Of a stretch of DNA of 64,000 bases, positions 1 to 64,000 are shown in pieces. How positions within the stretch are numbered: the stretch's first letter is position 1; the number at the start of each line of letters is the position of its first letter. Source of the stretch: Eledone cirrhosa (taxonomy: Eukaryota). The stretch lies in the NCBI GenBank assembly GCA_964016885.1, contig OZ024741.1:356624001-356688000 (forward strand), written 5' to 3'. The notes below the pieces were generated by a model. That model had not been told where the DNA came from. It made no database searches and worked only from the letters and a program-made list of their open reading frames with translations. The translations under genes were made by a program, and so were the position numbers.

Positions 1-119
1 ATTACTGGTACTTTATTTTATTGACCCCGTAAGGATGAAAGGCAAAGTTAACCTCGGCGGGATTTGAACTCAGACTGTAAAGGGACGTAACTATGCTAGA
101 AAGCATGGCGTTTTATATA

Positions 120-660
120 ATATAATAATGAAAGTTATTGTATACAGTGCTCAGGTGCACTACAACTCATCAAAGGTACATGCATAGTACAGAGAATAAT
201 TTACAAATGTTAGGAGAGTGAACAGTGTATGAATCATGTTATACACACAGACACATGCATGTGTATGGAGGAGGAATATCAGGTGTAGTGTTGGCGAATT
301 TTAGGAAGCATGGAAATTTTGAAGGATGCAGTGTCCCAACAGCTAACAACCGATGCAGGTAGTTTGTTCCATGCATTAGCAACTCTGAGCATGAAAAAAT
401 GTTTCGAAAAGTCATGGGAGCTGTACTGTTTTCTGACTTTGTAAGCATATCCATGGGTGTTGGACACATGGAATTCAAAAAGGTGCTCAGGGTTGTTGGT
501 TGGAAAGATGGTTAATAATCTTGTGGGTTGCCAGACATCAGAGCTTTAATGTATCCATGCCTAGGGAAGCAAGGCATTCAGAGTATGGTAGATGCCTGAT
601 GGAGGGTATTTGTTTCGTTGCATGTCCCTGAACAGTTTCCAGGAGATCAATATGGTTTTT
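120..660 (-). mobile_element. CR1-type LINE 3' fragment
   Basis: THGYAYKVRK..KHFFMLRVANAWNKLPASVVS is the CR1/L2-group ORF2 C-terminus; near-identical copy at 57425-57770. Confidence 0.75.
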
Positions 661-929
661 GAAAATAAAATTTTGAAGGAGGTTTAGTAATATAACTAAC
701 TTCTTCATTATTAACTAGTTAAATTCATGGTATTTATTATGCTTCGCAGTATAAAGTTACTTCCCTTTACATTCTGAATTCAAATTCCGCCGAGGTTATT
801 TTTATCTTTCATCCTTACGGGATTGATAAAATAAAGCACCAGTATCGTACTGGGGTCGATCTAATTGACTTTCCCTCCCTCAAAATTGTTGGCCATGTGC
901 CTAACTCAGAAACCATTATTAAACTGGTC

Positions 930-1900
930 AAAAGTAGAAACAATTATTAAACTGGTATTTAAAGCATAGCTTAACAAATGTTCTTACATAAAATTCTGAC
1001 AGATTTTTTTTAGATAAATATAAACACTTTAACACTTTCATTGCCATATTTCTTATGAAAGACCCTGCCTATGATTTTCAAATAATTTTGAAAATAATCA
1101 AGAATTTGAAGGGATTTAATCAAATAACTTTCTCATTACTCAGTTGGTGTTTAGAAAATAACATAACAAAGATTCTCACATAGAATTATGTTAGAAGGTA
1201 TTTTTTAGGTGAATATAAACACTTTAATCCTTTAATGACTGGATTAAAAAAAATATATACCGTCTATGCTTTTCAAATCCTTTTTAAAAGGTACTGGTTT
1301 TATTTTGTTATCTGTTGTACATCAATATATTACGTCAACTATATTTTACAAAAAGAAGTTGTATAATGATGAAGAAAAAAATATTTTCTTCTTCTGCCTC
1401 CATGGTACTTTCAAGAAGAAGATGAAGAAGAAGGAGGATCTACACGAAACAATTGAAACTGTAAAAGTTTTGCTTCCACAATATGTTTATTTTATATATG
1501 CCTCTCCCCTTTCTTTATCATATTTCTAATGAAATACACTGCTTATGCTGTTTGAAAATAAGATTTTAAAGCCTGTTGCTGCTCTTCCTACAACTAGCCA
1601 GTGAATCATAAAGCGCTCACTCCAGCAAACTGAAATGAACAGAGTTAGGTGCCTTAAAACCTGTTTGTTACCATATCTCTAATGAAATATACTGCCTATT
1701 ATTTTCAAGTCATTTTGAAAATAATCAAGAATTTGAAGGGATTTAGTAATATAATTAACTTTCTCATTATTAAGCTGGTGTTTGGAAAGCAACTAAACAA
1801 AGGTTCTTACATAAAATTATGATGGAAGATTTTTAGATAACTATAAACATTTTGAAACAAAAAGAGGTTGTTTAAGGTAGTTTTCTATCAAAAGGGTTAA
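930..1900. mobile_element. Cluster of a second TTAA-type MITE family (other copies near 37060-37245 and 43230-43415)
   Basis: Repeated GAAAATAATCAAGAATTTGAAGGGATTTA..CTCATTA; ends AAAGGGTTAA at 1900. Confidence 0.55.
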
Positions 1901-2298
1901 TCTGAGCAAATCAAAATAACACTTGCAAGATCTGAACTAATGATCATGCTCTTGTTATCACTGTTTAGCTCCAGGTCAGCTCTGATCATGCAGACATTTT
2001 ATCAAAGACATTCTAGACATGACAATTCTGCCTTTTTCCTATGTACAGGGAACCCAGCATCACATTATTCAGCATGTTCTTTTCTAAGGTGATAGAATGG
2101 AACTTGATTTGGCAGTTATTTCTAGAAGGTCAGAAAACCTTGTAATAGCTTTTATTCTATTGGCTTATAATTGTCAAGTGACCAATAATATCTTAACCTC
2201 ATAGCCATTGTGACGATATACATTCATTTTGACCTATATAATACATATATTTGGCATGTTTACATGTCTCTCACTCTATATATATATGTTTAAATCTA

Positions 2299-2724
2299 CC
2301 CGATGTATTCAAACATTATTAATCCCGCCGGAGTTGACTTTGCCTTTCATCCTTACGGGGTCGATAAAATAAAGTACCAGTAATGCACTGGGTAATTGCT
2401 GGCCTTGTGCCTAAAGTAGAAACAATTATAGTTATCTCGTTCAGCTAACAGAAAGGAATTGCTTATCCATACAATAAAGACGGATATGAGCTACGTTGAA
2501 TATAATACCCTAAATATACAATACCCAAGTAAAGGATGAGATGGTCATGACTGTAATGGCTTTGATCATAAGTCTGCTGACCTAAAGCTAAACAACAACA
2601 TGCACACTGCACATACATACACACTAACTCCCATACATCAAATATATATAGAAAATGTAAAAGTATTTTCTATTATACATATTAAGTTGTGTGATAAACA
2701 GTCAAAGTATACAATAAATTTATA

Positions 2725-2785
<61 letters not shown>

Positions 2786-3235
2786 ACATATATACAGTAT
2801 AGAGGTAACTGAGACTGCATATATGCATTTATAAATTGAATATATAGACATGTAAACATGCCAAATATACATATTTCCCTGATAAACACTAAATCTGGAT
2901 TAATCTGCATACCTAAATATGGTTGCGCGATCCCCCCCCCCACACACACAGCCCCGGCGGACAGGATGGAGAGGCGTTCCCACGGAGGATGGCAAGGGAC
3001 ACGCGCTGGAAAAGCCACTCCAACTCGCGGGATTCACACCTGCAGCTAGCCAACTCAGCGCCTATGGTGGTGAGTAGGGAGGTAGCCCTAGGGCCAAGGA
3101 CACCAGAAGTCTCCACTGCCAGGGGTACAACTGCAAACCTGTTGGAGAGCGACCGGTATTTGAGGAGCTTGGCCTCCTCAGTCAGACGTGCAGCAGAACC
3201 TGGGTTAGTGGCAGACTGCACCAGGTTGCAGAAAA
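2299..3235 (-). mobile_element. 5'-truncated CRE-like (RLE-type) non-LTR insertion with 13-bp target-site duplication and internal secondary inserts
   Basis: KYRSL..VPLAVETSGVLG..WLFQRVSLAILRGNA; ATGTTTAAATCTA at 2286-2298 and 3236-3248. Confidence 0.7.
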
Positions 3236-3361
3236 ATGTTTAAATCTATATACACACTAGCTACCTCAGTTACTTCTATACTACCTTTATACTGTATATG
3301 TACAGATATAAATTTATCATATACTTTGGTTGCTTAGTACACAACTTAATCATTTCCTTTA

Positions 3362-3742
3362 TCATTTCATTTTACGTCTGCTTTTCCCTGCTTGCAAGGG
3401 TGGGACGGGAACTGATTCTGGCTTGATTTCTACAGCTGGATGCCCTTCCTAACACCAACCTCATTTACAGTGAGTGCTGGGTGCTTTTTTCATGTGCACC
3501 TACACATCCACTGTACAGTGTGGGCTGGGTGCTTTTTTTGCCGTGGCACCTCCACAACCACTTTGCAGTGGAATGATATGGACCACAGTCCCTATCATCT
3601 CATTTCTACAGCTGAGTAAACTGCAGCAATGTGAAATAAAGTGTCTTGCTCAAGGAAACCACACATCACCCGGTCTGAGAATTGAACTCACAACCTTTCG
3701 ATTGCAAGGCCAATGCTCTAACCACTAAGCCATGTGCCTCCA
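3362..3742 (-). mobile_element. tRNA-headed SINE with CORE-like middle and bipartite RTE-derived tail
   Basis: A box TGGCTTAGTGG, B box GAGTTCAATTC, CCTTGAGCAAGACACTT; 3430-3500 matches the RTE 5'UTR (48120-48190) and 3368-3410 matches the RTE 3' end (44973-45014). Confidence 0.75.
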
Positions 3743-5587
3743 TAATATATGACAAAATCAACTATCAACATGAACACTAATAATATGCAAATTAGTATGT
3801 CCATTTCATGATAGGGTATATAAGCCCCTTGCTTACGTATTTCCTTGTTGTTTAGATGATAACATACGTATTTCCTTGTGGTTGTTTAGATGATATACAT
3901 ACCTTCTGATGAGAACCCAACAAGGTTTGAAAATCAATTAGTGTTTATCAGGGAAATATGTATATTTGGCATGTTTACATGTCTATATATTCAATTTATA
4001 AATGCATATATGCAGTCTCAGTTGCCTCTATATTGTATATATGCATACATATATATATATATATATACACACAGATATAAATTTATTGTATACTTTGACT
4101 GTTTATCACAACTTAATATGTATAATAGAAAATACTTTTACATTTTCTATATATATTTGATGTATGGGAGTTAGTGTGTATGTATGTGCAGTGTGCATGT
4201 TGTTGTTTAGCTTTAGGTCAGCAGACTTATGATCAAAGCCATTACAGTCATGACCATCTCATCCTTTACTTGGGTATTGTATATTTAAAACTATATAATG
4301 TGTCAGCCCTTTTTCAAAACATGAGACTGTAATTTGAAGATGACTTAGATGCTATTACTAGTAGGTCAAGCGACCATGTGGTGGCTCCCTTAGTGGTCTG
4401 TTATGTGTTGTGTGTACACTTGAGTGTGCAAATATTCATACATTTGGTATGTGTTGTGTGTGCATTTGAGTGTGCAAATATTCATACTAGCAGTAAGGCT
4501 TACTGTTTATTTATCACTTTTGTTTATGCTATTTCTTATTATTTGCCCAGCTTTTGCCCTCTAACACACCCATCTGTTTGCTTTTTATTATTATTAGTTT
4601 ATCTTTATAAGCTTAGTAGTTAGAGTGTTCAGCTCAAAATGATAAGATCATGAGGCCAATTCTCGATGGCATGTTGTGTTCTTGAGCAAGAGACTTTATT
4701 TCAAGTTGCTCTGGTCCACTCAGATGGCAAAAATGACTTATACTTATAATTCAAAGAGCCAGGCTTGTCACATACTGTCCCACTGAATCTCCCTGAGAAG
4801 TAAGTTTAAGGTACACATATCAGTGGAATGCTCAGCTTCTTGCATGTTAATTTCATGAGCAAGCAATTCCTTTGTTTGAACAACTGAAACACTCGTCAGA
4901 ACCAATGGGAGTCAATAAGTGGTCGCACAAACTGTTTTCCTTTCAGATGCAGAAAACAGATACCAATCTACCTTTAGACCTTTAGTATAAGTTCTTTAGC
5001 TGTATAAAGTATTGGTAGCAGAAAGGATCATGTTTCATAGTTGAGGAAAGGATCAGATCAGAAGGCATATGTTAAAACATAATAACAATTTTATTTTTTT
5101 CTTCTTTGTATTAATATAAGTACAAGAGAGTGAAGTGCTGCAACATATCTCATAATTAAGTTGAACGATGAAATGTAATTCCTTGCAGAGTTATATATCG
5201 TTATTACTCTTGGCATTAGAAGGCAGGATGAAGAAAATCAGGAACGAGTTACACATAGTACTGTTCTGTAGAAAATCCGGAACGTAACTGCTGGAGAATT
5301 GCTAATTAGGTGCGAAATCGACTGCTGGGTGGAAGTCGTTCTTAGTATTCCTACACCACCAACCCAAAGGGCTAGCGACTGACCAAGCACGACCCAATTA
5401 CTTTGCCATGATAAAGTAGTGCCATTGCTTACTACATAGCCATCCACCAGAAACTCAACACTTTTCATGAGAGAACCAATATTGTTGGAAATCCTCCTTC
5501 TTCCTGCCCAGTTTAAAATTTTATGGCTGCCAGCATCAATGTTGGCATGATGGAAAGTAGATCAAGAGAGATTGCTGAGATGCTGGA

Positions 5588-5878
5588 GGCCAAGGTCATT
5601 GATACAAATTTTTCTGAGTGAGAAACAACAATGAAGTGAGTAGAGTAGGCATACTGTTGGATGACAAATGGACAAAGTAATCGAGATATTTAGAGTATGT
5701 GATAGAATAATTAAGCAAGATGGGGAAAACCCCAGTCAGACTCCTCACAGGCCAAGGTCATTGATACAAATTTTTCTGAGTGGGAAACAACAATGAAGTG
5801 AATAGAGTAGGCATACTGTTGGATGACAAATGGACAAAGTAATCGAGATATTTAGAGTATGTGATAGAATAATTAAGC
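5588..5878. repeat. ~130-bp direct duplication inside the decayed RTE
   Basis: GGCCAAGGTCATTGATACAAA...GATAGAATAATTAAGC at 5588-5716 and 5750-5878. Confidence 0.85.
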
Positions 5879-6287
5879 TTAGACTAATCATGGACAACAT
5901 GTAAGTGGCATTTATTCCTACATATGCATCAAAATGAGGATTGAGCAAAAGAACAGTTTGTAAGAAGCACTCTTGCAGAATACATTGATAAATGATGAAC
6001 CCAGCCAACCACCTAATCACCACCAATCAGAAAAAATATACTAGACAAATAGATTTCATACTCACCAGGAAATGGAATAGACAGATGGTTGTGAATGCTA
6101 AGTCTTTCCTAGTGAAGAATGCACCACACAACATAGATTAGGGATCATTAATATCAGAGCCAAGGTTAGCTTTGCCTTTAATCCTTATGGGGTCAATAAA
6201 ATAAAGTACCAGTAATGCACTGGGATCAAATTAATAGACTTTCCCTCCCACCAAAATTGTTGGCCTTATGCCTAAAATCAGAAACCA

Positions 6288-6475
6288 TGGTGAATTGGCA
6301 GTATCGGTAGAGGGTCGGACGCCATGCTTTCCAGCAGAGTTACATGCCTTTACGGTTTGAGTTCAAATCTCGTCGGGGTTAACTTTGCCTTTCATCCTTA
6401 TGGGGTCGATAAAATAAAGTACCAGTAATGTACTGGGTAATTTCTGGCCTTGTGCCAAAAGTAGAAACAATTATT
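6288..6475 (+). mobile_element. Abundant tRNA-derived SINE with Meta-like central domain (representative copy)
   Basis: TGGCAG..GAGTTCAAATC..AACTTTGCCTTTCATCCTTA.GGGGTCGATAAAATAAAGTACCAG..AGAAACAATTATT; other copies near 1-110, 740-920, 2322-2430, 6165-6287, 20375-20459, 29565-29757, 37405-37585, 49950-50110, 51345-51495, 51853-52030, 53952-54130, 54190-54322, 60858-61060. Confidence 0.85.
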
Positions 6476-6702
6476 AACAGAGGAAAAATGAACTCTGAAA
6501 TAAAAAGCAATCTGGGAAATGTAAAAATGAAAGTTGAAAGTTCTCTCAGTCATATGCAAATTCAAAGAAATACTAGGTGACACCTAGGATGAGAAGTGGG
6601 AGATGGAGACTTCTAAGATAAAAAAAACAACTCAGAGTTTCTAAGAGATAATTTTCCATGAGACACAGATCAGACTTAGATTTCAGCAAGACAGAAAATG
6701 AC

Positions 6703-7227
6703 AGGTGGTAGCGTGTGATAGAATAGATAGAGATGGGATAAGTGGTAGAGTGTGGTAGAATAGATAGAGATGGGATAGGTGGTAGAGTGTGGTAGAATAG
6801 ATAGAGATGGGATAAGTGATAGAGTGTGGTAGAATAGATAGAGATGGGATAAGTGGTAGCGTGTGATAGAATAGATAGAGATGGGATAAGTGGTAGAGTG
6901 TGGTAGAATAGATAGAGATGGGATAAGTGGTAGAGTGTGGTAGAATAGATAGAGATGGGATAGGTGGTAGAGTGTGGTAGAATAGATAGAGATGGGATAG
7001 GTGGTAGAGTGTGATAGGATAGAGATGGGATAAGTGATAGAGTGTGGTAGAATAGATAGGGATGGGATAAGTGGTAGAGTGTGGTAGAATAGATAGAGAT
7101 GGGATAGGTGGTAGCGTGTGGTAGAATAGATAGAGATGGGATAGGTTGTAGAGTGTGGTAGAATAGATAGAGATGGGATAAGTGGTAGAGTGTGGTAGAA
7201 TAGATAGCGATGGGATAAGTGGTAGAA
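6703..7227. repeat. 37-bp satellite, block 1
   Basis: Tandem GATGGGATA(A/G)GTGGTAGAGTGTGGTAGAATAGATAGA. Confidence 0.97.
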
Positions 7228-10190
7228 ATGATATCGGAAGAAACGGACCAGTTGTTGGCCAGAGAGAAAGGTGCCTGACCTCAGTCCTTTCAGACGCGTC
7301 CACCATACAACCTCTTTCGCCATGGCTATTACGCACAGAAACACCGCCTCTGCTTCATCTTTGAAGAGGGGAGGCGGCTTGATCATTACAATAGACTCGG
7401 TGGTCAACCGGATCGGTCCCACCCTTGACAGCAGTTGTTCGACATAGCCCCACAGATCGGCTACGCCCGAGCAGTGTACCAATGCGTGTGCAACGGTTTC
7501 CTCGTCGCACACGCATCTGGGACAGATCTTTTTGGCGGGGTCCCTACCCGGGCGCCCGTGTCTGTAGAGCCTTTCTCGAACGGGTAAAGCCCCTCGGTAG
7601 CACTGCCAGGCCAGGGACTTCTGGAAGTTGTCCATAGGTCCCGGGCTGAATGTCCTACCGAACAGGCTGGCCAGTTCGTCCTCCTCCATGTCTAGGGCTT
7701 CTCCGAGGGCGTCGTCGCACCTGCTGCGTACCAGCCCTCTATAGAATGTTGCGGTGGAGTCTCCACTGATAACCGGATCCGCCTGCCAGAGGGCGGTGAG
7801 CGCCTGGGCACACTCAGTGTGCCAGGCGCCCAGTTTTCTCGGTCTTTGCTTGACCCAGGATTGCAGCTCGGTGAGTGAGACGAGTCTGGGAAAGGTTCGT
7901 CTCACAAACGAGGCCCACACCGGTTGTCCGGTGAGGAATACGTAGAGGTGCCGTAGCCTTAATGCGTGTTTACGCATCATTAGCCACGGCATCCCCAGCC
8001 CTCCTTTCGAAGGGTGTTGACAGCAGATGGATCTCCTCACCATAGGAGCCCGCCTCTTCCAAAGGAATTGGAAGAGCGCGCGCTCCATCTTGGTGAGGGT
8101 TTCCCTTGGGCAGGGCACTACGGTCAGGCGGTAGTAGATGACGGACGCTATGTAGGTGTTCGCCGCCTCCGCCCGACCTTTCAGGGATAGTTTGCAACTG
8201 GCCCACTTCTGGGTCAGTGCAAACACCCTGTTCGTAACCTCCGCCCAGTTTTTCTCCACCTGGAGGTCCGGTCCGAACCAGACCCCGAGCAACTTCACCG
8301 GGCCCTCCGTCCAGCGTCCGACGACGCCATCGGAGGGCATCGGTCTGCCCCTCCACGTGCCGAGTTGCAAACCGATCGACTTGTCCCGGTTCAGCTTAGC
8401 CCCTGTGAACTTTTCGTACTCCTCCAGTAAGGTGCCGACCGCCTCGATTTCGGAGGCCGTCGACACCATTACTGTCACGTCATCGGCGTAGGCCGACACC
8501 GCTTTCCGCAATCCCGGTTCCAAAGGGATGCCCTGCAACAACTCCAACTTCCGCAGTAGTGGCTCGAGAGTCAACACATACAGAAGGGAGGAGAGAGGGC
8601 ACCCTTGTCGGATGGACCGCGCGATTTTGAACGGCTCCGAGAGGTAGCCGTTCACCTTGACCCTAGAGCAGATGCGGCTGCTGTGCATAGCAGTGATCCA
8701 GCACCTGAAAACGGGTCCGAAGCCTGCCGCCGCTAGAACCGCATCCAGGTAACCATGGTCGACCCTATCGAACGCCTTAGATTGATCCAAGTTGATCAGA
8801 GCCCCACCAAAGCCGGGTTCGTTCCCAACCCTCTCTATGATGTATCGCATGAGGTGGAGGTTGTCATGGATGGACCTGGACGGGATAGCGCATGTCTGCG
8901 CATCTCCCACCAGGTTGCCCACGACAAGCGCCAACCTCTTTGCTAGCACCTTGGCCAAAATCTGTAACTCTGTATTTAGCAGTGTTATGGGCCTGAAGTT
9001 ACTTATTTCGTCCCCCTTGTTCTCGTCCTTCCTCACTAGCGTGACTACGCCCTTGGTCACAGTACAGGGAATTCTCCCGTTCTGTTGCCAGTTGCAGTAG
9101 ACCGCCTCGAGGAGATCGGGGAACAAGTCCGGCATAGCTAGATATAATTCGTAAGGAAGACCATCGAGACCCGGGGATTTGCGTTTGCCGCATTGGCTCA
9201 GCACGTGCTCTATCTCAGCGGCCGAAATCGGCTCCTCGCAGGACTTCGCCTCCCTGTCCGAGAGGCGCGGCGGGCCGTCGAGGTATGGACCGAAGTCCAC
9301 GTTCCCAACCGGCTCCCCGCCCCTCCCGAACAGTCGGGCAAAGTGCCTTTGAAAGGCCTCACACATCTGCTTAGGCTCAAGAATCGCCCGTCCATCCAGG
9401 TCTCGCAAAGACCGGATGGTGGATTTAGTTCCACTGTTGGCCTCTGTCACGCGGGCCCAGCTAACAGCTTTGGTCCCCTCGTTCCCTAGAGCACGTATTT
9501 TACTTCGGACAACGCAGCCTTCGTGCTTCGCGTCGAAAAACTGGCTCAAAGCCGTTCTCGACGCTAGCACTCTGGCCACGTCGCCGCTTCTAATTGCCTC
9601 TTCTACTCTATCTATTAGCTCCCTTTCCTTCCTATTCCTATCCGCAGCTAGAACCTTACTAAATTCTATCGAGACTAATCTAATCTCTCTCTTTAGAGAT
9701 ACCCACCACCTGCTGTTGATCGCTCCAGTCAACCGTTCCTTAACTAACGTACTAATCCGATTCCTGTAGGCTCTACTTGCCGGCAAGGACAAGTTGAGCT
9801 TCCAGTAACCGGGGCCCTGTCTATGAGTTCTGTCAAGGTTGACCATGCAGGTCACTAATTTGTGGTCTGAATAGCCAACAATGCGCATTTTTGGACAACT
9901 TAAAAAGTCCTTATCCTTAATTCTAACTAAGAACCTATCTAGGTACGACCTAGATGATCCGCTACGATTTGCCCAAGTCCAGGTTGGCGCAGTCGGAAAA
10001 TATAGTCGATATCTATCGGCCAGGTCAAATCGACCGATTAACCCTTTGAGGCTATTACACCCCTCTCTATTGGGGCAGGCCCCTACGTAGTCCCAGCGTG
10101 CATCTAGGATACCATTCCAGTCTCCCACTAATAGCAAGGGGCGGGACGTCCCTAGAAAAGTCTCCAGACGATGGAAGAAGTCCGGCCGCA
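7228..10190 (-). mobile_element. Tx1-clade (L1 group) non-LTR retrotransposon ORF2, truncated at both ends
   Basis: Stop-free frame: APE endonuclease C-half (LLVGDWN, SYLDRF, SDHK), RT (FRPITLLN, DQSKAFDRV, RQGCPLS, AYADD), C-terminal CPRC..ETVAHALVHC zinc motif; GC-rich relative to host. Confidence 0.88.
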
Positions 10191-11587
10191 TTGGGATAAG
10201 TGGTAGAGTGTGGTAGAATAGATAGAGATGGGATAAGTGGTAGAGTGTGGTAGAATAGATAGAGATGGAATAGGTGGTAGCGTGTGATAGAATAGATAGA
10301 GCTGGGATAGGTGGTAGAGTGTGGTAGAATAGATAGAGATGGGATAAGTGGTAGAGTTTGGTAGAATAGATAGAGATGGGATAGGTGGTAGCGTGTGGTA
10401 GAATAGATAGAGATGGGATAGAGATGGGATAGGTGGTAGCGTGTGATAGAATAGATAGAGATGGGATAGGTGGTAGAGTGTGGTAGAATAGATAGAGATG
10501 GGATAAGTGGTAGTAGAGTGTGGTAGAATAGATAGAGATGGGATAGGTGGTAGAGTGTGATAGAATAGGTAGAGATGGGATAGGTGGTAGAGTGTGGTAG
10601 AATAGATAGAGATGGGATAAGTGGTAGAGTGTGGTAGAATAGATAGAGATGGGATAAGTGGTAGAGTGTGGTAGAATAGATAGAGATGGGATAAGTGGTA
10701 GAGTGTGGTAGAATAGATAGAGATGGGATAAGTGGTAGAGTGTGGTAGAATAGATAGAGATGGGATAGGTGGTAGAGTGTGGTAGAATAGATAGAGATGG
10801 GATAAGTGGTAGAGTGTGGTAGAATAGATAGAGATGGGATAGGTGGTAGAATAGATAGAGATGGGATAGGTGGTAGAGTGTGGTAGAATAGATAGAGATG
10901 GGATAAGTGGTAGAGTGTGGTAGAATAGATAGAGATGGGATAAGTGGTAGAGTGTGGTAGAATAGATAGAGATGGGATAGGTGGTAGAGTGTGGTAGAAT
11001 AGATAGAGATGGGATAGGTGGTAGAGTGTGATAGAATAGATAGAGATGGGATAAGTGATAGAGTGTGGTAGAATAGATAGGGATGGGATAAGTGGTAGAG
11101 TGTGGTAGAATAGATAGAGATGGGATAGGTGGTAGAGTGTGGTAGAATAGATAGAGATGGGATAAGTGGTAGAGTGTGGTAGAATAGATAGAGATGGGAT
11201 AGGTGGTAGAATAGATAGAGATGGGATAGGTGGTAGAGTGTGGTAGAATAGATAGAGATGGGATAAGTGGTAGAGTGTGGTAGAATAGATAGAGATGGGA
11301 TAAGTGGTAGAGTGTGGTAGAATAGATAGAGATGGGATAGGTGGTAGAGTGTGGTAGAATAGATAGAGATGGGATAGGTGGTAGAGTGTGATAGAATAGA
11401 TAGAGATGGGATAAGTGATAGAGTGTGGTAGAATAGATAGGGATGGGATAAGTGGTAGAGTGTGGTAGAATAGATAGGGATGGGATAAGTGGTAGAGTGT
11501 GGTAGAATAGATAGAGATGGGATAGGTGGTAGCGTGTGGTAGAATAGATAGAGATGGGATAGGTTGTAGAGTGTGGTAGAATAGATA
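10191..11587. repeat. 37-bp satellite, block 2, with a 360-bp higher-order repeat
   Basis: Same monomer; 10801-11100 recurs at 11161-11460 (period 360 = 9x37 plus one 27-bp variant). Confidence 0.97.
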
Positions 11588-12428
11588 TATTTCTTTTATT
11601 TGCCACTAGGGCATCAAAAGTGGGACAAGTACAAAGGGGGGAGTTTACACAAAAAGGCGTCCTCAATAAGGAGGAGGCAATAACAAAATATAAAAATAAA
11701 ATAAGATATAACAAAAAATAAAATTTTTAACAAAATCCTCAATAGAGAGGAGGCGCCTTGGGGGGTCGCACACACCCCCGAAAAAAGTGTGCAACCCTTC
11801 TCCTCAGGAGCACAGAGAAGGGGTGCTCCCTTGGTCTTTCATCTTCCTCACCTATAGTCTGATGTAGAGTGAAGGCCCATTCACACGGGCCATTCTCGCC
11901 ACTTTCACCCATCTTTCATAGAAACGGCTGGGGTGCAGCACCTCTCTCTCCATCCTGATCCTTCTTCCGAAATGATATCGGAAGAAACGGACCAGTTGTT
12001 GGCCAGAGAGAAAGGTGCCCGACCTCAGTCCTTTCAGACGCGTCCACCATACAACCTCTTTCGCCATGGCTATTACGCACAGAAACACCGCCTCTGCTTC
12101 ATCTTTGAAGGGGGGAGGCGGCTTGATCATTACAATAGACTCGGTGGTCAACCGGATCGGTCCCACCCTTGACAGCAGTTGTTCGACATAGCCCCACAGA
12201 TCGGCTACGCCCGAGCAGTGTACTAATGCGTGTGCAACGGTTTCCTCGTCGCACACGCATCTGGGACAGATCTTTTTGGCGGGGTCCCTACCCGGGCGCC
12301 CGTGTCTGTAGAGCCTTTCTCGAACGGGTAAAGCCCCTCGGTAGCACTGCCAGGCCAGGGACTTCTGGAAGTTGTCCATAGGTCCCGGGCTGAATGTCCT
12401 ACCGAAAAGGCTGGCCAGTTCGTCCTCC
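11588..12428 (-). mobile_element. Second copy of the same Tx1-like element: 5'-truncated, with ORF2 stop and 3'UTR
   Basis: About 4 differences over about 460 bp shared with 7225-7684; ORF stop at 11852; 3'UTR ends AATAAAAGAAATA. Confidence 0.9.
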
Positions 12429-15400
12429 ATGGGATAAGTGGTAGAGTGTGGTAGAATAGATAGCGATGGGATAAGTGGTAGAGTGTGGTAGAATAGATAG
12501 AGATGGGATAGGTGGTAGAGTGTGATAGAATAGATAGAGATGGGATAAGTGGTAGAATAGATAGAGATGGGATAGGTGGTAGAGTGTGATAGAATAGATA
12601 GAGATGGGATAAGTGGTAGAGTGTGGTAGAATAGATAGAGATGGGATAGGTTGTAGAGTGTGGTAGAATAGATAGAGATGGGATAAGTGGTAGAGTGTGG
12701 TAGAATAGATAGAGATGGGATAGGTGGTAGAGTGTGGTAGAATAGATAGAGATGGGATAGGTGGTAGAGTTTGGTAGAATAGATAGAGATGGGATAAGTG
12801 GTAGAGTTTGGTAGAATAGATAGAAATGGGATAGGTGGTAGAGTGTGGTAGAATAGATAGAGATGGGATAAGTGATAGAGTGTGGTAGAATAGATAGAGA
12901 TGGGATAGGTGGCAGAGTGTGGTAGAATAGATAGAGATGGGATAGGTGGTAGAGTGTGGTAGAATAGATAGAGATGGGATAAGTGGTAGAGTGTGGTCGA
13001 ATAGATAGAGATGGGATGAGTGATAGAGTGTGGTAGAATAGATAGAGATGGGATAGGTGGTAGAGTTTGGTAGAATAGAGATGGGATAAGTGGTAGCGTG
13101 TGGTAGAATAGATAGAGATGGGATAAGTGATAGAGTGTGGTAGAATAGATAGAGGTGGGATAGGTTGTAGAGTGTGGTAGAATAGATAGAGATGGGATAA
13201 GTGGTAGAGTGTGATAGAATAGATAGAGATGGGATAAGTGGTAGAGTGTGGTAGAATAGATAGAGATGGGATAAGTGGTAGAGTGTGGTAGAATAGATAG
13301 AGATGGAATAGGTGGTAGCGTGTGATAGAATAGATAGAGCTGGGATAGGTGGTAGAGTGTGGTAGAATAGATAGCGATGGGATAAGTGGTAGAGTTTGGT
13401 AGAATAGATAGAGATGGGATAGGTGGTAGCGTGTGGTAGAATAGATAGAGATGGGATAGGTGGTAGAATAGATAGAGATGGGATAGGTGGTAGCGTGTGA
13501 TAGAATAGATAGAGATGGGATAGGTGGTAGAGTGTGGTAGAATAGATAGAGATGGGATAGGTGGTAGAATAGATAGAGATGGGATAGGTGGTAGCGTGTG
13601 ATAGAATAGATAGAGCTGGGATAGGTGGTAGAGTGTGGTAGAATAGATAGCGATGGGATAAGTGGTAGAGTTTGGTAGAATAGATAGAGATGGGATAGGT
13701 GGTAGCGTGTGGTAGAATAGATAGAGATGGGATAGGTGGTAGAATAGATAGAGATGGGATAGGTGGTAGCGTGTGATAGAATAGATAGAGATGGGATAGG
13801 TGGTAGAGTGTGGTAGAATAGATAGAGATGGGATAAGTGGTAGAGTGTGGTAGAATAGATAGAGATGGGATAGGTGGTAGCGTGTGGTAGAATAGATAGA
13901 GATGGGATAGGTGGTAGAGTGTGGTAGAATAGATAGAGATGGGATAAGTGGTAGAGTGTGGTAGAATAGATAGAGATGGGATAGGTGGTAGCGTGTGGTA
14001 GAATAGATAGAGATGGGATAAGTGGTAGAGTGTGGTAGAATAGATAGAGATGGGATAAGTGGTAGAGTGTGGTAGAATAGATAGAGATGGGATAAGTGGT
14101 AGAGTGTGGTAGAATAGATAGAGATGGAATAGGTGGTAGCGTGTGATAGAATAGATAGAGATGGGATAGGTGGTAGAGTGTGGTAGAATAGATAGAGATG
14201 GGATAAGTGGTAGAGTTTGGTAGAATAGATAGAGATGGGATAGGTGGTAGCGTGTGGTAGAATAGATAGAGATGGGATAGGTGGTAGAATAGATAGAGAT
14301 GGGAAAGGTGGTAGCGTGTGATAGAATAGATAGAGATGGGATAGGTGGTAGAGTGTGGTAGAATAGATAGAGATGGGATAGGTGGTAGAGTGTGGTAGAA
14401 TAGATAGAGATGGGATAAGTGGTAGAGTGTTGTAGAATAGATAGAGATGGGATAAGTGGTAGAGTGTGGTAGAATAGATAGAGATGGGATAAGTGGTAGT
14501 AGAGTGTGGTAGAATAGATAGAGATGGGATAAGTGGTAGAGTGTGGTAGAATAGATAGAGATGGGATAGGTGGTAGTGTGTGGTAGAATAGATAGAGATG
14601 GGATAGGTGGTAGAGTGTGGTAGAATAGATAGAGATGGGATAAGTGGTAGAGTGTGGTAGAATAGATAGAGATGGGATAGGTGGTAGCGTGTGATAGAAT
14701 AGATAAAGATGGGATAGGTGGTAGAGTGTGGTAGAATAGATAGCGATGGGATAAGTGGTAGAGTTTGGTAGAATAGATAGAGATGGGATAGGTGGTAGAA
14801 TAGATAGAGATGGGATAGGTGGTAGCGTGTGATAGAATAGATAGAGATGGGATAGGTGGTAGCATGTGATAGAATAGATAGAGATGGGATAGGTGGTAGA
14901 GTGTGGTAGAATAGATAGAGATGGGATAAGTGGTAGTAGAGTGTGGTAGAATAGATAGAGATGGGATAAGTGGTAGAGTGTGGTAGAATAGATAGAGATG
15001 GGATAGGTGGTAGCGTGTGGTAGAATAGATAGAGATGGGATAGGTGGTAGAGTGTGGTAGAATAGATAGAGATGGGATAAGTGGTAGAGTGTGGTAGAAT
15101 AGATAGAGATGGGATAGGTGGTAGCGTGTGGTAGAATAGATAGAGATGGGATAGGTGGTAGCGTGTGGTAGAATAGATAGAGATGGGATAGGTGGTAGAG
15201 TGTGGTAGAATAGATAGAGATGGGATAAGTGGTAGAGTGTGGTAGAATAGATAGAGATGGGATAAGTGGTAGAGTGTGGTAGAATAGATAGAGATGGGAT
15301 AAGTGGTAGAGTGTGGTAGAATAGATAGAGATGGGATAAGTGGTAGTAGAGTGTGGTAGAATAGATAGAGATGGGATAAGTGGTAGAGTGTGGTAGAATA

Positions 15401-18400
15401 GATAGAGATGGAATAGGTGGTAGCGTGTGATAGAATAGATAGAGATGGGATAGGTGGTAGAGTGTGGTAGAATAGATAGAGATGGGATAAGTGGTAGAGT
15501 TTGGTAGAATAGATAGAGATGGGATAGGTGGTAGCGTGTGGTAGAATAGATAGAGATGGGATAGGTGGTAGAATAGATAGAGATGGGAAAGGTGGTAGCG
15601 TGTGATAGAATAGATAGAGATGGGATAGGTGGTAGAGTGTGGTAGAATAGATAGAGATGGGATAGGTGGTAGAGTGTGGTAGAATAGATAGAGATGGGAT
15701 AAGTGGTAGAGTGTGGTAGAATAGATAGAGATGGGATAAGTGGTAGAGTGTGGTAGAATAGATAGAGATGGGATAAGTGGTAGTAGAGTGTGGTAGAATA
15801 GATAGAGATGGGATAAGTGGTAGAGTGTGGTAGAATAGATAGAGATGGGATAGGTGGTAGCGTGTGGTAGAATAGATAGAGATGGGATAGGTGGTAGAGT
15901 GTGGTAGAATAGATAGAGATGGGATAAGTGGTAGAGTGTGGTAGAATAGATAGAGATGGGATAGGTGGTAGCGTGTGATAGAATAGATAGAGATGGGATA
16001 GGTGGTAGAGTGTGGTAGAATAGATAGCGATGGGATAAGTGGTAGAGTTTGGTAGAATAGATAGAGATGGGATAGGTGGTAGCGTGTGGTAGAATAGATA
16101 GAGATGGGATAGGTGGTAGAATAGATAGAGATGGGATAGGTGGTAGCGTGTGATAGAATAGATAGAGATGGGATAGGTGGTAGAGTGTGGTAGAATAGAT
16201 AGAGATGGGATAAGTGGTAGTAGAGTGTGGTAGAATAGATAGAGATGGGATAAGTGGTAGAGTGTGGTAGAATAGATAGAGATGGGATAGGTGGTAGCGT
16301 GTGGTAGAATAGATAGAGATGGGATAGGTGGTAGAGTGTGGTAGAATAGATAGAGATGGGATAAGTGGTAGAGTGTGGTAGAATAGATAGAGATGGGATA
16401 GGTGGTAGCGTGTGGTAGAATAGATAGAGATGGGATAGGTGGTAGCGTGTGGTAGAATAGATAGAGATGGGATAGGTGGTAGAGTGTGGTAGAATAGATA
16501 GAGATGGGATAAGTGGTAGAGTGTGGTAGAATAGATAGAGATGGGATAAGTGGTAGAGTGTGGTAGAATAGATAGAGATGGGATAAGTGGTAGAGTGTGG
16601 TAGAATAGATAGAGATGGGATAAGTGGTAGTAGAGTGTGGTAGAATAGATAGAGATGGGATAAGTGGTAGAGTGTGGTAGAATAGATAGAGATGGGATAG
16701 GTGGTAGCGTGTGGTAGAATAGATAGAGATGGGATAAGTGGTAGAGTGTGGTAGAATAGATAGAGATGGGATAAGTGGTAGTAGAGTGTGGTAGAATAGA
16801 TAGAGATGGGATAAGTGGTAGAGTGTGGTAGAATAGATAGAGATGGGATAGGTGGTAGCGTGTGGTAGAATAGATAGAGATGGGATAAGTGGTAGAGTGT
16901 GGTAGAATAGATAGAGATGGGATAGGTGGTAGCGTGTGATAGAATAGATAGAGATGGGATAGGTGGTAGAGTGTGGTAGAATAGATAGAGATGGGATAGG
17001 TGGTAGAGTGTGGTAGAATAGATAGAGATGGGATAAGTGGTAGAGTGTGGTAGAATAGATAGAGATGGGATAGGTGGTAGCGTGTGATAGAATAGATAGA
17101 GATGGGATAGGTGGTAGAGTGTGGTAGAATAGATAGAGATGGGATAGGTGGTAGAGTGTGGTAGAATAGATAGAGATGGGATAAGTGGTAGAGTGTGGTA
17201 GAATAGATAGAGATGGGATAAGTGGTAGAATAGATAGAGATGGGATAAGTGGTAGTAGAGTGTGGTAGAATAGATAGAGATGGGATAAGTGGTAGAGTGT
17301 GGTAGAATAGATAGAGATGGGATAGGTGGTAGCGTGTGGTAGAATAGATAGAGATGGGATAGGTGGTAGAGTGTGGTAGAATAGATAGAGATGGGATAAG
17401 TGGTAGAGTGTGGTAGAATAGATAGAGATGGGATAGGTGGTAGCGTGTGATAGAATAGATAGAGATGGGATAGGTGGTAGAGTGTGGTAGAATAGATAGA
17501 GATGGGATAAGTGGTAGAGTTTGGTAGAATAGATAGAGATGGGATAGGTGGTAGCGTGTGGTAGAATAGATAGAGATGGGATAAGTGGTAGAGTGTGGTA
17601 GAATAGATAGAGATGGGATAGGTTGTAGAGTGTGGTAGAATAGATAGAGATGGGATAGGTGGTAGAGTGTGGTAGAATAGATAGAGATGGGATAGGTGGT
17701 AGCGTGTGATAGAATAGATAGAGATGGGATAGGTTGTAGAGTGTGATAGAATAGATAGAGATGGGATAGGTGGTAGAGTGTGGTAGAATAGATAGAGATG
17801 GGATAAGTGGTAGAGTGTGGTAGAATAGATAGAGATGGAATAGGTGGTAGCGTGTGATAGAATAGATAGAGATGGGATAAGTGGTAGAGTGTGATAGAAT
17901 AGATAGAGATGGGATAAGTGGTAGAATGTGGTAGAATAGATAGAGATGGGATAAGTGGTAGAGTGTGGTAGAATAGATAGAGATGTGATAGGTTGTAGAG
18001 TGTGGTAAAATAGATAGAGATGGGATAGGTGGTAGAGTGTGGTAGAATAGATAGAGATGGGATAAGTGGTAGAGTGTGGTAGAATAGATAGAGATGGGAT
18101 AAGTGGTAGAGTGTGGTAGAATAGATAGAGATGGGATAAGTGGTAGAGTGTGGTAGAATAGATAGAGATGTGATAGGTTGTAGAGTGTGGTAAAATAGAT
18201 AGAGATGGGATAGGTTGTAGAGTGTGGTAGAATAGATAGAGATGGGATAAGTGGTAGAGTGTGGTAGAATAGATAGAGATGGGATAAGTGGTAGAGTGTG
18301 GTAGAATAGATAGAGATGGGATAAGTGGTAGAGTGTGGTAGAATAGATAGAGATGGGATAGGTGGTAGCGTGTGATAGAATAGATAGAGATGGGATAGGT

Positions 18401-19283
18401 GGTAGAGTGTGGTAGAATAGGTAGAGATGGGATAAGTGGTAGAGTGTGGTAGAATAGATAGAGATGGGAGAGGTTGTAGAGTGTGGTAGAATAGATAGAG
18501 ATGGGATAAGTGGTAGAGTGTGGTAGAATAGATAGAGATGGGATAAGTGGTAGAGTGTCGTAGAATAGATAGAGATGGGATAAGTGGTAGATTGTGGTAG
18601 AATAGATAGAGGTGGGATAGGTGGTAGCGTGTGGTAGAATAGATAGAGATGGGATAGGTGGTAGCGTGTGGTAGAATAGATAGAGATGGGATAAGTGGTA
18701 GAGTGTGGTAGAATAGATAGAGATGGGAGAGGTTGTAGAGTGTGGTAGAATAGATAGAGATGGGATAAGTGGTAGAGTGTGGTAGAATAGATAGAGATGG
18801 GATAAGTGGTAGAGTGTGGTAGAATAGATAGAGGTGGGATAGGTTGTAGAGTGTGGTAGAATAGATAGAGGTGGGATAGGTGGTAGCGTGTGGTAGAATA
18901 GATAGAGATGGGATAGGTGGTAGCGTGTGGTAGAATAGATAGAGATGGGATAAGTGGTAGAGTGTGGTAGAATAGATAGAGATGGGAGAGGTTGTAGAGT
19001 GTGGTAGAATAGATAGAGATGGGATAAGTGGTAGAGTGTGGTAGAATAGATAGAGATGGGATAAGTGGTAGAGTGTGGTAGAATAGATAGAGGTGGGATA
19101 GGTTGTAGAGTGTGATAGAGTAGATAGAGGTGGGATAAGTGGTAGAGTGTGGTAGAATAGATAGAGATGGGATAGGTTGTAGAGTGTGATAGAGTAGATA
19201 GAGGTGGGATAGGTGGTGGAATAGATAGATATGTGGTAGAGTGCGGTAGAATAGATAGCTATATGGTAGAATAGATAGAGATA
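12429..19283. repeat. 37-bp satellite, block 3 (about 6.9 kb)
   Basis: Same monomer with 27-bp and 40-bp variants; degenerates at the right end. Confidence 0.97.
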
Positions 19284-20459
19284 TAAGAACTAAGAGACAA
19301 GCCTTGGAAAAGTGGAAGAAATGAAAGCAAAGAACATCAAATAACTAGATGAGAAAGTAGGGAAGTGAAATGAAAGAGATTTGCATATATGTATTCTGCA
19401 TTGTGATAAGAGGCATACAGTGTTCTGTGTGTGCAGCATAGCAGCAGCTCTCAATAACACTGAGCAGCAAGAAGCCATTGAAATGTTATTATGAGAAATT
19501 ATTGAATGGGGAGAATGCAGTAAGAGAATACTTACTCTAAGTAGAACCAATAATTTGTTAGCTATTCTGTTGAAGTTATGGAGGCCAGGAAATAACTGCT
19601 GGACCATTAAGGTTTGTCACTAAGTTGAATATATCTGGCAAAGTAGGCCAAGCACTAGCCACTCATAATACAATGAGCACTAAGTGCCATACCCAATGAT
19701 TGGTATAACAATATCATTGTCAATTGCTACAAGGGTTTAGAAGATGTAGCTACAGAGGCATTAAATTGATGTATCAGTTTATGAATGTTAGTGAAAGTGT
19801 TGTCATACAACTGATTAGGAAGAGTATTAGATTAGGTGCATTTTATCTTCTTGGTGAAACAACTACAAGAGAAGTACTAGGCTGGAAGTAAGCTACTCTA
19901 CCTAACATTTATCGAACTTGAGAAGGCCTTTGACAAAGTTACATAATCTGTGGTCTGGTGGTCATTAAGAAAATTAAGGGTAGACAAATTGCTTGAGAGA
20001 TCCATACAGACCATATTTAATGGTACCATCAGCAAAGCGAGAGTTAACAATGAGTTTAGCAAGGAATTTAGAGTACAGACTATTATACATCAGGGCTCAG
20101 TTAATTCTCATGACTAAGTCAATCAAAGATTTAGAGAGGACATTCGAAACTGTGATGCAAAACCTACAAAAGATGAGTAAAAAATAGAGTGTCAGGAGAA
20201 AAACCACTCATAGAAATATATTTATTTGTATGAGGAACAATACATGCAGTGTATTAGGTGTGGAAACATCTAATACACTTAAGGATTAAGGGAACATCAT
20301 ATAACCTGGAGCAGTACATGTAGTGTATAAGGTGTGGAAACAAACAGCCTAGAAAAACACCATAACCTGGAATAATTTATTTTATCAACCGCATAAGGAT
20401 GAAAGGCAAAGTTAACCTCGGCAGGATTTGAACTCAGAACGTAAAGGGCCGTAACTCTA

Positions 20460-23400
20460 TGTAACAAAGATGTAATAATAACACTGAATGTAATTCTGTG
20501 GTGACATAAAGAATTGTGTACTCCTCAAACCATCAGAGCTGTCAGATGTACTTCAAACCTGTTGAATAAAATTGTGTTGAAATAAAAATTTGTAATTTAC
20601 TGTTCCTTGTTCAATTACCTACGCATATAATTTAAGGAAATAAACAAGACACAACAATGACGCCATAGATAGGGCAAAGAAAATTTCTTGGCGACATAAA
20701 CAGTTGCTCAAAGATGACACAAGCTAGTTCAGGGACTTTATTAAGTGGAGGATAACCTACAAGGTGGTGGCCAAAGACCTATGACCATGAAATTCATTTA
20801 TTTGATCAGAATACAAGCATTAAAGATTATCCGAGTTATTAACAACCTGAAGAATATAATGAAGATGACTTATGCTGATCTCAAAAATTTGATTCTAAAT
20901 CATGTTGCTCCTTCAAAGAAACTGATATTGTTTGAAAAACTGATATTGGTTGAAAGAACACTGTTAAACAACCTAATGAGTCAATTTCTCAATTTCTTTC
21001 GAATCTTTGACACGCCAGTGAATACTCTGATTTTAAGAGCCTGGAAACATCTAAAAGGACAACAACTGAAAATGTCATATTGCCTCAGTTGTTGGTCTAA
21101 AAAGCAGTGAGGAAAGAGAAAAAAATTCTTCAAGCTAATGAAGTTAGCAAACTCAGTTTAGAAGCTACAGTACAATTTCTACAGCGTTCTTCACAAATAT
21201 CTGAATTTTGTAATGACAATGCAAAAGAAGGGGTTATTGCTTATTCCAATACAACTAAAAAATATAAAAGAAAGAATTTAAATGATAAATCATGTTACTG
21301 CTATTGAAAATCCTGGTCCATACAGCATAAAACAAATGCCCTGCCATTGAAGCTACTTGCAAAAACTGTGGCAAGAAAGGCCATTATGCAGAAGTTTGAA
21401 AAAGCAGCAGGAACCTTCACAAGGTAATTCGCCAAGATGGAATCATAACTCTTATCGGTCACACAGCTGAAGAACCATTTGAACCTGTCACTCTAAATGG
21501 TCACATTGTTGACATGATGCATGATACAGACGCACCCTGCAGCATTATCTCTTCTAAAGTGTCAAATGACATCTGCATGACTATAACAAAACAACACTCT
21601 TCGTACGAATCATATGATCGACATCGCATGGAATGCATTGGTGATACTTGTCTTACTGTTAAGCGAGGAAGTCAACAATTTCTCCATACTTTCAAAGTAA
21701 TTAAAAGCTGCCAAAAATATAGTCTTCTAGGTCGCAATCTCCTGAATGCTGAAACAGTTTCCAGTGTTGAATCATTTCTTCCGACAATTGAAAGAGTGCA
21801 AGCTTCTGTTAAATTAATAGCTAGTGCCTCTGATAAATTCTGTGCTGTCTGAAGCATGCCTATTACGGTCAAGGAAGATGTAGCAAAGGAGTTGGCTGCA
21901 GTAGTAGCCAAAGGTGTAATTAAGAAATGCCCTCCTGGTGGCATAGTAAATACTTCTCCAGTTATGTGGGTTAGAAAGAAAAATGGACGACTTGGTGTGT
22001 CTTGACCCCAAAGTTTACCTGAATGAAAAGATATGCACTGAAGCCTATCCTTTGCAACAAATGGAAACCATTTTTCAGGAAGCTTAGTGGTGCAAGATTC
22101 TTCACTAAGATTGACTTAACTGATGCATATTAGCAGGTCAAACTTGATTAAAACAGTCAGAAGCTCTGTGCCATCAATACTACAAGAAGAGTCTACCTGG
22201 TTAAACGATTACAGATGGGGATGACTGCAATTTTTCAGCATGCTATGGAGAATATCGTGCTCAAAGAACTAAAGAATTTCATCACATACCAATCGTTTTT
22301 ACTAAGACAGAAGAGAGCCTGACTAAACATTTAAATGCATCCTTGGAAGATTACGTGAGAAGCAAGTCAGCATCAACAGCAAGAAGTGTGTTCAAAAGAG
22401 TATAAGCATCACATGTGATATTGGCAGAAGGCAGAAGGTATTAAACTTGATAAAGGTCTTATCGACAGAATCATGGCATTAAATCAGCCTAAGAACACTG
22501 AAGAACTGCGATCCTTTCTTGGACTAATCAAATACTTCAGGTGATTCATTTCAAATTTCAGAGAGAAAACAATAAACATTCAGTGGACAGACAAATGCCA
22601 ACATGAGTTTGAGAATATTAATGATGAGCTATGCAAAGAACCAGTGTTGAAGCCATTTGATCCAAAACTACTTACCAAGCTGACAATGGATGCCTCAATG
22701 AACAGCATTGTGGCAATCCTTTCACAAAATGGTCACTCTGTTCTACATGTATCAAGAAAATTGATGTCTACTGAATCTAACTGGTCAAATTTTGAACATG
22801 AAGCATTTGCCATTGTAGGGGTCGTTACCCCTCTCAAACAATTCCTGCTAGATAAAAAGTTCAAGCTCAACATGGATCACAGACCTTTGATGTATATCTT
22901 CCACCCCAAAAAGCAGTTCCCTACTAATGCTTCTGCTAGAATCAGGTGATGGGCTATTCAATTGATAGCATTTAATTTTGAAATATTGCATATCTCTGGC
23001 TCTAAAATTTCTCATGTTGACGCAATGTTAAGATTGCCAATGTCAGATGAGGAAATAGTCTTTGCAGTTGAACGAGTGAATGACATTCTATTTGGAGCCA
23101 TGTACATCCATTGTGTGAAAAGAATTACAAAATACGATAGACATATTCAACAAATCCAGCGCACGGTCATATCTGGAAAATGGATATTGTGAAACAAGTG
23201 CAACCTCCCTTTCAAACGTGTTTGTGATCAACTAACAATAGAAGACAGAATTCTATATCGGTGAATGAGAATGTTTGTTCATTATCAACTATGCAACAGT
23301 GTGCTTTGTGACAGTCATAATACAGATTTTGGGTATTCAACAAATACTTAGTAAGATTTCTCTTGAGTTCTGGTGGCCAAACATGTCTCAAGATGGAACT

Positions 23401-23930
23401 ACTTTCATTTTTAATTGTTGTCAACAAATTCAAATTCCAAGAGACGACCCAACAGTGGCATGGAAAAAGGATGGCCCATCAGAGCGTATTCATATGGACT
23501 GGGCTTTCGTGAGCCATGTTGGTAATTTACTCATTGTCGTTGATTCTTATTTCAACTATATCGATGCCATTCCTTGCATGCCACACAAAAAAGAAAACAT
23601 ACAAAACTGCTTGTTGCATCTTTTCAGTCTTTTTGGACTGATAAAAGTTGTTGTATCAGACAATGCTCCCGAATTTACAGTATTGAAAGTATTGGTTATC
23701 GATCCTTGACATAAAGTACATATACACACCTACTTACCATCCGTGGTCAAATGGACAAGCCAAGCAAGTTGTTCAAACCATCAAGTGTGCCTTATTTGTA
23801 TGGAATCATATCTTTGGTGATTGGTATCCATAACTCTAGTGAATTCTACTCAATCATCGATCTTCATCAGGTGGGAAAGCTGCTTTACCTGGGGAAAAGT
23901 TGCTCGGAAGACCATTTCACACCAACTGCA
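20460..23930 (+). mobile_element. Decayed Ty3/Gypsy LTR retrotransposon (Mag-like), no 3' LTR seen
   Basis: Candidate LTR starting TGT at 20460 inside a SINE; PBS-like TGGCGAC at 20688; CCHC remnant CKNCGKKGH (~21360); protease MMHDTDA; RT KIDLTDAY; RNase H MDAS..DHRPL; integrase RIHMDW, VSDNAPEF, SNGQA; many frameshifts. Confidence 0.85.
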
Positions 23931-23959
23931 ATCCACTATTCGTACCATTTACTAACGCC

Positions 23960-24600
23960 TGGTACCTCAAGTGGTCAGACTTCTCATTTCATCCTATATC
24001 TTTCTTAGTCCCCTTCTTCCACAGGTTCCAACCACTTTAATTGGCATCCTCTATGTATATGCATCATATATCCACACCAGGGATCTCCTCTCTCTTGCAC
24101 ACAACATCCTCTTATATTCAGCTTTTCTATATACTCATTTGTATTTCATCACTGATGCACACTAACATTCCACATTGAGCGAAGCATGCATATTTCATTA
24201 CTTTCTAACTGTCATAAATTGATGACCCACATCTCACTACCATGCAGCATTGCAGTTCCTATTCAGCCATCATACAATCTACTCTTTATTTTGAGAGAGA
24301 AATTCTTTGTAGCCAGCTTTGTAACATCTTACTGAACTTTTTCCTCTAGTCTCAATCTGGTTATGTATTCAATATATCCACCTCCATTGCTAATTAGGTA
24401 ACCTATGTAGCAAAAGCTATCAACTACTTTTAATGAGCCTTCTGAGCATTTGGAAGTTGTTTTGTATATGCCTACTACTGACTATTCTGGTGCATTTGTC
24501 ACAGATGAAATCTACCTTTTTTGTCAGCCTACTTGTGATCCTACACCACCTCCTGTGCTTTCATTGTACACACTGAATACATTTTATGGAATTTCTACAA
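23960..24600 (-). mobile_element. Decayed RTE 3' fragment
   Basis: KNFSLKIKSRLYDG..AMLHGSEMW, homologous to the C-terminus of the 44978-48064 element. Confidence 0.7.
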
Positions 24601-25149
24601 AGTTACTTACATGTTAATTTCATAAGCAGGTTGCTCCATTGATCAAACAACTGAAACACTCATCGTTGAAACCAACAAAAATCAAGTCAAGAGTGACCAC
24701 ACTCAAGCAAATTGTGTGGCTAGGATGCTGCAAGTGTAGGGGAAGTCTTGCTGGAAGCAAGCAAGGGGCCAGTTGTGTCACATCAGAAGTACTGGTTGTC
24801 TCTCTCTCTCTCAGTCCATAGACAGCATTGAGTGTGGATGTCCTTTTAATGACTAGTGTGTGAGATTTGCTATGTTCTCTGGCCAGACACAAAACGGGTA
24901 AATATCATGCAGGTAGATTCAGTTCAGACATACTTCTGCAACACAAATTAATGTAGCTTTTATCAGGACTGAGGCTACATAATTCAAGTCTTGAGTTTCT
25001 GAGTTTGGATTTGAATGACCTTGAAAAATCTGTTGCAGTTTTTTTGTATTTTTTTTTGTAGTGTTTGTTTGTTGGTTTGATCTGAGGAGAAAGGACAGTA
25101 CCTATGAACTTTAACAGGGCCTCTGAGACTAGTGTGAGGAAGTTATCTT

Positions 25150-25640
25150 CAGATCATAGACCTGGCCAGAATAGCAGTGGAAGTGGGTTTTCTAAAAGTA
25201 CAGTGAGAATGGAATAGAAAAGGTTCAGGAAGCTGCTACCGCTGATAGCTATAATATTGCATGGAAAAGAGACTTGGGCCCTGTGTGCAGAGGATCTACA
25301 AAGATGAGAAAGAAATGAAGCTTGTATGTTCTAATGGATGCATAATACATGAACATAATACAGCGAAGCACCAATGAACTGAGAGAGAAACTGGGCATAA
25401 AAAGGATTAAATGCAGTGTGCAAGAGAGGAAATTGTGGTGGTGTGGACATGTGATGCGTATAGAAGATGACAGCTGTATCAAAAAGTGCTTGAAGTTGAA
25501 GGAAACAATGGAAGAGGAAGACCCAGGAAAACTTAAGAGGAAATGATAAAAACTGATCTTGCACAATTAAACCTTTCAAAGGATCGAGATCTCTGGTGAT
25601 ATGGTGCATTGCAGAAAACCCACCATCCCATGAGCGCAGG
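25150..25640 (+). mobile_element. Decayed RTE 3' fragment
   Basis: LREKLGIKRIKCSVQERKLWWCGHVMRIEDD. Confidence 0.75.
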
Positions 25641-26109
25641 ATAAAACAAACACGTAGAGGACACTAATCTGCACTAATCCTCCCCACTCCCCGGGTAATA
25701 CACCTTCCCACATCTTAATACTCACTCATCTCCAGCCTGCATACTCATTTCACCCCCTCCGCGTAACCCCGCCTTTCTGTCCAACCCATGCATAATAGCA
25801 TGGAAAACTGGACACACTCCACACCTTCTCTCCTCCCAGTCTTGCCACCACAACAAAAAGCAGTTGGCCTACCTTATAGATGACAACACGAACCACTCAG
25901 TCTTCCCTCTAAGATGACCGTGCCGGTGAGACCACAAAAAGCACCCAGGCCACATTGTGAGGTGGTTGTGCTGAGGGCACGACAAAAAAGCACAACGTGT
26001 GTGTGTTAGAGACAGGGAGAGAAAGAGAGACATTTCATTTCCAGTATGAGATTGAAATCATTGCCCATTCTGTTTATTTATGTTTTAATAGATTTTATAT
26101 TATATCAAT

Positions 26110-26602
26110 CACTTACAATGTTCCATTGTAGAAAAGAAAAACATTATTGATTTTATTTAAAGTGGGAAGTATTTTAACAATGGAACTATTTTTAAGTAAC
26201 ACCGTATTAGCACGCATGCGTACTATTAGTTCAAAACAAACAAAAACCGGGAAAGTTTCTTGTATTTTTTATATTTTATCGATTTATTCTTTTTAATATG
26301 ATCTTTTTTTCTTCATTTTTCATTCATAACGATGTAGATCTTATATAGATCTAAACAGCTTGTATAGGTCCGAACAGATTATCCAAATTATAATATATCA
26401 GTATATTCATATAATTAATACATTTGATCAAAAAGGAATATATCTCTTAGTAATTTTAAGTATTTCTACTTCTTCAACAATATGTTTATTCTAATTAAAA
26501 CACCTGTATATACGGGATTCAGCGACTACTGGTTGCTGACAGTTTTTTAAACCAACGCTTAATTAAGGAAAAACCGACCAAGGATTTCATCCAATTGTAA
26601 GT
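26110..26602. promoter_or_regulatory. Candidate bidirectional promoter and first exons
   Basis: Near-palindrome TAGCACGCATGCGTACTA (26208-26225, NRF1-like) with adjacent TTCAAA; outward-facing GTAAGT donors at 26597 (+) and 26116 (-); no repeat recognised here. Confidence 0.45.
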
Positions 26603-26764
26603 TAATTAATTTTATTCTGAATGTAATGTTATGGTTTAATCCAGAGTTTCGTTCGTTAAAAAAGTGTAAATTTAATAACGGATGTTGTGATGAAACGATA
26701 ATAGGAAAGAAGTGAATGTGAAATAAAAAAAAAAACGAAAGAAATTAGATTAATGCATACACAC

Positions 26765-26819
<55 letters not shown>

Positions 26820-27659
26820 AATTAAAATACGAATGATATACGTTAGGAATGCTTGAAAGCAACGCACAAGAGAAAAATTAGTAGTGTGTATATTTACGAT
26901 GAAATGTCTATGGAAATGATTCGCTTTCTGTTTATAAAATGGCAATAGAAGGAAAGTGCATTAATGTGAAAGGAGAATAGCAATACACAGGGGCAGATTA
27001 AGATTGCGTGGAGCCTCTGGCTGCAATTTTCATCTAGTCCCTTGTGTATTATTTATGGTAGCCAAAGCAAAAATAATAATAATAATTTTGGGTCCTTTAT
27101 ATATTGTGGGCCTCTTGACTACACCCCTTTAATTTGCCCCTGCCAACAACAAAATGAAACGTGCAAGTTTCTTTTTCTGGGAATGCTTCACGTTGTCAAT
27201 CTAATCTATTGGTGGGCAACAATTAACTGCAAATAGTTTGTTGTCGGAAAGCTGTCTGTATCGTGAAAAAAAATCTTTACTCATTCGGAAAAAAAGGTTC
27301 ACAAGCTTTTCGGGTTATCCATTTAAACAATTCCAAAAGCGAAGGTTTACAACGAAAAAGCAGGTATCTTTAATTTTCACTAACATTCATTTTATTGTCT
27401 GCCATTTGGTGTACCTAAACCGAAACACCCCCAAGTAATGAGTAAGGAAAATTTTAGTATGATACTATTTTACTTTCTCACAATGTTTACAATTCAAGTG
27501 ATAACCAGATACATAAATATGTTTACATGGGAATGACATTTTCAAGCACAACTGGCAAATATTTGCCCCATCGATCGATCATCGACCTTAAGTATGGAAG
27601 GCCATCAAAAATATAAATGGGAAGATAATATTGGAGAAAAAACCTTCCACATATTCCTG

Positions 27660-28130
27660 GAAGGTTCGTTGGGGAGGGGGCTACAGAGTCCTTAGACATG
27701 CTTTCTAGAGGAACCTATCAGAAGCAACCATTTCTAAATGACCCAGATGGATCTCCAAGTAAGACCAACTTAGTTTGTGGATGTTATTCAATCATCTTGC
27801 TTGTGGTCTACTTCCTGTCAGTTGGTATTGCCTGTAAAATCTGCCCTGCAATTCTTTCCTCAGACATCCAACCTCGTGTCCAAAGTACCGGTGCTGCGAT
27901 CTCTCCATGCAGAGAAGTAGTGGCTCTATCTGGAACAGCCCCTTTTCTCCAAGCTACGTATCCTATTGAGTTACGTTACTCCAGAGACCCTTTGGGAGAA
28001 CTCCATTTTGGCCTCTTGTATTCATGATCATATTCTTTTGGTCATTATCCAAGATTTATGACTATAGGTAAGGGTAGGCACGAATACCAAATTGAAGATA
28101 ATGAATTTGGCTTTTACACCTACTCTCAAT
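27660..28130 (-). mobile_element. Decayed RTE-clade (Expander-like) 3' fragment
   Basis: IEPLLLCMERSQHRYFGH..SEERIAGQILQA. Confidence 0.55.
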
Positions 28131-29859
28131 TCTTGAATAATCGTTCCCAGTAAATTTTGCTAATCTATCTCCGGCGAAATTTATTGCAAATGATTCATAT
28201 CGATACAGCAGCAGGAGAATCTGATAATAATTTTATTTTACCTTAAAAAACATATGACAAAAAAAGAACATTACAAGAAATCCCATATTTACGAACTATA
28301 ATTACCGCCCCGAAATATGGTTAATGAAGTGTTTCAATTATTTTGGTGAAAGTATATAGCCTCATGGTTACAGTTGATGATCTTAAAATCAAGTGACATG
28401 AGCAACAGACTTCAGTTCACTCAGCTGGGGGTTAACCCTATGACAGACAGGTGTCCTGTCCAGAAGAGAGTCATCTCCTTAGTCACTTAACTCCCATGAG
28501 ACTGGGATAAATTCTGGACTTCATCCAACCCATGCAAGCATGGAAAAATGGACATAAAACAAAAATTCTAACTTTTAGATTATTTTGATGACGATCCTGA
28601 TGGTGGCAGTGGTGCTTTTCTTTGCTTGTATCTACCTTTTTACAACTGTTGCAACAATACATCTATATATAAATTTGAGCGACTTCCATCTGTCACAATG
28701 AATCTGTGTAAAAGGAAGAAAAGGGGGGGGGGGGGTTTAAAAAGCTATAACAGAACAGCGGTTGGTGTTTCATTTGCTATGCTGTGTGTGTTTTTGTAAA
28801 TGTATGTGTTTGTGTGAATGTATGTCTGTGTATTTATGTAAATGTGTCTGTGTTTGTGCATTTATATTTATATACTCATACATATAAATGTATGCATATG
28901 CACATACACACATGCACACACATATACACATACTCGTCATCATGTTGAAAAGAATTCTAGTGTATAAAACTACAACAACCAGTAACTGTTTCAAAAAGCC
29001 ATTTTTCCTGCTAAAGCAGAGGTTAGTTTTGCAGGACCCATGACAGTTTTATATTAATCATAGGGCCCTTTTTGAAGCAATCTTTTACAGCTGAATTGCC
29101 CTTCCTGGTAGCAGCTTTTTTGGTCGCTTCTAATAATATATGATGTAACTATTCTAATCTGGATTTAATATTTTACAGAGAAATCTCATATGGTTGTATA
29201 ATATCACAATCGCAGAAAAGGACTCCTTTACATAATGCCATTGCACTAAAGGAAATGGTTGAGTAAATGATGCAGAAATATATTGAAATAAAGTATATTG
29301 TTTTTATTCTGCTTTGGGAGAAGACATTTAATGTTTCTTATTTAAACTGGCCATATCTGGCCGGAATTCTTTCACCTCTTTCTGTTCAAACCGGCCTTAA
29401 CCGGCTGCTCATACTGATGTTAAGGTATTGTTCTCAAAATAAATAATATCAAAATCTCATAGATTCGATATTATGTGAGGTAAGGCCTTTACTGCAAAAA
29501 TACAATAGTAAATATAGAGTAATGTAAATGCTAAAGGTTAAAGCATTTGTGTTTAAAAATTATATAATTGTTTCTACTTTTGGCACAAGGCCAGCAATTA
29601 TCCCAGTGTATTAGTGGTACTTTATTTTATCGACCCCGTAAGGATGAAAGACAAAGTTAACCCTGGCAGGATTTGAACTCAGACCATAAAGGGCCGTAAC
29701 TCTTTGCTGCAAAGCATGGCATCTGACCCTCTTCTGATACTGCCAATCCACCACCCTTATATAATGTTTATGATTTACAAAAGAAAGGAAAAAAAGGGAG
29801 AAGACATGTACTCTACAACAGAGAATATTGATGTTCCCCTCTAAACATTTTTGAGGCAA

Positions 29860-30010
29860 ACCAAGACACAGCATTACTGCAGATGATAGCGGGGCTAAGG
29901 CACAGGAATAGCCAAACACCCTCATGAGCATCACCTAATATTTCAACATGGTAAACTGCCAGTGATGACAAAAAGTTCATTGTCAGAAGCCCAACCCCAC
30001 AAAACGTCAC
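29860..30010 (-). mobile_element. Old CRE-like 3' remnant (related remnant on + at 61650-61830)
   Basis: NFLSSLA..GDAHEGVWLF..AIICSNA here; KFLSSLA..DDAREGAWLFQ..ITCGNA at 61650-61830. Confidence 0.5.
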
Positions 30011-30090
30011 ATGATTTCTTATTTTGGAGATATCAATTGACATTGTGCTTTTTTCTTTTTCTTTTCAGCTTTAATTTTAATATTTTAGTC

Positions 30091-33000
30091 ATGGGTGGAA
30101 TGAAGAGAACACCAAAACCAAATAAGAAAATGACTAAAGAAGTAAAAGAAGTATCTACTAAAACGAAGTTATATAAAGATACTGAACATGAGAAACTTTC
30201 CCAAAGGCTACTTTTAAAACCAGAAGAAAGTTTTAATGATTCTAATGATTTTAAAACACCTGAGAGAAAGAGTAATACATGTAGATCTAGACTCCGTAAT
30301 CAATCTGATTGTATAAAAATTAATGAACCATGGAGAAATGAAGCTGCATTGATAAAAAAATATACAAAACAAAGCATCACATCCGTAGAGTCTATAACGA
30401 AAATGCATTCCGAAACACCCAGGAAAAGTACAAGAAAATCTTCTCAATCCCAAAATGAAAATTCTCCTTTGAAAAATGCTACATCATCACCTCATAAATC
30501 TGACAAAAGGAATTTATCTCAGACAAATATCATAAAACCTATCAAGTCTTCCAGTAAACAACATAAAAATAACAAAAGCAATATAAATTCCAAACAAAAG
30601 ACTTCTGATTCTGATAAGAAATCTGTTGAGAAAACATTGTTATGTAGTCAACAAGCTTCCAAGTTTAGATCGCCTAAAAGTCAAAATTTGTCTGGATCAA
30701 TACAGTATTCGGGTAGTAGTTCTTCTTTGTCTGGAAAGATAACAGCTGGAAGTCCATGTGAGTCCTCAAAATTTATTAAAGATGAAAATTCTTCTTGTAC
30801 TTCAGAGGAAGAATTTGAAACATCAAGTAACTGTGGAACTTATTTGCGAAAAAGAAGAAAAATCTGTTATAAATTTAATGAGAAAGATTCTGAAACACAT
30901 GTTCCCACTGTTTTATCTTCCCATATTCCTACTATTACATCTTCACATGTTCCCTCTGTTATGTCTTCACATATTCCCTCTGTTACATCTTCACATATTC
31001 CCTCTGTTACATCTTCACAGTTTCTCACTACTACATCTTCACAGATTCCTACTATTACATGTTCACATGCTCCCAGAGTTACATCTTCAAAGTTTCCCAC
31101 TATTACATCTTCACAGTTTCCCACTATTACATCTTCACAGATTCACGCTGTTTTATCTTCACATATTCCCTCTGTTGCATCTTCACATGTTCCTACTGTT
31201 ACATCTTCACATGTCCCTACTATTACATCTTCACATGTTCCCATAGTTACATCTTCACATATTCCTACTGTTACATCTTCATATGTTCCCTCTATTACAT
31301 CTTCACAGATTCCCTCTATTACATCTTCACAGATTCCCACTATTATATCTTCACATGTTTCCACCATTACATTTTCACATATTCCCACAGTGGCATCTTC
31401 ACATATTTCTGTTGAAGCAGAAGTGAATATAGAAACAGGATTCAACCACAAGCAAAATAAACCAAAATCTGACGATTATTTTAATGAGATTCAAATGAGG
31501 AAGTGTCCCACGTGTAAAGATGATTTTCCCAACCTAATATTTAATGAGCATGTGCTACAGTGTCTTAAGGAACAGTTTCAATCATCCACCTATGGGCCTC
31601 TTAACACTAAAACAGGGCACAAGCAAATATCTCAAGATGAACGATTAGCTCAAAAGTTACATGCAGAACTTAATAAAAATGTCCTAATAGATAATGCTTC
31701 TCTAGAATCTGACAAAGTACTATGTTGTATATGTAAAACAGAATTAACTCATTTGAACTCATTACAAAGAACTCAGCATATCAACACATGCCTTGACCAA
31801 TCAGAATCTGCAAAGGCCCATGACACTTCCCCAGAATCTGTTGTAATTTGTCCGATGTGTGGACAGCAATTCAATTCTTTTTCTTTAAGAGAGAATCATT
31901 TCAAAACTTGTACAAGAGATAAATTTGTTGCCCCTAATCAATCCAGCAGGTCGACTACAAACAAAAAGCAGTTGAAAAGTAGAACAACATCCAATTCCAA
32001 AAAGACTCCTGATGACCAACTTCAGCTAGCATTAGCTATGTCTAATTCTCTTCAAGAAGAACAAAACAAACAGGAAGAACAATTAGGCCGATATATTCAG
32101 AATATTAAAAAAAACGTTTTTAAAGAGTTGAAGCATCAGAAAAATAAACAACTTCCATTATTAGTTACATTAACAACTGAAGAACGCCAATCTGTCCATG
32201 CAGAAAGAGTTGCTGGTATTATAAATGAAAATTTTGAAAACGTTCCCTCAACTAAAAGACATAAATATAGCTCATTAGCTTCAACACAACCAACAAATCT
32301 ATGGTTAAAATCTTCACTCACGCAGACAGATTCTTCGAAACTTCCTTTCTATGTGGATTCATTGGTACCCCCCATTAAAATAGATATTGTTAACATGGGA
32401 GATCAATTGAAACATTTATCTAAAAATACTGGAAATGTTATTAGTCAAAATACAACTAATTCTGCTAATGAAGAAGAGAAGCAACAATTAATAGAACCAA
32501 GTCAAACTGCTCTTATCTTAGCTGAGTTAGCAAATGATAACAAAACTCCCACTAATTCATGTCATACTCCTGTTGAACATATATCACCAAATTTTCAGAC
32601 AGAAGCATATAAAGAGAATTCATCAGGTATATTAACATCTTTAAGTACAGATTTTTGTAGATTAGTAAATAATCCTAGTTTTAGTGATATTCAGTTTATG
32701 ACAGCCGAAGGAATTAAAGTTTTTGGACATAAAATAATTCTTCAAGCTAGATGTCCCAATATTTTAAATAGAATTTCTACTCAACTTCTAACACCCACTA
32801 TTAACTTGAGTGAAGTATCTTATGACACATTGTTGGCATTTCTCAAGTACATTTATGCTGGACAGTTAAATATAGATGAAACTCAGGCAAACAGCTTAAA
32901 GATATTATCATGGGAGCTTGCAATACCAGAATTATTTCACGCTTGTGAGAAACTGCTTAAAAAAAGTGTAATTCATAGCCAGCAAAATTCAGGTTTTTGT

Positions 33001-36000
33001 CCATCTCCTCTAGCAACAGTTGATAGTATGATTAATTATTTACTTGAAAGCTCAGATGAAGATCTTGAAACTAGAAAAAGTGTTTCAGAAAAACCCAGTT
33101 GTGATCCCGAAAATTGTCGAAATAGTAGCCAGTCCACTTTAACAAATGATTCTTTCAAATGTCAAAATTCTAGAAATTCGTCTCCATATAATAATTCACC
33201 TTTAACAATTATTCCACAATATTCTCCAAATGGAAATTCTAATGACATTGGAAACAATTTGGATCGTTTAACAAATGTGCCTGTATCTTCTCAACTTGGT
33301 GCATCTACTGAATTGTCTGAAATATGCTGTGATAATCAACCAAAGAAACCATTCTCTAATTATCAAAGTGGTAATTATAGTAGTAAACCATGTACGGCTA
33401 ATACATTGCAACAAAAGTCTCTCTCACACTTTACTTCACAAAATATACCTCATTCGCCACAGAAGTTTGAAAAATGTTTGGTGGTAAATGAGAATGCTCT
33501 CCCTTCATTCACAGCCTCTGTACCTGGTTCTGTTAATTTAACTAACAATTGCAATAATAATTCTTTAATTAAAGAGCAATGCCAATTAATTGACTCTGAT
33601 GAAATAAGAGATTTTTCTCCAATTGACTTTATTGATGAATCTTTTAACCATTCCATATACTCTTCACCTCTAACTGGTCCTACTTGTGATGGTATGGTAA
33701 CACCTAAAAAGAAAGATATTAATGATAACAGTAGAGAAAATGTAAGTGATAATATGTTAAATATAAGTGATGATCTGTCAAATATTTCTAAGGAATTATT
33801 TAGTGAAGATGAAGACCTAGAAAATGTTAGTAACAATAAAACCTGTATTCAGTATAGTTTTGATAGCCAACATGAATACACATCACCTCATCAAATATTG
33901 AAAACTGTATCTCCTTGCCATAATGAAAATAAAGCAAATTTTTCAAGATATTACTACTCTACTCCTGCAACTATCTCCCTTACTAAAGACAGAGACCAGA
34001 TAAATAATAATAATGTTACAGCTAAATGTATAATATCCAGTGATGAATCGGAAAAAGGATTTGTTTCTGCAGAGACTGATACTAATTTAAGAGAGAATTT
34101 TGATTACCTGAATTCTTATTCTCCAGTTTTTCCCAAAACTCAAGAATTGAAAAAAACAAATACAAACCTAAATGAAAACCAGCCAAAGACTTCTTCACAA
34201 AATCAGTCAGGGACGTCTTCACAAAACCAATATAAAAAAAGAAAAAGATGCTCTCTGTCTTTCTCACCATCAAAAAGAAAGAAAGTTGAAACAGACAAGA
34301 GTACTCATTTAAATTTATATGAAAGTTCTTCAATTCTAAATTTAGATGAGGCGTGTTGTTTAGAAACAAAGAAAAAAGAGAGATTTTCACAAAAGTCTTC
34401 TTTAAATTCCTCAGGTAATTTCTATAATGAGAGGGGCAATAAAGAATGCCTATCAAAATCTAAAAAAAATATTGTTACACCTAAAGATTTTCATGAAAAA
34501 GCCCATCAGTGTGAAAGTGAACTTGATGTAAGTAGGGATACACATAGTGAGATTTCTGGGACAAACAATCTCCAAATAAGCCCTAAACAATCTAAGAATT
34601 CTAAAACAAATAAAAAATCAGCTAAAAGTTTTTCTCCTATGAGTAATTCATGTTCTGAAAATGATGGAATAATAATTTATGAAAAAAGCTATAATGCTGA
34701 TGACACAGATGAAATACCTAGTAGTCAACAGCTCAGTGAAGACATTTTTATTAATAAATTGAATAGTTTTATTCAGAATAACTCTGACTTATATAGAAAA
34801 ATACTCCTGTATGAACCACTTGAATTTGATGTTTTGAAAAAAAAACTTAAAGACTCTAATATAAAATGTCCAGCTAATAAACTACTTGAATATTTAGAAA
34901 ACCAGTGTATAACATTTGTTCATAGCAAAGATAAACAGGTTAGAAAACGGTCACATGGCGTATCTTCTAGAAGAAAGAAAGTTAAAGAGAAAGTTGAAAC
35001 AGAAGAAACAAAGGAAGAAGAGATATTTTCAAAAAAGTCTTCTTTAAATTCCCCTGATAATTTATATAATGGTAAAGAATTGAAGAAATTTAGACAGTTT
35101 AGCAATGAAATGTATGATGTGGAAACATCAAATTTAAGAGAACTTCCTCAAAACATTTCAGATGATTATCGACCAGGAAAGAATGAAAAACCAAAGAAGC
35201 AATTTACTTTCAAAAAAATTACCAAGAAACCTTCAGTTTATAGTTCAACAGAAAATTTAAATGTAGATACCATAAATTCTGACTGTCTTGTGAAACCATT
35301 TCCTAAATCTTCAGCTTCTGATGACAAACTTCCAAATAGTGAAAACAGTCGATCAAATGCTGGTCTCAATGAAAGCATTTGGGAACATTTTTATGATGAT
35401 CCTATTGATGATGCAGTGATAATAATTTCCCCAGAATGTTCATATTCAAAAGTTACTTTCAACCCAAGTAAAGATAAACTAGATTCATTTCTTCTTTCCC
35501 CTTCCCCTCCTCCTCCTCTCTCCCCCCCACTTCTACTTTCCCCTCCTCCTCCACCTTCCCCTCCTCCTCCACCTCTTTCCCCTCCACCCCCACCTTCCCA
35601 TCCTCCTCCTCTTTCCCCTCCACCCCCACCTTCCCATCCTCTTTCTCCACCACCTCCCTCTTCTCCCCCTCTTCTACATTATGAACATCACTCTTCAACA
35701 CATGATTCTTCTTATGCAAGTATTGTTGATGATGTAGAACATTTGTTTAGACAAGAATCTCTATATAATCCTAATTTATCTGGTTCATTTGGAAATGACA
35801 GTCTGAGAGTGAAACCTAATGTTAAAGAAACATTTAACACTCCAGTAAACAAGCGCCAAACAAAATACTGTGGAAAAGAACAAAGTAGTCCATCCCCGTT
35901 TACTCCGATGCCAGATTATGAAAGTATGTCAACACCTGGTTTAAAAAAAGAGATGAAGAAATATGGTTGCAAAGCAAGACCTAAAAAAAATATGGTTAAA

Positions 36001-36519
36001 TTTCTTAAAGATATCTTTACAAAAACCCATCAGTATAAAAGTGATAGTGAACTTGATATAAGTAGAGTTAGTGGGATTTCTGGGACAAATAATCTCCAAA
36101 TAAGCCCTAAACAATTTAAGAATTCTAAAACAAATAAAAAATCAGCTAAAAGTTTTTCTCCTATGAGTAATTCAAGTTCTGAAAATGATGGAATAGTAAT
36201 TTATGAAGAAAGCTATATTGCTGACGACACAGATGAAATACCTAGTAGTCAACAGCCCAGTGAAGGAATTCTTATTAATAAATTGAATAGTTTTATTCAG
36301 AATAACTCTGACTTATATAGAAAAATACTTCTGTATGAACCACTTGAATTTGATGTTTTGAAGAAAAACCTTAAAGACTCTAATATAAAATGTCCAGCTA
36401 ATAAACTACTTGAATATTTAGAAAACCAGTGTATAACATTTGTTCATAGCAAAGATAAACAAGATAGAAAATGGTCAAATAAAAGATCTTACAAAGCAAA
36501 AAGAGGCAGAAAAGTGTGA
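30091..36519 (+). CDS. SLX4: Structure-specific endonuclease scaffold SLX4 (BTBD12/FANCP/MUS312 family), single coding exon, about 2142 aa
   Basis: Open frame with the SLX4 domain order: UBZ-type fingers (CPTC..EHVLQC ~31504, CCIC..QHINTC ~31723, CPMC..NHFKTC ~31849), MLR start DDQLQLALAMSNSL (~32011), BTB FSDIQF..GHKIILQARCP (~32660-32960), SIM-like motifs, SAP TPMPDYESMSTPGLKKEMKKYG (~35900), SLX1-binding LYRKILLYEPLEF..LLEYLENQCITF (twice). ATG 30091 follows a polypyrimidine/CAG acceptor ending 30068, so the GTG start at 29962 is not preferred. Confidence 0.92.
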   Translation: MGGMKRTPKPNKKMTKEVKEVSTKTKLYKDTEHEKLSQRLLLKPEESFNDSNDFKTPERKSNTCRSRLRNQSDCIKINEPWRNEAALIKKYTKQSITSVESITKMHSETPRKSTRKSSQSQNENSPLKNATSSPHKSDKRNLSQTNIIKPIKSSSKQHKNNKSNINSKQKTSDSDKKSVEKTLLCSQQASKFRSPKSQNLSGSIQYSGSSSSLSGKITAGSPCESSKFIKDENSSCTSEEEFETSSNCGTYLRKRRKICYKFNEKDSETHVPTVLSSHIPTITSSHVPSVMSSHIPSVTSSHIPSVTSSQFLTTTSSQIPTITCSHAPRVTSSKFPTITSSQFPTITSSQIHAVLSSHIPSVASSHVPTVTSSHVPTITSSHVPIVTSSHIPTVTSSYVPSITSSQIPSITSSQIPTIISSHVSTITFSHIPTVASSHISVEAEVNIETGFNHKQNKPKSDDYFNEIQMRKCPTCKDDFPNLIFNEHVLQCLKEQFQSSTYGPLNTKTGHKQISQDERLAQKLHAELNKNVLIDNASLESDKVLCCICKTELTHLNSLQRTQHINTCLDQSESAKAHDTSPESVVICPMCGQQFNSFSLRENHFKTCTRDKFVAPNQSSRSTTNKKQLKSRTTSNSKKTPDDQLQLALAMSNSLQEEQNKQEEQLGRYIQNIKKNVFKELKHQKNKQLPLLVTLTTEERQSVHAERVAGIINENFENVPSTKRHKYSSLASTQPTNLWLKSSLTQTDSSKLPFYVDSLVPPIKIDIVNMGDQLKHLSKNTGNVISQNTTNSANEEEKQQLIEPSQTALILAELANDNKTPTNSCHTPVEHISPNFQTEAYKENSSGILTSLSTDFCRLVNNPSFSDIQFMTAEGIKVFGHKIILQARCPNILNRISTQLLTPTINLSEVSYDTLLAFLKYIYAGQLNIDETQANSLKILSWELAIPELFHACEKLLKKSVIHSQQNSGFCPSPLATVDSMINYLLESSDEDLETRKSVSEKPSCDPENCRNSSQSTLTNDSFKCQNSRNSSPYNNSPLTIIPQYSPNGNSNDIGNNLDRLTNVPVSSQLGASTELSEICCDNQPKKPFSNYQSGNYSSKPCTANTLQQKSLSHFTSQNIPHSPQKFEKCLVVNENALPSFTASVPGSVNLTNNCNNNSLIKEQCQLIDSDEIRDFSPIDFIDESFNHSIYSSPLTGPTCDGMVTPKKKDINDNSRENVSDNMLNISDDLSNISKELFSEDEDLENVSNNKTCIQYSFDSQHEYTSPHQILKTVSPCHNENKANFSRYYYSTPATISLTKDRDQINNNNVTAKCIISSDESEKGFVSAETDTNLRENFDYLNSYSPVFPKTQELKKTNTNLNENQPKTSSQNQSGTSSQNQYKKRKRCSLSFSPSKRKKVETDKSTHLNLYESSSILNLDEACCLETKKKERFSQKSSLNSSGNFYNERGNKECLSKSKKNIVTPKDFHEKAHQCESELDVSRDTHSEISGTNNLQISPKQSKNSKTNKKSAKSFSPMSNSCSENDGIIIYEKSYNADDTDEIPSSQQLSEDIFINKLNSFIQNNSDLYRKILLYEPLEFDVLKKKLKDSNIKCPANKLLEYLENQCITFVHSKDKQVRKRSHGVSSRRKKVKEKVETEETKEEEIFSKKSSLNSPDNLYNGKELKKFRQFSNEMYDVETSNLRELPQNISDDYRPGKNEKPKKQFTFKKITKKPSVYSSTENLNVDTINSDCLVKPFPKSSASDDKLPNSENSRSNAGLNESIWEHFYDDPIDDAVIIISPECSYSKVTFNPSKDKLDSFLLSPSPPPPLSPPLLLSPPPPPSPPPPPLSPPPPPSHPPPLSPPPPPSHPLSPPPPSSPPLLHYEHHSSTHDSSYASIVDDVEHLFRQESLYNPNLSGSFGNDSLRVKPNVKETFNTPVNKRQTKYCGKEQSSPSPFTPMPDYESMSTPGLKKEMKKYGCKARPKKNMVKFLKDIFTKTHQYKSDSELDISRVSGISGTNNLQISPKQFKNSKTNKKSAKSFSPMSNSSSENDGIVIYEESYIADDTDEIPSSQQPSEGILINKLNSFIQNNSDLYRKILLYEPLEFDVLKKNLKDSNIKCPANKLLEYLENQCITFVHSKDKQDRKWSNKRSYKAKRGRKV
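30895..31410 (+). repeat. Coding 24-bp minisatellite in SLX4, about 21 copies of TSSH(I/V)P(S/T)(V/I)
   Basis: ACATCTTCACATATTCCCTCTGTT-type units, in frame. Confidence 0.92.
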
Positions 36520-38029
36520 TTTACTTGTAATAAAATAAACAAATTTTAACATAAAAATTTGTAAATTTTCAACATTTTTTCCCATTTGTTCTTTTGGGAA
36601 TATTGTTTTGGACCAATTAATTTTATATATAATCAAAGATGCCATTTTAATCCATGTAACACTATTTTTTACTTTTCAGAGTAAATAGGTTAAGAAAGCA
36701 TTCAGTCCTGACTATGTAAAAGAGTCATGCTGGTGCCTTCACAAAAGGATACAGTCCATCCTGTAAAAAGATCATGCTGGTGCCTTGACAAAAGCACACA
36801 GTCCATCCTGTAAAAGGGTCATGTTGGTGCTGTGATAAAAGCACACAGAAAAGGCTCTTCAAATTACCACATCCATTGATTTGTTTTTGTTCACAAATAT
36901 ATATACATATAATTTCATTACAATTGTATTGAAGTATATTGTTGAAAATGCATTTTAATGATTATGTGTAATAAAATTTCAATATTAAACTTATATTCTT
37001 ATAAAAAAAAATCTGATTTTATATTTAACTTTTTTTATATAAAAAAAACCTGAAACTGCTTGTTTTAAGATGTTTATATTTATCTGAAAACTTTCCATCC
37101 TAATTCTGTGTAAGAACCTTTGTTATGTTCCAAACATCAGCTTAATAATTAGAAAGTTGGTTATATTACTCAATTTCTCCAAATTCTTGATTGTTTTCAA
37201 AATTATTTAAGAATTAGAGACAAAATATGGTAAGGAAAGAGTTAAATTCTAAGTAGCATATAGCTCAAGTGTCAAGTCAAACTAACAAATGACTGTCTTA
37301 ATTGCAGTCAAAGCCATTTAATATCTTTTGTACCAATAATAACCTTGAGACATCACAAGTATCTGTTTACTTTCTCGGGTTAAAACAAGTGTTTTAACAC
37401 TTTAGCATTGCAGTATCGGTAGAGGGTCGGACGTCATGCTTTGCAGCATAGAGTTACGCCCCTTTACGGTCTGAGTTCAAATCTCACCGAGATTAACTTT
37501 GCCTTTCATCCTTACGAGGTCGATAAAATAAAGCACCAGTAATGCACTGGGATAATTGCTGGCCTTGTCAAAAATTAGAAACACATTCATTTACTATTGT
37601 ATTTTCACAGAAAAGTCTTTATCTTATATAATCATCTCACACAATATTGAATCTACAAGATTTTGATGTTATTTATTTTGAGAACAATACCTTAATGTAG
37701 GTATGAGCAGCCAGATACGGCCGGTTTGAAAAGAAAGAGGTGAGAGAGTTCTGACCGGATTCGACCAGTTTAAATCCTAAAGGATTAAGACCATTTCTCC
37801 TGATAAGGCAGGAATTAGCCGTGCAGGCCTTATGGCAGACTTCATACACATCTTGGAGTCCTTTTTGAGGCAATGCCTTGAAATGTGTGTATCTCAATGC
37901 AAAAGACAATAATAATAATTGATAATAGTTGAGAAAATTGAGTAAAGTATTCCTGGAAATGGGGAAAAGTGGACAGAAGTGGCTGTGAGGAATGGAATTG
38001 TTGGGATGCACACATTTCAAATTTCATTG

Positions 38030-38420
38030 TTAATATCTATTAACCACATGTTGCAAACTTCCAATGGCGATTATTACCCACATGTTACAAACTTCCAACA
38101 GTGATATCTATTACCCACATGTTACAGGCTTCCAACAGTGATATCTATTACCCACATGTTACAAATTTCTTGGATTGATAACTATTACCCACATGTTGCG
38201 AGCTTCCAACATTGATATCTATAACCCACATGTTACATACTTCCAACATTGATATCTATTGCCCACATGTTACAGAATTACAACATTGATATCTATTGCC
38301 CACATGTTACAAACTATCCACATCCAAATCCATTACCCACATGGACAATCTATCCAAGTCAATATCTATTGTACACATGTTTCGAGCTTCCAACACTGAT
38401 ATCTATTGTATACATAGACA
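38030..38420. repeat. Degenerate ~37-bp minisatellite, about 10 copies
   Basis: GTGATATCTATTACCCACATGTTACAAACTTCCAACA-type units. Confidence 0.85.
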
Positions 38421-38769
38421 AACTAATAACGAACATTATTTTCTTTCACCCTCTGTAGGATAATCAAATTTTATTGTTGTTGCTTCATGATCCAAGAGAG
38501 CAGAATGATAAATGCCTTAACCTTGTAGACAGCAAGGGAGATGGTCTGAAAGAGCCAGTCCACCTTGTAGAGCTCATTCTTACAGATGGTCATTTCCATC
38601 CTAATTGCAGTAAGTAGAAAGGTTGTTCAGGGGTTCAGAACACCAGATGTTTCCATTGTTATGGGATCAATGAGGAACCTATCAGAGAGCAGCATATGCT
38701 CTTCAGCCTGTTAAATGATAGAACATGGGTCTGATGTTTTGAAACATCGAGAATCATCACTATCATATA

Positions 38770-40500
38770 TCAGCTTTTCCATGTTTCTATGGGTTGGACA
38801 AGTTTTTTTCAGCACAGTATCCCTCCACTCATTGTGGTCCTTCACCATCTCCTCTGTGAGCTTCAGTAATTTAAAATCAGCTCTCACAACTTCCATCCAA
38901 TTCATCCTTGATCTCCTTCTGCTGCAGCTTCCTTCCACTGAGATTTCTTGGCACTTCTTCACCCAACAATCCTCATCTTTATGCATCACATGTCCATACC
39001 AGTGTAGTCTTCTCTCCTGCACATATCTGATTCCTCATATACCCAGCTTTTCTCTCAGCACATCTATGTTTTGTCTTTCATGCATTCACTCCCCATGTCT
39101 CACTACCATGCAACATTGTGCATCACACTCAGATATCATACAGCCCAACTTTTGTTTGTAGAGAGAAACTTTTTTTCATTATCTTCTAATTCTAGCTACT
39201 ATGCTCTCAGAGCAACCTCTTCTACCTTATATCACCGAGGTAACAGAAGCTACCAACTACTTCTAAGGATCCTTTTAGGGATTAGAAAAAATTTAGTTCA
39301 CTGATGTTCTTACTACTATTTCTGTGCATCTGCTACATATAAAGTCTACTATTTCTGTTACCCAAGATTTCCATTGTGTACATTGTATAGAATTTCTACA
39401 TATCAAGCAAGGCTACTTCTCTGAAAAGATGAAGGCCTTCTTTCCTTTCCTACTTACTAAAACTTTGGTTTTTCAAAATTTATTCTAGGCCCTTTTGATT
39501 CTAATTTGTTTCCAAAGCTGGAATTTCTTCACTAGTTCTTCCACGGATTCAGTTATGAGAACTAGGTGATATAGAAGTTCCTATGGACAGCCAGACTTAA
39601 ACTCCTCTGTTATGGCCTTGAAAACTATGATAAATGGGAGGAGGCTGATGACTAAGCCCTGATGGATTCCTACTGTACATGGGAATACAGAGCACTTCAC
39701 ATCTCAAGACATTAGTAAGCCACCTGCTTTCAGGTCTTTGCATGCTAAGAATATCAATTGTTTAGTAACTTAATATTGATCTTTGCTGCCCCCATTTATC
39801 CATTTTTTTTATGCCTGTTTCTTTTTTTTTTAATGACTCTACCCATACTGTTGTTCCACCATCAGACCATCCTGTTTGGCTGGTGCTTGCTCCAGTCACA
39901 AGTCTTGTCAATAGTTTGTTGTAAGTTGTCTTGTAGGAATTCCCAACTGTTTTCTGTAATGAATTTCTAACTCCACCTCCTTCTTGTCATTTGCATCACA
40001 TAGGGCTTTTCTAAATCCATATTTAACCAGGAGCTCCTTTAGGTTCCATACTTTCTACCTCCAGATTGTTCTGCCTTGTGCTTATTCTGATGTCACTTAT
40101 ATTATGTGGTGCATTCTTCACCAAGGAAGGCCTTAGTACTTGTAACCATTTGCCTATTCCGTTTTCTAACAAGTAAAAAAACAATTTGGCTTGTGTGATC
40201 ACTTGATTGGTAGGTGATCAGGTAACCAGCTAGTTTCCTGGAGTTAGTGTTGCAGATAGTTAATTCATTTGCATCACAGACTTCTAGGAGCCTTGTTCCC
40301 TCTTCATTTCTCATGTCATAACCATAGCCACTGTGTATTCCAGTGTAGTCATCCTAAAACTGCCTAACATATCCATTGAAGTTGCCAGCAAGAATGAAAA
40401 GGTCTCTGTCATCTGTAACTGAGATTGTCTGTAGGAGTTCCTCATAGAATTGGTCCTTTTGTTCTTTACTTAGACCTGAGGTGTATATGTAGAGATAATA
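38770..40500 (-). mobile_element. Decayed, internally deleted RTE copy
   Basis: RNEEGTRLLEVCDANELTICNT (~40300) and QERRLHWYGHVMHKDED (~39000). Confidence 0.8.
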
Positions 40501-41156
40501 TATTTTGGAAAAAGAAAGTTATTTATAAAATATATAATGCCTTTTAATTACAATATATTTTGAATTTTTGTTTATATTTACTTTCATTAATCAAATATAA
40601 TTGTAAATTGTTCAATTAAAATTGCCTACATTCAGCATGTTTGCAAACTCTATATTAATCTTTGGCGATGAAAGCTTTAAGAAGTTTACATAAAAACCTT
40701 TTCAATATAAGTATAACATAAAAATTCATTTTTGTCTCTTCACATATAAAAAGAAGAAAAGAGATAGATATCATCAGGAATTATATATATATATAGAGAG
40801 AGAAAAAAAAAGAAAGAGAGATAGATAAAACAAAGAAAGAAAAGGGAAAAAGATATATATATATATATATATATCTTTTTCCCTTTTCTTTCTTTGTTTT
40901 ATCTATCTCTCTTTCTTTTTTTTTCTCTCTATCTTTATTATTAATATTATTAATGATGCTGTAATTTGAATTTGTAAATTTAACGGATATATTGTAGTTA
41001 TCTCCGATGATCTGGTTAAGCTAAATCATATTTGAAATTGAGTGGCACTGCTTCTAGTGTTCACCAACTTCTAGACAACTTAATCAGTGAAACAATTGTC
41101 AGACTGTAAATAAATCCTTTTTTTTTTTGTACTGTTGACCATGTTATCACTTATTC

Positions 41157-41187
<31 letters not shown>

Positions 41188-41188
<1 letters not shown>

Positions 41189-42330
41189 TAAGTTGTTCAG
41201 AAATTAATGCAGGTTTTATGTTTTTATATGTCTGAAGGTGTGTAAAATCATGTACCCTTTTTAAGCTTATTTTAGGCTCTTTTTTCTATGCAATCCATTT
41301 TAAATATAATTTGTATTTTTGTCAATTCTTTGAATTTAAGATGTCAAAACAGGATTTTTGCAAATATATTTTTATAAGTTCAAGAAGTATTAATGAATGC
41401 TCAATGCAATGTTGGTTTCAAAAGTTCTGTCATGGTGAATTCACTTATGAATTAAGAAAGGCCACTGACATTCTTCTGCCATTGACAGTGAAGAATTGAA
41501 GGCTTTGGTCAAAGTAAATGCTTGCAGGAAAGCTAAATGTAAGCATTGGAACAATTCTTGAAAATTTGAACCAAATTGGAAAGTTGAGGAATCTTGAAAA
41601 ATAAGCACCACACAAATTGAACAGAAACCAGAAAAATCACCATTATCAAATCTATTTTTTGTTTCTTTTGCACAACAAAAATGACTCATTCCTTGATCAC
41701 ATTGTGACATGCAATGATTAGTGGATCCTATACAACTGGTGGCATTCACCACAGTGGTTACACCAAGATGAAGCTCCTAAATACTTCTCAAAGCTGAAGT
41801 TGCACCCCCAAAAAGTTTATGGTGACTTTTTGGTGATCCACAACCAGATTAACCCACCCCAGCTTCCTGAATCCTGGTAAATCAATCACAACAGAAAAAT
41901 ATTGTCATGAAATTGATGAAATGCATAAAAAAATTGCAGTATATGCATCCAGCATTGGTTAATAGAAAAGGTTCGATCCTCTTGCATGACAACACTTGAC
42001 CACACATCATGCAGCTAATGTTCCAGAAGTTGAATGAATTGGGCTACGAAACTCTGCTTCATCTAGCATATTCATGGCATCTTCTACCAACTGACTACCA
42101 GCTTATCAAGCATTTCAACAACTTCTTGCAAGGAAAAGTCTTCAACAACGAAACAGTTGCCAAAAAGGCCTTCTAAGAATTCATCAACTTCAGACTTCTA
42201 TGTTTCCAGATTTTGTTGGCAAAAATGTTTGGATGACTTTTATTGCAATCAATAAAGTTTATTCTGGACTAAGGTATGTCGTTTTAAAGTTGATGTTTAA
42301 AAACTTGCATTCATTTCTGAACAACCTGTT
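41188..42330 (+). mobile_element. Decayed mariner (Tc1/mariner) DNA transposon with TIRs
   Basis: TIRs AGTTGTTCAGAAATTAATGCAGGTTT (~41191) and AAACTTGCATTCATTTCTGAACAACC (~42301); transposase remnants WFQKF, ILLHDN.*PH, LPTDY. Confidence 0.85.
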
Positions 42331-42468
42331 ACACACACACACACACGCACGCACAGAGAGAGAGAGAGAGAGAGAGTAGATTCTTTAGGTACCGAGAAAT
42401 GCACTACAAATTAACAAACAACTTTTCAAATTTTCAGTAAAGCTGCTGGTGCTTAGAGCAATGAGTTA

Positions 42469-42588
42469 TTCAGGTGAAACATCACTGCTGGCTTCTCATC
42501 TCCATCTAGTGGGGTTTGACTGAGGGAGTTCAGGTGAAATATCACTGCTGGCTTCTCATCTCCATCTAGTGGGGTTTGACTGAGGGAG
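42469..42588. repeat. 60-bp tandem duplication
   Basis: TTCAGGTGAAA(C/T)ATCACTGCTGG...TGAGGGAG twice. Confidence 0.9.
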
Positions 42589-43599
42589 TGGCAAATGGCC
42601 AGATGGCATCATAATATTCATATTCTATGATGGTAAGCCCGTCATCTGGGACCCAACATGCAGTAACACTTTCTCCAGCAGCACACTGGTGAATTCAGTG
42701 ATTGTTCCAGGTTTCATTGCTCAACAAGCAAAAGATCAGAAACTGTTGAAGTATCAGCTGCTTTCTGGTAGATAGGTTTGTCATTGAACCTAAAATGGTG
42801 GAGATTTCTGGTGTTCTGAGTCTCTGAACCACATCCCTATTTGCTGTTTTTGGGATGAAGTTAACCAGCCACAGAAGTGGGTCTAATATGTTGAAATGGC
42901 TATTTCAGCGTGTCCCCCTTTATATCTTTCATGGTAACACATCCTGTATTCTGCCCGCTGGGACCATGACTAGGGTTCTGTATACCAGAGAGGCAAAGCA
43001 GACAAATGGAAAGGGGGAAGAGACAACCTTTCATCGACTGGTTCATGCCATTACTGTTGGCCACTACATTCACACACATACATATATAGTATCTATATAA
43101 TGTTTATATACCATTTTGTTGATTGTAACCCTACTAAACAGAATAAAAGATAATGATAATAATTTAATGCCTTTTACACCAAATTGCCCTTGATTCTATG
43201 ATACAAAACTATATATTTTAAATTGTTTATATTTATCTAAAAACTTTCCATCATAATTTAAGGTAAAAAATTTTAAGTTATGTTCCAAACACCAGCTTAA
43301 TAATGAGAGAGTTAGTTATATTACTAGGTCCCTTTAAATTCTTGATTATTTTCAAAATTATTTGGAAATAATAGGCAGTGTCTTTCATTAGAAATATAGT
43401 AATGAAAAGGTTAATATATAATTGCCAGATTCCTGGATTCTTCCCTTAAAATTAATATGTTTTTAAAATATATGTTTTACTATTTTTAAAAATATATTTA
43501 CTATTTTTTTAAAGAAATATATAAATATTTACTATTTCTTAAGTACTTCATGGAGTAGATATGTAGATCAGAATAAAAAGAAATTTCAAAAGTTGATAT

Positions 43600-43752
43600 T
43601 TAATTTCTCTGTTGCTTTCTAATGATTGTTTCGACAATTTCTGGATCAACAAGAGTTGATGTGTCGCCAAAGTCTTGCTCTTTGTGAGCAATTTTTCGCA
43701 GGATTCTTCTCATAATTTTACCTGATCTAGTTCGAGGTAAACCAGGTACAAC
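43600..43752 (-). CDS. ACSS1: Acetyl-CoA synthetase (ACSS1-like), terminal coding exon
   Basis: After the tttcag acceptor: [50 protein letters not shown], containing the A10 motif P.TRSGK. Confidence 0.92.
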
Positions 43753-44746
43753 CTGAAACAATTGAATAAAAATAAAATAAAATTTATGATGATAAAAGAA
43801 ACAAATATTTGTTTAAAAAAATGTTTTTGCATTGTTTTTTTCATTTTACATATTTTGTACAGCAGGTGCTAGTACAGCCATGTGCTTAAGAAGTTTGCTT
43901 CTAGACCACATTTCTGGGTTCAATCCCTCTGCACAAAACTTTTGACATGTGTCTTCAGGGCCACAAGTTATCAAGTAATTTGCAAGGGGAATTTGGTAGG
44001 CAGATTCTGTGAAGGGGCCTGCTTATAATATTATATATATATGTCTTTGTCATTATTGTCATCATTTAACATTCATTTTCCCTGCTAGCAAGGGTTAGAT
44101 GGGTTGTCACAGATCAAGTTAACTTAATCAGAGCTACATATGTTGCACATTTTACAGACTCTACTGAATGTATTTTATTGAGACACGTGCACCAGGAAGG
44201 TTGTCATGACTAAAGAGTCCTTGTGACCCTTTGGTAAGTTTTTTTTATAGGTGGATGCCCTTCCTATCACCATCAATTTTACAGAGATTACTGAGTGCAT
44301 GTTATCTCATGATACCAATATTAGGGAGTTTTATCATGCCATTCCATTGACACAATTGAAGACTCCTCTCAGCTCTTTTTTGGCATGGTTTTTACAGCTA
44401 GATGCTGTTCCTATCCAAACTACAATAATATATATATATATATATTAAAAAATAGAATAGCTTTCACCCATTATCAGGCTAAAATTCCTTTAGTCAAAAA
44501 TACGGTGAAAGCTATTCTATTTTCTAATTTCAAACCTGCTCACTGTTTCCAAACATACTTACTTGCCATATATATATATATATAATATAGAAATAGCTTC
44601 TACAGGACTAGAACTGTTTCATTTAAAGGAAATCATCAAGAAACCCAACTGTCAATGTGATATGGTGGTATTTATACATTTTCTGGTGGTAGGGGAATAT
44701 GGTAATTGGGATGGGCAGAAGTCATTGGCTGATGGATTTAAAGAAT

Positions 44747-44794
<48 letters not shown>

Positions 44795-44950
44795 AGTAAG
44801 TAAGACCCCGACGGCTGATCTCAAGCCGTCGGGGTCTTACTTACTCCTATTACCCACTCTACTACTCTAAGTATTGAGTACTTTGGTGCGTTATGGTCCA
44901 CCTGGTTCCTTACCACTTTTCCCTCGCTATATATATATATATATATATAT

Positions 44951-47900
44951 ATCATCATCATCATCATCATCATCATTTTACGTCCGCTTTTCCCTGCTTG
45001 CAAGGGTGGGACGGGTCTTATTCAGCACAGCATCTCTCCACTCGTCACGGTCCCTTGTCATCTCCACCGTGAGCTTCAATGATCTGAGGTCTGTTCTCAC
45101 CACCTCCGCCCATGTTTTTCGTGGTCTACCTCTACCACGTCTTCCTTCAACTAGCAATTCCTGGCACTTCTTCACCCATCGGTCATCCTCCATGCGCATC
45201 ACATGTCCATACCACCTCAGTCTCCTCTCCCGTACACTACATTCTATCCCTCTCAGACACAGTTTCTCTCTCAACACATTTATGCTGGGTTCACGCACAT
45301 TTACACTGCACATCCAACGGAGCATGCTTGCCTCATTTCTCTCCAGCTGTCGCATATCCTCTGCAGTTACTGCCCATGTCTCACTACCATGCAGCATCGC
45401 GCTCCTCACACAGGCATCATACAACCGGCCTTTCGTACGCAGGGAGAAACCCTTCTTCGTCAACAGAGGAAGCAGCTCTCTAAACTTCTTTCAACCCGTC
45501 CTTATTCTAGATACTATGGCCTCGGAACACCCTCCTCCCATGCTAATCTGATCTCCTAGGTACCGGAAGCTATCCACCACTTCTATAGCGCCCTCCTGCA
45601 TTTGAAAAATGTGTCTATCAATGCGACTTCTACTGTCTAATTTCCCTGTACATCTACTGCATACATATTTCTCCCTACCTGTTAGTTTGCCTGCTATCCC
45701 GCTACATCTCTTGTGTACCCAGGATCTGCATTGTGTGCATTTTATAGAATTTATGCCAGTTCCTTTTCTGCATATCGAACATGGCCATTTCCCTGACGGA
45801 ATCAGGGTTTTGTCCTCTTTTCTACTCATCAACACTTTTGTCTTAGCTAGAATCACTCTCAGTCCTCTTGCTTCCAACTGCTGTTTCCATAGCCAGAATT
45901 TATTCTCTAGCTTCTCTACTGATTCTGCTATAAGAACCAGATCGTCAGCATAGAGAAGTTCCCGTGGACAGCCAGTCTTAAACTCCTCTGTTATGGCTTG
46001 GAGGACTATAATGAACAAGAGCGGACTGAGGACCGAACCCTGATGTACTCCTACTTGTATCTGGAATTCCTCACTAAACAGCATTCCTACCCTGACTTTA
46101 CTGAGAGTACTTCTGTACAAAGTTTGCACTGACCTCACAAGCCATCCCTCAACACCTAGCTTCCTTAGGGACCACCAGATGACAGATCAGGGTACCCTAT
46201 CAAAGGCCTTCTCTAGGTCATCAAAGGCCTTCTCTAGGTCAACAAAGGCTAAGTATAGTGGCTTATTCTTCTCTAAGAACCTCTCTTGCAATTGTCTCAC
46301 CAAGAAGAGGGCATCTGTTGTACTCTTCCCAGGCACAAAACCAAACTGCATCTCATCTAGTTTGACCCTTTCTCTAATTAGTTGTGCTAAAATCCTTTCT
46401 GCCACTTTCATAACCTGATCTATCAGTTTTATACCCCTATAATTGCTCCTCTCCAAAGCATCCCCTTTACCTTTGTAGCAATTTATGAGAATACTGCTGC
46501 ACCAGTCTTTGGGTATGACACCACCATATATAGCCTGATTGATGATGCGTGCAACCAGTTTAGTGCCTACGTCCCCTGATGCCTTCAGCATCTCAGCAAC
46601 TATTCCCGATGGTCCGGCAGCCTTACCATTTTTCATTTCCCTAATCGCCTCTTGGACCCTATATTCGTCAATCTCAATAGCTGGTCCCTCTGTCGGATCT
46701 ACCAAGGATAATTTCTCTCTCTCCCATTCGTTCTCCACATTCATCAGTCTCTCATAATGACATTTCCAGGCCTCCTTTTTCTGATCATTCGTGACACTAA
46801 GTACACCGGCATCATCCCGGACACATTTATCTCCAACAACATCCTGATTTGCATTGACACACTGCCTTGCAATGTGGAACACCACACGCCTCTGATCTTC
46901 CCATCGCAGAACATTGGCAAACCTCCTACTCTCTGCCTCCCTGTGTGCTAAGTACACCTGACGTCTAGCTTCTCTCTTAGTGGCTGTATATTCTTCCCCA
47001 CTCCCACCCTTTTTCCAAGCCTTCCATACTAGTCTTTTGTCTCTAATAGCCTTATCTACTGTGCTGTTCCACCACCAGGTCACTCTCTGTCTGGTTGGAG
47101 CTCTGCTCCAGCCACAGGTTTCATCAGTAGCCTGCAGCAAGTTGTCATGTAAGAAATTCCAGTTATTATCTATGTCATACGTCTCTAAATCGTCTTCTTT
47201 TTCGTCATATACATCTTGAAGGGCTTTCCTAAATTTGTATTTTAGTGAAAGGTCTTTTAGCTTCCAGACCTTTCTTCTCCACACCTTCTTATATGTCTCA
47301 TTCCATCTGTTGCTTACTGAGATATCACTAACGACTAACCTGTGCTGTGGGGTACATTCTTCCCCAGGGTATGCCTTGGTATTAGACACTATCTGCCTGT
47401 CCCGCTGCCTAACTAGCAAGAAGTCAATCTGGCTTATGTGCTCACCAGATTTGTAGGTTATTAGGTGATTGGCAGGTTTCTGGAAGTTTGTGTTGCAAAT
47501 AGTCAATGTACCCGCATCACAAAATTCAAGAAGTCTCACTCCTTCTTCATTTCTTGAACCGTAACCGTGCCCACCATGAACCCCAGTGTAACCATCCTGG
47601 AGCTGTCCAACATGACCATTGAAGTCGCCTGCTAGCATAACGATGTCTCCGTCCTCTGTCATTGCGGTTGTTTGCAAAAGTTGCTCATAAAAGCAGTCTT
47701 TCTCATCTTTGCCTGGGCCTGCTTGAGGCGCATAGGCCGAGATGATTGTCAGTAGTCTCCTACCTACAACTAATCTAAGCTTAATTATTCGATTACTAAC
47801 TCGAACTACCTCTATTGTCTTATTGATCCATTTCTCAGCCAGGAAAATGCCTACTCCCCCTAGCCCATCATCCTTACCTACCCAGAATAGCTTATAGCTA

Positions 47901-48257
47901 AGACGCTTGCCTACGACTAGTCTCGCAGAGGCACCTCTCCATCTCACCTCTTGCACGCAGCACACATCCACTTGCCTTCTCTCCAGCATCTCCGCTATTT
48001 CAGCAGATCTACCTCTGAGAGTGCCAACATTTAGTGTTGCAACTCTGAGATGCGACGTCTTCATATTTTGTTGTTCCTATTTGTTGCTGTGCTGATAAGC
48101 GTTTTGGCATTGATACACTGGTTGGATGCCCTTCCTAACACCAGCGCCACTTTACAGCACGGACTGGGTGCTTTTATTTGTGCCACCAGCACTAGAGAGG
48201 ATGTCTTACTAGACTCAAGGGCCCTCTCTACCCCTCCATTTTACAGCATGGTCATTA

Positions 48258-48260
<3 letters not shown>
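44951..48260 (-). mobile_element. Near full-length RTE-clade LINE: one 1029-codon frame 48064-44978 with two nonsense codons; APE + RT + embedded PHD; (ATG)n tail
   Basis: The three ORF-track pieces are in one frame, with TGA at 46187 and 45491; motifs LNVGTL, VCCVQE, GDFNGH, DLEKAFD, HQGSVLSP, LYADD; in-frame 21-bp duplication (LEKAFDD); (TA)n on both sides; lies in the last ACSS1 intron. Confidence 0.93.
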
Positions 48261-48288
<28 letters not shown>

Positions 48289-49449
48289 TATACAAATGTT
48301 TTAAGGCCATTTTTCCTGCTACAGAATGACTTAGTCTTGCAGGCTCTATGACAAGTTTCTCCGTTTTGCCCTATTATTTGCCAACTTCACCAACTTCCAT
48401 TTTCTTTTCCATTGTTTTTAGCCATGTCATTCTTGGTTTGCCCTCCTTTACCTCTTTCCGCAATCATTTCTATCACTCTTCTCACCCAGTCATTTTCTCT
48501 TTCTTCAACACATGACCCAACCATCTCATTCCATTTCTCTTCACAACATTCATCACTGGTTCTATTCCCATCATCATCATTTTTCATCATTTTACGTCCG
48601 CTTTTCTTTGCTCTATAAGCAATACTCCACTCATCCACTGGACCATTCTCACTTCAATTCTTTCCAGATTTCTCTGCTGCTCCACGTTTATCACCCATGC
48701 TTCCTTCCCATAAATCCTAACACATGCAACATACACCTTTCCCTTCAGTTTCAGTAATATTCTCTTCTTCATTAGTGCATCATTCTGTTCTTGTGCACAT
48801 CTCGCTCTAGATATTGTTTGGGAGTCTCATCCACCTTTGCCATTCAACATAGGTAACAAAACGTTTCCACACACACACACGTCGTCGTCGTCGTCGTTTA
48901 ACATCCTTTTTACCTATTAGCAAGGGTTAGACAAGTCATCACAGACCAGTCAGTATGCAGCTGGAGCTACTGACCTTTCAGGTGGGCCCAGAAGGGAGGG
49001 AGAATGGGGTGCGATTGCACCTCACTAACATATGTTCCTATACTCTGCCAAGTGGTCTCACACACACACACACATCATCATCATTTAATATCCATTTTCC
49101 CAACTAGCAAGGGTTGGACCGATCATCACTGACCAAGTCAGTACAGAAGCAGAGATACTGACCTCTCAGATGGGATGGGGAAGGGGGTGGGGCTGCATTT
49201 CACCAACATACGATTCCACACTCAACTAAGTGCATTTTCTCATGGCACCAACACTAAGGAGGTTGTAATGTCTTTGACACAGCTGAAAAGTCCTCACAAT
49301 CCTTTGCTTGGCAGGTTTTCTATGGCTGGATGCTCTTCTTATCACCAACCAGTTTACAGAGTATATTGGAAGATTGTCATGTATTTGACACAACTGAAGA
49401 GTCCCATATATGAATACATATATATACACACAAACACTATGTAAATTAC

Positions 49450-49571
49450 CTGAACAACATCTGGTTGAGCAAAACTTGTTATTTGTGTTTTTACTATTAA
49501 CTTTAGTTCATCTTGAATGTCACAGCTGTCTTCAGAAATGTCATCCTTTAGAACAACAAATGCATATATAC
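49450..49571 (-). CDS. ACSS1: ACSS1-like exon
   Basis: (G)IYAFVVLKDDISEDSCDIQDELKLIVKTQITSFAQPDVVQ; AAG acceptor, GTAATT donor; phases fit both neighbours. Confidence 0.88.
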
Positions 49572-50349
49572 CTTGAATTTAATAAAAAAAAAAAATCTGA
49601 ATATTTTTTTAACTTTAGAGAATATTTTGAAAATTCATATTTACAAAAATAATATAGCTTTTCTCTATAGTTATGTAAATTAATATCAAATCTATAAATA
49701 ACAAAATTTACAAATTATTTCTCAATTTCTAAATTATAAAAGCTCCAGTTATTTCTCAAAACTTATAGGAAGTGTCCATGTCCCTGAGCCATACAAGAGG
49801 GTGACTTAGTGAGAGAGCAAAATATACTGATTTTAAAAGGATTGGTTTAAATCAGATGTTCAAATATTGGTCAATTTGTTGCAAGTGGATCATATTATTG
49901 ACTTCTGGATGAGAAAATCATTTTATGAACTCATTATATATGAAGCTAATAGGTGTTGAATTGGTAGAATCATTAGAACGTCAAATAGACTGCTTTATGG
50001 TATTCGTTCCAGTTCTCTGCTCTCGGAGTTCAAATCCTGCTGAGGTCAACTTTGCCTTTCATCCTTTTGAGGTCGATAAAAAAAAGTACCAGTCTAGTAC
50101 TGGGGTAGATTCATTTCCTCTCTCTCTCTCTCTCACTTTTTAATTTTCTCTGGAAGAAATCTGTTGTATTCTTGCCTGGAGAGGGATGGGCTCCGCCAGG
50201 CTCAAAATGCCCAAGAAACGCTGTGTGTCAATACAGTGCCCCTATGACTCTATCAGGAGTTATGGGATCATACCATATATGAAGCTAGTTATTTAAAATC
50301 AATAAAATAAGTGAAATATATACACAATAAAGTTATGAATATTATTTAC

Positions 50350-50413
50350 CTTCTCCTTTGATATCATGTGGAAAACTAACCACAGCAGATTCTGCAACAG
50401 CGCTATGGTTTGC
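50350..50413 (-). CDS. ACSS1: ACSS1-like exon
   Basis: ANHSAVAESAVVSFPHDIKGE(G); AAG acceptor, GTAAAT donor. Confidence 0.9.
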
Positions 50414-50621
50414 CTTTGAAGAAAGAATTACATAAAGATTCATAATAATTTCTTTTATAGAAATTTTAGAAAATGGGTTTCTTCCAAAGGGTTTCTACAG
50501 TAACATTACAGAAGAAGAAGAAGAAGAAGAAGAAGAAGAAATCTCCAGCCTCTTCAGAAGAGAAGGAACATAATTGATTTGAATTGAAAAAATGTTGAGA
50601 AATAGAACAAAGAAAACTTAC

Positions 50622-50749
50622 TATAGCATCCTCAATTTCAGCTGTGCCAAGCCGGTGGCCACTAACATTGATGACATCATCTACTCTGCCTGTAATACGA
50701 TAGAACCCATTTTCATATCGTATAGCATTGTCTCCAGTGAAATAAAAAC
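50622..50749 (-). CDS. ACSS1: ACSS1-like exon
   Basis: (G)[42 protein letters not shown]; AAG acceptor, GTAAGT donor; GTAEIEDAI is the ACSS1-type signature. Confidence 0.93.
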
Positions 50750-50951
50750 CTTCAAATGAAAAAGAAATTTGATATATTAAAATAGAAAAAGAAAAAAAAG
50801 GAAATTTAATGGATTAAAAAAAGACATTTGAAAAGACATTTTTTTTTATTTGAACTTGTTCATTTTTTTTACGCATGAGTGGTTTAAGAGTGTTCAACTG
50901 AACACAAGCAAAACTAAAAGGTTAGTATTAAATGATTGGCTTTTTTCCCCT

Positions 50952-51176
50952 TTAACCCTTTACCATTTACACTATGCTATATTTACTACTATATTTTCAT
51001 GGTAAAGACTTTACCTCACATAATTATCTCATGTAATATTGAATCTATGAGATTTTGATATTTATTTTGAGAACAATACCTTAACATCAGTATGAGTGGC
51101 CAGTTACGGCCAGTTTGAACAGAAAGAGGTGAGATAATTCTGGCTAGACACAGCCAATTTAAATCTAAAGGGTTAA
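50952..51176. mobile_element. TTAA-flanked piggyBac-type MITE
   Basis: TTAACCCTTT...AAAGGGTTAA termini; related copies near 29340-29541 and 37395-37790 (the latter interrupted by a SINE). Confidence 0.65.
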
Positions 51177-52459
51177 GTGTGTTTCACTGAACACAAGCAA
51201 AACTAAAAAAATTAGCATTAAATGATTGGTTTTTTTCTGCTTTACTGTGGAAAATAGGTCAAATTGTTAAACAATATGTATTAGTCATATTCTTGGAATT
51301 CACTCAAAATCTCATATATAATTCAATATTCATATATAACAGAGATAGGTGGCAAATTTTCAGAGTTGTCAGAACATCAGATATAATGCTTTGCAGTATT
51401 CAATCTGGCTCTCTGCACTCTGAGTTCAAATCCCACCAAGGTCAACTTTGTCTTTCATCCATTTGAAGTCGATAAAAAAGTATTGGTTCAGTACTAGGAA
51501 CAATTCTTCCTCTATATTTCTTTCTTACTTCTTCTCTATCACTCTCTCTTCTTCTCTGAAAGAAAGTGTGTTCAGCCTTGGAGGAGGATGGTCTCTGTCA
51601 TGTCTAAAATATCCAAGAAATGCTGAATGCCACAACAGTGTCCCTATGATTTCATTAGACGTTACAAGTCTATAAGAGGATAAGCTAAGTCAAGAACTTG
51701 TGGCTCTGGAGCCTCATATGGCTCGTTACCCTATCTCAAGTCACTCTTAGACGCTCTGAAATTCTTTACATTATTTTCATTTATTATCATAAGCACCAGT
51801 AAGGCACTGGAGTAATTGCTGGCCTTGTGCCAAAAGTAGAAACAATTATTATTAGGGTGGTGGATTGGCAGTATCGGTAAAGTGTCAGACACTATGCTTT
51901 GCGGCATAGAGTTATGGCCCTTTGCATTCTGAGGTAAACTCTTCCTTTCATCCTTACGGGGTTGATGAAATAGAGCACTAGTAATGCACTGGGATAATTG
52001 CTGGCCTTATGCCAAAAGTAGAAACAATTATTATTATTATGACCTGGACATTGAAGCAATTTGAGATAAGATTCAAAGCCAAAACTAACATTCAGTGAGA
52101 AAAAGAAGTTAAATTGATTTCTATTGAATGTATTTTTGTTTATAATAAATTATACAAGTCTGATAGTTTCAAAATTTTTTAAAGCTAAAAATAGGTATTC
52201 AGATTTAAAAGGGACCCATCTCCTTGTACTCACAAGTCCCAAATAATAGGGTGGGGGAATAAGCAAGGTGTGTGTGGAAAATCGGTAATTTTTCTAGGTT
52301 GTCTCCCTCGATTTAAAAAAAAAACAGAATTAGTCGTTTAGTTTACATATTGAGACCCACAACTCATCCTATTTATTTTATAATGTATGTGATTTCTTGT
52401 AATGTTCTTTTTTTGTCATATAAAATGTGTTTTAATATCTAAAGAAAATTGATTGTCGC

Positions 52460-53900
52460 AGGAATGCCACCATTTATCACTCACGTAGATGTTAAAGAGC
52501 ATTGTTGCCAGGAGGGAATCTTGAGAAAGGTCATCATTCAGGGTTCTGGTTGAACTTGTTTGACCTCCTAGTGATACTAAGGATGTTCATAGTCACCTGG
52601 CAGTTGATGGTGCGTCATGCCTTCCGAAGGAGGCCATGTTTCCATACAGTATTGTATGCAGAAGAGAGATCGACAGAGCAGCACCTGTCTTGAGATCTCA
52701 TTCATAGCCAACTTTGATGAAGGTAGTGAGGGTGAGGATTTGATAATTGCAACTCCTTGTAGCCTGAAGCCTGCTTGTTACTTAGGCAGGGCTGGTTCTA
52801 CTAAAGGGCAAGCCTAACCAAGAAGAGTCATTCAAATAGCTTGTAAGAGGTACAGAGGAGAGAGATTGGCTGGTAGTTTTCAGAATCATCTGCAGGTTTC
52901 TCGGGTTTCAGGATGGCGATGACCTTGGCTTCTCTTCAGATCTTCAGGATAACTCCAGTTGAGTAAATGACTGTGAAGAGAGAAGCTAGACATTCTTGGG
53001 CATTTGGACTGGAGTTCTTTAGGAATTCAGAATAGATGCCATCAATTTACCTTGCCTGCTTTGTTGGATGAAAGGCCAGTGTCTATCTCACTTATGGTGT
53101 AAGATCTTACAAGTGGGGTACTTTTCAGTGAGGATGAGTAGGCTGATGAGAGATTCTTGGCATGCCTCCTTGACTGAAGGTACCTTGAAGTTGAGAAGAA
53201 GGCAATTACTTGAAGTTGAGAAGAAGGCTGGTGCTGAAAGAGAGATGTTACACCAAGTCATCAAAGGATATACCATACTTTCCTACTAGAGTGAGTGAAA
53301 TTCAACTCTTCCATCGTTTCCTGCTAGTGTGTCTATCTAGTTGAGTCATGAAAGTCTAAGAGCTCTGCAGCAATGTCTGAATCACCTGAGGCAGGCCTCA
53401 GAGCTCTTCAGACTCTGGGAGCCAGCATGAGGTATAAGATTGACAGAAACCTCGCAGGATGTGGTTCTTGGCTACATCCTTCAGAATCTTACAAAATGAA
53501 GTATAATTCTTGGGAACAGGTTCCAAGTTGATTTGTTCCTCTACCTTTGAGCTGATGGATTCTCAATCAACCTTCTTGAAGTTCCACCATGGCAGTGGCT
53601 TGGATTATATAACAGGAATCTCTATGCTGATGTGTATCACAGCTGTGTCGGAAGTGAGGGAGTATCTTGTGAGAAACCTGAACAGGATGTCCATTGATTG
53701 ATTTGGAGAGTTAGGAGAGGTCTGTGTTGTAATCCTTCTTCCAGCGACTAGAATGGAATGTGCCAGGTTGTTTGGCATCATGGAGAAGATAGTGGTCACA
53801 GGTTGAAGCTCATGCCTCCAACTGTTCCCCAGCCTCGTTGTCTGTGGCATGAAGAGTAATGGGGTGGGAAATGGCAACCTTCACATGGTCCACTCTGTAT
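52460..53900 (-). mobile_element. Decayed APE-RT LINE fragment, Ingi/Vingi-like
   Basis: LLHDAKQPGTFHSSRWKKDYNTDL, KPADDSENYQPISLL, VDLSSAYNTVWKHGLL, QDSLLATMLFNIYVSD. Confidence 0.65.
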
Positions 53901-55065
53901 GGAATTCATTCCAACTAATACCATAGCACAATATATGCACATTTAAGTCCGTAATAATTGTTTCTACTTTTGGCACAAGGCTAGAAATTATTCAGTGCAT
54001 TACTTGTACTTTATTTTATCAACCCTGTAAGGATGAAATGCAAAGTTAACTCAGAACGTAAAGGGCCACAACTCCATGTTGCAAAGCATGGTGCTGCGGC
54101 TCTACCGATACTGCCAATCCACCGCCCTTAAGTCCATAATAAGGTGTGTAAGTAATAGTAAAATCAAAAAAACCCAGTGAGTTAATAATACTTTAATTTA
54201 TCGACCCCGTAAGGATGAATAGCAAATTAACCTCGGTGGGATTTGAACTCAGAACAAAAGGGACACAACTCTATGTCACAAAGCACGTTGTTCAACACTC
54301 TAATACTGCCAATCCACCACCCTTGTGTGTAAATAATAGACTCATGTTCCACTTTGATGATAAAATAATTACATCAAAGTGAACCCGTTTGTCAATATGG
54401 CATCTTTACGATTTCTTCAGGAGTTATGGGAGAAAACTAAAAGTTTTTTTTTTAAAAATAGAATCAAAGGAGACAACTTAATACCACTGTTCACTCTTGA
54501 ATTTTTTTTTACTAATATAAATAAAAAAAAAAAAGAAAACCTTCAGGATATCTTTCAAAGTATTAAAAGGGGTTTCTCTGTCAAGTTTTAAGTAAACACA
54601 ATCGTCCTTATAATTAATTTTACAAGTTTCAGCTTAGCCTTCTGAGAATTTTACATCTATCAACATTTCAACTAGCAATTCAACTTGGCCAAAGTTTAGG
54701 AAAATTAAGAAAAAGGCTCTTAATTCTTGATGAAGTCAAAGGTCAAAGGGGCACCTTTGTGGCATAGTGCGTGTCTTGGGCATTTTAAACTTGACAAAGT
54801 CCATCCCTCTCCAGGCTGGATCACAGCTGATTTCTTCCAGAGAGAGAGAGGGGGAGATGAACCAATCCCAGTTGTAGGCTTGTACTTTATCTATCAACCT
54901 AAAAAGGCAAAGCTGACCACAACAGAATTTGAAGTCAGAGTATAAGGACCAGAAAAAATACTCAAGCATTTTTAATTTGATGTCTTAACAACTCTGCTAA
55001 TTAGCAGTCTTAATTATATGATGTAAATTGTAAATCATATTTATAAAATTACAATTTTATCTTAC

Positions 55066-55192
55066 CTAAGCCAGATTTGAAATATGTATCCATGAATCGA
55101 CTTTTCCCACCATAGATTGTTCTGCACATGCCAGGCCAGGCTTGTTTAATACATAGCAGTCCCTCTTTGTTGTCACCTTTTAATTCATTATT
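55066..55192 (-). CDS. ACSS1: ACSS1-like exon
   Basis: NNELKGDNKEGLLCIKQAWPGMCRTIYGGKSRFMDTYFKSGL(G); CAG acceptor, GTAAGA donor. Confidence 0.9.
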
Positions 55193-55198
55193 CTGTGA

Positions 55199-56530
55199 AT
55201 AAAAGTTGATGGATCAGGTCATAAAAGTTGCTGAAAGGGTTATAGCACAATGAAATAGGGACAGAATCAGGTTAGATGAGATGCAGTTTGGTTTTATGCC
55301 AAGCAAGGGTACTACTGATACCCTCTTTCTGGAGAAGTACATAGCAAAGAGTAAGCCACTGTATCTGGCGTTTGTAAATATGGAGATGGCCTTTGACAGA
55401 GTCCCATGCTCTGTGATTTGGGGGGCACTTAGGAAGCTAGGTGAGGGCTGTGCAATAAAGGTACAACCAGCAAAGTAAAAATTGGCCATGAGCACAGTGA
55501 TAATTTTGAAGTGTAAGTGAGGGTCCAACAGGGCTCAGTCCTCAGTCCACTTCAGTTTATCATTGTCTTTCAGGCCATCACTGAGGAGTTTAAAGCTGGC
55601 ACTTCATAATAGCTGAAACCCCTATACGCTGATGACTTAGTCCTTATAGCTGAATTCATAAGAGAATTAGAGGCAAAATTTCAGAATTGAAAGGCCTAAA
55701 AGGCCTAAGCAAAAATGAAAGTCTTAATAAGTAGGAAATAGGACATAAGGCTGATACTGTCAAGAAAGTGACCTTGTTAAATATGTCAGAGAGGGGTGAG
55801 CAGAAATTCCATGAGGTGCACACAGTGTAATCTATGGACATACAAGAAATGTAGTGGGATTGCAGTTAGGCTAATGGAAAAGATAGACTTTGTATGTAGC
55901 ATATGCACAGAAGAAGTGAGCACTAAGAGCTTGTGTGAAATAGATACATTCAGCTGCCAGAAGGGCTTCTTAGAAGTAGTTGACAGCCTTTGTTATCTAG
56001 ACAATCTAATTAGCAGTGGAGGAGGATGCACCAACAGTGTGATAACTAGGATAGGAACAGACTGGAAGAAGTTATGAGAGCTGTTACTGTTGCTGACAAC
56101 AAAGGGCTTTTCACTCAAAGTGAATGGTAGGCTGTATGGTGCATGTGAGCAAACTGCAATGCTACATGGCAATGAAATATGGGCTGTGACTTGCAGAGGC
56201 TAGAAGGAAATGAATTGAGTATGCTCTGATGGATGTGATATGTTAACATGCATGAGCAACAGAACATCAGCAAACTGAGGGGAAAACTTGGCATAAGAGG
56301 AATTGGATGTAGTGTGCAAGAGAGAAGATTGCATTGGTATGGACATATGTGTATGTAAGATAGCAGCTGCATAAAGAAATGCATATAAATCTCAGTGGTT
56401 GGGACCCATGGAAGAGGCAGACCCAGGAAGACTTGGGACGAGGTAGTGAAGACTGACCTTAAAAAACTAAGTCTCACAACAGAGATTGGGTCTATGTTGT
56501 GCTGATGGAAACCTGGCCACAAGCATTCAA
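55199..56530 (+). mobile_element. Decayed RTE RT-to-3' fragment in an ACSS1 intron
   Basis: KLMDQVIKVAER, MQFGFMP, YADD, PHD remnant CTQCNLWTYKKC. Confidence 0.8.
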
Positions 56531-56991
56531 TGTGATCTGACTTATCCCTGTGTTTCCTCCTTCAACTAGAATTCTCCAGCAGCTGTCCTCACCACTACTG
56601 TACACCCCAGTACTACTCCTTAGTTACTCCTTCCTCTAAAGCCCTTAGATACCCTCACTATCACATCCTAATAGTTACTCTCTCTGCCCCGTGCACCCCT
56701 CATCACCACTTTATATCTGCTTTCCATGTTGACATGGGTTGGACAGGCCACCATAGTCTGAGATAAGAGACGGTTGGATAACCACATCTTGCTCACATGT
56801 TCGATATTTTGGCAATTTGTTAATTGTCATTAAATTTCAAAAATTTCTAAAATAGTAAGTGTTTAATTGACTTTGGATATATTACACACCCAACTGGTCT
56901 AAGCAGAACTGGAATAAAAAAGGACAGAAACTTAATATTATTATTATTATTATTATGAGGAGGTGGAGTTGTGAAAAATGCTGCAACATAC

Positions 56992-57104
56992 CGCTTTGTC
57001 TATCAAACAGGGTTCAATGCCATAAAATGGCCTCATTGGCATAGCTGGAAATATTTCTGCTTTAGGATTTGATGGTCTTGGAGAAATGAGAATCCCTCCT
57101 GTCT
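56992..57104 (-). CDS. ACSS1: ACSS1-like exon (earlier exons not found, presumably beyond the window)
   Basis: (E)TGGILISPRPSNPKAEIFPAMPMRPFYGIEPCLIDKA; CAG acceptor, GTATGT donor; resembles the ACSS1 PRPS..AEI.PAM.MRPF segment. Confidence 0.9.
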
Positions 57105-57424
57105 CTGAAATATTTCATATATATAGCTGTTAGTTTCACAATTAAATAGATAACGGTTTCTAATTTTGGCACAAAGCCAGCAATTTTGGGGAAGGAAAAG
57201 TCAATTTTATTAACTCTTGCAGACAGTAAAGAACCAGAACAAATACTGCAATGGCATTGTATTTGACGCTCTACTGATATTGCCAATCCACTGCCCCCAT
57301 AATCAAATAAACAATAAGAAAGAAGAAAAACAAAATAAAGAGAACAAAGAACAAGGAAGACAAGAAAAAAAAAGAATAGGGAAGTGAAAGAAACATGTAT
57401 TTTAACAAGACTGAAAATTTATGG

Positions 57425-57770
57425 AACACCCATGGACATGCTTACAAAGTCAGAAAACAGCATAGCTCCCATGGCTTTCAGAAACATTTTTTCATGCTTA
57501 GAGTTGCTGAAGCATGGAACAAACTACCTACATCAGTTGTTAGCTGTCGGGACACTGCATCCTTCAAAACTTCTATGCTTCCTGAAATTTGCCAACACTA
57601 CACCTGATATTCCCCCTCCACACACACACATGCACACATGTGTCTGTGTGTATCATGACTTATACACTGTTCACTTTCCTGACATTTGTACATTATTCTA
57701 TGTACTTTATTATATGCACCTTTGATGAGTTGTGCACCTGAACACTGTACACAATAATTATTATTATCAT
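57425..57770 (+). mobile_element. CR1-type LINE 3' fragment
   Basis: HGHAYKVRKQH..FFMLRVAEAWNKLP plus a 3'UTR shared with 120-470. Confidence 0.75.
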
Positions 57771-58529
57771 CAATAACAATTATTATCATCAATAGACTAC
57801 CTAAAACCAGAGAAAGTAGTTAATTCCCTTGTTTTAATATGTGTGTGCGCACACATACATATACATACACACACATAAATACACGTATTGTCACAGTTCT
57901 TATATCCAGTTTTCCATGTTGGCATGGGTTGGATAGGTTGTTTTGATACAACCAGATGTCCTTCATGATGCCAACCCTATTAGATATTTCTTACGACACA
58001 GGGATACAGAGTACTTCTTCTTCTAAAATTTGGGATACACACAGCACATATATGTATTTCATTTTATAGACGTCACACGTGGAGGTGAATTGCTGCATAA
58101 AAAGGTGCAGAGCACTAAAGGTCGATGGAAGGCTTGGAGTGAGGAGACCCGAGAAGACCTGGGATGAGGTGACAAAAGCTGACCTTGCCCAATTGCACCT
58201 CTCAAAGGTGATGACAGGACAGAGACCTCTGGCGTTACACAGTAATACAGAAGACCTGGCTTCCCACAAGTACAAGCTGAAGCTGAAGCATATAGACAGT
58301 ATACCCCTCCCCCCTGACACTGTAAAGTGGTCATGTAGGAGTCACGACAAATAAGCACCCAGTCCACACTGTAAAGTGGTTGTGTAGGTGCCACGGTACA
58401 AAAACACCCAGTACTCACTGTAAATGAGGTTGGTGTTAGGAAGGGCATCCAGCTGTAGAAATCAAGCCAAAATCAATTCTGTATGACCCATACTAGCTTG
58501 GAAGAATGGACGTAAAAAGGTGATGATGA

Positions 58530-58584
<55 letters not shown>

Positions 58585-58609
58585 TATATACATATACATA
58601 TATATATAA

Positions 58610-59660
58610 GGCATATGAGAGGTTGCTGAACAAGGAAAATAAATGAGACAGTGAGGGCCTACCCCATGCTGACACAACTGAGAGACCAACCATAGAAGTT
58701 GACAGCAGTATGATAGTTAAAGAAATTAAGGACATGAAGGTAGAGAAAACTGCTGGGAACATCCGGCATGACATAGTCGCTAAGATGCTAAAAGCATCTG
58801 GCATGGTAATATACGAGCTAGTCAGATGCATAGTTAATCAAGTAGTACAGAAGGGTGTCATAGCCAATGACTGGCACATCAGAATCATTGTAAATTGCTA
58901 CAAGAGCAAGGGAAATGCATTAGAGAGAACTACTCAGGCATCAAATTGATTGACCAGATCATGAAAGTTGCTGAAAGGCTTATAGCACAACTGATTAGAG
59001 ACAGAACCAAGTTAGATGAGATGCAGTTTGGATTTATGCCAGGTAAGGTGAGGCAACTACAGGAGAGATAATTAGCTAAGAGTAAACCACTGATCAAGCA
59101 TTTGTAAATCTGGAGATGGCCTTTGACAGTGTCCTCTGCTCTATAATCTGTTGTGTACTTAGGAAGCTAGGTGTAGACAAATGGCTTGTGAGGGCCGTGC
59201 AGGCCATGTAGAGAGGAACAAGAAGAGAGTTGGCAATGAGTACAGTGATGATTTTGAAGTGCAAGTGGGGATCCAACAGAGCTCAGTCCTCACTCCTCTC
59301 CTGTTTATCACTGTCCTTCAGGCCATTACTAAGGAGTTTAAAACTGGCACTCCATGGAAACTCTTATATTCTGTTGACCTAGTCCTCATAGCTGAATCTG
59401 TAGGAAAGTTAGAGGCAAAATTTCAAGCATGGAGAAGAACCTAGTTTTGAAAGGCCTAAAAGTAAACCTAGCCAAGACAAAAGCCCTAATACATAGGAAA
59501 GAGGACAGAATGTGCATACAGTGTAATCTATGGATGCACAAGAGATGTAGAGGGATTGCAGGTAGGCTAATAGAAAAGATAGGCTTTGCATGTGGCAGAT
59601 GCGCAGAAGTGAGCACTAAGAGCACACATGAAATAGATTCCTTCACTTGCCAGAGAGACA
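58610..59660 (+). mobile_element. Decayed RTE RT fragment
   Basis: IANDWHIRIIVNCYKSKG, IQQSSVLTPLLF, CIQCNLWMHKRC. Confidence 0.8.
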
Positions 59661-60519
59661 AGATAATGCAATCAGTACACACTGCAAACTGGTTGGTGAT
59701 AGGGAGGGCATACAGTCATAGAAAGCTTGCCAAACAAAGGGTTCGGAAGACCCTTCAGTTGTGTCAAAGACATGACAACCTCCCCTGTGCACTTGATAGA
59801 ATGTATGACCATAGGTAAGTGTGTGTGTCTGTTGTTTGGCTTACGATCAGTGTGTCCGTGGGCAAGGCACTTCATTTCACATTGCTCAATTCCACTCAGC
59901 TGGGAAAATGAGTTGGACCTATAATTCAAGGGGTAAGACTAATCACTCACTGTTTCATGTTAAATCTCCTTGGGAAATGCTCAGCCACTTGCACTTCAAG
60001 AGCAGGCTGCATTATTGACCAAACTGTTTAAACACTCATACTTTTAAATGCCCACCCCTCCCACAAACACACACATAGAGAAAGGTTGTAGAGTGGGGAG
60101 GAGTTACATATATATAATGTATGTATGTGTGTGCTATATGTATGTATATATGTATGTATGCATGTATGTCTATATGTATCTATGTATGTGTGTGTATGTA
60201 TCTTATGTATGTGTGTGTATATATATATGTATGTGTGTGCATGTGCTTATGTTTTTGTTTGTACAACTCTGTGTCCACAGTGACAGCATTACTTACTAGA
60301 TTATATCCTATAAATAGGTAAATACCTCTACAGGGATTCATGCATGACTAATTTTAGCCAAAAGCTGTCACCCTACTGAGATATATCTAGATAGTAGGTA
60401 GGTAAAGGACTGAATTACATGGTTTCATTACAAAATATCCACCAAGATCAATATGACATTCTAAGTGTTTTATTTATAAGTTCTAAATATACAAAAATAA
60501 TTTGAAATGTAATCCAAAT

Positions 60520-60734
60520 GGAGGGTCAACTGAAAAGTTCATAGCCTCACTATAAAGGATTGATGCTAAAGCTGTGAAATCTTGCATGTATTAATTTGAA
60601 CTCTTCTTATTAGTAACTGCATTTTTCTTTCCATGAAATATGTTGTAAGATAAACCTTATTTGGTCATTCCATAAGAGTGTCTTGGTCAGCCCATGAAAT
60701 TTTCAGCCTATAAATTTTTCAGCTGACTCTTGTA
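60520..60734. mobile_element. Small mariner-like MITE remnant
   Basis: GAGGGTCAACTGAAAAGTT ... ATTTTTCAGCTGACTCTT imperfect inverted termini. Confidence 0.45.
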
Positions 60735-62359
60735 AATAATATTAGCTTTTGAAAATCCTTATAATACCCTTGGGGAAAGATAAAAGTGGCCAGAAGCCAC
60801 TACAGAGAGTGGTAAGGGTATTTGACCAGATTTTCTAAAGCTATCATTATTTATAGTTATGGATTGGCAGTTTTGGTAGAACGTCGGACACTATGCTTAG
60901 CGGCATAGTTACATCCCTTTATGTTCTGGTTTCAAATTCTGCCATGGTCAGCTTTGCCTTTCATCCTTATGGGATTGATAAAATAAAGCACCAATAATGC
61001 AATGGGATCAATTTAATCGACTTTCCCCTTCCCCCTGGCTTAGTGCCTCTAGTAGAAATCTTTAATATTTATAGCGATTTTTGCATTTGGATTCCACTAT
61101 TTCAAATTCCAAATCATCCAAGTTCCTTGATAAATCAAGATTTATTTATTTCCAGCTCTAGACACAAATAATATATTAACAAATGACTGAAACTCCCAAA
61201 AATGGAATATTTTACTTAGTGGAGCAGTGCCCTCAACAGAGCAGAATATATTTAATTTTTGGCGCCCAGGATTGGTACAGCATATATGCCAGGATTACTG
61301 GATATATGAGCAATCATATAAATTGAGAAATTTATGATTTGCATAAGAGAACCCCAATAACTTATATTGATTAGTGACACATAGAAGTGATTAAGGATAA
61401 TGATATTTTAATCATTTATCTCTAAGATAAATACATAAATGTTCAGTATGTACAAATGACAGGATTAAATGTATGAGTAACTTTGGAAAAAACTATTTAC
61501 AGAGACAAATGTAGGATTAGAACCCAGGGCCCTATGATTTGAAAGTGCACTTCTTATTGTAGAAAAATGACTGAAATAGGAAATACACTGTGTGTATGTT
61601 TGAGCATGTAAATTTTAAAGAGTTACAGATGGAGATATATATAAATGGCATTCAAGATGTTTGGTGGAACTGGGCCACTGAGAATGAAGTTCTTGTCATC
61701 ATTGGCTGCTCGCCATACCAAGATATCAGATGATGCCCGTGAGGGTGCCTGGTTGTTTCAGCACGATAACCTCACCATCACCTGTGGTAATGCAGTGAAC
61801 ATGTTGGCTTGTCTCCAAATTTACCATTGACCCTTCTGGTATGATGTTGATTATTGCATTTAGTGGTGAATTGTTTGTTTGTTTGTTTTTTTGTTTTTTT
61901 GTTTTTTTTTCTTCTCTCGCTTTCATCATATATTTTTGTGCATTATATTTGTGATGTTCCTAGCAATAATTAATTGTATTTATTATGTGTTTATATTGTA
62001 TTTATATTTTCATTCTGTAATAATTTGTAATGTGAGTAATAAAAAATACATATATTATAAATGTATAAACACACATAGCATATTATCATGGTTGATAAGA
62101 ATACATTGAAAGTGGGTTCATAGACCCTTTATTCTGAGTCACAGCCGATTAATACTAGCAGAAATTTTGTCTAAAAACAAAAATACAGGTAGATTTTAAT
62201 TATCTGTTAATTCATTTACCTTCCCTTCCCTTCCAACCCAATTAACTGCATAACCTAATAGTCATTCACACAAACACAAGCTGAAACTGCTTGGCACTAT
62301 GGTCCAGATTATATATACATATATTTATATATATTCATTTTTCCATTACCATTACAAGG

Positions 62360-62431
62360 GGTCTGATGAGCCGCGGGTTAAATCGATACAGATCGAACCT
62401 TGAGCTGATCAGTGGCAAAACACGCGTCACC
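62360..62431 (+). ncRNA. Degenerate minimal hammerhead ribozyme motif (Penelope-like element type)
   Basis: GGT-CTGATGA-GCCGC...GTGGC-AAAA(for GAAA)-CACGCG-TC-ACC, followed by AATAAA and (TA)n. Confidence 0.5.
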
Positions 62432-62482
62432 AACCAATAAACGTAATGAAGGAGTAACCAATCGTCCTTGTTATTTTATTTC

Positions 62483-62521
<39 letters not shown>

Positions 62522-62523
<2 letters not shown>

Positions 62524-64000
62524 GTCCAAATAGCCAATCTATCGCTAAAACAAACTACATTTTCTGTTTCTATTAAGTGCTAAATACGTAGGTTTTTGGA
62601 CGTATTTAACAGAACAAATTTTGTATTTTTGTTAATCGCTTGTTAAATGCATGGACCCCACTCAATCATTACCTTCTTGCTAGCTATTTTCAAACCTTAA
62701 TTCCTAACGTATTTTCAAACCCCAATCCCTAATTCTAGCGTATCTTCAAAACAAAAAAGCAAAATCCTTTCCTTCTTCCTTCTTCGAAGGCACGGGGCGG
62801 TCAAACGCCTAACACCCACAGCCATCATGTGGCCCCCTACCCTCGCTCTCTCTCACTCTCTCTCTCTCTCCCTATAAATATATGATAGGAATTCACTTCG
62901 CCAAATTTCATTTCATTGCTTGCTGTCCCACGAAATTCATGTAAACGTAATGTACAGACTTCATCTCTCTCTCTCTCTCTCCTAGCGTATTTTCAAAACA
63001 ATCCATATTTCGTATCAAGTCCAAATAGCCAATCTATCGCTAAAACAAACTACATTTTCTGTTTCTATTAAGTGCTAAATACGTAGGTTTTTGGACGTAT
63101 TTAACAGAACAAATTTTGTATTTTTGTTAATCGCTTGTTAAATGCATGGACCCCACTCAATCATTACCTTCTTGCTAGCTACCCAACACCCCCCCCCCTC
63201 CCACCCCCACGCACCACCATTGCTATCACGTGGACCAATCATAAAACAGAGCCCCCACGCATCACCAGTATTATTACGCGGACCAATCAGAAACCAGAGG
63301 CCTATACTATCGCTTGCCTGGTTGCCTTTCGATATACGATATATGATGGATGGATGGACTGCGGAATCCTGGAGAGTGGAGGTGAGAGAGAAAAATCTGG
63401 ACGCTCAGCGACAATGCCAAAGATAAAGACAAATTCACCCCTTGGACGAGAATGCGAGCACTCCTCATTGTTTCGACCGCGGACGGCTAACATAACCCCA
63501 TCGCCCCCCGCCCCTCACCGCCCCCAACCCCCAAACGCAATCCAAAACTTCAGAGTTGGTACCATAAATGTAGGCACCCTAAAGGGTCGCGCTAACGAGG
63601 TTGTAGAAATGCTTGAACGTAAGGAGGTCGATGTTTGTTGTATTCAAGAGACCAGGTGGAGGGGTGGGTCTGCTAGGTTCATTGAGGGTAAAAAACGATG
63701 TTATAAGCTTTTCTGGGTGGGAAACGACGATGGGCTGGGTGGAGTAGGAATCATGGTAGCAGAAAAGTGGGCAGATAAGATAATAGACGTAAATAGAGTG
63801 AACGACAGAATAATTAAAATACGACTTGTCCTCAATAGAACTACGGTGACAGTAATATCTGCGTACGCACCCCAATCCGGACTGCCCGGCACTATAAAAG
63901 ACAGATTCTATGAGACACTGATGCTAACTACCTCCCAAATATCCGACAGTGACTATATAATTATCGCAGGCGACCTAAATGGTCACGTTGGACAACATTG
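62522..64000 (+). mobile_element. 5' part of an apparently intact RTE-clade LINE, ORF from ATG 63354 or 63414 open to the window end
   Basis: FRVGTINVGTLKGRANEVVEMLERKEVDVCCIQETRW..ISAYAPQ..AGDLNGHVGQ with no stop; CpG-rich leader with CCAAT boxes; 5' boundary uncertain. Confidence 0.85.

Follow-up and report, generated by a model that had tools for sequence, protein, structure and literature searches.

The window (the whole stretch of Eledone cirrhosa DNA that was analysed, 64,000 nucleotides in length) holds a tandem array of 37-bp units, which spans 6705–19250 on the plus strand. The array is interrupted by two pieces of one LINE, both on the minus strand and referred to here as copy A and copy B, and remains of a decayed RTE element lie on either side of it (Table 1). 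As far as exact matches show, the array is a single-locus minisatellite: all 148 genomic exact matches of a 28-mer taken from the unit, and all 177 of a 20-mer, fall inside the window.

Table 1. Coordinates of the array, the LINE pieces and the RTE remains (window positions).
Feature	Position	Strand	Remark
Decayed RTE, endonuclease side	5529..6596	+	left of array; interrupted by short repeats
Minisatellite, left block	6705..7226	+	7146–7219 is the empty twin of the site of copy B
Copy A, internal ORF2 piece	7225..10193	minus	5'-truncated within the endonuclease domain; last 381–384 nt absent
Minisatellite, middle block	10192..11587	+	closes with the TAGATA motif at which copy B inserted
Copy B, 841-nt 3' fragment	11588..12428	minus	terminus intact
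Hairpin in element	11959..11989		at the position where the 3' part of copy A breaks off
Minisatellite, right block	12429..19250	+	37-bp repeat
Decayed RTE, RT side	19448..19934	+	right of array; colinear with left part

In tblastn comparisons, the RTE remains to the left of the array correspond to residues 13–293 (best E 1.5e-9) and those to its right to residues 426–619 (best E 1e-12) of another RTE at 46187–48076, which is younger than the decayed one. Because the array flanks match this younger element colinearly, the three-tier nest proposed in a preliminary description of this DNA, i.e., an array inside an old RTE and a LINE inside the array, is real. Seeding of the monomer by the RTE, as further proposed, is plausible, and the 37-bp unit does resemble the RTE codons where the array meets its flanks, but the short alignments there were no better than those obtained with 300 shuffles (38 vs a maximum of 42, and 45 vs 45), and a comparison of the RTE C-terminus with the array flanks gave no match.

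A DNA search of the genome with the 3' 312 bp of copy B with a method that skips common words returned no match, and exact patterns were therefore used for the genome counts. In the 3.0-Gb genome, 1,942 exact matches were counted for a 26-mer near the 3' end of the element and 1,959 for a pattern reaching the 3' terminus. Full-length copies measure about 5.72 kb and make up 23 of the 100 copies examined; one of them, L048, carries two intact ORFs, so that the full-length element whose recovery had been proposed as a check is at hand. Its ORF1 is separate, lies upstream of ORF2 and encodes 592 aa with a CX2CX4HX4C (CCHC) knuckle visible in the sequence; a comparison of this protein with Pfam gave no match. 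ORF2 (1,145 aa, P0001) combines Exo_endo_phos, RVT_1 and a C-terminal zf-RVT domain, and among solved structures it comes closest to human LINE-1 ORF2p (E 2.5e-48), with R2 far behind. With an APE–RT–zinc finger ORF2 and a separate upstream ORF1, the family belongs to the L1 group (L1/Tx1). Within this group, membership of the Tx1 clade is likely. In a tree of 26 RT regions, whose rows included no named Tx1 element and no vertebrate L1, the family grouped with an Argonauta protein and unnamed proteins, followed by ORF2s of turtles and fish (97/97), while plant L1s stood apart. The closest named relative is a protein of Argonauta hians (67% in the RT region). Protein cluster look-ups gave no protein named Tx1, the Atlas returned generic EN/RT clusters only, and no relative with flanks turned up in two scans of metagenome contigs.

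Copies A and B are truncated at different points, 3,353 and 841 nt from the 3' end, respectively. Measured against L048 from that end, A covers nt 382–3,353 and B nt 1–841, and the two differ at four positions in their 458-bp overlap (99.1% identity). The initial reading of two copies of about 99% identity in the same orientation, with different 5' truncations, therefore holds. Copy A retains an open reading frame of 989 aa, which aligns to residues 118–1106 of P0001 and comprises RVT_1, zf-RVT and part of the APE endonuclease (Exo_endo_phos). It is 99.3% identical to L048; its best full-length matches (99.3–99.4%) include some copies from the lineage of B, and A may therefore be a mosaic. Copy B has an AATAAA seven nt before its end and no poly(A). 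The hairpin at which copy A breaks off has a 9-bp core stem and a 7-nt loop (–10.4 kcal/mol, z –2.9; equalled by 1 of 200 shuffles). Folding of the 3' 273 nt gave no clear advantage over shuffles (z –1.6; 12 of 200).

The 3' ends of the family carry a strong signal. Genome-wide, TA[G/T]ATA stands 2 nt from the 3' end in 1,752 of 1,959 ends (89%), and reversed-pattern controls gave no matches. Junctions were inspected in 100 of the 1,942 copies, those listed first; this sample comes from one contig, is not random and includes duplicated and tandem copies. On the target side, these junctions end in AGATAGATA, and the four positions nearest the terminus are A (99 copies), T (98), A (97) and G (81) or T (16). 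Left ends carry TAGATAGATA in 66 copies, (TA)4 in eight, shorter GATA/TATA stretches in 24 and neither class in two, so that GATA or TATA stands at the junction in 98 of 100. Microsatellites flank 78 copies on the left, 75 on the right, 70 on both sides and 83 on at least one side, and in 83 copies the element borders on (TAGA)n or (TA)n. Hits directly after ATATA also occur in minisatellites of 28, 32 and 48 bp, and the motif is thus kept without a microsatellite. In the 48-bp array, two independent insertions share a phase (L085/L086, L087), an 18-bp duplication accompanying only one of them, and this array so repeats the pattern of the window at another locus. The primer end falls after TAGATA, since the last two bases belong to the element and are passed on with it.

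Judged from these junctions, the family is strongly sequence-specific, with (TATC)n/(TA)n containing a TAGATA core as its apparent target. The earlier proposal of a target-specific family is thus upheld as to specificity by the genome-wide count, but not as to the satellite, which is not the family's target, and in place of the AGATAGAGATGGG-like recognition site suggested at first, the 3' junctions give TAGATA as the motif. The flanks of other copies are accordingly non-random, but those of the window recur in none of them: AGAATAGATA on the left or TGGG at the 5' join was found in 0 of 100 other copies. A match of at least 6 bp between left suffix and right prefix occurs in 75 of the 100 copies and is absent in 25; 62 of these matches are simple repeat and uninformative, and ten of the 13 non-simple ones measure 16–21 bp, including an overlap of 1–3 bp and counting one duplicated pair.

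At the locus itself, the intact 3' end of copy B meets the array at the junction claimed for it, AGAATAGATA (window 11587/11588), and the insertion point can also be written as directly following AATAGATA. As the array left of copy A holds the empty form of this site, copy B can be seen to have made no target-site duplication and to have removed 3 bp (GAG). The empty twin consists of a TTGTAG-variant unit followed by a GCG-variant unit, the order being identical across B, and this pair occurs at one of the 14 uninterrupted TTGTAG units, in the left block only. Two other readings of the site were rejected: a 34-bp duplication at B, the sides of which differ at two positions while the empty twin is present, and a TCC deletion carried by the source, which would give B a 3-bp overlap and was found in 0 of 83 copies (76 scored, seven unscored).

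At the 5' join of copy B the monomer resumes at ATGGG (12429) without overlap. The sequence of copy A extends to 10193 and shares TG (10192–10193) with the monomer, which then resumes at TGGG or GG; on its 3' side, A overlaps the monomer by GAA (7225–7227). The 5' joins consequently do not share one identical place, as had been stated, but lie 1–3 nt apart and differ in overlap, and the chance of two random joins falling so close in a 37-phase monomer is about 8–19% (3/37 to 7/37, by arithmetic). As the 3' end of A is lost, its nick position is unreadable, and a twofold insertion at the same position, the central claim of the preliminary description, is not demonstrated.

The four sites that distinguish the two copies read TACC in A and CGTA in B. 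Among the 83 genomic copies long enough to cover them, sites 1 and 3 divide the whole family into two lineages, the B haplotype recurs in four copies and the A haplotype in one. Copy B is identical (841/841) to a copy, L118, that sits in (TAGA)n. Since A and B stem from different source lineages, they are likely independent insertions.

We consider it highly probable that a young LINE of 5.7 kb with two ORFs, likely a Tx1-clade member, inserts at TAGATA/TATATA by nicking the GA-rich strand and that the array was hit by it twice, independently. The 3' junction of a LINE is described as marking the first, specific nick, and second-strand cleavage by APE LINEs as much less specific, yielding duplications or deletions (PMC6895275). 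The endonuclease would likely nick the GA-rich strand directly after the motif (TAGATA^GA), and target-primed reverse transcription would start from this nick. Because each unit holds one weak copy of TAGATA, the array was probably hit twice; the motif occurs 235 times in 8,742 bp of array, one per unit, and only seven of 100 sites score at or below the site in the window. The 5' joins could have been set by blunt or near-blunt second-strand processing, aided by short ATG/TG overlaps. While the usual product is a duplication of 16–21 bp, B made a small deletion instead, as A probably did, and a later microhomology deletion may have removed the 3' end of A together with neighbouring repeat units.

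Two observations stand beside this model. Counter to it, both copies in the window are without the duplication usual for the family. Both 5' ends also rejoin the array where the next, higher-scoring motif register ends (AATAGATAGAGA^TGGG, 11.0 vs 5.7), a coincidence that the model does not explain and that, with n = 2 events, is not significant.

Targeting could in part be RNA-guided, with the transcript tail pairing with the target, an option we regard as possible rather than probable. The transcript would run beyond the end of the element into flanking (UAUC)n, this tail would pair with the nicked TAGATA strand, and copying would begin exactly at the terminus. Such guidance would fit because AATAAA lies only 7 nt from the end and an A tail is lacking in 99 of 100 copies, and because the sole A-rich-tailed copy (L110, one case) landed in an (ATT)n run. 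If it holds true, an altered RNA tail would shift the landing site.

Rather improbable is a history in which B is an ordinary insertion and A represents element DNA or cDNA captured during endonuclease-free break repair of the array. The short overlaps at both ends of A (GAA and TG), its lack of a terminus and of a duplication and the coincidence of its 3' break with the hairpin would suit such a capture; A is, however, oriented like B, as predicted for motif-directed insertion, its 5' join is similar to that of B, and a later deletion gives identical anatomy. Quite unlikely, in turn, is a derivation of A and B from a single insertion, duplicated and rearranged via unequal exchange in the array. 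Duplicated blocks are indeed present, the left flank of A is a twin of the flanks of B and the overlap is 99.1% identical, but this flank is the empty and not the filled form of B's site, the two copies differ in family haplotype at the polymorphic sites they share, and B matches perfectly elsewhere in the genome. The empty flank and the distinct haplotypes thus argue against the single rearranged insertion, which the preliminary description had named as one of the outcomes that would overturn it.

In the whole genome, only one intact 3' end joins the 37-bp array, vs the 1,959 ends counted, and the copies do not lie mostly in one multicopy satellite, as those of a satellite-specific element would. 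A rough, per-motif estimate based on the background of one window gives 0.19 expected intact insertions in the array vs one seen, and no extra preference for the array is therefore needed. That the family or a sub-lineage targets the 37-bp satellite via a AGATAGAGATGGG-like site is largely refuted and very improbable: two insertions within 8.7 kb of array, 5' joins 1–3 nt apart and a second motif register ending at the 5' join speak for it, but the array exists at one locus, a single intact 3' end joins it, none of the 100 other copies shares either flank, and B is identical to a copy in (TAGA)n. Accordingly, the 37-bp satellite is an incidental host.

The case illustrates that tandem repeats bearing the core can gather fixed-phase insertions and thereby mimic a satellite-specific element. 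The family is also a good substrate for targeting studies, since its roughly 2,000 copies are young, the 6-nt core can be read and the ORFs of L048 are intact. The mechanism of microsatellite targeting is described as not well understood (PMC3812793), and the share of the endonuclease vs RNA–target pairing in it is a question that could be addressed with this family.

Among cephalopods, 13 recently active L1-Tx1 families were reported for Octopus vulgaris (PMC13282606), and cephalopod L1-Tx1 families are of the same broad class as the one described here, young and abundant in octopods (PMC13282606, PMC8967140). The word “target” is absent from the main text of the former paper and has a single, general occurrence in the latter; cephalopod repeat libraries or supplements may hold the Eledone family. 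Our literature search, whose coverage lay outside subscription papers, Repbase and Figure 3 and the supplements of PMC4494074, found no paper on a GATA/TATC-targeting LINE, and Repbase or the latter figure and supplements may list such a target.

The Eledone family resembles Tx1L of Xenopus (residing in Tx1D) and R1Bm in its two ORFs, its APE–RT–zinc finger ORF2 and its sequence-specific insertion with a short duplication (PMC1919474). Unlike the Eledone family, these elements target a transposon and 28S rDNA, respectively, and their endonuclease specificity was demonstrated in vitro (PMC1919474), whereas that of the Eledone family is read from junctions alone. Closest in insertion behaviour are the microsatellite-specific Tx1 elements, i.e., Kibi with (TC)n and Koshi with (TTC)n in teleosts, and the crocodilian Tx1-1_Crp group with (TTCC)n/(TTTC)n targets (PMC4494074, PMC3812793). 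Like these, the Eledone family is APE-type, keeps a fixed register and orientation in the microsatellite and is often tandem-stacked. The threshold for microsatellite specificity was set there at more than 20% of flanks sharing a single repeat type (PMC4494074), and 83 of our 100 copies flank (TAGA)n/(TA)n. Its target, (TATC)n/(TA)n around a TAGATA core, shows that the family is neither Kibi nor Koshi. The microsatellites known as targets of APE-type LINEs are extended by it to (TATC)n/(TA)n, for which a genome-wide count is now available, and the family thus represents a new simple-repeat target for a known, Kibi/Koshi-like kind of repeat-seeking element.

The (TAGA)n runs in which copies of this young two-ORF LINE family, likely of the Tx1 clade, lie are shared with related elements. 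Sister families, whose 3′ termini are related to that of the family (24 such ends were listed), are co-resident in identical register in the runs of L012, L048, L058, L063, L064, L072, L100 and L106 as well as in others. Here, we also observed that the left flank was formed by the 5′ end of another element in 8 of the 100 copies read on contig C1, and that insertions on this contig are clustered, with 9 of the 99 gaps between these copies being shorter than 10 kb compared to 0.6 expected under a uniform distribution.

The final two bases of the 3′ terminus, read in antisense, were TA in 39, TG in 31 and AG in 25 of the 100 copies. A C at the first diagnostic site was found in 29 of 31 TA copies, but in only one of 47 TG or AG copies; the terminal bases thus track the internal haplotype and are therefore inherited with the element. 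A recombinant subfamily was likewise seen, comprising L047, L062 and L092 and also, at about 87%, L044, L066, L069 and L104. In the three profiled copies (L047, L062 and L092), identity to the full-length reference copy L048 was 95–100% over the 3′ 3 kb, 84–88% in the endonuclease region and 64–74% in ORF1 and the 5′ UTR, and all seven copies of this subfamily are still inserted at TAGATA or TATATA.

A length of at least 5,680 nt was reached by 23 of the 100 copies read. Moreover, a 24-mer from the main subfamily's 5′ terminus gave 374 exact matches genome-wide, and full-length copies may therefore number hundreds. Regarding truncated copies, the 5′ truncation of L057b falls at the hairpin that marks the 3′ break of copy A, one of the two family pieces in the 37-bp minisatellite of the window, and the truncation point of L075 lies no more than 2 nt from the 5′ end of copy A; these common points may reflect pause sites or chance. 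A further minisatellite, with a 48-bp unit (G000:C1, about 108.72–108.83 Mb), carries L085, L086 and L087, which represent two independent insertions in identical phase: one that has been duplicated and one that is full-length.

Further features of the window
Feature	Position	Strand	Content
Open frame, 2,206 codons	29899–36519	+	24-bp tandem repeat within
Younger RTE copy, frameshifted	44978–48076	-	RVT_1, Exo_endo_phos

Apart from the family, the younger RTE copy was the standard against which the decayed RTE flanking the 37-bp array was matched, and the long open frame may represent an SLX4-type scaffold gene.

Follow-up and report, generated by a model that had tools for sequence, protein, structure and literature searches.

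In mammals, the SAP domain of SLX4 binds MUS81 and DNA. SLX4 proteins usually end in one SAP and one SLX1-binding domain (SBD/CCD; PMC8287910, PMC8599992), of which the CCD alone activates Slx1 (PMC4407285), and loss of the SAP lowers efficiency and accuracy (PMC8287910). The fungal Slx1-Slx4 CCD complexes (PDB 4XLG, 4ZDT, 6SEH/6SEI, 7CQ2-4) have one CCD per chain in a 1:1 complex, and the SAP-less form that is active in vitro is an engineered fragment (PMC4407285). In mammalian SLX4, two SLX1 sites are brought together only through BTB dimers (PMC8599992), whereas At-HIGLE, a plant nuclease of the SLX1 lineage, dimerises itself without SLX4 and makes paired nicks (PMC9071465).

The octopod SLX4 described here resembles metazoan SLX4 (human SLX4/FANCP/BTBD12, mouse Slx4) in having the BTB domain, one SAP and the terminal CCD in the same order, its SAP sharing 51% identity with the human 7BU5 chain. 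It differs in that a second CCD, preceded by a SAP remnant only, lies 445 aa upstream, and in that the coding sequence is one open frame. Judged by title and abstract, none of the publications found on SLX4 in octopus or cephalopods or on two SLX1 describes such a layout.

Results

Two SLX1-binding domains in a single open frame

The window, a stretch of 64,000 nucleotides of Eledone cirrhosa DNA, contains a stop-free frame (29899-36519) that holds two paralogous blocks, and from its first suitable Met (30091) this frame encodes an SLX4 of 2142 aa with two SBDs and one intact SAP (Table 1). The sequence-only reading had noticed the in-frame blocks at 34502-34953 and 36026-36476 and had proposed a scan with an Slx4/SBD profile. 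Both blocks were confirmed by the open frame, by BLASTN (34454-34956 against 35975-36480, 90.2% identity in a 512-column alignment with 3 gaps and an offset of 1524) and by two in-frame matches to Pfam Slx4 (PF09494) above the cut-off (102.8 bits in total, cut-off 24.8). The FSxKSSLNS motif does occur twice, and for the tail of a broken SAP in front of the internal domain (copy A) the SAP profile gives −3.1 bits, against 76.4 bits for the intact SAP. Between the 63-codon cores of copy A and the terminal copy B the single amino acid difference, K/N, stands as it was read by eye, whereas the synonymous changes number three and not two, the third being in the last Gln codon.

Table 1 Features of the E. 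cirrhosa SLX4 locus (window positions)
Feature	Position	Strand	Basis or remark
SLX4 coding sequence	30091..36519	+	uninterrupted frame, 2142 aa; Met aligned with Octopus and Argonauta protein starts
BTB/POZ domain, aa 859-959	32665..32967	+	Pfam PF00651, E 1.3e-11, single match
Motif block M1 (FSxKSSLNS), front of first duplicated unit	34362..34429	+	88% nucleotide identity to 35004-35071
Degenerate tail of first SAP, without PFTPMP start and helix 1	34454..34510	+	SAP profile −3.1 bits; pLDDT <50
Linker A	34540..34749	+	neutral drift against linker B, pN 0.074, pS 0.061
Internal SLX1-binding domain (SBD/CCD copy A)	34750..34938	+	Pfam Slx4; AlphaFold island 101-172; CCD fold match
Copy A contact positions	L 34804, Y 34810, E 34897, C 34906		residue mapping
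Spacer between copy A and SAP, predicted disordered	34939..35889	+	hybrid basic tail, M2, single-copy region, poly-proline
Motif block M2	35004-35071	+	inside spacer, repeat of M1
Poly-proline tract	35497-35670	+	inside spacer
Single intact SAP domain	35890..36036	+	PDB 7TUJ and 7BU5, E about 1e-10; 7BU5_B fold match, Z 7.3
Linker B	36064..36273	+	counterpart of linker A
Terminal SLX1-binding domain (copy B), canonical position	36274..36462	+	Pfam; Z 10.4 to 7CQ3_B

In a profile search of the 3.0-Gb genome these two domains were the only SBD matches. The genome search revealed SLX1 exons with open frames, and found neither a second, intron-containing SLX4 locus nor an extra SLX1, with the proviso that genes split into exons can escape such a search.

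Distribution and age of the duplication

The two-SBD layout is common to E. cirrhosa, Octopus bimaculoides, O. sinensis, O. vulgaris, Argonauta hians and one further octopod. It was found in 4 of 12 scanned homologues, all from octopods, and in three more Octopus models, and all seven octopod database models carry both SBDs. When 1.84 billion proteins were searched, the octopod cluster alone among the 150 best SBD matches had two copies. A single SBD is present in the sister protein P0103, and in P0129 and P0132, both listed with two stretches, a second SBD was ruled out (2.3 and −0.1 bits). The SLX4 comparison set is without a named squid, cuttlefish, cirrate or Nautilus sequence.

The course of events suggested from the sequence, in which the C-terminus was duplicated in tandem and the first SAP then largely lost, is supported by the SAP profile, by the motif alignments and by the shared spacing left by the deletion (M1 to HQ), which is 35 aa here and 37 aa in each of four relatives. 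Direct alignments show a block homologous to the post-SBD block in three Octopus-type proteins, while in Argonauta they did not detect an M1-type block homologous to it. The species tree places E. cirrhosa inside with Octopus and Argonauta outside (96/94*, AU p = 0.037 against the alternative), and the shared deletion spacing together with this tree disfavours an independent duplication in the Eledone lineage; that Argonauta had a duplication of its own is disfavoured only by a narrow margin (AU p = 0.059). We infer that the duplication predates the split of Argonauta from the other sampled octopods. Dating by octopod orthologues thus upholds the duplication itself and makes it an old one, common to incirrate octopods.

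The A and B cores are identical in 62 of 63 residues here, compared with 68-71% in Octopus. The internal copies of the Octopus-type proteins and Argonauta form a clade (94/92, not starred), and grouping the internal copy of the window with the other internal copies was not rejected (AU p = 0.108), so the tree alone is not proof of gene conversion. Given the near-identity of the copies and the old, shared duplication, later gene conversion in Eledone is nevertheless the most likely explanation. Before the Argonauta split, the block motif M - spacer - SAP - linker - SBD would have been duplicated in tandem, the first copy would then have lost its spacer and most of its SAP by deletion, and in the Eledone lineage conversion would later have re-homogenised about 500 bp of both copies. 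The Eledone gene would then clearly illustrate conversion within one gene, followed by visible selection.

Constraint on the two cores

The comparison of non-synonymous and synonymous changes between copies, which had been recommended, is informative. In the cores pN is 0.007 and pS 0.08 since homogenisation, and in the linkers 0.074 and 0.06. The linkers thus do carry more substitutions, as had been noted, whereas the indels attributed to them are confined to the SAP remnant, upstream of 34540. Non-synonymous changes amount to 1 in 152 core sites against 12.5 in 169 linker sites (Fisher p = 0.003, a test that rests on 4 core differences), and synonymous divergence is equal (3/37 core, 2.5/41 linker). 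If one copy were free to change, about 5.4 changes would be expected, and the probability of one or fewer is 0.025-0.03. Because the linkers drifted neutrally while the cores did not, both SBD cores appear to be under constraint.

Between Octopus-type proteins the internal core is conserved at 84 or 81%, against 79 or 76% for its own linker (p = 0.51 and 0.54), and the terminal core, at 94%, exceeds the internal one. The A-against-B identity in Octopus is 68-71% for the core and 37-42% for the linker (p < 0.001). The Octopus-type internal copies, with no sign of recent conversion, have 3-4 rare states at conserved columns and the terminal copies 4.

SLX1-contact residues and predicted fold

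Using the Slx1-contact residues of the Candida CCD and mouse C1536 from published work (PMC4407285, PMC3808987), we found that both copies and three Octopus-type internal copies carry L, Y and C at the positions of Candida Y679, F681 and G716 (mouse C1536). Y 34810 corresponds to Candida F681, the aromatic contact of helix 2, and C 34906 to mouse C1536, the Cys required for SLX1 binding (PMC3808987), and both are kept in the Octopus-type internal copies, whereas the internal copy of Argonauta no longer has the aromatic. A near-invariant Asp (148 of 149 single SBDs), which maps to yeast Asp737, a residue that contacts Slx1, is Glu in both Eledone copies, unlike in fungal Slx4. The Argonauta internal copy has lost Y25, P27, T59 and F60 and shows 9 rare states at 21 conserved columns, compared with 2-4 in the other copies, which indicates that at least one lineage can do without the internal site.

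Both copies are modelled with the helical CCD fold of the fungal complexes (Z 8.2-10.4), an outcome that is favoured by building the models from SBD alignments. Residues 103-169 of the copy A model align with 4ZDT_B (VIA-align Z 10.3, rmsd 2.3, 67 aligned) and with 6SEI_B (Z 8.8). The diverged internal copy of O. bimaculoides is also predicted to have this fold (TM 0.69-0.79 against yeast CCDs; Slx4 entries fill the top 9 rows, with E-values >0.001). The 445-aa spacer is predicted to be disordered, and the three domains do not pack against each other (pTM 0.25, in a model without DNA or partners). The few core changes, the kept contact residues and the modelled fold suggest that the internal SBD is probably functional.

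Discussion

The reading we favour, with a probability of roughly 0.58, is that the internal, SAP-less SBD is a working second dock, which would hold and activate an extra SLX1 on a long, probably flexible tether. As inferred from other species, a CCD alone would bind SLX1 1:1, stabilise it and free it from its inactive homodimer. Each chain would then carry two active SLX1 with only one SAP, and each BTB dimer four, if dimerisation is conserved. The terminal SLX1 would act as usual next to the SAP and MUS81, whereas the internal one may form a SAP-independent, less site-accurate nicking arm of no fixed geometry that raises SLX1 dose and avidity. The earlier proposal that one chain loads two SLX1 thus gains a plausible dock from sequence and models but is weakened in that bivalency alone is not new in SLX4: human SLX4 dimerises through its BTB domain (PMC8599992). 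The surprise is moderate, internal domain duplications being common and mammalian SLX4 already bivalent as a dimer. A natural two-dock SLX4 with one SAP-less module, retained over some 30 million years or more, would offer a test of stoichiometry and of what the SAP contributes to SLX1, in a comparative series that runs from matched copies (Eledone) through diverged intact copies (Octopus) and an internal copy in decay (Argonauta) to one SBD only (the sister lineage).

The internal SBD could instead be a relic in an essential single-exon frame, occasionally refreshed by conversion from the terminal copy and binding SLX1 only incidentally. The decay of key contact residues in Argonauta is what such a relic would look like, conversion evidently occurred in Eledone, the internal core is not significantly above its linker among Octopus-type proteins, and constraint on B alone would be expected to account for part of the excess of A-against-B core identity in Octopus. 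Nevertheless, we consider a relic unlikely, since conversion erases synonymous differences too, yet the Eledone core retains them with almost no replacement; the internal copies of Octopus, free of recent conversion, have no more rare states than the terminal ones, and the adjoining SAP remnant did decay.

A more far-reaching version of the second dock would have both SBDs act jointly on one Holliday junction, as a single-chain, two-headed and MUS81-independent resolvase in which two SLX1 make both nicks and gene conversion keeps the docks matched. There are two intact docks in cis, the long spacer might span both sides of the junction, and At-HIGLE, which likewise has two SLX1-type active sites in one particle (predicted for the octopod), makes two incisions per binding event as a dimer (PMC9071465); pairing in the octopod would depend on the scaffold, and its coordination is speculative. 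We regard this as improbable. The spacer is predicted to be disordered and the domains unpacked, the intact SAP shows strong conservation (85-98%), and although a BTB dimer of human SLX4 already offers two SLX1 sites (PMC8599992), both SLX1 and MUS81 have to be tethered in mouse cells (PMC3808987). Nor is there a lost resolvase to replace, since the genome has MUS81, XPF-like and two GEN1-like loci. XPG-family searches gave the two GEN1-like loci, one with human GEN1 as its top PDB match, and the top match of an ERCC4 exon is MUS81, so compensation for a lost resolvase was rejected; a GEN1 chromodomain profile had no match in the genome, where its controls were also blank. Were such a resolvase real, Argonauta would be a natural revertant, and the A-to-B fragment would test whether the number of nucleases on the scaffold decides between nicking and resolution.

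It is very doubtful that the copies serve separate isoforms, through early termination to a SAP-less protein or an internal intron that removes copy A. An in-frame intron of 768 nt could arise from donor-like motifs (34528 and 34547) and one pyrimidine-rich acceptor (35314), but the exon has GTRAG motifs throughout, at 0.8 per kb, and each of the three O. sinensis isoform models retains both SBDs, differing only in an N-terminal repeat. The truncated isoform raised by the sequence-only reading finds no support, since neither an in-frame stop nor an AATAAA/ATTAAA lies between 34901 and 36132 and both domains are present in 7/7 octopod models. An assembly artefact, for which the 90% identity of the copies might speak, is refuted by the same layout in independent assemblies from four named species and one further source, and by 22 mismatches between 34540 and 34956 (longest identical run 92 bp) that are sorted by codon effect; the two-SBD layout is not an assembly error.

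The SLX4 sequence also contains CxxC..H..C motifs, with a weak Pfam zinc-finger match (E 0.68), in a region that is 57-73% conserved across octopods and that may correspond to the UBZ4 zinc fingers and the XPF-binding MLR.

Two SLX1-binding domains in octopod SLX4

The window encodes an SLX4 protein of 2142 aa, in which a Pfam scan finds the Slx4 domain (PF09494) twice and BTB once. The blocks 34454-34956 and 35975-36480 share 90.2% identity with 3 gaps, all close to the block start, which bears out the paralogous in-frame SLX1-binding domains (SBD, or CCD) described in the sequence-only reading. The 63-codon cores of the internal (A) and terminal (B) copies differ by one amino acid, as that reading had counted, and by three synonymous changes on codon comparison instead of its two. 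Against a profile of 82 SAP sequences the intact SAP, which matches human SLX4 structures 7TUJ and 7BU5 (E ~1e-10), scores 76.4 bits, versus −3.1 bits for the remnant before copy A, confirming the broken SAP tail noticed there. These copies are the only SBD matches in the 3.0-Gb genome of this species, where no second SLX4 locus was found.

Features of the SLX4 frame and its surroundings (window positions)
Feature	Position	Observation
Simple-sequence satellite	6600-19300	Large; G-C skew near 0.97
LINE-like reverse-transcriptase frame, minus strand	within 6676-11595	Embedded in satellite, as is a second fragment of it
Inverted dispersed repeats	29340-29743; 37410-37775	Flank SLX4 exon; arms 140 and 159 nt, 85-88% complementary
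SLX4 stop-free frame	29899-36519	Single frame; start Met 30091
SLX4 coding sequence	30091-36519	Single 6.4-kb frame
AG after pyrimidine tract	30068-30069	Precedes SLX4 frame; resembles splice acceptor
24-nt tandem array	30890-31400	~21 copies of 8-aa Ser/Thr/His/Pro unit
Motif block M1	34362-34429	
SAP remnant	34454-34510	
Linker A	34540-34749	
SBD copy A	34750-34938	
Spacer	34939-35889	
Motif block M2	35004-35071	
Poly-proline insertion in spacer	35497-35670	37 Pro/58 aa; missing in four other aligned octopod proteins
Intact SAP	35890-36036	
Linker B	36064-36273	
SBD copy B	36274-36462	
Loopless hairpin	40770-40957	94-nt arms, 88% complementary; purine/AT simple repeats
Endonuclease/reverse-transcriptase retrotransposon frame, minus strand	45491-48076	Broken near 46186

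Among 12 of the 15 retrieved homologues, the Pfam scan gave two Slx4 stretches in four (O. bimaculoides, O. sinensis, the octopod protein P0003 and Argonauta hians) and one in the other eight (seven fish and one further). Two more O. sinensis isoform models and one O. vulgaris model also have two SBDs; an assembly artefact is rejected, because the layout recurs in other octopod proteins. An SBD profile of nine sequences (4/9 octopod) gave 726 matches among 1.84 billion cluster representatives (E ≤ 0.001). Only the octopod cluster has a true second SBD among the best 150 of these, which reach down to 67.9 bits, so that a protein with two ~34-bit copies would appear there; representatives at 50% identity conceal their members. 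One SBD each is found in named gastropods and bivalves, and in the sister protein P0103, which may come from a squid or cuttlefish, with its full-length cluster members. Public annotations of Octopus proteins already show the domain pair, and the titles and abstract starts of openly available papers yielded no report of a two-CCD SLX4. Judged from sequence, this layout is a lineage-wide modification of a known scaffold that bears signs of selection, and these octopod proteins form a natural comparative series.

History of the duplication

The proposed tandem C-terminal duplication followed by deletion of most of the first SAP agrees with the score of the SAP remnant and with the distance from M1 to its HQ, 35 aa in the window and 37 aa in four relatives (Argonauta anchor points picked by eye in the alignment), versus 273-332 aa in the intact unit. 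Three Octopus-type proteins and the window show homology between the blocks on either side of copy A (score reached by 0-2/300 shuffles), which goes undetected in Argonauta (140/300). Non-duplicated regions give the tree (P0103, (Argonauta, (window, three Octopus and P0003))), with support 98/97, 100/100 and 96/94, all starred; a tree that joins Argonauta to Octopus to the exclusion of the window is rejected (AU p = 0.037). In the duplicated-unit tree the Octopus-type and Argonauta internal copies fall together (94/92, not starred, with a long Argonauta branch) and window copies A and B pair with each other (80/97). The layout is common to Octopus and Argonauta, hence not recent, and one duplication plus one deletion preceding the Argonauta split would be the simplest history. 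Since argonautid fossils date to 29 Ma (PMC7104719), this history would make the duplication at least about 29 Ma old, a minimum age only, from sampled species that include no cirrate.

Probable gene conversion and signs of selection

Cores A and B are identical at 62/63 positions in the window, compared with 43-45/63 for Octopus-type proteins and 31/63 for Argonauta, and the flanks of window copy A are orthologous to those of other internal copies, from which we infer gene conversion in this lineage. A tree constrained to place window A with the A clade is not rejected (p = 0.108), and the case for conversion therefore depends on identity instead of tree shape. Of the 46 sites that distinguish A from B in Octopus-type proteins, 15 have the B state in both window copies, 11 the A state and 9 another one; many A states may simply be ancestral. 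Column 54 of the SBD alignment, Asp in 148/149 single SBDs and all other terminal copies, is Glu in Octopus-type internal copies and both window copies, which hints at A-to-B transfer at one site.

Copy A could be a relic refreshed by conversion, which we consider unlikely. Since homogenisation the linkers have accumulated pN 0.074 and pS 0.061, and the cores pN 0.0066 and pS 0.081; on small numbers, core and linker differ in non-synonymous (Fisher p = 0.003) but not synonymous rates (p = 0.66), and one core replacement is seen versus about 5.4 expected if one copy were free (P = 0.025-0.03). Between Octopus-type proteins, the internal copy is by these comparisons less constrained than the terminal one, since core A (81-84%) does not significantly exceed linker A (76-79%) and falls short of core B (94%; p = 0.06 and 0.15). 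At 21 conserved columns each window copy has 3 rare states, Octopus-type internal copies have 3-4, terminal ones 2-4 and the Argonauta internal copy 9. The latter (P0004, 1467-1535) lacks the conserved Y-x-P and T-F and has Asn at column 25 and Ser at column 27, with a canonical terminal copy; it is probably decaying naturally as a second dock.

A possible second dock for SLX1

In an AlphaFold model of 34420-36516, copy A, the SAP and copy B stand out as confident islands, the rest being of low confidence (pTM 0.25). The copy A model aligns with 4ZDT_B (Z 10.3) and 6SEI_B (Z 8.8), and copy B with 7CQ3_B (Z 10.4); for the O. bimaculoides internal copy (pLDDT 83.5) the top 9 Foldseek rows are all Slx4 CCDs, none with E <0.001. 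Candida Y679 and F681 slot into Slx1, G716 equals mouse C1536 (PMC4407285), and mouse C1536R abolishes SLX1 binding and stability (PMC3808987). Columns 23, 25 and 57, which correspond to these positions, hold L, Y and C respectively and are intact in both window copies. Column 54, mapped from the ends of structural alignments, corresponds to yeast Asp737, which hydrogen-bonds Slx1 (PMC8287910); Glu is presumably tolerated there, since the sole terminal SBD in this genome has it too.

A CCD on its own yields an active 1:1 complex and displaces the inactive Slx1 homodimer (PMC4407285), yeast SAP contributes DNA binding and cut-site accuracy (PMC8287910), and human SAP toggles between DNA and MUS81 binding (PMC13171448). 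We favour, with a probability of about 0.58, a dock function for the internal CCD: intact, SAP-less and set 445 aa upstream on a probably flexible spacer, it would recruit a second SLX1, stabilise it and activate it without coupling to SAP or MUS81. A coordinated two-nick resolvase, for which At-HIGLE is a precedent (PMC9071465), seems quite improbable, as no element is predicted to fix the geometry, the genome has MUS81, XPF-like and GEN1-like genes, and human SLX4 is already a BTB dimer (PMC8599992) while mouse cells still need MUS81 (PMC3808987). Isoform use of the copies, including the SAP-less isoform by alternative termination suggested earlier, shows no positive sign and is very unlikely.

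Associated genes and surrounding sequence

Two separate GEN1-like loci lie on contigs C11 (L017/L018/L022) and C2 (L012/L013/L023) of this genome, beside XPG-, FEN1- and EXO1-like loci. Human GEN1 is the best PDB match of the C11 exon; the C2 locus and the XPF-like gene we take to be such from motifs. Contig C25 carries four open-frame SLX1 exons. Since vertebrate SLX4 has many coding exons and SLX1 here at least four, the single 6.4-kb frame of octopod SLX4 may be a retrocopy which displaced its parent gene.

Two database models join other proteins to this system: P0021 (O. vulgaris, 4293 aa) fuses a stoned-B-like protein, without a tblastn match in the 64-kb window, to SLX4, probably by merging neighbouring genes, and P0032 (Frankliniella fusca, 876 aa) couples 5'-nucleotidase domains with SLX1, possibly an annotation merge. 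The inverted repeats around the SLX4 exon are probably common interspersed elements. The 24-nt array occurs in Octopus too, and the three isoform models of O. sinensis are alike except for 16 or 32 aa inside it.
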